This document shows positions 1 to 30,396 of a stretch of 30,396 nt of DNA, one piece after another (positions within the stretch are counted from its first letter, which is position 1; the number at the start of each line of letters is the position of its first letter). This DNA comes from Candidatus Auribacter fodinae (GTDB lineage: Bacteria > Auribacterota > Auribacteria > Auribacterales > Auribacteraceae). The stretch is taken from the NCBI GenBank assembly GCA_003599815.1, contig QZJZ01000101.1:1-30396 (forward strand), in the 5' to 3' direction. The notes under the pieces are model-generated. The model searched no databases. It was given only the letters and a program-made list of their open reading frames with translations, and was not told the DNA's origin. Made by a program: the position numbers and the translations under genes.

Positions 1-90
1 TTATTATATTACATTCTGAAAACAAAAAAAAGAATTCTTTGCGGTATCCCGTCCATTTATCAGGGAACAATATGAAGGCGCGGAAAATTA

Positions 91-1626
91 TCAGATGTAA
101 AACATCCGGCCGGGAACAATATCGCTTTTCGGCCCCAGAGTAAAATAAAAGGTGCACCCATTGCCGGGCGAAGATTCCAGCCACACTTTACCGGAATGAA
201 TGGTAATAATTTTTTGTACAATGGCAAGCCCCAGCCCTGTCCCGCCGGGGTCAAGTTTAAAGAACAGTGAAAACAGGCGGTCATGATACTTCGGGTCAAT
301 GCCGCACCCGTTATCGCGCACATAATACGCTGTTTCGCCATTTTTCTGAATGATAGATCCTACATGTATGAGCAGGTTATCCCGTCCGCCATGGTCAACA
401 GCGTTGGCAATAAGGTTCATCATAACAACCATCAGTTTTTCCTTGTCAGCATATACATCAGGAAACGACTCATCGATACTGACCACTGCCCCTGCCGTAT
501 GTATTGCCCCTTCCAATTGCGAAACAGCGGCTACGACTATCTCCTTAAAAGACACCAGTTCCCGCTTCAGAGCGAGATATCCTGTTTTCTGGAGTTCAAG
601 CATATCCAGAATGGTCTTTTCCATACGGTTACAGACACTAATAATGCGCTCAGCTACCTCAAACGCATTATCAAACTGTTGTGCGTTCAGATGCCGTTTG
701 ACAAGAGCAATATATCCACGAATCGAAACCAGCGGCGATTTCAGGTCATGCGTAACAGTATATAGCAGTTCCCGCATATTTGATATCCGCTGTTCGCATT
801 GTTCATGCTGGTGGTTATCTTGTGTAATATTCTGAGCGACAAGCTGTACACCCACACTTTTCCCGAATTCGTGATAGGGAAAGAGCTCAACACTCCATTT
901 TTCCTCTGCCTGATGCGCATCATGAGCATGTACAGCCATCTCCACATGATCTTTGTTTTTATCAGTGAGATAAACCTGCAGACATGCCTCCTCAAACGCT
1001 TTCCAGCTCCATTCAGGCTGAACCGCACGCAGTTCCCTGATGGAATACGACGCGTCAAGCAGGTCAAGCCCGCACCACGGACGGTTCAGGGAGCTCAGTT
1101 CCCATGTACTGCTGTCGGCAGGGTCGCCAATCCGGATTGTCGCGTAGATATTTTTCCCTTCTTTGACGACACTCCGGTAATTTTTTTCAGATTGAAACAA
1201 TGAATCGAACGATTCGGCAAGTTCGGTGATGTCAATCATCATCTGAACCATTTTTGTCACTTTGCCGTCCCGATATTCCAAGGGAGATGATGCTATATCA
1301 AGCCATATAGGCTTGCCGTCAGCTGATTTGTGACAATGAACGGTATGAACGGTTTCGCCTGTTTCGATAACGGCACGAAAAGGGCATACATGTTCAACGC
1401 CATTCAGCTCATCGCACGGGCGGTCAACATTATGGCAGATAGTATAACATTTCTGCCCGATGATCTCATCTCTTGGCAAGCCGACACGTTGAAGAAACGA
1501 ATCGTTAGCCGCGACTATTATATAGTCATTGTCCACCACCATTATGTCGTGCATACTGGTAGAAATACTTTCCAGAAACGACATCATGGCAAAATTTTGA
1601 TACTCTTTGCCCTTAAGCAATTTCAT
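91..1626 (-). CDS. Soluble PAS-domain sensor histidine kinase. N-terminal PAS is Cys/His-rich; DHp H-box is HDLKSPLVSIRGY; C-terminal HATPase domain
   Basis: 511-aa ORF. H-box HDLKSPL is followed by a G-box region GTGLGLAIVQKI....GNGCTFYFTL. No TM segment at the N-terminus. ATG start has GGAGAAAT about 10 nt upstream. Confidence 0.85.
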   Translation of the reverse strand: MKLLKGKEYQNFAMMSFLESISTSMHDIMVVDNDYIIVAANDSFLQRVGLPRDEIIGQKCYTICHNVDRPCDELNGVEHVCPFRAVIETGETVHTVHCHKSADGKPIWLDIASSPLEYRDGKVTKMVQMMIDITELAESFDSLFQSEKNYRSVVKEGKNIYATIRIGDPADSSTWELSSLNRPWCGLDLLDASYSIRELRAVQPEWSWKAFEEACLQVYLTDKNKDHVEMAVHAHDAHQAEEKWSVELFPYHEFGKSVGVQLVAQNITQDNHQHEQCEQRISNMRELLYTVTHDLKSPLVSIRGYIALVKRHLNAQQFDNAFEVAERIISVCNRMEKTILDMLELQKTGYLALKRELVSFKEIVVAAVSQLEGAIHTAGAVVSIDESFPDVYADKEKLMVVMMNLIANAVDHGGRDNLLIHVGSIIQKNGETAYYVRDNGCGIDPKYHDRLFSLFFKLDPGGTGLGLAIVQKIITIHSGKVWLESSPGNGCTFYFTLGPKSDIVPGRMFYI

Positions 1627-1830
1627 ACAGCAATTTCTCCATAGGGTATCATCTTTGAGGGAAGCATAAATTATCTCTTTTATATATAAAACAGATTAAG
1701 AAGATCGCTATCGGGATTATTTTCAGCAAAATATATTCCAAAAAAACAATGCGCTTAGTGTCCCTTTCCGCTACAATATGCCGTATACCATATTGCCGTA
1801 GAGAGATACAAAAACACAAGGAGGCACGGA

Positions 1831-2811
1831 TTGGCGAAAGCAATAGGATTATTTTCCGGCGGGCTGGACAGCGTGCTTGCTGTTTTATTACTGCAAAAAC
1901 TTGGAGTAGAAGTACTTCCCATTACGTTTTCATCACCTTTTTTTAATACAAAAAAAACACTCGCCGCCGCAGATAAAATAAACATCTCTGTCCGCATTCT
2001 CGACATAACGGATCCGTTAATAGAAATCCTGCGCAACCCTGAGTATGGATTCGGCAAAAACATGAACCCTTGTGTGGACTGCCACGCGCTTATGCTGAAT
2101 GAAGCGGGAAAACTGATGGAAAAAGAAGGGTTCGATTTCCTCTTCACCGGCGAAGTGCTGAATGAACGCCCCATGTCGCAGACTATGAGCGCCCTTACTA
2201 TTGTGGCGAAAAAGTCCGGCTATGCGGATTATATTCTCCGCCCGCTCAGCGCCAAAAGATTGCCGCAAACCAAGCCTGAACGAGAAGGATTGGTCGACCG
2301 TTCACAACTGCTGGATTTCTGCGGGCGGTCGCGTAAACCGCAGATAGCACTCGCTGAAGAGTTCGGGGTCACGCAATACGAAAATCCCGCAGGAGGGTGT
2401 CTGCTCACCTATGAAGGATACAGTTTAAAGCTCAGAGACCTGCTAAAACACACACCCGGCGCGCCTCTGCGCCAGTATGACCTCCTCCGCATGGGCAGGC
2501 ATTTCCGGCTTCCATGCGGAAACAAGCTGATTGTCGGCAAAGACAAAAACGAAAACGAGTTCCTGTTGTCTCAAAAACAAGCGCATGATATTGTGTTGCA
2601 GGGGCACAATATCAAAAGCCCTATCGGACTGATTCCCTGCCCCACGGATTCCTGTGATTTTGACACGGCATGCAGGATTATCGCCCGATACTGCAAACCG
2701 GACACACGTGTGCCGATCGAACTGACTCGTGAAACCCCTGCTCTGTCCGTGATAAAGGAGGTAACGAAATTTTCACCTGAAGAATCGGATGTGTACCTGA
2801 TTACGGTCTGA
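1831..2811 (+). CDS. PP-loop superfamily ATP pyrophosphatase. Likely a tRNA thiolation / ThiI-MnmA-like adenylating enzyme; exact family not resolved
   Basis: SGGLDS PP-loop motif at residues 9-14. Conserved cysteines CVDCH and GGCLL. TTG start codon with a strong AAGGAGG RBS 7 nt upstream. Confidence 0.6.
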   Translation: MAKAIGLFSGGLDSVLAVLLLQKLGVEVLPITFSSPFFNTKKTLAAADKINISVRILDITDPLIEILRNPEYGFGKNMNPCVDCHALMLNEAGKLMEKEGFDFLFTGEVLNERPMSQTMSALTIVAKKSGYADYILRPLSAKRLPQTKPEREGLVDRSQLLDFCGRSRKPQIALAEEFGVTQYENPAGGCLLTYEGYSLKLRDLLKHTPGAPLRQYDLLRMGRHFRLPCGNKLIVGKDKNENEFLLSQKQAHDIVLQGHNIKSPIGLIPCPTDSCDFDTACRIIARYCKPDTRVPIELTRETPALSVIKEVTKFSPEESDVYLITV

Positions 2812-2842
2812 GACAAAAACAACGCCTGAATAAGGAGCGTAT

Positions 2843-3607
2843 ATGAAAAGATTGGATACCAAAACAGCCGTTATTTTCGGCGCTACCGGCGGTATAGGCG
2901 GGGCGATAGCGCGCGGGTTTGTTCAGGAAGGGGCAACTGTGATTCCTGTCAGCAGGAACGAGGAAAGTGTCCGCGCCGCTGTATCCGAGTTGAACGCGCT
3001 GGGCAACCGGTTCACTGAAATTATCTGTTGCGACGTAACCCGTCAGGATCAGGTAGAGCAGGTATGCGCCCGCACTGCGGAGCTCTTCGGCAGGATCGAT
3101 ATCATGGCGTGCGTATCCGGGGCTTACATCAAGAAACCCGCAACCGATATTTCGCTGGATGAATGGAATACTGTACTGAATACCAATCTGACAGGAACGT
3201 TCATCACCAATCAGGCGGCAGGGAAATACATGCTGAAACAGGGAAAAGGCAGTATAATCAATATCGGGTCTCTGGGATCTGATGTGGCGTTATCCAATAC
3301 ATTGCCGTATTGCGCCAGTAAAGCGGGCGTGGTGATGGTCACGAAGTGCCTGTCATCGGAATGGGCAGGGTCCGGAGTCCGGGTCAACACCATCATACCG
3401 GGAGTATTCCCGACCAACCTGAACAGAAAAGCGCTCAGCGACCCGGTCAGGGTGGAAAATATTATCAAGCGCACGCCGATAAAACGGCTGGGCGCTGTGG
3501 ATGAACTTGCCGGAGCGGCGATTTTTCTGGCTTCGGACGAATCAGCGTTTGTAACAGGAATTGCCCTGCCAGTCGACGGAGGGTTTCTCGCGTTTTCCGG
3601 TTTTTAA
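2843..3607 (+). CDS. Short-chain dehydrogenase/reductase (SDR) family oxidoreductase, FabG-like
   Basis: N-terminal Rossmann motif GATGGIGGAIA. Catalytic S...YxxxK (YCASK). 254 aa. AAGGAG RBS. Confidence 0.85.
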   Translation: MKRLDTKTAVIFGATGGIGGAIARGFVQEGATVIPVSRNEESVRAAVSELNALGNRFTEIICCDVTRQDQVEQVCARTAELFGRIDIMACVSGAYIKKPATDISLDEWNTVLNTNLTGTFITNQAAGKYMLKQGKGSIINIGSLGSDVALSNTLPYCASKAGVVMVTKCLSSEWAGSGVRVNTIIPGVFPTNLNRKALSDPVRVENIIKRTPIKRLGAVDELAGAAIFLASDESAFVTGIALPVDGGFLAFSGF

Positions 3608-3610
3608 TAA

Positions 3611-3648
3611 AAAAAGCATGCCGCGTCATCACATCGGCATGCTTTTTT
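3611..3648. terminator. Bidirectional rho-independent terminator between convergent SDR and encapsulin genes
   Basis: AAAAAAGCATGCCG-loop-CGGCATGCTTTTTT. Perfect 8-bp GC-rich stem flanked by an A-run on one side and a T-run on the other, so it reads as hairpin plus U-tract on both strands. Confidence 0.75.
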
Positions 3649-3669
3649 ATTCTATTGATTGATTACTGA

Positions 3670-4485
3670 TTACTTTTTCTTTGGTACAGCCAGCCCGATA
3701 GCGGCTTCAGGCGTCAGAACCTGAAACGTAAACGACTCGGTAAAATACAGTTCCACGTTTTCACTGCAATGCGACTGGTACCCGATAGACAAATCCTGCC
3801 CGACAGTCATTTCAAAATCACCGCCCCTGCTTGACAACAGGACGCCTCCGTCAATCGCGAACGACAATACTATATGCCCGCCAAGCAGTTCTTTGATCCG
3901 CTGATACAAAGAGTATCCGCAGTCATGGGCTTTAAGGAGCATTTTGTATGGTTCGAATCCGAGAACCAGCGAATACGGGCCTCCGATGCCGCTGGCGCGT
4001 AACGCCGCCACTGCATCTTCGACAACACCCTGTAAATCGTCAATTTTCGACGGTAACTGAACCGGCGTATGCGGCGACGATTTAAGAATACCGGTCACAT
4101 TCGCATCCGTAAAACCTTGATAAACGACAGTATCTTCAAACAACGCCGCTTTTTTTGCCGCTGACAGCAACGATTCTAAATCAGGATTTTTCATGCCCCT
4201 GCTTATGTTGTCCAGTTCCCAGATATTCAGTTTAAACGGGATACGGTATTCGATCAGCGGTTGTATTTCGCGCAGTCCCCATTTTACTCCGGGTATCGGT
4301 TCCGACGGGTACACTTTCACCAGCCCTACCGCTACGCCGCTGTAATCCCAGCCGTGGGGACCGGAAAAATCAACCATTTTTCGTGCGGATAAGGTATCTT
4401 TAAGCGTCAGTTTCGCCTGCGATTCCAGTACAGACCATGCATCGGAGGTGATAGGCGCTATGCTTCGTTTCAATATATCACTCAT
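3670..4485 (-). CDS. enc: Family 1 encapsulin nanocompartment shell protein (HK97-fold, linocin M18-like)
   Basis: 271 aa. Near-colinear with the T. maritima encapsulin as I remember it: N-term ..LKRSIAPIT..W, GPxGWxY, KWGLR, PLIExR, WELDN, SRGGDF, ILGQDLSIGY, FTESFTFQV. Confidence 0.9.
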   Translation of the reverse strand: MSDILKRSIAPITSDAWSVLESQAKLTLKDTLSARKMVDFSGPHGWDYSGVAVGLVKVYPSEPIPGVKWGLREIQPLIEYRIPFKLNIWELDNISRGMKNPDLESLLSAAKKAALFEDTVVYQGFTDANVTGILKSSPHTPVQLPSKIDDLQGVVEDAVAALRASGIGGPYSLVLGFEPYKMLLKAHDCGYSLYQRIKELLGGHIVLSFAIDGGVLLSSRGGDFEMTVGQDLSIGYQSHCSENVELYFTESFTFQVLTPEAAIGLAVPKKK

Positions 4486-4489
4486 GATT

Positions 4490-4861
4490 TCAGTCTCCTT
4501 TCCTCAACGATTTAATCCCCAGATCACCGGAACTGCTTTTCGCCGGGGCAGGAGATGATTCCCCTGATGAAGTTTCCGCGTCTTCAATGTCCGTCACGGA
4601 TCCTTCGGTGAACAGGTACGTGCGCAGATTCGTATCGAATACAGGCGTTTTTCTTCGTATCCATTCGAGAGCCATACACGCGTGTTCGACTTCCTCATCC
4701 CTGTTATGCAAAAGAATTCCTTTCAGTTCCTGATCGTCAGTCACGTCCGCGCGCTGGTTATACCAGTTGACGGCTTCCAGTTCTTCTATCAGGCTGACAA
4801 TAGCCCGGTGAAAATTTTTTGCTTCGGATGACAACCCTTCCTCATGAAACGGTTCTGCCAT
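4490..4861 (-). CDS. Encapsulated ferritin-like protein (EncFtn / Flp cargo) with C-terminal encapsulin targeting peptide
   Basis: 123 aa. Ferritin-like four-helix motifs (EELEAVNWY, EEVEHACMALEWIRR). Ser/Pro/Ala-rich flexible linker followed by SGDLGIKSLRKGD, matching the encapsulin cargo-loading peptide consensus. 4-nt gap to the encapsulin start. Confidence 0.85.
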   Translation of the reverse strand: MAEPFHEEGLSSEAKNFHRAIVSLIEELEAVNWYNQRADVTDDQELKGILLHNRDEEVEHACMALEWIRRKTPVFDTNLRTYLFTEGSVTDIEDAETSSGESSPAPAKSSSGDLGIKSLRKGD

Positions 4862-5078
4862 GCTCTCCTCCTTACAGTCAGGTTGAATAAACCGGTTTCT
4901 TTATTGCGGTATATGTGTATTGTCTGTTCTCAGATTCGAAAAGTCAATGCAATAATGCATAAAGTATGTACAGGTTTGATACATGGCATATGGGGTTGAG
5001 TTGAGTAAAAAGAAGAAAAAAATGCCCGGCGGCTATAAATTATAATGCAGATTTTTCCTGTGAGTGCACGGAGTTCCG

Positions 5079-5828
5079 TTATATTCCTGATGGGTCGATA
5101 TCGTTAATCACGGTATCTTCCGTAATCTGAAGTGTTTTCAGGATATGGGCGTCCATGGTGTATTCCGGGCGGTACGCATTGGTAATGGTGCTGGCAACAT
5201 CAAACGCCACCATCTGGGAGAAATACTGCATTGATACCATCATAACTTTCCAGTCCAGAAGCGGATGAGAATAGCGGAGATGACGGTAATAATAGTACCG
5301 CGCGAAATGTTCGACGTCGCGTGAGTTTCCGTCATATAGTTCGTTTATTGCCCACACAACAGTACCGGATGAAGCGTGTATCAGCTGAGCGCTTATACCA
5401 AGCGCGCATGGCTCGTACGGGTTATACCTCGTTATATGAGTAAACAGAATCGCGTCAGCGTTAAACCGACTGCCAAAATCAAAGATGCGTATTTTGTAGA
5501 ATTTCCCGTCACGGCGCACATTGACATCGTCAAATTCAGGGACAGCATATTCGGGAGTAGGCACGATTTCGAATTTATTAATTTTTGACAATTCCGCAAG
5601 AAAAACCGGCGCCAGTTTCGAGTCAACATCCAAAACGCTGGTCTCGTTCTTTATGGGAGCAAACAGCACGCGCCGTATCTTAAACGACGCATAGTCAGGA
5701 TGCATATAGATATTGGTTGACCGGTAAATCGGGTCATTCATCACATAGGCGGCTTTCATCCCCGCGGAATTACAACCGGAGAGGACGGGCACAAAAGATA
5801 ATATCAATACTAGGCATTTTTTCAGCAT
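5079..5828 (-). CDS. Lipoprotein of unknown function
   Basis: Signal peptide plus lipobox (VLSGC) at the N-terminus. 249 aa. No recognisable catalytic motif. Confidence 0.55.
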   Translation of the reverse strand: MLKKCLVLILSFVPVLSGCNSAGMKAAYVMNDPIYRSTNIYMHPDYASFKIRRVLFAPIKNETSVLDVDSKLAPVFLAELSKINKFEIVPTPEYAVPEFDDVNVRRDGKFYKIRIFDFGSRFNADAILFTHITRYNPYEPCALGISAQLIHASSGTVVWAINELYDGNSRDVEHFARYYYYRHLRYSHPLLDWKVMMVSMQYFSQMVAFDVASTITNAYRPEYTMDAHILKTLQITEDTVINDIDPSGI

Positions 5829-5991
5829 GAGTATCCCCTATAGTTATACGTTACACCGGGGGATAAGTTAGCATTTTTTATTCCAGCAAAAAGGAAAATC
5901 GACTACAGTCCATGCACGAACCTAAAAAGATATGCGGTATCATGATCGCAAAGGGAAAACCGGGCAATGACTGCATCAGGAAGCGAACCGT

Positions 5992-6474
5992 TTAATTGGA
6001 AGCGCCCATTTTCAATGCTACTTCAACAGAAAAGTCGCCTTCGTCCATGCTGAACGGAATAACAACACACACAACGTCTTTGGGATAATTGGTGTAGTGG
6101 TTTTTTCCGACACAAACAACGGGCAGGGCGATTTTAAAATTGAATCCCATCTGCGTGAGTTCGCCTTTTGCTCCGCCGGCAATCATATTGGCAATTTCGC
6201 CGACCGCGTCTTTGACATCGTCATTAATATCATCGACATCCATTCCCAGCATATTGCTGACAACCCTCAATACGACTTCTCTGGGAAAATTGATCGTAAC
6301 CGATCCGGTTGCGTCTCCGGCGACGCCAATGGTTCCTGATATTTCGCACCGCATCTTCTCTGTGCCCTTCAGGTACACCTTGCCAATTGCAGGACTGGTA
6401 GACGCCATAGTAGACAAGGCATTGAGCGTCGCGTTAATAAAGGGATTTATGTATTCAACTTTCATAGTTGACAT
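5992..6474 (-). CDS. cheX: Chemotaxis protein CheX (CheC/CheX/FliY family CheY-P phosphatase)
   Basis: 160 aa. INPFINATLNALSTM N-terminus and the DAVGEIANMIAGGAKG motif characteristic of CheX. 22 nt downstream of cheY. Confidence 0.8.
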   Translation of the reverse strand: MSTMKVEYINPFINATLNALSTMASTSPAIGKVYLKGTEKMRCEISGTIGVAGDATGSVTINFPREVVLRVVSNMLGMDVDDINDDVKDAVGEIANMIAGGAKGELTQMGFNFKIALPVVCVGKNHYTNYPKDVVCVVIPFSMDEGDFSVEVALKMGASN

Positions 6475-6496
6475 TGTACAGTATCCTCCAATCTCT

Positions 6497-6856
6497 CTAC
6501 TTTCCGATGACAGCCTCGATTTTACTCTTCAGAACCTCGGGAGTAAACGGTTTCACCACATAGTTGTTCACTCCGGATTTTATCGCTTCCACGATATCCT
6601 CTTTTCCCGCTTCAGTAGTAACCATGATAATAGGAATATGTTTATATGTCTGGCTGGCGCGTACAGATTTAACAAACGTCAGCCCGTCCATTTCAGGCAT
6701 GTTCCAGTCTGTGAAAATAAGGTCGATCCCATCAAGTTTGGATAACGCATCAAGACCGTGTTCGGCTTCAACGATATCTTCCATTCCAAGCCGGCTTAAG
6801 GTGTTCTTAATGATTCTCCGCATCGTCGATGAGTCATCAACGACAATAACTTTCAT
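6497..6856 (-). CDS. cheY: Chemotaxis response regulator CheY (single REC domain)
   Basis: MKVIVVDDSSTMRR..DWNMPEMDG..K; 120 aa from the ATG with an AGGAGGGAG RBS. The upstream in-frame extension in the ORF track is unlikely. Confidence 0.85.
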   Translation of the reverse strand: MKVIVVDDSSTMRRIIKNTLSRLGMEDIVEAEHGLDALSKLDGIDLIFTDWNMPEMDGLTFVKSVRASQTYKHIPIIMVTTEAGKEDIVEAIKSGVNNYVVKPFTPEVLKSKIEAVIGK

Positions 6857-6961
6857 CCTGACTCCCTCCTTTTGCATTTCTAGTGAATATATTAGTCATA
6901 ACACTGTAATCGGCGAATTATGATAAAAATCAAGATTTTTTTGACAGTACACGAGAATATC

Positions 6962-9403
6962 TTAGTTTTTAACTTTTTTTAAGCCTTCGATAACAATATA
7001 TCGTTCCAGATCCGTTAATATTTCAGGTTGAAGAGAGCTGAGTGCGCGATATGCTCCGGGTACACCTAATGAGCTCAGTGAAACCAGCGCGGAACGACGA
7101 ACACTGGGACAGTGGTCGTCTACCAGCAGAGTCAGGTATTTCACCGACCGTTCGTCCTTTATTTCACCGAGTACCCCTGCGGCAATACGCCTCAGATAGA
7201 ATTGAGTCGCGTGTATGAAGGTGTCCATTTCTTTATATATCAGATCACCCTTTTTAACCAGCGCGTGATACGCATGCGCCGTGTAAAAAGAATGTTTAAG
7301 ATACGGTAACAGCGATTTGATCGTTGTACAAGCTTTATTTCTGCCGAAAGCATCTATGACTGTCCTGACAACAGGATACCCAACTTCTTCAGTATTATAC
7401 TGCCCGTCATTCAAAATAGCACAGAGAATTTTTTCTACTAAAGGATAATTAAAGTTCGCCAGCGCCTCTATGGCGGATAGTTTCAGAAACCAATTCCGTG
7501 ACGACGCTTTTTCTCTCAGCCACGGCAACGACGGTTCGTAGTGCAGTTTGCCCATTAAAGATGCCACGTATCCCTGAACGTACGGATCCGGGACATACTG
7601 AAGTTTCTGAAGCCCGTGAATACTTTCCGTACTTTTGTAATTATAAAGAAGTTCTGCGGCCGCGATCTGAACTCTGCGGCTTTGCATGGTATCAAGGTAA
7701 TTCAGCACCATGTCGAGCACCCATTCACTGTCAATATGCCCCATGGCTTTGACCACATGATACTGAATTGCCTCATCATTGCTGTCAAGGCATCGGTCAA
7801 AAAGATCGACCAGTTCCTTATGTCCGCCATATAGAGAAGCCAGGGTTTCCAGCGCATGTCCGACTACCGGTGTGCTTCCTTCCCTGATAACATCCACCAG
7901 AGCCTGATACAGTTCAGGATTTCTCAGCTGAGGGTCAGCATTATTCCGGCAGATAGAATATATGGCTTTCAGCGCGGCTATTTTAACATAGTTTTCCGTA
8001 TCCCTGAGGTATTTGCTGATCACCGGCACCAAACGCGGCAGGCCCAACAGTGAAAAAACCTGCAGTACAGTCGCGCGGAGATGCGAATTCGCGTTTTTCA
8101 GGCGATCCCGCAACTTGCTCACGACGAGTTCGGTATCAGGATACGCCGCAAGATTACGGCCCGCCGTCACGCAGACAATCTCATCAGGGTCGTCAAGCAT
8201 TTTAACCATAAGATCAACCACCTGAGGCAGTTCGCATTTACCTGCCCATTCGGCGGCTTCACGCCTCACACAAATATCCATATCAGCTAGATGATTCGAA
8301 AAGCATGAAAGGACTTCTTCCGCCCGGTGTTGAGGAAAAAAATACATTTGCAGTCGCTGGCAGGGCACGGAATACGATTCGCACTCCTGCATATCAATAT
8401 CCGGTACAGTCGACGGATCGACAAGCCGGACGATCATCTCAAAAAATTCAGGACGCTTGTCCACCCATAGCAGGGCATTTTCAAAAGAGATAGACGCGTT
8501 CATACGTTTCAGTACCCAGAGCAGTATTTTTGCCGATTGTTTATTTTCGTCCGGCATCATTTCGCATATTACCTGCGCGACCCGCGGGGGCAAAGAGCTG
8601 AGCTGATTATTGAAATATTCAAGGACAATGCCGTCCTGCTGGTATTCCATGGCGTCAAAAATAGAAAATTCTATTTTATGCAGCGCGGCACATGCGGCAC
8701 GCACAGAGGCTGGCGATACTGAATCCGACTGCAGAAGTTCGCACAGCGGTTCCACGCATGACGGGTCAGCGACAAGACCCATATAGCATATGGCAAAGCG
8801 TCCAAGCACTTCGTGTTCAAGCATGCTCGCCATCTGGGGAATCAACGTTTCATCAGGCATGCACATAAGAGCGCTCATAACTAAAAACGCACGCCATGGA
8901 TCACTTTCGTTAATTTCGCGAAGTCTTTCTGATAGAATCGGTATAGAGTCTTTATTACAACAAGCGCCGATCGCTTCGTATATCAGGTCTCTGACCTTCT
9001 CATCTTTTTCATTTTCAAGAGCCGCAAGCAAATGGGGGTACGCGTTCGAGTCGCGGATATTGCCCAGCATTTGGATAGCGGACATGCGGTTTTTTTTGTC
9101 GGATGATTTCAGTTGCCCGGCAATAATTTCTATTGCCCGGTCGCCGAACTGATGCAGTATGAATTCAGCGGCCTGCTGTGTCGGCAGATCGGACTTATCC
9201 GCCCGGCTGACCAACTGCTCCAGCACCGTATCGGATACAGCGCTGTCATCGGAATGCGCATCATCCGCAGATGAACGCCCCCATTTGGCGACAAAATCAT
9301 TCATTAATTTATTATGCTGGAGACAGGGAAGCTGTACTATTAAATGATCGTCATCCAACGCGAATTTCAGGAACTCATTGATATGGGATGTATTATTTTT
9401 CAT
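6962..9403 (-). CDS. Large HEAT-repeat (PBS-lyase-like) protein
   Basis: 813 aa of repeated approximately 30-aa helical-hairpin units with a recurring E..V(R)..A..ALG.IG signature. No catalytic motifs. Confidence 0.75.
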   Translation of the reverse strand: MKNNTSHINEFLKFALDDDHLIVQLPCLQHNKLMNDFVAKWGRSSADDAHSDDSAVSDTVLEQLVSRADKSDLPTQQAAEFILHQFGDRAIEIIAGQLKSSDKKNRMSAIQMLGNIRDSNAYPHLLAALENEKDEKVRDLIYEAIGACCNKDSIPILSERLREINESDPWRAFLVMSALMCMPDETLIPQMASMLEHEVLGRFAICYMGLVADPSCVEPLCELLQSDSVSPASVRAACAALHKIEFSIFDAMEYQQDGIVLEYFNNQLSSLPPRVAQVICEMMPDENKQSAKILLWVLKRMNASISFENALLWVDKRPEFFEMIVRLVDPSTVPDIDMQECESYSVPCQRLQMYFFPQHRAEEVLSCFSNHLADMDICVRREAAEWAGKCELPQVVDLMVKMLDDPDEIVCVTAGRNLAAYPDTELVVSKLRDRLKNANSHLRATVLQVFSLLGLPRLVPVISKYLRDTENYVKIAALKAIYSICRNNADPQLRNPELYQALVDVIREGSTPVVGHALETLASLYGGHKELVDLFDRCLDSNDEAIQYHVVKAMGHIDSEWVLDMVLNYLDTMQSRRVQIAAAELLYNYKSTESIHGLQKLQYVPDPYVQGYVASLMGKLHYEPSLPWLREKASSRNWFLKLSAIEALANFNYPLVEKILCAILNDGQYNTEEVGYPVVRTVIDAFGRNKACTTIKSLLPYLKHSFYTAHAYHALVKKGDLIYKEMDTFIHATQFYLRRIAAGVLGEIKDERSVKYLTLLVDDHCPSVRRSALVSLSSLGVPGAYRALSSLQPEILTDLERYIVIEGLKKVKN

Positions 9404-9428
9404 TGTTGATCTATGCCGGTATCGGGTA

Positions 9429-10862
9429 TCACAAAGATACCCACTGTATTAAACGTACCTTTTCATCAAGGTAAAATTTCGTATATTTCATTTCTTCTTC
9501 AATAACCATCTTTTTCCCTTTTATGGAAATCTTCGATCCCGGATAGATGGTGCCGCGCACCTTGATAAAAGCAGGCTCACTGCTGATGGCAGACTCCAGT
9601 GCGGCATCACGTTCCGCAATAAGATCTTTTTTCTGCTGTTTCAACTGCTTGTACATATCAATAATCTTGCGCAGTTCAGCCGGCTGGTTCTGATAAAGAA
9701 CATCCAGAAACTCTTCAGGCATATTGCATATGCCTTCGCCCAGCGAATTCTGGATCTTCTCTATATTCTGTTCACAGAACTGTATTTTCTGAGATATTTC
9801 CTGAACGCGTTGTTTCAGCTCAGGCTGAACACCTGCTTCAAGAAAGGTTTCCGTGCCGGTAGGAGACCCGACATCCTTAACCATAATTTCCTTGCCTGCC
9901 GATGTCACGCCGCCAACGATTGTATCGTCCACTTGGATTCTGTCACACGCAATCAATTTACTGCCATAGACAGATTTTTTGACCATAATGGACTCTTCGC
10001 TGTACACGGTAGAATTCTGAATATAGCTCACCAGAATAGATCCGCCACATTTCACCACACTTTTATGCGACCCGACAATACCGCATTTAACCTTTAATGT
10101 GCCGCCGCACTCCACTGAAGCGTCAGTTACATTCTCACCAATATACACATCACCGCGTGCCTTGACATAAAAATCCGGTATCACTGAGCCCGTAACAGCG
10201 ACCGTGCCGGGAAAATCCACACAGCCGGTTTCAAAGTTGACATCGCCCTCTATCTGGCGCACACCAAGCACAGCCAGATAATTTTTCCGGTACATCAGCC
10301 TGCCGTCTATATTTGATATGTATACCTTTTTTTCTTCGTCAAATTCGACATTGTCTATTTGAATATTAAGCTTTTTTCCATGCTTTGATTTGACAGGGTT
10401 ACCATCAACAAGAATACCATCTTCACCAAGAGTCGGGTCATGATGACGCGCGATCATCTGCCCCTTTTTTATTTTAATGATGGTTTCTTTTTGTTTGTAA
10501 TCTATACTTCCGTCTTCTTTTTCCTTGCCGACAGACTGAACCACGGTATTGACCAGCATTTCAACACGCCCGTCTTTACCGTCTTTAGGCGGGGTACCCA
10601 CAGCAACGCGGATGTTCTCGAGGTTATCGCCGCTTTCTGCGAGTTTTCTTGATATTTCGCTCAGCATCGGGAACTTAATACCATGCACAACACCAAAATC
10701 AACCAGCTTATCTTTCAGTTCAAGAGGAGAAACAGTAATTGGTTCCCCATTTTTCGGATACACACTTAAAACAGCCTGCATCTTATCATGAGAAACCTTG
10801 ATTACGAATTTCGTCTCTTTTTGTGAGGATGTGGTATTTAAACGTTGATCGAGATGTTCCAT
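9429..10862 (-). CDS. FapA-family (DUF342) protein: N-terminal domain, right-handed beta-helix repeats and C-terminal coiled coil
   Basis: 477 aa. Repetitive G-rich beta-helix-like segment (GTVAVTGSVI..VKARGDVYIGENV..GGTLKVKCGIVG..). Coiled-coil tail. Sits in a cluster with cheY/cheX. Confidence 0.65.
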   Translation of the reverse strand: MEHLDQRLNTTSSQKETKFVIKVSHDKMQAVLSVYPKNGEPITVSPLELKDKLVDFGVVHGIKFPMLSEISRKLAESGDNLENIRVAVGTPPKDGKDGRVEMLVNTVVQSVGKEKEDGSIDYKQKETIIKIKKGQMIARHHDPTLGEDGILVDGNPVKSKHGKKLNIQIDNVEFDEEKKVYISNIDGRLMYRKNYLAVLGVRQIEGDVNFETGCVDFPGTVAVTGSVIPDFYVKARGDVYIGENVTDASVECGGTLKVKCGIVGSHKSVVKCGGSILVSYIQNSTVYSEESIMVKKSVYGSKLIACDRIQVDDTIVGGVTSAGKEIMVKDVGSPTGTETFLEAGVQPELKQRVQEISQKIQFCEQNIEKIQNSLGEGICNMPEEFLDVLYQNQPAELRKIIDMYKQLKQQKKDLIAERDAALESAISSEPAFIKVRGTIYPGSKISIKGKKMVIEEEMKYTKFYLDEKVRLIQWVSL

Positions 10863-10918
10863 TGTTTATGTTCCGATCCTGAGCCGTCTGTTCCGCTGTG
10901 CCGCGCGAAACCGGGTTA

Positions 10919-11257
10919 TTAGACTGTAAAACTTGCTACTGCCTCATCTTCGTTCTGATAAATGTCAAATACCTTGCGCAGGTTGGTAAAACTGAACAAA
11001 TCTTCAAGTTGAGGCTGTAACGCGCAGAGTTTCAGGTTTCCACCGCTGGCGTTCGCCAGTTTGTACAAGGCGATAAGTTCACGGAGGCCGGCGCTGTTGC
11101 TGTAACTCAATTCCTTGAAATCAAGAACGATGTTCACCTTTTCTGATTCAATAAGTTTTTCAATGTTTTTGCGAAGGTATTCCGAGCTTTCATTATCCAG
11201 TTCACCCTTGAGATGGACGACAGAAACCTCGAGATTGCTTTTTGTCGTAATTTCCAT
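10919..11257 (-). CDS. STAS-domain anti-sigma-factor antagonist (SpoIIAA/RsbV-like)
   Basis: 112 aa. LDFKELSYSNSAGLREL carries the conserved phosphorylatable Ser region. AGGAGG RBS. Confidence 0.8.
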   Translation of the reverse strand: MEITTKSNLEVSVVHLKGELDNESSEYLRKNIEKLIESEKVNIVLDFKELSYSNSAGLRELIALYKLANASGGNLKLCALQPQLEDLFSFTNLRKVFDIYQNEDEAVASFTV

Positions 11258-11304
11258 GTGCGATTCCTCCTATTGTATCTGAACTTTACGTTATGATCGT
11301 ATCG

Positions 11305-12177
11305 TCAGCGGGTTGACCATACCCCGCTATCCATTTGCCGGGTACCGTCCCCTGCATTTTTCGCTTTGGCATATTTAACCAGCATTACTTCGTTGCCTTT
11401 ATCGTTGTAGTACACTTCATCCATATAGTAACTGATTAACAATACACCCCGCCCTCCCTCACGGTGGAGGTTGCTCGGATCTTTCGGATCCGGTACTTGC
11501 GAGACATCAAACCCCGGGCCTTCGTCACGAATCGTGACCATCAGTTTCTGCGGCGAGATCTGAGTCCTTATTTTTACCTTTTTATCAATATTGCTGTGAT
11601 TGCCATGTTTGATAGCGTTGTTAAGCGCTTCATCAATGGCAAGTTTCACCCGCATGGAAAACTCGTCTTCAGGAAACCCCAACTGCCGGGCTCCCTGATA
11701 AATATGATGAATTACACTACGGATGAGCATAACATCGCTCGGCATATCGAAACTCATTTCAACAGTCAGAAACGGGAGCACTTCTTTCTGTTTATCGGAA
11801 AATTTCTTAACCTCAAGCCCTTTTTTGACAATGCGCGTCAACTCTTCGATTTCAAACGGTTTGCGGCAGAAGTTAAATGCTCCGCTTTTCAACGCTTTGA
11901 CCGCTATTTCCTCGTTGCCGCCGCCGGTTATCACAATAACCGGTAAATCAGGCGATATCCTTTTTATCTCTTCCATAAGGACAATACCGTTCATCCCCGG
12001 CATATTCACATCAGTGATTACCAAATCAAAGGCATTTGCCCGCAAGGTTTCCAGAGCAGAAGCGCCGTTTAACACAGTAGTGACCGCACAGTTCTGCCTG
12101 TTCAGAATATCTTTAAGCAAACAACAGATGAGTTCATCGTCATCTACAACAAGAATGTGTCCAAGAACCTGATCCAT
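11305..12177 (-). CDS. Response-regulator receiver domain fused to an RsbW/SpoIIAB-like anti-sigma serine kinase (HATPase_c_2)
   Basis: N-terminal REC (VVDDDE..D..NMPGMNG..K). C-terminal LAIDEALNNAIKHGN plus DEGPGFD and GRG motifs typical of partner-switching kinases. Confidence 0.8.
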   Translation of the reverse strand: MDQVLGHILVVDDDELICCLLKDILNRQNCAVTTVLNGASALETLRANAFDLVITDVNMPGMNGIVLMEEIKRISPDLPVIVITGGGNEEIAVKALKSGAFNFCRKPFEIEELTRIVKKGLEVKKFSDKQKEVLPFLTVEMSFDMPSDVMLIRSVIHHIYQGARQLGFPEDEFSMRVKLAIDEALNNAIKHGNHSNIDKKVKIRTQISPQKLMVTIRDEGPGFDVSQVPDPKDPSNLHREGGRGVLLISYYMDEVYYNDKGNEVMLVKYAKAKNAGDGTRQMDSGVWSTR

Positions 12178-12354
12178 TAAATCTCTTCGCTTTTATACAT
12201 TATTTTTTCTGTTACATACCATGAACGCATGATTCAAGCTGGTTTAAACTAGTAACAATATCGGCAGGCTGGATTTATTACTTTAGTAACAGATTGCGCT
12301 TTCGTGACAAGATATTTACGCACGGGCAATTTTCAGGGAAAACAAGGTAAAGAG

Positions 12355-12390
12355 GCAAAAAAAAGCCCCCGTTTTATCCACGGGGGCTTA
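12355..12390 (-). terminator. Rho-independent terminator downstream of rpmB
   Basis: On the minus strand: GCCCCCG-TGGATAAAA-CGGGGGC followed by T8. Confidence 0.7.
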
Positions 12391-12454
12391 TATACATATT
12401 ATATTGATACGCAAAATGATATATTACATTCTATAAACAATAGTGTACAATTAT

Positions 12455-12688
12455 TTAGTTCGCTTTTTTAACAAAACCGCTTTTAATGCATGATGTGCAT
12501 GCTCTGATGCGTTTGATTCCGCCGTTATCGAGTTTAACCTTGACAGACTGAAGGTTCGGCAGAAACCGTCTCAGAGTTACACCGGTAATGTTTTTTCCAA
12601 CACCGCCTTTTTTCTTCGCAAGACCGCGCCGTGCTATCGAACAGCCTGATGAAGGCCCTTTTCCGCAAATATCACATGTTTTAGCCAT
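12455..12688 (-). CDS. rpmB: 50S ribosomal protein L28, zinc-ribbon (C+) form
   Basis: 77 aa. MAKTCDICGKGP...RRFLPNL...CTSCIKSG matches the bacterial L28 pattern with 4 Cys. Confidence 0.85.
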   Translation of the reverse strand: MAKTCDICGKGPSSGCSIARRGLAKKKGGVGKNITGVTLRRFLPNLQSVKVKLDNGGIKRIRACTSCIKSGFVKKAN

Positions 12689-12790
12689 TTATCTGTCCCC
12701 TTATTCGTTATTTTCATGGATTTGTAAAATGCTATAGTATATTATGATCGTATCGATAAATCAACCTCTTTTTTTTAGGAAAAAACAATT

Positions 12791-13606
12791 ATGGCGTCAT
12801 TTTTCGCCGCGGCTATACAAATAAATTCCGGTCAGGATATACAACATAACCTCGACAAAGCGATATCATACATACACGAAGCGGCACAAAGCGGCGCGTC
12901 ATTAGTCGCTTTGCCGGAATATGTTCTGTATATCGGCCCGGATAAATCAATTTCGTTTTCCGACGAATCTCCCGAGATCGCCGCTCTATGCAATGCCGCG
13001 CGCAGGCATGCCATTTTTCTGCTTGCCGGAACCATCCAAAAAAAAATTCAGGGCAGAACGAAATGTTATAACACGTCTCTATTAATTAACCCTGAAGGAA
13101 AAATTACAGCGTCATATAACAAGATGCACCTGTTCGATGTGCGTATCGGCGACTCGCGAGAATACAACGAATCATCGTTTCTCGAGCCGGGTTCCGAAAC
13201 AGCCTGCGCTGACACTGCGTTGGGGAAAATCGGATTGAGTATCTGCTATGACCTGCGGTTCCCCGAACTATACCGGATTCTGGCTAAAGCCGGAGCAGTC
13301 ATTCTGTGTGTGCCGTCGAATTTCGCGTATGTGACCGGCAAAGACCACTGGCAGGTTCTGCTTCGTGCCAGAGCCATAGAAAACACCGCTTTTGTGATCG
13401 CCCCGAACCAGTGCGGCATAAAGTACGATGGCAACACCAGTTACGGAAAATCCGCCATTATCTGCCCGTGGGGCGCTGTGCTTACCGAGGCGTCGGGTTC
13501 GGACGAGGAAATCATCTATGCGCAGATTGATATGGATCACCGTGCGAATGTGTGCGCGAAAATCCCGTCTCTGGACAACATGCGCATCGACATTCCGAAT
13601 CCGTAA
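12791..13606 (+). CDS. Carbon-nitrogen hydrolase (nitrilase superfamily, Nit-like amidohydrolase)
   Basis: E-K-C triad contexts: ALPEY, YNKMHLFD, SICYDLRFPE. 271 aa. Confidence 0.85.
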   Translation: MASFFAAAIQINSGQDIQHNLDKAISYIHEAAQSGASLVALPEYVLYIGPDKSISFSDESPEIAALCNAARRHAIFLLAGTIQKKIQGRTKCYNTSLLINPEGKITASYNKMHLFDVRIGDSREYNESSFLEPGSETACADTALGKIGLSICYDLRFPELYRILAKAGAVILCVPSNFAYVTGKDHWQVLLRARAIENTAFVIAPNQCGIKYDGNTSYGKSAIICPWGAVLTEASGSDEEIIYAQIDMDHRANVCAKIPSLDNMRIDIPNP

Positions 13607-13679
13607 TGTGTCACAAAGCAGAACGCTATTGTGTCAAAATACTTAACTATACATTTTATTAATTATATGGAGAAAATAT

Positions 13680-14093
13680 ATGACTCTACAAGCCTGTGTG
13701 TTCTGCCAGCCCGATAAGCGATACGTCATTGCGGACAGCGTCTACAGCGTTGCGGTTTGTTTTCCCGACGCGGTGATAAAGCGGGGCCATTTTGTGGTGG
13801 CGGTGAAAGATCATGTGACATCGTTTACCGATCTCAGCCCGGAGCAGGCGTCAGACCTGATGTCGTTCGCGGCGCGGCTGGCGAAAAAAGCTGAAGCATT
13901 GGTGCGGGCAGAAAAATATTATCTGGTTGCGATAGCGGATCAGGTGCGTCATTTTCATCTGCACCTGTTGCCGAAGATGCCCGGCGACGCTCCGATCGGG
14001 AAGCATATCATGTCTGATTCCGGTTGGAAAGCTGAGGTGGGGGAATGCGTTTCACCGGATGCAATTCAGGATTTTATTTGCATGCTGAAGTGA
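13680..14093 (+). CDS. HIT-family (histidine triad) nucleotide hydrolase/transferase
   Basis: HFHLHLLP is the HxHxHxx histidine triad. 137 aa. 73 nt downstream of the nitrilase gene with a GGAGAAAAT RBS. Confidence 0.85.
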   Translation: MTLQACVFCQPDKRYVIADSVYSVAVCFPDAVIKRGHFVVAVKDHVTSFTDLSPEQASDLMSFAARLAKKAEALVRAEKYYLVAIADQVRHFHLHLLPKMPGDAPIGKHIMSDSGWKAEVGECVSPDAIQDFICMLK

Positions 14094-14520
14094 GTGACAT
14101 CGAATGTTTGATTTTTTACATAGAACTGGGTATCTCGGTACTTACCGACAGTTAAATTAGCGAACAGACTGCTATTCAAACTGCTCTGAAGTCAGATAGT
14201 TCAACAGATACACAACATTATCCGAACCGCCACCCTGATCCATATAAAATATCACCTTGTCCTTGAATACAAAATTGTTTTCCTGATTCACGAATTAAGA
14301 AACGGTCAGATCTGATGTATACAGCGTTCCGGCCACCCTCATCATGCGCTTTCAGTTTACTGAATCAATCCGATATCTGAACCCGCTCCCGTAATACTAA
14401 TCTTAATTAATATTACAGAGGATATTTCCTCACTACCTCAAAAAAGGCTTAATAAGCTGATTTTTGTATATGGTTTCAAGCATATCAGCGATAGTTTAAT
14501 GCTATGAAAGGAAGGCGACA

Positions 14521-14766
14521 ATGAAATATTTTATCATTTTAAATTTATTAATAATGTCCATGTCAATAAACGGTTGCTCAAACCCATGGGGCGCCGCCGG
14601 ATTAGGAGCCGCAGGCGGAGCGGCGGCAGGCGTCAGCAGTTATGAAATCAACGCAAAAAAGGAAATGGACAGAATTAAAGATGATTATGATGATGGAAAA
14701 ATAACAAAAGAAGAATACGAAATACGAAAAGATCAGATTGAGCGAATGGCTATTTTTCAAAGATAA
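14521..14766 (+). CDS. Small lipoprotein with glycine-zipper and SHOCT-like C-terminal motif
   Basis: Lipobox (SINGC). GAAGLGAAGGAAAG glycine zipper. GKITKEEYEIRKDQI resembles the SHOCT short C-terminal domain. GGAAGG RBS. Confidence 0.5.
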   Translation: MKYFIILNLLIMSMSINGCSNPWGAAGLGAAGGAAAGVSSYEINAKKEMDRIKDDYDDGKITKEEYEIRKDQIERMAIFQR

Positions 14767-14873
14767 CTAAAAGAGAACCTATCGATCAATCCTGACTTTT
14801 CTTTTCGGTTAGAGTTTCATTGAACGGGGTGCAGATTATAGTTATATTTCAGCACGTTCAAAGGAGAAAGATA

Positions 14874-15137
14874 ATGAAAAAATTTAATACGCTGTTTGCC
14901 GCTGTAATGATTGGACTGCTTCTGTTTTCCGGTTGTGCTCGCGATACAGTCGTAAGAAAAGAAACTACCCACACACCAGATGGTGACGTTATTATTGAAG
15001 AAGAAATCGTGACCAGAGAAAAGGACGACGGTTTTCGCGACGACCCAAGCATTCTCGGAGCAGTTTTCTTTGTTATCGGAGAAGTAGTGGCTTTACCGTT
15101 CAGAATTGTTGGCGGCGCGTTTGACTTAATCTTTTAG
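14874..15137 (+). CDS. Small lipoprotein (88 aa from the internal ATG with AAGGAGAAAG RBS)
   Basis: MKKFNTLFAAVMIGLLLFSGC gives a signal peptide plus lipobox. The ORF-track start at 14820 lacks an RBS. Confidence 0.5.
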   Translation: MKKFNTLFAAVMIGLLLFSGCARDTVVRKETTHTPDGDVIIEEEIVTREKDDGFRDDPSILGAVFFVIGEVVALPFRIVGGAFDLIF

Positions 15138-15163
15138 AAATTGAGGGAAAAAGCTGAAACATA

Positions 15164-15190
15164 ATTAATTGGGGACACATCCCAATTTTA
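15164..15190. repeat. Left terminal inverted repeat / subterminal hairpin of the transposase element
   Basis: AATTAATTGGGGACACATCCCAATTTT. Its reverse complement matches 15894-15923 at 18 contiguous positions plus flanking AATTAA. Confidence 0.6.
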
Positions 15191-15856
15191 GTCTGATTTT
15201 TTGGGGCGTCCTACGGGGCGTTTGGTTAAGTCTCTTTTTGTCAGCTTCATTACTTTTTCATAGAAACGCATGGAACCTATCGGATAACCTCTGCTCGTTG
15301 ACCGTGATATCATCTCATATTGACCTGAATTCGGCGGTAACTTTAAAAACTCAAGATATTCTTCCCGATTAGCATATTCAGGAAAAATATCGTCCAGAAA
15401 TTCCGGGGTTTTTCCTGATACCCGATACTTTGCGCTTCCCCACTCATATTGTTCCGGCTGACCCACTATCCCGGCACGCACGGCATTTCGCTCGATATAT
15501 CGGCACACCGCTAACAAATACGTGTCTGTTTCCACCGGCGACGAAAAAAACCTGCATTCCCATAACCTGCCGGTTCGCTTGTATTTGTCATTGGCGTACT
15601 GCGTGTATTTTAAAGCAACTTTCTGCATGAACTTAGACAACGATTCCGCCTTCAAGGGAATTATTAAAAGATGCACATGGTTATCCATCAAGCAATACGA
15701 CAAAACCTTGCACTCGGTATCCTGCTTGTATCGTTGGACTAAAGCGAGGTATTCCTGGCGATCCTGATCGTCTTCGAAGATCGCCTGTTTGTTGTTCCCT
15801 CGTTGGACAACATGATGAGGGTAATCTGGTATAATAATGCGTGGTATTCTTGCCAT
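15188..15856 (-). CDS. IS200-like / REP-associated tyrosine (Y1, HuH) transposase
   Basis: MARIPRIIIPDYPHHVVQRGNN.. followed by the HuH motif MDNHVHLLI and catalytic Tyr context RYIERNAV. Likely ATG at 15856; the ORF-track start at 15880 is a TTG. Confidence 0.8.
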   Translation of the reverse strand: MARIPRIIIPDYPHHVVQRGNNKQAIFEDDQDRQEYLALVQRYKQDTECKVLSYCLMDNHVHLLIIPLKAESLSKFMQKVALKYTQYANDKYKRTGRLWECRFFSSPVETDTYLLAVCRYIERNAVRAGIVGQPEQYEWGSAKYRVSGKTPEFLDDIFPEYANREEYLEFLKLPPNSGQYEMISRSTSRGYPIGSMRFYEKVMKLTKRDLTKRPVGRPKKSD

Positions 15857-15893
15857 AAATACATAGTATGAGCCGATCAAAAAGTTGTCAAGA

Positions 15894-15923
15894 AAAATTG
15901 GGATGTGTCCCTAATTAAAATTG
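15894..15923. repeat. Right terminal inverted repeat / subterminal hairpin of the transposase element
   Basis: AAAATTGGGATGTGTCCCTAATTAAAATTG; inverted copy of 15164-15190. Confidence 0.6.
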
Positions 15924-16277
15924 TTTTTGAATGATAGGGGCAACAGTTTCTTTATCTATTCCGTTATTCTTACAATATTGCGAATTGAGCCAATCAGAAA
16001 GAATTTTCGTTCCCTTGCTTGAGTTACAAGAAGAACAACATAAAGCAATATTTTCTCTGGTAATAATGCCTGCATCGTTTATGATATGTTCCCATGTTGC
16101 CACATTTTTTCTAGAGCAACCACGAGGAACAGATTCAAGAAGTTCAACACCACAATAAACACAAAATTTATCCCTCTCGCGCACTTCTCTCTCGAGCCAT
16201 TCAGGGATACCCCAAGCATTACTCATTTTTCCACACTCCCGACATCTGTTTGAGACTAAAATACTGACAGACACCAT
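15915..16277 (-). CDS. Small stand-alone HNH endonuclease
   Basis: CVYCG...WEHIIN...N..LCCSSCNSSKG is the CxxC...H..N...CxxCN..K(G) HNH core. Start is ambiguous: ATG at 16277, or ATG at 16226 with a GGGAG RBS. The stop lies inside the right IR of the neighbouring element. Confidence 0.65.
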   Translation of the reverse strand: MVSVSILVSNRCRECGKMSNAWGIPEWLEREVRERDKFCVYCGVELLESVPRGCSRKNVATWEHIINDAGIITRENIALCCSSCNSSKGTKILSDWLNSQYCKNNGIDKETVAPIIQKQF

Positions 16278-16328
16278 TTATTTATACCCCGAACAATCAA
16301 GGTCGTTCACTATTACCCCAAATGACGC

Positions 16329-18917
16329 TTACATATGAGCCTTGAACACAAGCGACCCGTCTGCCATATCAACGGTGATCGCCTCACCGTCAGTGATACT
16401 GCCGTCGAGCATTTTCATGGCAAGCGGGTTGAGTATCTGCTGCTGCACCGCCCGTTTCAAAGGACGCGCCCCGAACACAGGGTCATACGCTGAATCCGCA
16501 AGATAATCCTTAGCCGCGTCAGTCAAGGTTAGCGAAATATTTTTTTCAGCGAGCCGTTTATCAAGACGGGTAAGCTGTATATCTATAATACGCCCGATAT
16601 CCGCACGGGTAAGGCTGTTAAACAGGACAATATCATCCACCCTGTTCAGGAATTCCGGTCGAAAATGCTGGTTAAGCAGTTCAAACACACTTTCTTTGAT
16701 GCGTTCCCTGTTGTCGCCGCTCATTTCCCGTATGAGATGACTGCCGATATTCGATGTCATGATTAAAACAGCGTTTTTAAAGTCCACGGTACGCCCTTTG
16801 TTATCCGTCAATCGCCCTTCATCGAGTATTTGCAGAAATATATTGAACACATCATGATGCGCTTTTTCGATTTCGTCAAACAGGACAACCGCGTAAGGCC
16901 TGCGGCGTATCGCTTCGGTAAGCTGTCCGCCTTCCTCGTAGCCGACATACCCCGGAGGCGCGCCGACCAGCCGCGAAACAGAATGTTTTTCCATATACTC
17001 GCTCATATCAATGCGAATCATGGCTTTTTCATCGTCAAACAGGAACTCGGCAAGAGACCGTGCCAGCTCGGTTTTACCCACGCCTGTGGGTCCGAGAAAC
17101 ATGAACGAACCGATCGGGCGGTCAGGATCCTGTATATCCGCGCGGGCACGGCGTATGGCGTCAGACACCAGAGTGATAGCGCCGTCCTGCCCGATAACCC
17201 GCTGTTTCAGGCGGTCTTCCATCTTAACCAGTTTCTGGCGTTCGCTTTCCAGCATTTTCGATACGGGCACGCCTGTCCATTTGGATATGATTTCCGCGAT
17301 ATCCTCCGCATCGACTTCTTCTTTGAGCATCACGGATATTTTCTGGAGTTCAGCCAGTTTTTTGTTTTCCGCGTCGAGTTTATCGTTCAGCTCGCGTGTT
17401 TTGCCGTACCGGATTTCAGCGACCTTTTCCAGTTTGCCTTCACGTTCATATCGTTGTTCTTCGTTTTTAAGTTGTTCGAGCTGTTCTTTTATCGCCCGGA
17501 TGCTCTCTATGATGTCTTTTTCCTGCCGCCAGTGCATTTTGAGCGAATCGCTTTTCTCTTTTGACTCGGCAAGTTCTTCTTCCAGTTTGTTCAGCCGTTC
17601 TTTGGACGCAGGGTCTTTTTCCTTGCGCAGAGCCTGCTTTTCGATTTCCAACTGCATGATACGACGTTCGATTTCGTCTATTTCAACAGGCATGCTGTCG
17701 ATTTCGATGCGCAGTTTGGATGCCGCTTCGTCTATTAGGTCGATTGCCTTGTCCGGCAAAAACCGGTCAGTAATGTATCGGTTGGACAACATCGCCGCCT
17801 GAATGATAGCGTTATCCGTAATACGCACGCCATGATGCACTTCATATTTTTCTTTCAGCCCTCTCAGGATGGAAATCGTATCTTCCACGCTCGGCGGTTC
17901 AACCATGACAGGCTGGAACCTTCGTTCCAGAGCGGCGTCTTTCTCTATATATTTGCGGTACTCATCGAGCGTGGTTGCGCCGATACACCGCAGTTCGCCT
18001 CGCGCAAGAGCGGGCTTCAGCATATTCGATGCGTCAACAGCGCCTTCCGCGCCACCGGCTCCGACAAGCGTATGCAGTTCGTCTATAAAAAGGATAATTT
18101 TCCCTTCTGCGGCTTCCACTTCGCGCAGAACGGCTTTCAGGCGGTCTTCAAACTCGCCCCGGAACTTCGCGCCTGCGATCAAAGCCCCGATATCAAGCGT
18201 AATCAGTGTCTTGTTTTTGAGTCCTTCCGGCACGTCGCCCGCGACCATACGCTGAGCAAGGCCTTCGACGATAGCGGTTTTACCCACTCCCGGTTCGCCG
18301 ATAAGGACAGGATTATTTTTTGTGCGGCGTGATAAGACCTGCATGACACGCCGTATCTCATCGTCACGCCCGATTACCGGATCGAGTTTTCCTTTGCGGG
18401 CAAGTTCGACAAGGTTTCTGCCGAACCGGGTAAGCGATTCGTATTTGCTCTCAGGATCCTGATCGGTTACACGCTGTGAACCACGAATAGATTTCAGTAC
18501 GGAAAGAATATCGTCCGGTGTCATAGAGAATTGTTTCAGTATTCCCGCCGCCCGTGATTTGGTTTCGAGCGTCATGGCAAGAAGCAGGTGCTCTGTACTG
18601 ATATACTCGTCTTTGAGTTTTTCCGCTTCGTTTTCCGCTCGGTCAAATACGGATTGGAGCTCAGCGGAAATGTACATATTCGACTGCGCGCCGTATACCT
18701 TCGCATCTTTTTCCAGAGCGGACTGGCACGCTGACCTGACCGCATCGGGCTGTATACCGAGTTTCTTGAATAACGGTTCAATGATCCCGTCCCGCTGATC
18801 AATCAGAGCAAGCAAGAGATGCACGGATGTGATTTCCTGATGCGAATAGTCCCGTACGAGCCGCTGGGCGTCCTGAAGCGCCTGCTGGCTTTTGATGGTT
18901 AAATTATCAAACCGCAT
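16329..18917 (-). CDS. clpB: ATP-dependent chaperone / disaggregase ClpB (two AAA+ modules plus coiled-coil middle domain)
   Basis: 862 aa. Double Clp N-domain. Walker A GEPGVGKT and GPTGVGKT. Long coiled-coil M-domain. Colinear with ClpB. Confidence 0.95.
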
Positions 18918-18927
18918 AGTAGTCCCC

Positions 18928-19764
18928 TTACCTTAAGCTCATCAACCGTTCAATACGCTGTTCGGTGGATGGATGCGTACTGAATAAACTGGTGAAAAAA
19001 TCTTTTTTGAACGGATTAACGATAAACATATGTGCTGTTGCCGGAGAGCCGCCGACCACAGGGTTGCGGCGGACGCTCAATTCAAGTTTACGCAACGCAG
19101 ATGCAAGCCCGTCCGGCGAGCCGGTTATCGAAGCCGCGCCGGCATCCGCCTGAAACTCGCGTGCCCGCGATACAGCCATCTGTATGATAAGCGCGGCTAT
19201 CGGCGCGAGGATAGACAACACCAGCAGTCCCAGCGCGTTATCGTCTCTGCGTCGTCCGCTTCCCACAAACATGAACGACCACCGCAGAATATTTGCCAAC
19301 ATCGCTATGGCTCCCGCAATGGTAGCGGCAACAGACCCGATCAGGATATCGCGGTTTTTGATATGGCTCAGTTCATGAGCTATTACGCCGCTCAGTTCTT
19401 CCTTATTGAGCAGGCGCAGTATGCCTTCAGTAACCGCCACGACAGCGTGCTTCGGGTTGCGTCCTGTGGCAAAGGCGTTCGGGCGCGATTCCGGTACAAT
19501 GTACACGCGCGGCATCGGAAGATTCGCTCGCTGAGCAAGTTCCCTAACAATCGAATACAGCTCCGGCGCGTCAGATTCCGATACCGGTTGAGCGCGGTAC
19601 ATGGTTAGCACGATTTTATCGCTCCACCAGTAACTGGAAAAGTTCAGCGCGAGAGCGATCAGGAAAAAAAACATAGCTCCCTGCGAACCGCCAATATACC
19701 CGCCGAGCATAACCAGCAGTACGGTAAGTAATCCGAGAAGAAACACTGTTTTCATGAAATTCAT
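18928..19764 (-). CDS. htpX: Zinc metalloprotease HtpX (M48 family, membrane heat-shock protease)
   Basis: [10 protein letters not shown] (HExxH) plus N-terminal TM helices. Start taken at MNFMKTV (ATG 19764) with an AAGGAG RBS 9 nt upstream. Stop is 10 nt before the clpB start. Confidence 0.85.
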
Positions 19765-20048
19765 TTTTCTAACTCCTTTTTTATTAATCATGTCGCTATT
19801 TTTATTAACAAATACTATACCCTATACTATCGATTGGGCAAATTAAAATTATTCGAGTTCAACATCACACCTGAAACGCCGTTTCAACTGAGGTTAAACC
19901 GTCTTGCCAGTTAAATTATGGGTCATAATGTCTCAGTGATATCAAAAAGATGGCACACATAATTTATATACTTTTTAGTTAGAATCAGACGCTTAATATG
20001 GTATTAATAAAGAAAACAAAATACTTAACACTGAGAGAAGGGTTCTTC

Positions 20049-21065
20049 ATGGACAGGAAAACGATCAGCGTCATCGGCGACGGTGCATGGGGCACTGCCC
20101 TTGCGCTCCTGCTCAATGATGCAGGGCATAAAGTTACGATCTGGGGCGCGTTCCCCGACTACATAGATGAAGTGCGTATTACACGCAAAAACGACAAATA
20201 TCTGCCCGGGGTAATCATACCGGACAACATAACCCTAACCGCTGATGAATCGGATTGTTTTGACGGGTGCGGGTTGATCGTTCTCGCGACGCCGTCAAAA
20301 TTCATGCGCTCAATTTGCCGGAGGATAAAACCTTTTATACGGCAGGCACGTTGTAACGCCCCATACATGAGCGTGGCTAAAGGTATTGAGAACGATACGC
20401 TTCTGCGCATGAGCGAAGTGATATCGCAGGAGCTGGAAACAGACAACGTCGCTGTCCTGTCGGGCCCGACGCACGCGGAAGAAGTTGCGCGTTCGATCCC
20501 ATCTGCTGTTGTCGCCGCGAGCAATAAACCGGACCTGAGCGAATGGATACAATCGCTCTTTTCTACGGAACGGTTCAGGGTATATTCCAGCTCTGACTTA
20601 AAAGGGGTTGAGCTGGGCGGGTCGTTGAAGAACGTTATCGCCATAGCGGCAGGAATTTGTGACGGGCTGGGGTTTGGTGACAACACCAAAGCCGCGCTGA
20701 TTACCCGCGGTCTGGCGGAAATGACTCGCCTCGGTGTGGTTATGGGCGCTGATCCGTTTACGTTCTCGGGGTTGTCGGGTATGGGCGACCTGATAGTCAC
20801 CTGCGCGAGCCGCCACAGCAGGAACCGGGGTTTAGGCGAAAAGATCGGTTCCGGCATGACGCTGGACGAAGCATTACAGACCACGGAAAAAGTCGCGGAA
20901 GGCGTGTATTCGGCAAAATCTGTGCATTCGCTCTCAAGAAAACTGCGTATCGAGATGCCCATCTCGGAAAAGGTATACGAGGTTTTATACGAGAACCGTC
21001 CCTGCCTCGACGCGTTATCCGACCTGATGATGCGTATCCCTAAACCTGAAATCGATTATGTGTAG
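20049..21065 (+). CDS. gpsA: NAD(P)H-dependent glycerol-3-phosphate dehydrogenase
   Basis: ISVIGDGAWGTALA Rossmann motif. GGSLKNVIAIAAGICDGLGFGDNTKAALITRGLAEM is near-identical in pattern to E. coli GpsA. Start at the internal ATG MDRKTISVIG. Confidence 0.9.
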   Translation: MDRKTISVIGDGAWGTALALLLNDAGHKVTIWGAFPDYIDEVRITRKNDKYLPGVIIPDNITLTADESDCFDGCGLIVLATPSKFMRSICRRIKPFIRQARCNAPYMSVAKGIENDTLLRMSEVISQELETDNVAVLSGPTHAEEVARSIPSAVVAASNKPDLSEWIQSLFSTERFRVYSSSDLKGVELGGSLKNVIAIAAGICDGLGFGDNTKAALITRGLAEMTRLGVVMGADPFTFSGLSGMGDLIVTCASRHSRNRGLGEKIGSGMTLDEALQTTEKVAEGVYSAKSVHSLSRKLRIEMPISEKVYEVLYENRPCLDALSDLMMRIPKPEIDYV

Positions 21066-21080
21066 TGACGCTACTACCGG

Positions 21081-22934
21081 TTAATAAATAAGCATGGATT
21101 CCAGCTCAAGGTTGGCATCGAAAAATGATACCAGAACACAAACATATTTCAAGGGATTACAGTATGCCTTGAACCGATAAATTTGGACAGGTGAGTCGGC
21201 AAAACTATCCATTTTGCATTGTACCCGCCCAATAAGAGAGTTGTTTATCTGGTTGAAAACAGTGATTGCCCCATCCTCACAATACACATCATTCTGATAT
21301 TCGCCATTATACTTTACTCGAAATTCAAAGTTATATACTCCTTTGGGCAAGGCAATAGTAAAAGAGTAGTTTTTGTTCTTATTTGGTTTCCCTTCGGGGT
21401 TTAAAGGTTCCCAATACTCATCCTCATATACAGGATTAAAATATTTAACAGGGTAATTGGCATTTCCGTCTGTGATGTGCAACCCTGAAAAAATCTGATA
21501 AGACTCATATTCATTATGAGTAAAAGACAGCGTTTTCACCGCAGATAATGTACGTTCAAATTCCTCACACCTTGCAGATTGAATGCTTTCGGATAAATCA
21601 AATATATAACATCCCTGAGCAGAGTTGATTATGGAATACGTATATGGCTCATACCTATCAGCGCCCCATAACGGCGAAAGAATTACTGATTCATCCGCTA
21701 AAAAAGTCAACTTATATGCAACCCAAAAATCAGCGAATCCCTTTGTTAAATCCTTTTTCCGCAATGTATCAATTAAATCATAACCATTGGGCTCTGTCTT
21801 TGTTATGGATAATGTCAAGCATAGTTGAATAAGCGATAAGACCAAAATGATCCCCGCCATAAGAACTTTGCTGTTGCCCACAAACTTTTGCAACAGCAAG
21901 GAAGAAAGAATCGGCAGAAGAATTATCAGATGCATGAGGTGGCGTGACGTTCCCAAATCTTCATAATTTTGTTCATAAGAAAATGTGATAATTGTAGTTA
22001 TAAAAAAAAGAGAAAAGAGGTGTTTTGGAGCAAACGCTTTTGACTTCAGAAATTGTACAATTTCAGAGATAACAAGGATAAAAAGGAAAATATAAAAAAT
22101 ACTATTTATAACGCTGAAAGCGGGATACCCCCTATCAAAACTCAAAATATGAGGAATCTTAAAAAGTACTGCCCACACAAAAGATTTAAGCAAAGCAAAA
22201 ATGTTTGAATCCGAATTTCCCAGCGGATTATAATAATGAAAATTACGGCTTAAACCAATAAAATATGGAATCGCGCCAACTAGAAAAAAAATGCACCATG
22301 CAAAAATCTTCTCTATATGAAAAATCATAAAAGTTGATTCTTTAGAAATTACATATCTGATTGAATAAGTGACAATAAATAATAGTATAAAATAGATGAA
22401 CATAGGATGAGAATACCAACCGAAACCAGCAACCACTGCCGTCAAAAAGAAAAATAAACGCTTTTCTGTCCTGACATAATTGCCTAGTATCCATAAAAAA
22501 ACGATACCGAGAAGAATATAAGCCTGATAACCGCCATAAGCAATTGTAACAATTAATGAATGCGGCGGGATCGCTAGAAAAGCAAGGCATAATAATGCGA
22601 CTCTTTTGTCAAACAATGATCGTGCCATCAGAACAATCAATATAAAAGATAGTACGGAAAAGAACAAAGCGTATATCTTAAAAGCAAAGAGACCTGTGCC
22701 GAATATCCAGAAAAAGACAGAAAGGAAATAAGCAGGTAATGCCCCCAGATATGAGTGCCCGTACCAGAAAACTGGAAACTCCAATCCCAGCCTGATATGT
22801 TTTGCCATCAGGCATAATACTCCAGTGTCAGATGTAAAATAGTCCGCTGTTCCCATAATACTATGAACGCGGTATATAATCCCTATAACAAAAATAATAA
22901 ATATAACACTATACTGCAACAGAGTTTTCTTCAT
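21081..22934 (-). CDS. Polytopic membrane protein, GT-C-fold glycosyltransferase-like (ArnT/PMT-like) with C-terminal periplasmic domain
   Basis: 617 aa. About 12 predicted TM helices. First extracytoplasmic loop has YFTSDTGVLCLMAKHI, resembling the ArnT DExRYAEISREM loop motif. About 150-aa soluble C-terminal domain. Low GC. Confidence 0.55.
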   Translation of the reverse strand: MKKTLLQYSVIFIIFVIGIIYRVHSIMGTADYFTSDTGVLCLMAKHIRLGLEFPVFWYGHSYLGALPAYFLSVFFWIFGTGLFAFKIYALFFSVLSFILIVLMARSLFDKRVALLCLAFLAIPPHSLIVTIAYGGYQAYILLGIVFLWILGNYVRTEKRLFFFLTAVVAGFGWYSHPMFIYFILLFIVTYSIRYVISKESTFMIFHIEKIFAWCIFFLVGAIPYFIGLSRNFHYYNPLGNSDSNIFALLKSFVWAVLFKIPHILSFDRGYPAFSVINSIFYIFLFILVISEIVQFLKSKAFAPKHLFSLFFITTIITFSYEQNYEDLGTSRHLMHLIILLPILSSLLLQKFVGNSKVLMAGIILVLSLIQLCLTLSITKTEPNGYDLIDTLRKKDLTKGFADFWVAYKLTFLADESVILSPLWGADRYEPYTYSIINSAQGCYIFDLSESIQSARCEEFERTLSAVKTLSFTHNEYESYQIFSGLHITDGNANYPVKYFNPVYEDEYWEPLNPEGKPNKNKNYSFTIALPKGVYNFEFRVKYNGEYQNDVYCEDGAITVFNQINNSLIGRVQCKMDSFADSPVQIYRFKAYCNPLKYVCVLVSFFDANLELESMLIY

Positions 22935-24526
22935 AAAATTTGGTATATCCTCGATGGATATCTATACTTACTTCTTCTCTCCAAGAACTCAGCATATTCC
23001 GGTAAAAAATATTTGCCGATATTCATATAAACAATTTCCTTAAGGCGCTTTTTTGAAAAAATACTTCCTTGCGTTATAATAAGCAATCTATCGTAAAATC
23101 GCGATAAAATTTTGTCTTGTACTATATTAATACCCGAGGTTCTAGTTTCAATATATCCATCTGGAATAAAACGATCGAAATGTCCCGCGCGCCATTTGTC
23201 CCTGTATTTCCCTGGTAATCGCGCAAGAAAAGGGTCTGTCAGCGCATGAACATCAATAATATATTTAGCAGGCCCGGCATAATACCCAATCATTCCTACG
23301 CACGTTTTGACCGAAACAGGGGGAAGCTCATTAAACAAATTCTTATCAAGTGTTCGCTGCAAATGTAATAAACCCGTACTTTTATAATAAAATAATTGTT
23401 CATCGCCAACACCATGCGAATCTTCAAAACTAATGCTATGTTGCCGAAAAGCATACATTGGTATCTTTACCAAAGGATTCATTTTGGAAAACACCGCCGT
23501 AAGAATCAATAATATCCATAAGCACGTTAATATCCGTTTTAAAAGAACCTTTTCATAACTTTCAGAGGTTAAGATAGTAACAGCGCAAAACACTAATGGG
23601 CTTAAAAACCTTCCACTCATAAAACAGCCGCCGATTTTAACTATATACATGAGGTACAATAATACGGATATGGAACAGACATATAAATGGCGTCTCTTTA
23701 TCAAAAATGGAACAACAATACTGCAAAAAATTACGGGAAGCGTTACTGAGTCATGCTGGATCGAATTTAGTAGATAAAATACACCTTTATCATGCATTTC
23801 ATATGATGGAATACCTGCATATAATTTCGCATAAGCAGTGTTTGGTATCAAAAAACCATAATAGACTAAAGAAAATAGCTCCCACGTTACAATTGGTAAA
23901 AATCCAAGCAGTACAAATAATAACGCTTTTTTTGACCGGTTTCTCAAAAACAGGAAAACCAAGGGCGGAAGAAAAAGAATGAGATTATCAAGCCTGTTGA
24001 GAAGTGCAAGTGACGAGAGCAGTGAAAGAAAAAATAATTTTTTAGGGCAACACCTCTTATCAAGGTACACTACAAAATATAGTGCTACCAAGAGATGAGT
24101 TAAGGGGTTTTCCAATCCTGAAGACGAAAACTCAATAAAAGAATTTGAAAAGAGCAATATTATGATTCCCAAAATCGACACAAATAAGTTGTTAGCTATC
24201 TTCTTAATATAAAGAAAGAGAGTGCAGATCGAAAGCACAAGCGACAAAATATGTGTAGTATAAAATGCCTCTCTTGTAAAATAATAAAAAAAACTCAATA
24301 AAAACAGCCACAATGGGTGTGTATACGTCTGCACTCTTTCAACAACATTCCATCGCAACCCATAACCATTAACAAAATTATCAACTGTCCGGAAAGTTAT
24401 GTATGCATCATCGCAGAGCCAACTATTGATGATTAAAACATACAGCAGCAATATGCTTATCATTAGGTAAAATATGACGGCAAATTTTAAACTCCGCGCA
24501 CTGCCGCGGGACTGATCTGTTCTCAT
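22931..24526 (-). CDS. Polytopic membrane protein, GT-C-fold glycosyltransferase-like (CDDAYITFR loop motif)
   Basis: 531 aa. Multiple TM helices. First-loop motif LCDDAYITFRTVDNF is typical of PMT_2/GT-C-like membrane glycosyltransferases. Stop overlaps the downstream start (ATGA). Low GC. Confidence 0.55.
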   Translation of the reverse strand: MRTDQSRGSARSLKFAVIFYLMISILLLYVLIINSWLCDDAYITFRTVDNFVNGYGLRWNVVERVQTYTHPLWLFLLSFFYYFTREAFYTTHILSLVLSICTLFLYIKKIANNLFVSILGIIILLFSNSFIEFSSSGLENPLTHLLVALYFVVYLDKRCCPKKLFFLSLLSSLALLNRLDNLILFLPPLVFLFLRNRSKKALLFVLLGFLPIVTWELFSLVYYGFLIPNTAYAKLYAGIPSYEMHDKGVFYLLNSIQHDSVTLPVIFCSIVVPFLIKRRHLYVCSISVLLYLMYIVKIGGCFMSGRFLSPLVFCAVTILTSESYEKVLLKRILTCLWILLILTAVFSKMNPLVKIPMYAFRQHSISFEDSHGVGDEQLFYYKSTGLLHLQRTLDKNLFNELPPVSVKTCVGMIGYYAGPAKYIIDVHALTDPFLARLPGKYRDKWRAGHFDRFIPDGYIETRTSGINIVQDKILSRFYDRLLIITQGSIFSKKRLKEIVYMNIGKYFLPEYAEFLERRSKYRYPSRIYQIL

Positions 24527-24594
24527 AGTATAACCGGATAAAAAGGATTGATATTTAAAGCAGTATGATAATCGACACGCTGAGGAGATGTCAA

Positions 24595-25653
24595 TTACTC
24601 ACTCACACCATGTTCCTGCGCCGTATCCTCAACCACAAAGCCGGATGCAGATACCAGCGAATGGGCAGATACCAGAACAAGCACAGGGTACAGTTCCAGA
24701 GCGGCCCTCGTCTCTTCCAGATAACCAAAGAAAAGCATCAATGCAGACAACGGAATGCTCCATACCATCGCGTACCTGAGGAATAACGGTTTATCTGTCC
24801 ACCGGTAGAACATCAGAAACAGAAATAAAATACCCTGCACAACAAACGACATCGGGAATGGATCTGTCAACAGCCAGTAATTATGGTTAAACAAATGAAA
24901 CTCAACCACTCCGCCGGGGTTATCCCTGAATATAAAGGTCAAAGCCCCTTTTACCGCACAATACACAACGGCTTGCACCAGAATCCGCCGGACAAATAAA
25001 TCTTTTTTCATGCGGGTTCGGTAATACATCACGAAAAGCAGTAACAACAATACGGCTGTTTCCTTATTCACGCACGCCAGCAGGAACACAAGAAAATACC
25101 ATTTAAACTGACAACGCACCATTAGTCCCAGCGCCAGCGTGAACAGGAAAAGGGTCGATAAATCATAGATGTATTCCGTATCGAAAAACGGCGCCACACA
25201 CCAGATTGCCAGAATATGAACGGCGTCACGAACGACAGCAGGTCTAAACCGGAATACGCCGTCCAGTAAATATCCGGTTGAGAACGTAAATCCGAACATG
25301 CATAACAACAGGAGCAGGATAAGAATAACGTTTTCCAGTGCGTACTCGTTATCCCAGCTTTTTCTTTCAAAAAAGCCGTTGAGCAGTTCAATGCCGGCAA
25401 GCCTCTGCCTGATATCCGACTCCAGCCCCGCAGGAATCAGCGCCGCGCACAGCCTTACGCTTTGCGGTATCAATGCCCGGTACACGTACGGTTTTTGCGC
25501 TGTGCCGTATACCATGCCGCTTATGGTTGCCTGATCGGAGTTAAGGTAGGGATATCGCATAAAAATGGAAAAAATCCAAAGGGTAGACACAATCAGGATA
25601 AAATATACAGCCGCGCGATAAAACAGGTTTCTCATTGCCTCATAGTTTTTCAT
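24595..25653 (-). CDS. Polytopic integral membrane protein of unknown function
   Basis: 352 aa, about 9 hydrophobic segments. GGAG RBS. No recognisable motif. Confidence 0.5.
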   Translation of the reverse strand: MKNYEAMRNLFYRAAVYFILIVSTLWIFSIFMRYPYLNSDQATISGMVYGTAQKPYVYRALIPQSVRLCAALIPAGLESDIRQRLAGIELLNGFFERKSWDNEYALENVILILLLLLCMFGFTFSTGYLLDGVFRFRPAVVRDAVHILAIWCVAPFFDTEYIYDLSTLFLFTLALGLMVRCQFKWYFLVFLLACVNKETAVLLLLLFVMYYRTRMKKDLFVRRILVQAVVYCAVKGALTFIFRDNPGGVVEFHLFNHNYWLLTDPFPMSFVVQGILFLFLMFYRWTDKPLFLRYAMVWSIPLSALMLFFGYLEETRAALELYPVLVLVSAHSLVSASGFVVEDTAQEHGVSE

Positions 25654-25808
25654 TGATTCTCCATAATTCAGAGACTATCATTCATTGGTGTACCAATTAT
25701 TCCCATTGAGAATACATTGTATTCTATCCGCTTTTAAGATAATATCAGAAAAAATAAGATTCAAGAACATATATGCATTGCGTATATATTAACCGATGAC
25801 GGGTATTA

Positions 25809-26402
25809 ATGGGTATAGAACAATTACCAGCATTTATTCGTGATAACTACGAAATACATGAAAAGAATCATGCCTGCGCGATTCTAAAAGAAGATTTTCC
25901 TTGCGAATGGAACGATCTAATTGATCTGCTAACAGAATTTCGCCTCAAAAGAAGCTGGATAATCAATCCCGGGGGAAGTAAATCAAAAGTATCAAGCCAC
26001 ATTGATGATTTTCTATCCGAGCGTGGGTGGAAAGAAAAACAATTTCAGACACAGATTGTAATTGACGAAGTAACAACAGAAACACCGACGCATAAGATTG
26101 ATTGTTTTAAAAACAGAGTCGCCTTGGAAATTGAATGGAACAACAAAGATCCTTTTTTTGACCGCGATTTAAATAATTTCAGGCTCCTTTTTGATCTCCG
26201 TGCGATCAGCATAGGCATAATAATCACACGATGCGATGAGTTACAGAATATCTTTAATACATTAGGCAGAGGAAGTTCATACGGAGCATCCACAACTCAT
26301 ATTGGTAAATTAATCCCAAAAATCAATGGCGGCGGCAGTGCCGGATGCCCTCTTTTAGTCTTTGGAATAAAACGCGCTCTTTATTTGGAGGATATAGAAT
26401 GA
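25809..26402 (+). CDS. Putative Type II restriction endonuclease (PD-(D/E)xK-like, BglII/BamHI-type spacing)
   Basis: 197 aa. Candidate active site KID...(9)ALEIEW has the D-x9-E-x-E spacing seen in BglII/BamHI-type enzymes. Low GC. Stop overlaps the start of a DNA methyltransferase. Confidence 0.5.
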   Translation: MGIEQLPAFIRDNYEIHEKNHACAILKEDFPCEWNDLIDLLTEFRLKRSWIINPGGSKSKVSSHIDDFLSERGWKEKQFQTQIVIDEVTTETPTHKIDCFKNRVALEIEWNNKDPFFDRDLNNFRLLFDLRAISIGIIITRCDELQNIFNTLGRGSSYGASTTHIGKLIPKINGGGSAGCPLLVFGIKRALYLEDIE

Positions 26403-27073
26403 CATCGCCCGCTTCTCGCGATTTATTACAGTCCGTTGGAGATAGAAAATTTTCTACAGTATTGGCTGATCCTCCATGGCAGTTTAAAAATCGTACAGGA
26501 AAAATGGCTCCTGAACATAAACGTCTTCAACGCTACCCTACAATGACCTTAAGCGAAATTAAAGAATTGCCGGTACAGTCAATCGTCACGGAAACCGCCC
26601 ACTTATATTTATGGGTGCCCAATGCCCTCCTTGCCGAAGGGTTAGAAGTTATGAAGAGTTGGGGCTTTGAATATAAAACGAATATCATCTGGTACAAAGT
26701 GCGTAAGGACGGCGGACCTGATAGAAGAGGTGTCGGCTTTTATTTCAGAAATGTGACTGAAATGGTGCTTTTCGGCACAAGAGGAACAGGCGCCCGAACT
26801 CTCCAAGCCGGGCGGAGTCAGGAAAACGTTATCATTTCACAAAAGCGCGAACACAGCAGAAAACCAGATGAACAATATAAGCTGATTGAGTCATGCAGTA
26901 GATCTCCATTTATCGAGCTGTTTGCTCGCGGTTCCCAGCCAAACTGGTTCTCGTGGGGCAACCAGGCACAAAGCTATTCCCCTGATTGGCCAACATACAG
27001 CAATCATTCCCAGGCAAACATGCTGGAATTCGAACAAAATTCGTTTTGTTTAAATTCAACAGCAACAAAATGA
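26399..27073 (+). CDS. MT-A70-family (M.MunI-like) N6-adenine DNA methyltransferase
   Basis: DPPWQF catalytic motif near the N-terminus. HLYLWVPN, IIWYKVRK and the MVLFGTRGTG SAM-binding motif follow in the circularly permuted order typical of MT-A70. GGAGG RBS. ATGA overlap with the upstream ORF. Confidence 0.8.
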   Translation: MTSPASRDLLQSVGDRKFSTVLADPPWQFKNRTGKMAPEHKRLQRYPTMTLSEIKELPVQSIVTETAHLYLWVPNALLAEGLEVMKSWGFEYKTNIIWYKVRKDGGPDRRGVGFYFRNVTEMVLFGTRGTGARTLQAGRSQENVIISQKREHSRKPDEQYKLIESCSRSPFIELFARGSQPNWFSWGNQAQSYSPDWPTYSNHSQANMLEFEQNSFCLNSTATK

Positions 27074-27202
27074 TACTATCTTGCATATCTTCGCCGGCAT
27101 AAAATAGTTCTTTTCAAAACCACACCTGTCACATAAAATGATAACCGGGTCAGTTGCTTAAATGTTTTAGGACACCTCGACATAATTCAGCGAAAGATAC
27201 TT

Positions 27203-28252
27203 ATGTCTAAACATTTAGCCGTATTATTATCGCTTATCGTTGCCTTTGTATGTGCGGGGTGCGACAACTCCGGACAGCCTCCGGATACCGGTACATGCAC
27301 ACATAATCCTGCGTGCAAACATCTTACCGGCAAAAAAATTCTGTACGTCGACTCATACGATCCCGATTACCTGCACAGCAAAATAATACGCCTTTCCGCA
27401 AAAAGCATTCTGGAAGACAGGGAATTAACCTATAAAGCAGTGTTTCTCGATGAAAAACATCTCAAAGGCGACGAAGCGCTCACCCAATCAGCTCTTGCCG
27501 CCAAACAGGTTATCGATGAATGGAAACCCGACATAATTATCGCCGCGGATGACCCTGCCAACAAGTACCTGATTGCCCCGTACTATCGAAACACAGAACT
27601 GCCTGTCGTCTTTGTCGGTGTCAACTGGAGCGCGGATGAGTATGGGTATCCTTGTTCAAACATCACAGGGCAACTGCAGGTTGAGTTTATTGAAGGCCTG
27701 ATTGCCGAACTGTTCAAATACGCTTCCGGACGCCGGATCGGCATTATCACCGGAGATTCTCTGACACAGCATAAACTGATACATTTTTACGAAAACAATA
27801 TGGATATTCTGTTTACAGAAAAATACTTCGCCTCATCGTTCGAAGAATGGAAGCAACGCTACACACGTATGCAGAGCAATGTTGACATCCTCATTGTCTG
27901 GAACTACGATGCCATTTCCGGCTGGAACGATGAGGAAGCAATAGCATTCATCATGGAAAACACCACCGTCCCGACAGGAAGTATCCCTTTGCACATGGCG
28001 CCGTTTGTGCTCATAAACTATTCCAATGTCCCGATGGAGCTGGGCGAATACGCCGCGCGGACAGCAATCCGTATTTTAAACGGCACAAAACCAGCTGATA
28101 TACCCGTTACGCGAAATAATCAATTAAAAGTTTACCTTAATATGAAGCTAGCCAAACGGCTTAACATAAAATTTTCCATGGATCTGATTAAACGGGCGAA
28201 TTTTGTCAGTGAAAATCATTTAAACAGTGCGAAAAAAAATGTGTCAAAATAG
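27203..28252 (+). CDS. Periplasmic substrate-binding lipoprotein, PF04392/COG2984-type (ABC_sub_bind family)
   Basis: Lipobox (VCAGC). Conserved C-terminal ...AIRILNGTKPADIPV...KVYLNMKLAKRLNI.. signature of the PF04392 family. 349 aa. Confidence 0.7.
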   Translation: MSKHLAVLLSLIVAFVCAGCDNSGQPPDTGTCTHNPACKHLTGKKILYVDSYDPDYLHSKIIRLSAKSILEDRELTYKAVFLDEKHLKGDEALTQSALAAKQVIDEWKPDIIIAADDPANKYLIAPYYRNTELPVVFVGVNWSADEYGYPCSNITGQLQVEFIEGLIAELFKYASGRRIGIITGDSLTQHKLIHFYENNMDILFTEKYFASSFEEWKQRYTRMQSNVDILIVWNYDAISGWNDEEAIAFIMENTTVPTGSIPLHMAPFVLINYSNVPMELGEYAARTAIRILNGTKPADIPVTRNNQLKVYLNMKLAKRLNIKFSMDLIKRANFVSENHLNSAKKNVSK

Positions 28253-28380
28253 TCTAAAAAAACGCTGTCTTTGTTTTTTAAAAGAAATAAATCTTTTATG
28301 GCAATATTCTTTACTATACAATAAAAAGGAAGATAATTAGGGATTCCAGCGCGGAATTTAACTTTTGACCTTTGTGTTGT

Positions 28381-29406
28381 ATGTACAGGAATTTCACTTA
28401 TTTTTTATGTTGCGGATTTGCTGTCCTGTGGGGATGTACCGATCCTGTAACCGATCGGCAAAACGATTCTCACGAGAACGCCGCGCTCATAAATCCGCTG
28501 GCAGGGAAAAAAGTTTTGTATGTGGATTCGTATCATCCTGAATACATGCATAGCAAAATCGTTATGCACACGACAAGAAAAATACTTACAGATCAGGGAA
28601 TCATCTTGAAGGTTATATATCTTGACGCGAAACGAAAAAAAAGCGACGAACAGCTCACACGGGCCGGATTGGCCGCAAAACAGGTTATAGACGAATGGAA
28701 GCCTGACCTTGTTATCGCCGCGGACGATGCCGCCAGCAAATATCTTATCGCTCCGTATTACCGAAATAGCTCCCTGCCTGTAGTTTTTGTCGGTATAAAC
28801 TGGGACGCTGAACCGTACGGATATCCTCTGCCCAATGTCACCGGGCAGATCGAAATCGAGTTTGTTGAAGGGCTAATATCCGAACTGCTGAAATACGCTA
28901 AGGGTGACCGCATCGGCATCATCATGGGCAACACCCTGACACAGAAAAAGATATTCTCTCATTACACGCAGAAATTACATATTAGTTTCGCGCAACAGGC
29001 CGCGGTGGATACATATGAAGAATGGAAACAGCACTATATCCAGATCCAAAAACACGTTGACCTTTTGATCGTATGGAACAATGCCGGCATTGAAGGCTGG
29101 GACGACAATGACGCAAAATCTTTTATTGAAAACAACACTGTTATTCCCACAGGCAGTTTTCCTATTCATATGGCTCCTTTTGTCCTGATGAACTATTCGA
29201 ATGTATCAACTGAATTCGGCGAGTATGCCGCAAAAACAGCAATCCGCATTTTAAACGGCACGCTTCCGTCCGATATACCCCTTACAAAGAACGCTCAGTT
29301 AAAAGTATATTTGAATATGCGGCTTGCAAAAAAGCTGAACATTATATTCCCCATGGATCTTATAAGGCGTTCAAATTTTGTGCAGGAGAGGCATCTCGAA
29401 GAATGA
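28381..29406 (+). CDS. Paralogous PF04392/COG2984-type periplasmic substrate-binding lipoprotein (tandem duplicate)
   Basis: About 65-70% identical over most of its length to the 27203-28252 product (KKxLYVDSY.P.Y.HSKI...AAKQVIDEWKPD...APYYRN..LPVVFVG.NW). Lipobox LWGC. ATG at 28381 preferred over the TTG at 28372. Confidence 0.7.
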   Translation: MYRNFTYFLCCGFAVLWGCTDPVTDRQNDSHENAALINPLAGKKVLYVDSYHPEYMHSKIVMHTTRKILTDQGIILKVIYLDAKRKKSDEQLTRAGLAAKQVIDEWKPDLVIAADDAASKYLIAPYYRNSSLPVVFVGINWDAEPYGYPLPNVTGQIEIEFVEGLISELLKYAKGDRIGIIMGNTLTQKKIFSHYTQKLHISFAQQAAVDTYEEWKQHYIQIQKHVDLLIVWNNAGIEGWDDNDAKSFIENNTVIPTGSFPIHMAPFVLMNYSNVSTEFGEYAAKTAIRILNGTLPSDIPLTKNAQLKVYLNMRLAKKLNIIFPMDLIRRSNFVQERHLEE

Positions 29407-30323
29407 AAATAAATACCATCAATACAAAGATACTTATGATAATAGCGTCCGCCTTCATAATAATGACATTAAGCATTTACCTGTTCGCGTCGCATTACCT
29501 GAAAAGTATGATCGACGGGTATCAGGAAAGCGTCTATTCGGAAAAAATCGACACTATTCTTGATATGCTGGAACGCAAATACGAACATCTCACTGAAACA
29601 TTTCTCATTGATGCCTACGAAGAAGATTTCAAACAATCGTTTCTTGAAGATTTCCGGTCATCATATTTCACCGGCAATGACCAAAAGGTATATCCTTTCA
29701 TACTGGATTCAAAAGGGAAATGCATGATTGACGCCGGAATGAACGGCAAATCGTGCCCGCCTAAGGAAAAAAGTTTTTTTGCGGAAGTGAAAAATGAGAA
29801 AAAAGGGTCGTTTGAGTATGCTTTCAAAGGGTCAGCCTACTGGGTCATAAAAAGGCATTTCCCTCAATGGGACTGGTACATCGGGTATATTGTGCCTCTT
29901 TCAGTAAAATACACTCACTTTTACTCGTTCCGGGATATTCTTGCCATGATTATGGCTGTAACAACCGTTCTGGCTCTATTTATTGTATCCCTGCTTGTCA
30001 CCAACTTTACAAAACCGATTTACCAGCTCACAAAAGCCTCGCTGGCGCTCTCTTCCGGCAACCTTGATTACCCCATGAAAGTGAATTCTTCTGATGAAAC
30101 AGGCATACTGACGCAATCATTTTTATCGATGCGCGACGCTATCCGTAAAACCATCCGTGACTTAAACGAGAAAAACACCATCCTCACACAGGAAATAGCT
30201 GAAAGAAAACGTATAGCCCATGCCCTCAAAGACAGCGAGCAGAGATACCGCCTGCTTGTTGAAAACCAGAATGATCTTGTCATTAAATTTGATACCAGCT
30301 GTTCATGCTCAGTAATTAGGTAA
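29403..30323 (+). CDS. Membrane sensor protein: TM1, periplasmic Cache-like domain, TM2, HAMP, coiled coil and the first residues of a PAS domain. Ends prematurely with no output domain
   Basis: Two TM helices bracket an approximately 150-aa extracytoplasmic domain. The HAMP-like segment after TM2 is followed by RYRLLVENQNDLVIKFD (PAS start), then a stop 10 codons later. ATGA overlap with the upstream binding-protein gene. Confidence 0.6.
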   Translation: MKINTINTKILMIIASAFIIMTLSIYLFASHYLKSMIDGYQESVYSEKIDTILDMLERKYEHLTETFLIDAYEEDFKQSFLEDFRSSYFTGNDQKVYPFILDSKGKCMIDAGMNGKSCPPKEKSFFAEVKNEKKGSFEYAFKGSAYWVIKRHFPQWDWYIGYIVPLSVKYTHFYSFRDILAMIMAVTTVLALFIVSLLVTNFTKPIYQLTKASLALSSGNLDYPMKVNSSDETGILTQSFLSMRDAIRKTIRDLNEKNTILTQEIAERKRIAHALKDSEQRYRLLVENQNDLVIKFDTSCSCSVIR

Positions 30324-30360
30324 CGCTTTTGGTATAATAAACCCCAAAGGAGGTTACCGA

Positions 30361-30396
30361 ATGAAATACCATGATATAGTAATAGTAAAAAGATGG
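30361..30396 (+). other. 5' end of an unidentified ORF (MKYHDIVIVKRW...) running off the window
   Basis: ATG preceded by AAAGGAGG at 7-nt spacing. Only 12 codons are visible. Confidence 0.35.

Follow-up and report, generated by a model that had tools for sequence, protein, structure and literature searches.

Two adjacent genes on the minus strand of a 30,396-nucleotide stretch of Candidatus Auribacter fodinae DNA (contig QZJZ01000101.1, the whole stretch being called the window below) raise a simple question: what do their products make together? NCBI already has identical entries (100%) for both proteins, from a Candidatus Auribacter fodinae / Auribacterota MAG, and names the larger “bacteriocin” and the smaller “ferritin-like domain-containing protein.” Here, we argue that the two genes very probably encode a classical (Family 1) encapsulin system whose cargo is an encapsulated ferritin (EncFtn). 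Family 1 encapsulins with ferritin-like cargo are among the two commonest and best-studied types of encapsulin systems (PMC8346489). The cargo gene comes first (4490..4861, minus strand, 123 aa) and the shell gene follows it (3670..4485, minus strand, 271 aa), with exactly the coordinates, lengths, and spacing of the original prediction. Four nucleotides, AATC, lie between the stop codon of the former (TGA, 4492-4490) and the start codon of the latter (ATG, 4485-4483). The Shine-Dalgarno motif that we read from the sequence for the shell gene on the grounds of its consensus, AAGGAG (4495..4500, minus strand), falls inside the last cargo codons, 9 nt 5' of the ATG. That of the cargo gene, AAGGAGG (4867..4873, minus strand), was also read from the sequence and lies 5 nt 5' of the ATG at 4861. 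The short spacer and the presence of the shell ribosome-binding site within the end of the cargo gene suggest that the two genes would be co-transcribed and translationally coupled.

Is the larger protein a shell? It matches the Pfam family Linocin_M18 (PF04454) at E 1.4e-78 over profile positions 2-253 of 253, and it scores 274.5 bits against the NCBIfam equivalog encap_f1 (NF041155; cut-off 100, positions 1-260 of 261). The profile search suggested as a check on the family thus gave a significant, full-length match, and one above the Family 1 cut-off as well. Among solved structures, the H. ochraceum encapsulin comes closest (PDB 7odw, E 3.4e-66, residues 3-265), and 23 solved encapsulin shell sequences of ~258-280 aa match the protein at E <= 4e-44. 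The motifs by which a shell had been recognized are all in the translation (GPHGWDY, KWGLR, WELDN, SRGGDF, GQDLSIGY, and FTESFTFQV); only the longer form ILGQDLSIGY needs amending, since the residues before GQDLSIGY are TV and not IL. Structure prediction, the second check, leads to the same family. In the AF2 model (pLDDT 76, pTM 0.75), a helix at the N terminus (H14-31) accompanies a P/A-domain core, and Foldseek aligns the model with the solved T=1, HK97-fold encapsulin shells of E. coli, H. ochraceum, K. pneumoniae, and M. tuberculosis at TM 0.83-0.85 (263-269 columns). Its best 27 matches are all small encapsulin shells (~264-272 aa, TM 0.72-0.85). The predicted fold is of the HK97 type, without insertion domains and with the N-terminal helix in place of the extended N-arm; this is the helix that forms part of the targeting-peptide pocket. 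The E-loop (residues 39-73) is modeled at low confidence, with a pLDDT below 50. Hence, the T=1 call rests on closeness to T=1 shells in sequence and fold and not on the geometry of the E-loop. From this closeness we infer that the shell would be a T=1 60-mer of ~24 nm.

The smaller protein, of 13.6 kDa, has the hallmarks of the cargo. It exceeds the cut-offs of both Pfam EncFtn-like (PF22277; E 2.5e-39, 133.3 bits, cut-off 27) and TIGR04535, the encapsulin-associated ferritin-like protein (148 bits, cut-off 125), and it matches the H. ochraceum EncFtn (PDB 7oe2_1 / 5n5f) at E 1.1e-38. In the AF2 model, two long helices run antiparallel (H12-40 and H44-71, pLDDT 91-98), which is the half-ferritin fold, and Foldseek places the model next to the EncFtn crystal structures 5n5f, 5da5, and 3k6c (TMt 0.78-0.85, 55-59% identity). 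The catalytic two-helix domain (residues 7-86; 4604..4843, minus strand) carries a ferroxidase center made of E27, E57, and H60, with Y34 nearby, and an entry site made of E26, E29, and W33. All these residues are invariant among 23 homologues. In the alignment to the PDB sequences, they correspond to E32/E62/H65, Y39, and E31/E34/W38 of R. rubrum (an offset of +5), and the stretch H52-NRD-E56-E57-V-E59-H60 reproduces the bacterial HXXXEEXEH signature (PMC11202242). The roles of the ferroxidase-center residues are known from mutagenesis in R. rubrum (PMC11202242), as are those of the entry-site residues Glu31, Glu34, and Trp38 (10.1101/785121). With its catalytic residues intact and both family scores above cut-off, the cargo bears out the assignment to the encapsulated-ferritin type of ferritin-like proteins. 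EncFtn homologues are annular decamers (pentamers of dimers) that act as ferroxidases but cannot store iron by themselves (10.1101/431494), and by homology we infer the same for this protein. We also considered the M. xanthus-type cargo proteins EncB and EncC, and rejected them since the scores fall below the NCBIfam cut-offs (EncB_fam, 70.8 versus 90 bits; EncB, 22.2 versus 210).

How would the cargo reach the shell? The cargo ends in a putative targeting peptide, SSGDLGIKSLRKGD (4493..4534, minus strand), which was assigned by homology and consensus and follows a disordered linker rich in Ser, Pro, and Ala; residues 100-123 have a pLDDT below 50 in the AF2 model. The peptide aligns with GSLGIGSLRQ, the localization sequence resolved in the H. 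ochraceum EncFtn structure 7oe2, and fits the Family 1 consensus SDGSLGIGSLKRS (PMC8346489). Among the cargo homologues L114 is invariant and G115 nearly so. When all six frames of the window were searched, the C terminus of EncFtn was the only place where such a peptide occurred. The locus thus has what characterizes Family 1, namely an adjacent, dedicated cargo gene whose product ends in a targeting peptide of this consensus.

Comparisons with known systems point in the same direction. The encapsulin and EncFtn of Haliangium ochraceum (7odw, 7oe2, 5n5f) are the best solved matches of both proteins, with 42% identity for the shell and 59% for the cargo and with similar lengths (271/123 aa here, 266/131 aa there). 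The two systems have in common the two-gene logic, the ferroxidase-center and entry-site residues, and a G-x-LGI-x-SLR peptide behind a flexible linker. They differ in the peptide itself, where Asp and Lys (GDLGIKSL) replace Ser and Gly (GSLGIGSL), in the short basic tail AVPKKK at the C terminus of our shell, and in the host, which is a member of Myxococcota there and of Ca. Auribacterota here. In H. ochraceum, 60 shell subunits form a T=1 particle containing four EncFtn decamers (Ross et al. 2022, PMC8791618). The Rhodospirillum rubrum EncFtn (Rru_A0973; 5da5), which provides the reference numbering of the catalytic residues, all kept here at an offset of -5, matches the cargo at E 2.6e-33, and the encapsulin of that species (9ry4 series) matches the shell at E 2.3e-64; the R. 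rubrum cargo is longer (140 aa), both at its N terminus and in its linker, than the 123-aa protein. The Thermotoga maritima encapsulin (maritimacin; 3dkt, 7kq5), the shell type that the original prediction had named, is, like the system proposed here, a T=1 shell that houses a ferritin-like cargo (Flp) in an anaerobe. It is a more distant match (E 2.4e-59, ~41% identity, TM 0.78-0.80) than the H. ochraceum, E. coli, and K. pneumoniae shells. One study reports that the T. maritima shell binds flavin (PMC8610991). The larger shells annotated as T=3/T=4 (M. xanthus EncA with EncB/C/D and the iron-storage encapsulin of Q. thermotolerans) have the HK97 fold, the link to iron, and the targeting-peptide cargo in common with our system. 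Yet, they are longer, share only 17-20% identity with the shell, and match it at E ~1e-5 to 1e-8; judged by its sequence, the locus is not a member of this larger-shell subgroup.

Gene order is conserved as well. A search of genome contigs with the shell protein retrieved 10 distant loci in other phyla, mostly in Bacteroidales MAGs and at best 47% identical, and all of them have an EncFtn homologue directly upstream of the shell gene. So does the closest relative (L011), which brings the count to 11 of 11 and agrees with the description of the locus as a compact two-gene operon.

What mechanism do these observations suggest? Our analysis shows to which families the proteins belong, their fold and catalytic residues, the targeting peptide, the order of the genes and how well it is kept, and the terminator described below. 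How the shell assembles, its T number, the uptake of the cargo, its ferroxidase activity, and the role in the cell would follow from the homologous systems of H. ochraceum, R. rubrum, and T. maritima, on which the proposed mechanism is built. Sixty copies of the 271-aa HK97-fold protein would come together on their own as an icosahedral T=1 cage ~24 nm across. During assembly, the C-terminal peptide GDLGIKSL of EncFtn would dock in a pocket of the shell wall that faces the lumen, and the flexible linker of ~15 residues would tether annular EncFtn decamers inside the cage. Fe(II) could then enter through the shell pores and be oxidized at di-iron ferroxidase centers formed across the EncFtn dimer interfaces by E27, E57, and H60, near Y34, with the E26/E29/W33 site gating access to these centers. 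The Fe(III) product would mineralize in the shell lumen. In this way the cell would store iron and keep free Fe(II) from meeting O2 and H2O2, i.e., from Fenton chemistry. Family, fold, residues, peptide, and layout all support the original reading of the locus as a probable nanocompartment for iron storage or oxidative stress.

Which of these two roles matters most? The same system, with its O2-dependent ferroxidase, is found in anaerobes such as T. maritima and P. furiosus. Ca. Auribacterota are uncultivated and inferred to be anaerobic fermenters (PMC9324843), so protection from transient oxidative stress would be at least as plausible as bulk iron storage. The compartment could then serve mainly to detoxify O2, H2O2, and Fe(II) under oxidative stress, with storage coming second, a possibility that we regard as less likely than not. 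Family 1 systems are generally linked to stress resistance (PMC8346489), and genes for ClpB (16329-18917) and an M48 HtpX-like peptidase (18928-19791) are present in the same 30-kb window, albeit ~12 kb away and unlinked to the operon. However, we identified no PerR, Fur, or OxyR box upstream of the operon, the nearest relative does not share the sequence of this upstream region, and one role does not preclude the other. A main role in stress would differ from the preferred explanation in physiology only, since the molecular mechanism is the same.

The regulatory surroundings of the operon raise an additional question: does it comprise two genes or three? At its 3' end, the boundary is clear. 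Between the shell gene, which ends at 3670, and the convergent SDR gene, which ends at 3607, we find an intrinsic terminator hairpin that is bidirectional and common to both (3609..3648, both strands). It consists of an A-tract, an 8-bp core (GCAUGCCG/CGGCAUGC) with an 11-nt loop, and a U-tract, so that the tracts flank the stem on both strands. The minus-strand RNA folds at -22.7 kcal/mol (z -5.6) and the plus-strand RNA at -20.1 kcal/mol (z -4.1), and none of 200 shuffled sequences was as stable. The strong bidirectional terminator proposed earlier is therefore real, although it extends over 3609-3648 rather than 3611-3648. A simple terminator scan did not list it, probably because the 11-nt loop exceeds the loop limit of that scan (3-8).

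The 5' end is less sharply defined. The operon does have its own upstream intergenic region, as had been proposed, with a length of 217 nt. It contains a weak candidate for a sigma-70-like promoter (TTGACT, 17 nt, GACAAT; 4919..4947, minus strand; 9/12 matches). There are 4 promoter-like sites in the region, which is no excess over the 3.1 +/- 2.0 expected from shuffled sequences. An independent promoter of the operon is not established, because chance alone would yield sites as good as that at 4947-4919. Neither this site nor a TGCATT-AT-TGCATT direct repeat over its -35-like hexamer is kept in the 65%-identical relative L011, and the alignment of the region with that relative has no conserved blocks except the ribosome-binding site and the start codon. 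Upstream lies a gene for a 249-aa lipoprotein (5079-5828, minus strand), which could be co-transcribed with the pair and functionally linked to it in a three-gene operon. It is on the same strand, it occupies the same position in L011 (49% identity), and it is separated from the cargo gene by no strong terminator, just by a stem of 3 bp with a U-run behind it, so transcription may read through from upstream. Nevertheless, we regard a three-gene unit as improbable. The gap of 217 nt with its promoter-like site stands between the genes, no lipoprotein homologue occurs at the 10 more distant encapsulin loci, and the lipoprotein lacks a targeting peptide. Its signal peptide and lipobox (LSGC) imply that it is exported, whereas encapsulins are cytoplasmic. 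Furthermore, the whole series FapA-HEAT-CheY-CheX-lipoprotein-EncFtn-shell is collinear between L011 and this locus. The adjacency of the lipoprotein hence reflects synteny between relatives and not a specific linkage. PADLOC and a loose Pfam scan returned nothing informative for the lipoprotein or for three large unknown ORFs.

The two-gene system could still be a variant of the canonical one in its physiology. It might be the first encapsulin noted in the deep-subsurface, presumed strictly anaerobic and fermentative Auribacterota, using an oxidant such as H2O2 instead of O2 or having a functional link to the upstream lipoprotein, which is conserved, exported, and belongs to no family. If true, either feature would give an otherwise canonical system a variant physiology. 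The published genomic description of the phylum mentions neither encapsulin nor ferritin (PMC9324843), and the accessible part of the supplement of Andreas and Giessen holds no relevant match to Auribacter, Aureabacteria, or SURF, which is not proof of absence. We consider this variant very unlikely, and we find nothing unusual in the architecture, residues, composition, or context of the operon. Its GC3 (0.51-0.53) is close to that of the neighboring genes (0.50-0.60) and gives no signal of horizontal transfer. The operon is thus not obviously transferred. The Rfam scan at gathering threshold and the tRNA scan of the whole window gave no matches.

The remaining explanations reject the compartment altogether, and we give both a negligible probability. 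One of them takes the 271-aa protein for a bacteriocin of the linocin M18 type that is secreted and acts against bacteria. The NCBI name of the identical protein and the name of the Pfam family suggest it, yet “bacteriocin” is a legacy label of the encapsulin shell family. PF04454 is described as “Encapsulating protein for peroxidase,” the NCBIfam entry reads “family 1 encapsulin nanocompartment shell protein,” the solved relatives are all icosahedral shells, the adjoining cargo has a targeting peptide, and we find neither a signal peptide nor a gene for immunity or export nearby. Likewise, the shell gene could be the remnant of an HK97-type capsid of a defective prophage next to an unrelated ferritin-like gene, given that encapsulins and phage capsids have this fold in common (PMC8346489) and that the window also contains an IS200-like transposase and a restriction-modification pair, but these lie >10 kb from the operon, its neighbors are genes for an SDR, the lipoprotein, CheX, CheY, a HEAT-repeat protein, and FapA, portal, terminase, protease, scaffold, and tail genes are absent nearby, and no phage families were found across the window. 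The prophage reading is also rejected on the score above the curated encapsulin equivalog cut-off, on the best 50 structural matches listed, which are encapsulin shells or engineered cages and include no phage capsid, and on the adjacent cargo with its matching targeting peptide.

For the Family 1 system, the consequence is mostly one of annotation. The proteins are already public and the locus is an uncharacterized member of a well-characterized system, so that replacing “bacteriocin” and “ferritin-like” by a Family 1 encapsulin and EncFtn iron nanocompartment mends the record and has little significance beyond it. The locus also adds a data point, in that encapsulin compartments occur in Ca. 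Auribacterota. Finally, among 5.8 billion protein clusters the closest other sequence is <=65% identical to the shell, which makes this a moderately divergent sequence that could be used for cage engineering.

Two tandem minus-strand open reading frames lie exactly where the original prediction had placed them, a cargo gene (4490..4861, 123 aa) followed by a shell gene (3670..4485, 271 aa), and ORF calling confirms this two-gene arrangement. Read from the sequence, the cargo stop codon TGA (4492-4490) is separated from the shell ATG (4485-4483) by a 4-nt spacer, AATC. Both genes have minus-strand Shine-Dalgarno motifs: AAGGAGG at 4873-4867, 5 nt ahead of the cargo ATG, and AAGGAG at 4500-4495 for the shell gene. 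Since the latter sits within the final cargo codons, translation of the two genes may be coupled. Downstream, a hairpin at 3609-3648 (A-tract, 8-bp GC-rich core, U-tract) separates the shell gene from a convergent SDR-family gene (2843-3607). Its proposed role as a bidirectional terminator is well supported at the level of structure, with folding energies of -22.7 kcal/mol (z -5.6) on minus-strand RNA and -20.1 kcal/mol (z -4.1) on plus-strand RNA, values matched by none of 200 shuffles. A simple consensus terminator scan did not pick it up, the 11-nt loop being the probable cause.

Upstream of the cargo gene, an AT-rich gap of 217 nt leads to a same-strand gene (5079-5828) for a predicted lipoprotein of 249 aa. 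This protein carries both a signal peptide and a lipobox (LSGC), matches no family in Pfam, NCBIfam or PADLOC, and has a 49%-identical homologue at the same position in L011, the contig carrying the closest non-identical relative of the operon. The cargo-shell operon likely has an independent promoter, for which TTGACT-17-GACAAT (4947-4919, minus strand) is the candidate. It is the sole minus-strand promoter-like match in the region, and such matches upstream of the cargo gene are not above chance. A direct repeat, TGCATT-AT-TGCATT (4946-4959, minus strand), overlaps the -35-like hexamer and is a possible operator, one not conserved upstream of the L011 operon. Alternatively, the lipoprotein gene could belong to a three-gene operon: it has no convincing terminator at its 3' side, and there may be transcriptional read-through from it. 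However, its product is predicted to be exported and lacks a targeting peptide, and its adjacency to the operon is limited to one collinear close relative, L011. No lipoprotein homologue was found at 10 more distant encapsulin loci, from Bacteroidales, Spirochaetaceae and Solirubrobacteraceae MAGs, making this larger operon unlikely. All 10 have an EncFtn (encapsulated ferritin) homologue directly upstream of the shell gene.

The cargo of the two-gene operon is a ferritin-like protein of the EncFtn type, as had been proposed. It matches Pfam EncFtn-like (PF22277, E 2.5e-39) and TIGR04535, "encapsulin-associated ferritin-like protein" (148 bits; cut-off 125), and scores under the cut-offs of the M. 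xanthus EncB families in NCBIfam. Its best solved match is Haliangium ochraceum EncFtn (E 1.1e-38), with R. rubrum EncFtn second. In the alignment with the latter (offset -5), the ferroxidase-centre ligands E32/E62/H65 correspond to cargo E27/E57/H60, Y39 to Y34, and the entry site E31/E34/W38 to E26/E29/W33. These seven positions are invariant among 23 aligned homologues, and mutagenesis has documented the roles of the ferroxidase-centre and entry-site residues (PMC11202242; 10.1101/785121). The segment H52-NRD-EE-V-EH60 matches the bacterial HXXXEEXEH signature. An AlphaFold2 model shows the half-ferritin fold, two long antiparallel helices (pLDDT above 90) with a disordered tail behind them; against crystal structures of EncFtn it gives TMt 0.78-0.85, at 55-59% identity. 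The tail terminates in SSGDLGIKSLRKGD, which can be aligned to GSLGIGSLRQ, the localisation sequence resolved in the H. ochraceum structure, and agrees with the consensus published for Family 1 targeting peptides, SDGSLGIGSLKRS (PMC8346489). A six-frame scan of the whole window revealed no second such motif beyond the cargo C terminus.

The 271-aa protein is a Family 1 encapsulin shell. It covers the entire Linocin_M18 profile (PF04454, E 1.4e-78) and scores 274.5 bits against the NCBIfam equivalog "family 1 encapsulin nanocompartment shell protein" (curated cut-off 100). All the shell motifs originally listed were found, except that GQDLSIGY is preceded by TV and not IL. The best solved structure is H. 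ochraceum encapsulin (7odw, E 3.4e-66), followed by the E. coli, R. rubrum, K. pneumoniae, T. maritima and mycobacterial shells (all E <= 4e-44); among the matches listed, the larger shells (M. xanthus EncA, Q. thermotolerans iron-storage encapsulin) reach only about 1e-5 to 1e-8. An AlphaFold2 model from 23 homologues (pLDDT 76, pTM 0.75) includes an N-terminal helix, as is typical of Family 1, and is of low confidence solely in the E-loop, residues 39-73. The best 27 Foldseek matches in the PDB are small encapsulin shells of about 264-272 aa, the highest TM being 0.83-0.85. Records identical at 100% to both proteins exist in NCBI, JGI and UniRef, the cargo as [quoted passage not shown] and the shell as "MAG: bacteriocin [Candidatus Auribacter fodinae]". 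This last label is a legacy family name; curated models and solved relatives both contradict a bacteriocin, as does the targeted cargo encoded next to the shell. Nor is the gene a leftover prophage capsid, since phage genes are lacking and the equivalog score is specific to encapsulins.

The encapsulin-EncFtn interpretation is thus supported: as far as sequence can tell, the locus has all the defining features of a Family 1 shell and an EncFtn cargo, and it shows no architectural deviation from such systems. Because its nearest solved relative, H. ochraceum encapsulin, is a T=1 60-mer with four EncFtn decamers inside (PMC8791618), we infer that the shell protein would form a self-assembled T=1 cage, about 24 nm in size. 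By homology, the C-terminal peptides would capture EncFtn decamers within the cage, Fe(II) would enter through shell pores and be oxidised at inter-subunit di-iron centres, and ferric mineral would be laid down in the lumen. EncFtn by itself oxidises iron without being able to store it, and the shell would therefore provide the storage cavity (10.1101/431494; PMC11202242). For an anaerobe, the likely gain is Fe(II) sequestration and consumption of oxidants under transient oxidative stress.

Candidatus Auribacter fodinae, of the PVC-group candidate phylum Auribacterota, was described from the deep-subsurface MAG SURF_26; the phylum was inferred to be anaerobic and fermentative, and the paper makes no mention of encapsulin or ferritin (PMC9324843). 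Flp/EncFtn ranks second in frequency among Family 1 cargo classes and is reported from 23 bacterial phyla (PMC8346489). The nearest non-identical shell shares 65% identity and most homologues 48-56%. This is a moderately divergent, uncharacterised member of a well-known system, from a little-studied candidate phylum. L011 is collinear with the window across the genes for FapA, HEAT-repeat protein, CheY, CheX, lipoprotein, EncFtn and shell, and the operon is similar to neighbouring genes in both GC and GC3.

The FapA-to-CheX genes belong to a motility and signalling cluster (5992-12177, minus strand) encoding CheX, a CheY-like receiver, an 813-aa HEAT-repeat protein, FapA, a STAS anti-sigma-antagonist-like protein and a receiver fused to an RsbW-like HATPase_c_2 kinase, in agreement with the flagella encoded by the MAG of this species (PMC9324843). 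About 12 kb from the operon are two proteotoxic-stress genes (16329-19791, minus strand), for the ClpB disaggregase (862 aa) and an adjoining M48 (HtpX-like) peptidase (287 aa). An IS200-like Y1 transposase ORF (15188-15880, minus strand), long for IS200 at 230 aa, adjoins a 120-aa ORF (15915-16277, minus strand) with weak HNH and PtuB-like matches. The stretch of roughly 1.1 kb ahead of them (14094-15187) holds no ORF of at least 110 aa, no tRNA and no Rfam match. Three consecutive large minus-strand ORFs (21081-25653; 617, 531 and 352 aa, the first two overlapping by 4 nt) have no Pfam match above threshold and no PADLOC match, their sole signal being a sub-threshold PMT_2 glycosyltransferase match in the 617-aa ORF. 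They adjoin an apparent Type II restriction-modification module (25809-27073, plus strand), in which a BglII-type restriction endonuclease (197 aa, E 1.9e-47) comes first and an MT-A70 family methyltransferase ORF (242 aa, E 9e-36) overlaps and follows it. Finally, 1831-2811 (plus strand) encodes a 326-aa protein with a TTG start. It joins a ThiI-type PP-loop ATPase region to an NFACT-R_2 RNA-binding domain at its C terminus and is a possible tRNA-modification enzyme.

Follow-up and report, generated by a model that had tools for sequence, protein, structure and literature searches.

The window, by which we mean the whole stretch of 30,396 nucleotides analysed here (contig QZJZ01000101.1 of Candidatus Auribacter fodinae), carries a run of six ORFs on the minus strand. 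Pfam and NCBIfam searches bore out the domains that a first-pass annotation had assigned to them: a receiver-fused RsbW-type serine kinase, a STAS protein, a FapA/DUF342 protein, a HEAT-repeat protein, CheY and CheX (Table 1). Pfam found only two domains in the kinase, the receiver (residues 8-117) and HATPase_c_2 (148-268). The FapA protein exceeded the Pfam thresholds with both of its domains, FapA_N (121.9 bits, cutoff 27) followed by FapA (194.6 bits, cutoff 31). The intergenic gaps from the kinase to CheX measure 47, 56, 25, 84 and 22 nt. The true CheY start is probably Met8 at position 6856, where every orthologue begins with MK(V/I/F)IV; this start gives a protein of 119 aa and turns the 84-nt HEAT-CheY gap into 105 nt. 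Two further features, a predicted sigma-28-type promoter and a lipoprotein gene that co-varies with part of the cassette, had not been part of the first-pass annotation.

Table 1. Features of the cassette and its surroundings in window coordinates; the promoter, terminator and sigma-54-like element are predictions.
Feature	Position	Strand	Description
Kinase gene	11305..12177	-	290 aa; receiver fused to RsbW/SpoIIAB-type serine kinase; Response_reg 2e-31, HATPase_c_2 2.4e-25
STAS gene	10919..11257	-	112 aa; single domain, anti-sigma-factor-antagonist type; Pfam STAS 3e-20
FapA/DUF342 gene	9429..10862	-	477 aa; FapA_N 2.5e-35 and FapA beta-solenoid 3.4e-57
HEAT-repeat gene	6962..9403	-	813 aa; nine HEAT_2 stretches, 3.6e-57; between FapA and CheY
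CheY gene	6497..6877	-	126 aa as ORF; Response_reg; best NCBIfam match CheY PRK10610
CheX-type CheY-P phosphatase gene	5992..6474	-	160 aa; Pfam CheX 3.7e-28, 97.8 bits (cutoff 27)
Lipoprotein gene	5079..5828	-	lipobox LSGC; predicted PelC/GNA1162/FlgT-type fold; co-varies with CheY-CheX
Ribosomal protein L28 gene	12455..12688	-	Ribosomal_L28 4.7e-13; upstream neighbour outside the cassette, marks the 5' boundary
Predicted sigma-28 (FliA/SigD)-type promoter	12258..12285	-	TAAAGTAA-N12-GCCGATAT; 80 nt upstream of the kinase ATG
Predicted intrinsic terminator of the L28 gene	12363..12389	-	10-bp stem with 7 G-C pairs, then T8
Sigma-54-like -24/-12 element	5870..5885	-	TGGAAT-N5-ATGCT, in the CheX-lipoprotein gap

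The catalytic and phospho-acceptor residues of the switch and chemotaxis proteins are conserved. Across the 11 lineages aligned, the kinase kept the Asp, Thr and Lys residues of its receiver as well as the N-box (DEAxxNAIxHGN), G1 (D(E/Q)GxGFD) and G2 (GGRG) motifs. Ser55 of the STAS protein, the phosphorylatable position in a DSSG-like loop, was invariant in the same 11 lineages, and it aligns with S58 of SpoIIAA and S56 of RsbV. CheY retained the equivalents of D12, D13, D57, T87, Y106 and K109 and is 48% identical to its E. coli namesake; its match to PRK10610 reached 128 bits, below the 189-bit equivalog cutoff. The D-x3-E-x2-N active-site motif of CheX was intact, with the segment DAVGEIAN invariant in 6 lineages. 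Among solved structures, PDB 9qih, 'SenB' (304 aa, E 3.9e-32), alone matched the receiver as well as HATPase_c_2, with ~30% identity to the kinase as judged by eye over the alignment. We traced no literature on this structure, and the proteins that share its name, selenoneine SenB and Shigella senB, are unrelated to it. FapA had no solved relative in a profile search against the PDB.

We compared the locus across 11 related lineages, 10 of which could be scored for the presence of HEAT and CheY/CheX, with FapA and the kinase as anchors (a search with the HEAT protein returned itself and four weak repeat matches). The gene order proved conserved, a point that the first-pass annotation had raised. 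The six-gene order recurs in four other lineages, in which FapA is 47-60% identical, and the flanks differ between lineages, with L28 or AhpC upstream and encapsulin or adh_short/ThiI downstream. The arrangement thus reflects more than chance adjacency. At L001, L004, L039 and L040, too, L28 is the gene next upstream.

The six genes did not, as had been proposed, hold together as one unit. The kinase-STAS-FapA trio was present in all 11 lineages with gaps of 20-77 nt, and FapA lay directly 3' of STAS each time (20-62 nt). CheY and CheX always occurred together, in 6 of the 10 scorable lineages, and were absent from the other 4. HEAT was found in 5 of the 10 and was missing from 5, one of which (L004) kept the other five genes; where present it always lay between FapA and CheY. 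The lipoprotein gene accompanied CheY/CheX in all 6 lineages. The trio-only lineages, in which HEAT, CheY, CheX and the lipoprotein gene are all absent, form a single clade (bootstrap 91) with a STAS protein 68-75% identical to that of the window. One event in which the downstream genes were lost together would account for this pattern, and the HEAT-CheY-CheX-lipoprotein block therefore behaves as one separable unit. The cassette is modular, with an invariant kinase/STAS/FapA core and a separable CheY/CheX/HEAT add-on. Mean pairwise identity across lineages was 78% for STAS, 67% for the kinase and 52% for FapA. The HEAT protein was only 26-29% identical to that of the window in lineages where CheY was 82-91% identical, and a search of 5.8 billion proteins gave four weak relatives outside the lineage.

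The predicted promoter upstream of the kinase matches the sigma-28 consensus, TAAA(GTTT)-N11-12-GCCGATAA/T, at a suitable spacing from the first gene. TAAAGT-N-GCCGATAT was the sole strict match on either strand of the window, with 0.06 expected, and the strict motif occurred once in 814 kb of unrelated control loci. All 11 lineages have a relaxed form of the motif ahead of the kinase gene, with eight other matches in 348 kb. When the 11 upstream regions were aligned, TAAA and GCCGA were the sole invariant columns; the -10 element of the trio-only clade is degenerate (GCCGAcTT). Because the sigma-28 core elements are the only invariant upstream columns in all 11, the operon probably belongs to a flagellar-type regulon, the promoter being a consensus match and the sigma-28 gene itself not among the genes seen. 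The first-pass annotation had favoured a motility branch over general stress, and this view gains from the promoter, the true CheY, the intact CheX motif and the flagella genes reported for the A. fodinae MAG (PMC9324843). The predicted L28 terminator would isolate the cassette from transcription coming from upstream. Inside the cassette, generic scans found about as many sites as chance predicts (promoter-like, 20 with 16.7 expected; terminator-like, 7 with 6.9 expected) and gave no convincing terminator. A second sigma-28 promoter upstream of CheY was rejected, as the lineages share just a CGATA-like -10 remnant there and the -35 is inconsistent.

Components that would complete the switch were sought in the window and around the orthologous loci. 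The domain scan took in all but one non-overlapping ORF of at least 100 aa and three shorter ORFs. Among these we found no sigma-factor domain (Sigma70_r2/r4 or sigma-54), no PP2C, Hpt or CheA/CheW/MCP domain and no flagellar structural domain; ORF 14820..15137 had no Pfam match. According to the gene tables, no lineage has a gene for a histidine kinase, an Hpt protein or a PP2C phosphatase within ~10 kb, which leaves the switch locally incomplete; a PP2C gene may lie elsewhere in the genome. CheA, CheW and MCP genes were likewise absent from the flanks of the orthologous loci, and the window, like the ~10 kb around the cassette in each of the 11 lineages, lacked genes for sigma factors and FlgM. 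We also rejected an origin of the cassette in a mobile element or defence system: no domain supports it, and the GC content matches that of the flanks.

Among the loci compared, the pairing of kinase/STAS with FapA is confined to one clade. The FapA loci of other phyla, 24 in all, contained no STAS or RsbW-type gene (0/24), and FapA orthologues of at least 46% identity formed only 11 protein clusters. Scanning JGI metagenomes with the FapA alignment returned two loci, both from lineages already compared, and no contigs of the non-flagellate Auribacterota from Ace Lake. An occurrence of the trio beyond the clade by way of a 40%-identical kinase homologue (P0055, locus L043) was ruled out, since neither STAS nor FapA adjoins that gene. 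In three Clostridia-type loci (L006-L008), the only ones in which our sigma query found sigma genes, FapA lies directly 3' of sigD/fliA. There it belongs to a large fla/che operon and so keeps company with sigma-28 and with che genes, among them one for a CheC/CheX-family phosphatase. These links resemble those of the window cassette; unlike in the window, the STAS/RsbW pair is absent. One other FapA homologue has ftsA/ftsZ and recG, and no motility genes, in its vicinity.

The reading we favour, with a probability of about 50%, is that the cassette is a late-motility operon under a sigma-28-type promoter, in which a receiver-gated partner switch most likely acts on FapA, or perhaps on sigma-28, and CheY/CheX/HEAT form a separable module. 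We infer the protein contacts, the input kinase and the output from gene content and arrangement, FapA being placed downstream by its adjacency to the pair. The invariant module would comprise the receiver-gated RsbW-type kinase, its STAS substrate and FapA. The receiver Asp of the kinase would take its phosphoryl group from a histidine kinase or Hpt protein encoded elsewhere, and this would set whether the kinase phosphorylates STAS at Ser55. The phosphorylation state of STAS would in turn decide which partner it binds. FapA, the most likely downstream partner, would be released or sequestered in a phosphorylation-dependent manner, analogous to Vibrio FapA binding only dephospho-EIIAGlc, and would thereby adjust how flagella are assembled or placed at the pole. 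The optional module would consist of a HEAT-repeat scaffold with CheY and CheX, followed by the separately promoted PelC/FlgT-fold lipoprotein. CheY and CheX may simply be ordinary chemotaxis output and reset components under the shared promoter, with HEAT possibly serving as a CheY-side adaptor. The first-pass annotation had named FapA or HEAT as a possible target of the pair. FapA, which alone accompanies the pair in every lineage, is for that reason a plausible partner; HEAT, missing from half of the scorable lineages while the trio persists, is a poor candidate for an obligatory target.

A growing number of partner-switching modules turn out to have targets besides sigma factors. Documented STAS proteins of such switches with non-sigma partners include HsbA, with HsbD and FlgM (PMC5085249), and All4160 (PMC13555669). 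Judged by analogy, the closest known system is Pseudomonas HptB-HsbR-HsbA, in which a single-domain STAS protein is the substrate of a response regulator that has an RsbW-type kinase domain; the window carries genes for such a pair. The Pseudomonas genes lie among flagellar and chemotaxis genes (PMC5085249; bioRxiv 10.1101/2021.08.29.457346), and the output is motility, through FlgM/FliA and the non-sigma partner HsbD (PMC5085249). However, HsbR has a PP2C phosphatase domain and an adjoining Hpt gene, both lacking in the window kinase and locus, and the Pseudomonas module has no FapA gene and a different gene order. The P. putida hsbA promoter looks sigma-70-like (bioRxiv 10.1101/2021.08.29.457346), compared with the sigma-28-type promoter predicted in the window. 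As a minimal receiver-gated switch without a fused phosphatase, the window pair would offer a comparison case for HsbR/HsbA. The Bacillus RsbW/RsbV and SpoIIAB/SpoIIAA pairs share with the window the HATPase_c_2 kinase with N, G1 and G2 boxes, the STAS phospho-Ser at the equivalent position and an operon apparently driven by an alternative-sigma promoter. Unlike RsbW and SpoIIAB, the window kinase is fused to a receiver. The window operon also differs from rsb and spoIIA in having no sigma gene, no linked PP2C, FapA at the third position and the kinase before the antagonist instead of after it.

FapA/DUF342 proteins are widespread in flagellated bacteria, and to our knowledge their mechanism is understood in Vibrio only. 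The Vibrio protein belongs to the same FapA_N plus FapA family as that of the window and binds only dephospho-EIIAGlc (PMC6877527). Its availability is set by the phosphorylation state of a small phospho-carrier, which parallels our model (pmid 27218601; pmid 31058375; PMC6877527). In Vibrio a PTS protein does the regulating, whereas the candidate in the window is STAS; Vibrio FapA is ~60 kDa compared with 477 aa here, and the STAS-FapA contact is our proposal. An unlikely but wider form of this proposal would make FapA proteins general effectors, with small phospho-carrier proteins governing their availability. STAS would then fill the Vibrio EIIAGlc role in Auribacterota, and FapA would be the direct non-sigma output of a receiver-gated switch expressed from a sigma-28 promoter. 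If true, it would be the first demonstrated case of a partner switch that targets a factor for flagellar assembly or placement instead of a sigma or anti-sigma factor. The invariant trio behind a flagellar-type promoter gives a testable hypothesis for FapA control outside Vibrio, and the comparative data single out STAS, the kinase and FapA, not HEAT, as the primary genes of interest. Two points limit the impact: the organisms are uncultured, and the arrangement came to light in one clade only.

Classical partner-switch operons are transcribed by the very sigma factor that they control, as in the autoregulatory layouts of rsbV-rsbW-sigB and spoIIAA-AB-AC. The first-pass annotation had noted no sigma factor nearby, which our scan upheld, and had concluded that the target is not a sigma factor, which does not follow; the predicted sigma-28-type promoter, set beside the autoregulation of classical operons, makes an unlinked sigma-28 or FlgM a live candidate. 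The RsbW-like domain would then be an anti-sigma-28 factor whose inhibition is lifted by unphosphorylated STAS, or STAS would titrate FlgM as HsbA does, with FapA, HEAT, CheY and CheX as co-expressed members of the regulon instead of targets. HsbA does bind FlgM and free FliA (PMC5085249), and the position of hsbA, hsbR and hptB within the Pseudomonas flagellar cluster points the same way. So do the score of the STAS protein against the anti-sigma factor antagonist model TIGR00377 (86.7 bits, curated cutoff 53.45) and the physical coupling of FapA to sigD/fliA in Clostridia-type loci. We nevertheless consider this reading rather doubtful: sigma-28 and FlgM genes were absent near all 11 loci, the kinase-STAS order is the reverse of the classical one, and the invariant third position of FapA would be left unexplained.

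Less probable still is that all six proteins form one pathway, along the lines of the first-pass annotation, in which CheY-P or CheX feeds the switch or is fed by it and HEAT is a scaffold or target. This would account for the common strand, the short gaps, the single upstream promoter footprint shared by five lineages and the constant position of HEAT between FapA and CheY. A HEAT-only precedent exists in the haloarchaeal HEAT_PBS protein OE2401F, which is encoded beside che genes and required for CheY-dependent motor switching (PMC2666748). We saw homology to the window protein in the repeat type only. OE2401F is archaeal, much smaller and works with CheF at the archaellum; like the window protein, it evolves fast, so that its orthologues are hard to trace. 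The lineage that lacks HEAT but keeps the other five genes, and the loss of HEAT, CheY and CheX from a whole clade that retains the trio, argue against such integration. The divergence of HEAT beside a much better conserved CheY also looks unlike a hub with several conserved contacts.

Sigma-28-family factors also act in non-flagellate bacteria, as in Chlamydia and with Streptomyces WhiG. We regard it as highly improbable that the motif is read by another sigma factor or is no promoter and that the trio controls another polar or envelope process, such as exopolysaccharide export via the PelC-like lipoprotein: most described Auribacterota MAGs lack flagella (PMC9324843), the best structural matches of the lipoprotein are PelC exopolysaccharide-export rings and one FapA homologue sits by ftsA/ftsZ, but CheY and CheX of the same operon are motility components, both flagellar sigma consensus hexamers are matched, flagella have been reported for just one Auribacterota MAG, that of the source species (PMC9324843), and the few FapA clusters fit a patchy, not a housekeeping, trait.

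The lipoprotein gene is probably its own transcription unit. Of the 6 lineages that bear the gene, 5 have the sigma-54-like element in the CheX-lipoprotein gap, and these account for 5 of just 9 matches in 348 kb; this suggests a promoter separate from that of the cassette. In the window alone, the two matches found against 0.76 expected are not significant. The protein had no Pfam match. Its AF2 model reached a pLDDT of 88.8 with a 50-sequence alignment (37 from the single sequence), and Foldseek placed the PelC dodecamer and GNA1162 at the top of its matches, then FlgT and the LPHT ring. Relatives of the lipoprotein numbered 735 in 1.84 billion representatives.

Pfam and NCBIfam searches gave exactly the domains named in the first-pass annotation for six head-to-tail ORFs on the minus strand (12177..5992; intergenic gaps of 47, 56, 25, 84 and 22 nt), which confirms its observation of a kinase-STAS-FapA-HEAT-CheY-CheX cassette. 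The encoded proteins meet family thresholds as full members of the FapA, STAS, HATPase_c_2, CheX and receiver families and, judged from sequence, look functional; an NCBI entry from a Candidatus Auribacter fodinae MAG matches the HEAT protein at 100% identity. In alignments of 11 lineages, the kinase receiver kept its acidic pocket, phospho-acceptor Asp (in TDVNMPGM), Thr and Lys, the kinase domain kept its N-box, G1 and G2 motifs, and STAS Ser55 was invariant. This Ser aligns with SpoIIAA Ser58 and RsbV Ser56 of Bacillus. CheX kept its DxxxExxN motif, and CheY was 48% identical to E. coli CheY, with phospho-site and switch residues all present. Every CheY orthologue begins at the position equivalent to Met8 in the window ORF, so the true CheY start is probably 6856.

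Features of the cassette region and of Clostridia-type FapA loci (domains from Pfam and NCBIfam)
Feature	Position	Strand	Description
L28 gene	12688..12455	minus	upstream of kinase gene
Strong terminator	12389..12363	minus	upstream of kinase gene
Sigma-28-type promoter	12285..12258	minus	TAAAGTAATAAATCCAGCCTGCCGATAT; consensus match between terminator and kinase ATG
Kinase		minus	290 aa; receiver + RsbW/SpoIIAB-type HATPase_c_2
STAS		minus	112 aa; above curated anti-sigma-factor-antagonist threshold
FapA		minus	477 aa; FapA_N + FapA
HEAT		minus	813 aa; HEAT_2 repeats
CheY		minus	CheY-like receiver
CheX		minus	CheX
Lipoprotein gene (seventh gene)	5828..5079	minus	lipobox LSGC; no Pfam match
FapA after sigD/fliA	L006:8199-10404; L007:8157-10629; L008:8210-10587		operon flhA-flhF-flhG-cheB-cheA-cheW-cheC-cheD

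Neighbourhoods of FapA orthologues (11 clusters, 46–97% identity, 472–487 aa; next homologues at most 33%) were collected and scored by phmmer and hmmsearch, yielding 11 distinct lineages. Five of them (the window and neighbourhoods L036, L037, L002 and L014) carried the full set of six in unchanged order, followed by a lipoprotein gene, and L004 retained this order and the lipoprotein gene without HEAT. Four lineages (L001, L015, L039, L040) carried only kinase, STAS and FapA, then unrelated genes; the L012 contig ends just past FapA and groups with these. The trio-only lineages formed one clade (bootstrap 91, neighbour-joining tree of kinase, STAS and FapA), so the downstream block was probably lost once, as a unit. 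Among lineages that keep the block, the upstream neighbour is L28 or AhpC and the downstream one encapsulin or adh_short/ThiI; because these flanks vary, the block is more than inherited background synteny. Mean pairwise identity was 78% for STAS, 80% for CheY, 67% for the kinase and 66% for CheX, with 52% for FapA, 47% for the lipoprotein and 32% for HEAT. From distribution, tree, flanks and identities, kinase-STAS-FapA is the core of the cassette, CheY, CheX and the lipoprotein co-occur, and HEAT is an optional, fast-evolving insert. Lack of conserved synteny in relatives was the refuting condition set by the first-pass annotation; the gene order it proposed is shared by five lineages, the window's included, but not as an indivisible six-gene unit, since the trio stands alone in four and L004 lacks HEAT. 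A different HEAT_2-repeat gene (465 aa, L039:16688-17035, minus strand, truncated where the locus ends) sits some 9.6 kb downstream from the L039 trio, with no orthology to the cassette HEAT by hmmsearch.

The element before the kinase gene fits the FliA/SigD consensus TAAA-N15/16-GCCGATA(A/T) and is the single strict match in the window on both strands (0.06 expected); 25 unrelated loci (814 kb, both strands counted) gave one. The perfect –10 element occupies the same place in all six CheY/CheX-carrying lineages, and in the trio-only clade TAAAGTTT is perfect but the –10 reads GCCGA(C/T/A)(T/G)(T/A). A relaxed TAAA-N14-17-GCCGA precedes the kinase gene in 11/11 lineages, compared to 8 other matches in 348 kb, and TAAA and GCCGA are the only invariant columns in the alignment of the 11 upstream regions. 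No convincing terminator was found inside the cassette. The A. fodinae MAG is reported with flagella and Ace Lake Auribacterota MAGs without (PMC9324843). The consensus match, together with the reported flagella, suggests that the cassette operon belongs to a flagellar-type late regulon and supports the motility link first proposed.

In the HEAT-CheY gap (66–84 nt; window 6878..6961; L036, L037, L002, L014) the five lineages have a CGATA/CCGAT element in common, which reads GCCGATTA in the window, and they lack a consistent –35; the element may act as a weak sigma-28 promoter internal to the cassette. L002 and L037 each have a receiver-HDOD gene some 3 kb downstream from the cassette, preceded in L002 by a strict TAAA-N16-GCCGATAT (11145-11172, 19 nt before the ATG) and in L037, at the same place upstream of 14271, by a weaker TAAC...tCCGATAT.

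The cassette thus pairs an RsbW-type kinase, gated by its receiver, with a STAS protein that has the canonical Ser, with FapA always next and a sigma-28-type promoter in front. The receiver state would be set by a histidine kinase or Hpt protein encoded elsewhere, and would govern phosphorylation of STAS Ser55 and, through it, the choice of partner. FapA is the best candidate partner, as the only invariant neighbour of the pair; the reading as a whole, a late-motility operon built around this switch, we hold to be about as likely as not. FapA as partner is also consistent with Vibrio FapA, whose binding to EIIAGlc is limited to the dephosphorylated form (PMC6877527).

In the chief alternative reading the pair would target sigma-28 or FlgM, as described for Pseudomonas HsbR/HsbA, whose genes lie within the flagellar cluster (PMC5085249; bioRxiv 10.1101/2021.08.29.457346), and the promoter would be the usual autoregulatory loop. 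We consider this rather unlikely, yet promoter and precedent together mean that a non-sigma target, first proposed as probable, does not necessarily follow. The accompanying statement that no sigma factor is nearby held: other window ORFs scanned gave no sigma-factor, PP2C, CheA/CheW/MCP or flagellar structural domain, and within about 10 kb none of the lineages had a PP2C, an Hpt protein, a histidine kinase or a sigma factor. HEAT as the target is disfavoured because it is missing in half of the lineages, though it is conceivably a CheY-side adaptor by analogy with a haloarchaeal HEAT_PBS protein (PMC2666748). A single six-protein pathway is improbable, as the trio persists without HEAT, CheY and CheX.

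Among known systems the cassette most resembles HptB-HsbR-HsbA and would work like a partner-switching module, but it lacks the PP2C domain of that regulator and the adjacent Hpt gene, as well as the linked phosphatase and sigma factor of classical Bacillus modules. PDB 9qih 'SenB' is the only solved protein matching both kinase halves; no solved relative of FapA was detectable by sequence. The cassette is a minimal receiver-kinase/STAS pair joined to FapA under a flagellar-type promoter in one clade of an uncultured phylum. The trio offers a clear hypothesis for control of FapA, narrow in distribution and experimentally remote.

Neither a STAS nor an RsbW-type gene occurs at any of 24 FapA loci of other phyla; the pairing with FapA is clade-specific. 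In three Clostridia-type loci FapA directly follows sigD/fliA where the flhA...cheD operon ends, overlapping the sigma gene by 4 nt in L008. In all 11 Lachnospiraceae loci (L016-L021, L023, L024, L027, L028, L035) a ~660-aa FapA gene immediately adjoins a 355–357-aa receiver-domain gene, a receiver-HD-GYP phosphodiesterase in both checked (L016, L019). Pairing with receiver-domain signalling proteins seems to be a recurrent feature of FapA-family genes. Some FapA homologues (P0024, P0025; 645–653 aa) have a Jag_N domain at the N-terminus. Receiver-HATPase_c_2 proteins are common (623 matches, many in Planctomycetota, some fused to STAS), and a 40%-identical kinase homologue has neither STAS nor FapA as neighbour. 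Kinase homologues P0070 and P0077 combine STAS, HATPase_c_2 and receiver in a single polypeptide, a natural fusion of kinase with presumed substrate.

The lipoprotein gene occurs wherever CheY/CheX do and is absent from the trio-only clade. The gap before it contains a sigma-54-like TGGAAT-N5-(A/T)TGCT in 5/6 lineages, accounting for 5/9 matches in 348 kb, though not significant within the window alone. The only other window match, TGGAATATATTTTGCT (1725..1740, minus), lies about 100 nt upstream of a PAS-HisKA-HATPase histidine kinase gene (1626..91). For the lipoprotein family, 735 relatives were found among 1.84 billion representatives. An AF2 model that drew on 50 aligned relatives reached pLDDT 88.8; its structural matches are led by PelC dodecamer rings and GNA1162, with FlgT, the Vibrio LPHT ring, TolB-N, CsgG and LpoB next, and weak Pfam matches in relatives point to the same clan. 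A flagellar outer ring and polysaccharide export are candidate roles of the lipoprotein.

The other scanned window ORFs have unrelated functions, among them an encapsulin pair, nitrilase-family hydrolase, HIT, IS200 transposase, ClpB, HtpX, GpsA and a BglII restriction-modification pair. The cassette is followed directly, as in L036, by an EncFtn cargo gene and then an encapsulin (Linocin_M18) shell gene (3670..4861, minus). A small HNH endonuclease gene adjoins the IS200/Y1-type transposase gene (15188..16277, minus), and an MT-A70 methyltransferase gene is overlapped by the BglII-family endonuclease gene (25809..27073, plus), the pair sitting in a low-GC stretch (34–43% GC, 21–26 kb of the window). 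At 27203..30323 (plus), two tandem PF04392 ABC-type substrate-binding protein genes precede a 306-aa Cache/HAMP ORF that ends 73 nt short of the window end and may be a sensor with its output domain missing or separately encoded.

Follow-up and report, generated by a model that had tools for sequence, protein, structure and literature searches.

A chromosomal Nph3I-like restriction-modification operon with predicted RGATCY specificity in Candidatus Auribacter fodinae

The two-gene cassette described here is, with high probability, a chromosomal Nph3I-like Type IIP restriction-modification (R-M) operon of Candidatus Auribacter fodinae, which recognises RGATCY and protects the host by N6-methyladenine (m6A or 6mA). 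The organism belongs to a PVC-group candidate phylum. It is the source of both proteins, and NCBI holds identical entries of 197 and 224 amino acids (aa), the latter being protein P0122. This reading draws on the families to which the two proteins belong, the fold predicted for the nuclease, the catalytic motifs, the orthology with the phage system Nph3I and a gene pairing that is conserved across many genomes. In what follows, R denotes the endonuclease and M the methyltransferase, while the window is the whole stretch of 30,396 nucleotides (nt) that was analysed (contig QZJZ01000101.1).

Organization of the locus

The cassette consists of two open reading frames (ORFs) on the + strand, which occupy positions 25,809-27,073. 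The R gene (25,809-26,402) encodes 197 aa, and the M gene (26,399-27,073) encodes 224 aa. The ATG of M (26,399-26,401) and the TGA stop codon of R (26,400-26,402) are merged into the sequence ATGA at 26,399-26,402. An overlap of this kind had been reported in the initial annotation, which described a compact Type II R-M pair, and both descriptions hold. The frame of M is already open from 26,345, thus forming a longer in-frame ORF of 242 aa. The start is nevertheless assigned to the ATG at 26,399, since it is preceded by a Shine-Dalgarno sequence, GGAGG (26,387-26,391, + strand, inside the 3' end of R and 7 nt upstream), and since the N-termini of the homologues fit this position. The ATGA overlap and the GGAGG before M are also the reasons why M is probably translationally coupled to R, and the two genes would probably be co-expressed as one operon.

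The R gene is indeed low in GC, as was first noted (0.38 against 0.446 for the window). The M gene has a GC content of 0.447, and the flanking genes have 0.47 and 0.45. An AT-rich intergenic spacer (25,654-25,808, + strand, GC 0.30) lies 5' of R and presumably holds the promoter of the operon. A scan for promoters 5' of R returned four promoter-like matches, against 4.8 expected in shuffled sequence; the sole match on the + strand is located at 25,653-25,681 and agrees at 9 of 12 positions. The scan for terminators likewise gave nothing beyond the shuffled expectation.

The surroundings include the flanking chromosomal genes for ClpB, an M48 peptidase and GpsA, along with three genes for membrane proteins, which are encoded on the other strand and include one with a weak PMT_2 match. 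Downstream are two ABC_sub_bind-like lipoproteins, paralogous to each other, and a HAMP/Cache sensor. Judged by their sequences, these are ordinary chromosomal genes. In the part of the window that was inspected, no integrase, transposase or controller gene adjoins the pair, and the ORF list of the window shows no small helix-turn-helix (HTH) controller ORF, either between the two genes or next to them. The system has no controller (C) protein. A 13-nt direct repeat brackets the cassette, at a frequency that the repeat search puts close to chance. The cassette was probably acquired horizontally.

The nuclease

In Pfam, R matches the BglII family only (PF09195, Endonuc-BglII). The match covers the full profile (1-163 of 163), with an E-value of 1.9e-47 and a score of 161.5 bits (cut-off 26). 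The catalytic motif is D98-x8-E107-x-E109, with K113 downstream, and it is contained in the peptide HKIDCFKNRVALEIEWNNK encoded at 26,100-26,147 (+ strand). The spacing was initially read as D-x9-E-x-E. The assignment to the BglII group was right; the spacing is in fact x8, which by sequence is that of the BglII/BstYI type. BamHI has a longer active-site spacing than x8. In a profile of 35 diverse homologues, conservation reaches 90% or more at D98, E109, W110, N111 and K113, and these residues are invariant across the R proteins that were compared. All the near-invariant residues of the family are kept in the Auribacter protein.

When R alone was compared with the PDB sequences through phmmer, nothing meaningful was found. 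The profile of the 35 homologues was therefore needed to reach BstYI (E 2.9e-5). In the profile alignment, D98, E107, E109 and K113 of R fall on D119, E128, Q130 and K133 of BstYI, respectively. The AlphaFold2 model, for which the same profile was used, has a pLDDT of 95 and a pTM of 0.91. A Foldseek search of the PDB with this model places three BstYI entries at the top (TM 0.64-0.70, E 4e-8 to 2e-7), followed by BamHI. Besides these two enzymes there was nothing at E <= 0.001, and the BglII chains, EcoRI and MunI were absent among the significant matches. The model thus supports the PD-(D/E)xK core that had been proposed for R and puts the protein in the BglII/BamHI structural group and not in the EcoRI/MunI group, as was also suggested from the motif. 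Proteins of this kind are named 'BglII/BstYI family type II restriction endonuclease' at NCBI.

The methyltransferase

M matches the Pfam family PF05063 (MT-A70) over its full length (profile 1-172 of 172; E 9.2e-36, 123.8 bits, cut-off 23.9). The motifs that had been recognised in it are present, namely DPPW at residues 24-27 (codons at 26,468-26,479, + strand; aligned with the DPPW of MTA1 and of M.Nph3I, and placed near the N-terminus of the domain in keeping with the permuted motif order of the family), LYLWVPN at 69-75 and FGTRG at 125-129; only the length, which was given as 225 aa, has to be corrected to the 224 aa that follow from the start at 26,399. The final 20 or so residues have no counterpart in the homologues. 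Among the PDB sequences, the best match is the Tetrahymena DNA 6mA methylase MTA1 (5e-21), and METTL3 follows (2e-17). The kinship with the METTL3/METTL14 writers that was put forward earlier is, therefore, reflected in the nearest solved relatives, which are eukaryotic. The solved structures that were retrieved included no bacterial MT-A70 member. NCBI names such proteins 'MT-A70 family methyltransferase', and the JGI label is 'N6-adenosine-specific RNA methylase IME4'. By analogy with its characterised relative, M would use S-adenosylmethionine (SAM) to make N6-methyladenine in DNA.

Orthology with Nph3I

Nph3I is the R-M system of the Nitratiruptor phage NrS-3 (R, BCD83124.1; M, BCD83123.1), and it has been characterised biochemically (mSystems 2023, PMC10734518). 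R.Nph3I (NRS3_08) cleaves AGATCT, GGATCC, AGATCC and GGATCT in vitro and is blocked completely by 6mA within the site (PMC10734518). M.Nph3I (NRS3_07) converts RGATCY to RG(6mA)TCY in vitro, and SMRT sequencing showed that this modification is essentially complete in the NrS-3 phage and its host alike; both enzymes have REBASE entries (PMC10734518).

R aligns with R.Nph3I over 194 aa without a gap, at 67% identity; for M and M.Nph3I the identity is 72% over 199 aa. The phage proteins match PF09195 and PF05063, respectively, just as the Auribacter pair does. A block that reads PTHK[IV]DCFKN...EIEWNNKDPFFDRDLNNFRLLF is identical or nearly identical in R and R.Nph3I, and relatives at a greater distance have kept it as well. 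The layout is also alike: R precedes M on a single strand, the proteins are of comparable length (195 and 209 aa in Nph3I), and there is no C protein. The two systems differ in their setting. The Nph3I genes are 12 nt apart and lie close to the integrase of a temperate phage; the Auribacter pair is chromosomal, stands among housekeeping-type genes and has a 4-nt overlap. Further, the C-terminus of the Auribacter M is around 15 residues longer than that of M.Nph3I. On sequence grounds, the two proteins are the orthologues of R.Nph3I and M.Nph3I. Since this orthologue has been characterised, a site can be predicted for the Auribacter pair, and by analogy RGATCY is assigned to it with good confidence. 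The recognition site had earlier been called unknown, a statement that the work on Nph3I (PMC10734518) does not support.

Other related systems

BstYI, which recognises RGATCY (PDB 1SDO, 1VRR, 2P0J), provides the closest solved fold for R. It shares with R the D-x8-E-x-(Q/E) spacing, the lysine K133 aligned with K113 and the predicted site. Its sequence identity to R is, however, only about 17%, and its third catalytic position is Q, in place of E109. In BstYI, K133 is an outer-base determinant, and K133 and S172 are known as residue-level contacts. MflI, an isoschizomer of BstYI, is blocked by 6mA, as is Nph3I, while the sensitivity of BstYI is opposite (PMC10734518); because of this opposition, BstYI is taken not to be blocked by 6mA.

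BglII gives the Pfam family its name and shares with R the fold and the GATC core. Its motif is D-x8-E-x-Q, with Q at the third catalytic position. The enzyme is protected by an N4-cytosine methylase and not by an MT-A70 adenine methylase. BglII cuts AGATCT only (PMC10734518).

A comparable cluster is the RMC of A. baumannii A118 (methyltransferase H0N27_10820, HTH regulator 10825 and restriction endonuclease 10830), the nuclease of which is of the BglII/BstYI family. Genetic evidence ties this cluster to m6A at RGATCY. The system restricts DNA that enters the cell, and such DNA is protected by Dam methylation; the Dam-like methylase of the cluster is annotated as 'DNA adenine methylase' (NAR 2023, PMC10287943). 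The cluster was linked to R through the plasmid pTR3_1 of Acinetobacter sp. TR3, which has the same gene make-up. The pTR3_1 nuclease is 54% identical to R, and its cluster has a D12-class (Dam-like) methylase of about 390 aa as well as an HTH controller gene. The block PTHK(I/V)DCFKN...E(I/V)EWNNKDPFFDRDLNNFRLLF is common to R, R.Nph3I and the TR3 nuclease. The relatives with a D12-class methylase do carry a controller gene, whereas the Auribacter system has an MT-A70 methylase and no controller.

The eukaryotic MT-A70 enzymes, such as Tetrahymena MTA1/AMT1 and METTL3-METTL14, have a catalytic domain with DPPW, as M does. Unlike them, M is a bare domain of about 210-220 aa, coupled to a nuclease, with neither a partner subunit gene nor accessory domains, and its orthologue M.Nph3I has a defined hexamer of duplex DNA as its substrate. 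In the published phylogeny, the eukaryotic clade is nested inside the bacterial radiation (PMC4738411).

MCA0246 of Methylococcus capsulatus (651 bp) is predicted by REBASE to act at RGATCY, and this motif is methylated in strain Bath (PMC13390346). The size of MCA0246 fits the Auribacter-type R-M family, which makes it a candidate member on size. Several RGATCY methylases, e.g., M.DalL21ORFEP (m6A, with a nuclease), are listed in the supplements of Blow et al. 2016, where the protein families are not stated.

Specificity of the Auribacter pair

The assignment of RGATCY is a transfer from an orthologue at 67-72% identity, a point that counts against the preferred reading. At such a distance, restriction enzymes occasionally differ in specificity. 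The architecture and mechanism may then be the same while the site is another one, be it only a part of RGATCY, such as AGATCT or GGATCC alone, or some other hexamer with a four-base core. This is unlikely. The identities of 67% and 72% do fall short of near-identity, and one fold is used by BglII, BstYI and BamHI for targets with a different outer base pair (PMC2731914). Against this stands the gapless alignment of the nucleases, in which the catalytic and recognition block is almost unchanged from R.Nph3I and is kept in the distant relatives. The Acinetobacter-type relative, with the layout of the RGATCY-linked A118 cluster, has the same block. The alignment of K113 with the outer-base lysine of BstYI points in the same direction.

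Word statistics of the host DNA bear on the same question. The word counts cover 1.19 Mb of host flanks, taken from 80 loci and the window (81 in all), after the R-M genes had been masked. In these flanks, no 4-mer or 6-mer stands out by palindrome avoidance, as many palindromes have observed/expected ratios (O/E) of 0.5-0.65; AGATCT (0.61) and GGATCC (0.57) are depleted no more strongly than many others. Since so many palindromes are similarly depleted, palindrome avoidance cannot name the site, a result that leaves room for another specificity. The non-palindromic words are, on the other hand, specifically low at RGATCY. They were compared within a set of 32 words, comprising A-core-C and C-core-A over all 16 palindromic 4-mer cores. 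AGATCC/GGATCT has an O/E of 0.89, the lowest of the 32, where the others are at 0.96 or above; the effect is weak (z about -2.4, or roughly the 5th percentile among non-palindromic hexamers). For the remaining non-palindromic NGATCN words, O/E is 1.00-1.33. This weak depletion agrees in direction with the RGATCY predicted from orthology.

The window itself has 21 RGATCY sites among its 107 GATC. According to the site scan, one of these is in R (AGATCC, 26,147-26,152) and another is in M (AGATCT, 26,900-26,905), as is expected if M protects the host. The R gene of Nph3I also carries an internal RGATCY site (PMC10734518).

A related idea, itself unlikely, is that the pair has drifted from Nph3I in specificity or in sensitivity to methylation. 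The third catalytic residue of R is E, which is BamHI-like, against Q in BstYI, and the tail of M is absent from the homologues; both observations count against the preferred reading, as does the lack of a promoter or terminator beyond chance. The E109 of R, where BstYI and BglII have Q, might go with a changed outer-base preference, as might the tail that is peculiar to M. If so, the pair would present a natural specificity switch inside one widely transferred BglII/BstYI and MT-A70 lineage. Attempts at re-engineering the specificity of BstYI, BglII and BamHI have been largely unsuccessful, and for this reason such a natural switch would be useful.

Distribution and integrity of the pair

Homologue searches with R and with M gave at least 8,000 matches each, the best being 72-80% identical, and spread over many phyla. 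When one genome per species was scanned, at least 572 species genomes were found to encode a close relative of R. The nuclease family comprises 1,191 clusters at 50% identity (all-library HMMER). In 78 of the 80 best loci, the nuclease gene is followed immediately by an MT-A70 gene in the same orientation, and the distance between the two ranges from -6 to +59 nt. One of the two exceptions is at a contig end. The other, in Ca. Electronema (L059), is a lone nuclease gene with no M at all, in which the near-invariant G55 is replaced; judged by its sequence, this gene is probably degenerate. The pair is found also in the Nitratiruptor phages NrS-2 and NrS-3, in the Mesorhizobium phage Lo5R7ANS and in most of the viral (IMG/VR) contigs that were retrieved. 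In plasmids and viral contigs, the same methylase (61-73% identical) also lies beside, and convergent to, a second BglII/BstYI subfamily, which is only about 30% identical to R.

The Electronema gene illustrates that relics of this system exist. It may be asked whether the Auribacter system has decayed as well or is silent, with R inactive or unexpressed and M effectively an orphan, or with both genes as relics. The promoter scan, which gave nothing above chance, would agree with such a state. Both ORFs are, however, uninterrupted and span their profiles in full, every near-invariant residue of R is in place, and the coupling signals GGAGG and ATGA are preserved. Decay is, therefore, quite improbable.

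According to the initial annotation, an MT-A70 methylase is paired in this locus with a BglII/BamHI-fold nuclease in a combination that had not been catalogued before, and the site was yet to be found. There is no NCBIfam model for either R or M, and the JGI label of M as an RNA methylase may add to the impression of novelty. The pairing has been published all the same: the MT-A70 clade was tied to BglII-type R-M systems by Iyer et al. 2016 (PMC4738411), Nph3I is characterised and is present in REBASE (PMC10734518), the names at NCBI acknowledge both families, and the spread and the strict adjacency described above speak for a familiar cassette. Novelty can hence be given almost no weight. The same annotation connected the methylase clade to R-M systems of the MunI type. 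For the subfamily of M, such a tie is seen neither in the present data nor in the literature; the partner nuclease is of the BglII family and not EcoRI/MunI-like.

That M is an RNA m6A methylase with an incidental nuclease neighbour, as the JGI product names and the similarity to METTL3 would have it, is hardly credible, since M.Nph3I methylates DNA at RGATCY in vitro (PMC10734518), the nuclease is strictly adjacent across phyla, and the top PDB match is the DNA 6mA methylase MTA1.

Proposed mode of action

The Nph3I-like operon is proposed to work as follows. R most likely forms a homodimer, in which D98, E107 and E109 bind Mg2+, and would cut 5'-RGATCY-3' where this is unmethylated. As BstYI and BglII suggest by analogy, the cut would probably be made after the R base and leave 5'-GATC ends, i.e., a Mg2+-dependent cleavage of a GATC-core hexamer with 5' four-base ends. 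M, which is monomer-sized, would move the methyl group of SAM to the N6 of the adenine of RGATCY on both strands. The methylated adenine would block R, and the host DNA would thus be protected in Auribacter.

Significance

The pair is real, and it is neither new nor uncatalogued; it is a new instance of a known system in a little-studied candidate phylum. Its meaning is limited largely to annotation. The two proteins, which are so far named 'restriction endonuclease' or 'hypothetical protein' (R) and 'S-adenosylmethionine-binding protein' or 'RNA methylase IME4' (M) in their sources, now gain a confident functional assignment, with RGATCY (m6A) as the predicted site. Among the small R-M cassettes met in these searches, this lineage is one of the most widespread, with at least 572 species in many phyla, along with phages and plasmids, and it is a bacterial neighbour of the eukaryotic MT-A70 enzymes. 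Neither the wide spread nor this kinship goes beyond what has been published or can be deduced from it directly. For the organism itself, the assignment leads to practical predictions: DNA that is to be introduced into Auribacter, or assigned to it by methylation binning, should carry RG(6mA)TCY, and Dam-methylated DNA should be protected from its R enzyme.

Genomic Surroundings of the Cassette

Upstream of the R-M cassette, three large membrane-protein genes lie in a row on the minus strand (21081-25653). The GC content of this stretch is low (0.31-0.38 within 22001-24500). The first of the three proteins gives a weak Pfam match to PMT_2, a glycosyltransferase-like family, below the gathering score; no Pfam matches were obtained for the other two. 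The three genes may represent a separate, horizontally acquired island for cell-envelope glycosylation. On the downstream side, two tandem paralogous genes for lipoprotein-like ABC_sub_bind proteins (PF04392) are present at 27203-28252 and 28372-29406, and their products share 62% identity over 300 aa. The second is overlapped by 4 nt by the gene of a HAMP/Cache sensor protein (29403-30323), which extends towards the window end. Together, they look like a duplicated ligand-binding module that feeds a signalling protein.

The cassette itself is flanked by a 13-nt direct repeat, CATAATTCAGAGA at 25662-25674 and CATAATTCAGCGA at 27181-27193, the two copies being identical at 12 of the 13 positions and each lying just within the adjoining intergenic region. 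This repeat could be the scar of the insertion of the cassette, though, according to a rough calculation, chance alone should produce about one match of this quality in 2.2 kb.

Methylase Tail and a Lone Nuclease Homologue

The methylase of the window carries a C-terminal tail of its last ~20 codons (27011-27073; roughly residues 205-224), ending in ...ANMLEFEQNSFCLNSTATK. Its homologues have no counterpart of this tail, and most of them end at 210-220 aa. The tail may be a read-through extension that arose when the ancestral stop was lost.

In Candidatus Electronema sp., tblastn located a nuclease homologue with 68% identity to that of the window (L059:9980-10588, contig JAPEVH010000012.1). 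No MT-A70 gene is found across this 20-kb locus. The homologue is immediately followed by the start of a large gene that is unrelated to it and lies on the other strand. Further, G55, which is nearly invariant in the nuclease family, is altered here, the motif reading NPSRSKS instead of the usual NPGGxKS. This lone nuclease gene is probably a decaying remnant that has outlasted the loss of its methylase.

Annotation and Partners of the Methylase Family

Wrong annotations of both R-M proteins are spreading across sources. The R.Nph3I nuclease of Nitratiruptor phage NrS-3 (L082:3001-3588, LC545444.1) is named a 'methyltransferase' in its GenBank record. The DNA methylase family is known as 'N6-adenosine-specific RNA methylase IME4' at JGI, while NCBI calls some copies 'S-adenosylmethionine-binding protein'.

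The same MT-A70 methylase (61-73% identity) is also the partner of a second BglII/BstYI nuclease subfamily, which shows only ~30% identity to the nuclease of the window. This pairing, in which the two genes are mostly convergent, occurs on plasmids of Comamonas, Xanthomonas, Rhizobium/Agrobacterium and Roseomonas (homologue-search matches H3-H12 and H20-H34) and on several viral contigs (L093-L100). Since the methylase is far better conserved across the pairings than its nuclease partner, the data suggest that the nucleases are swapped while the specificity stays one.
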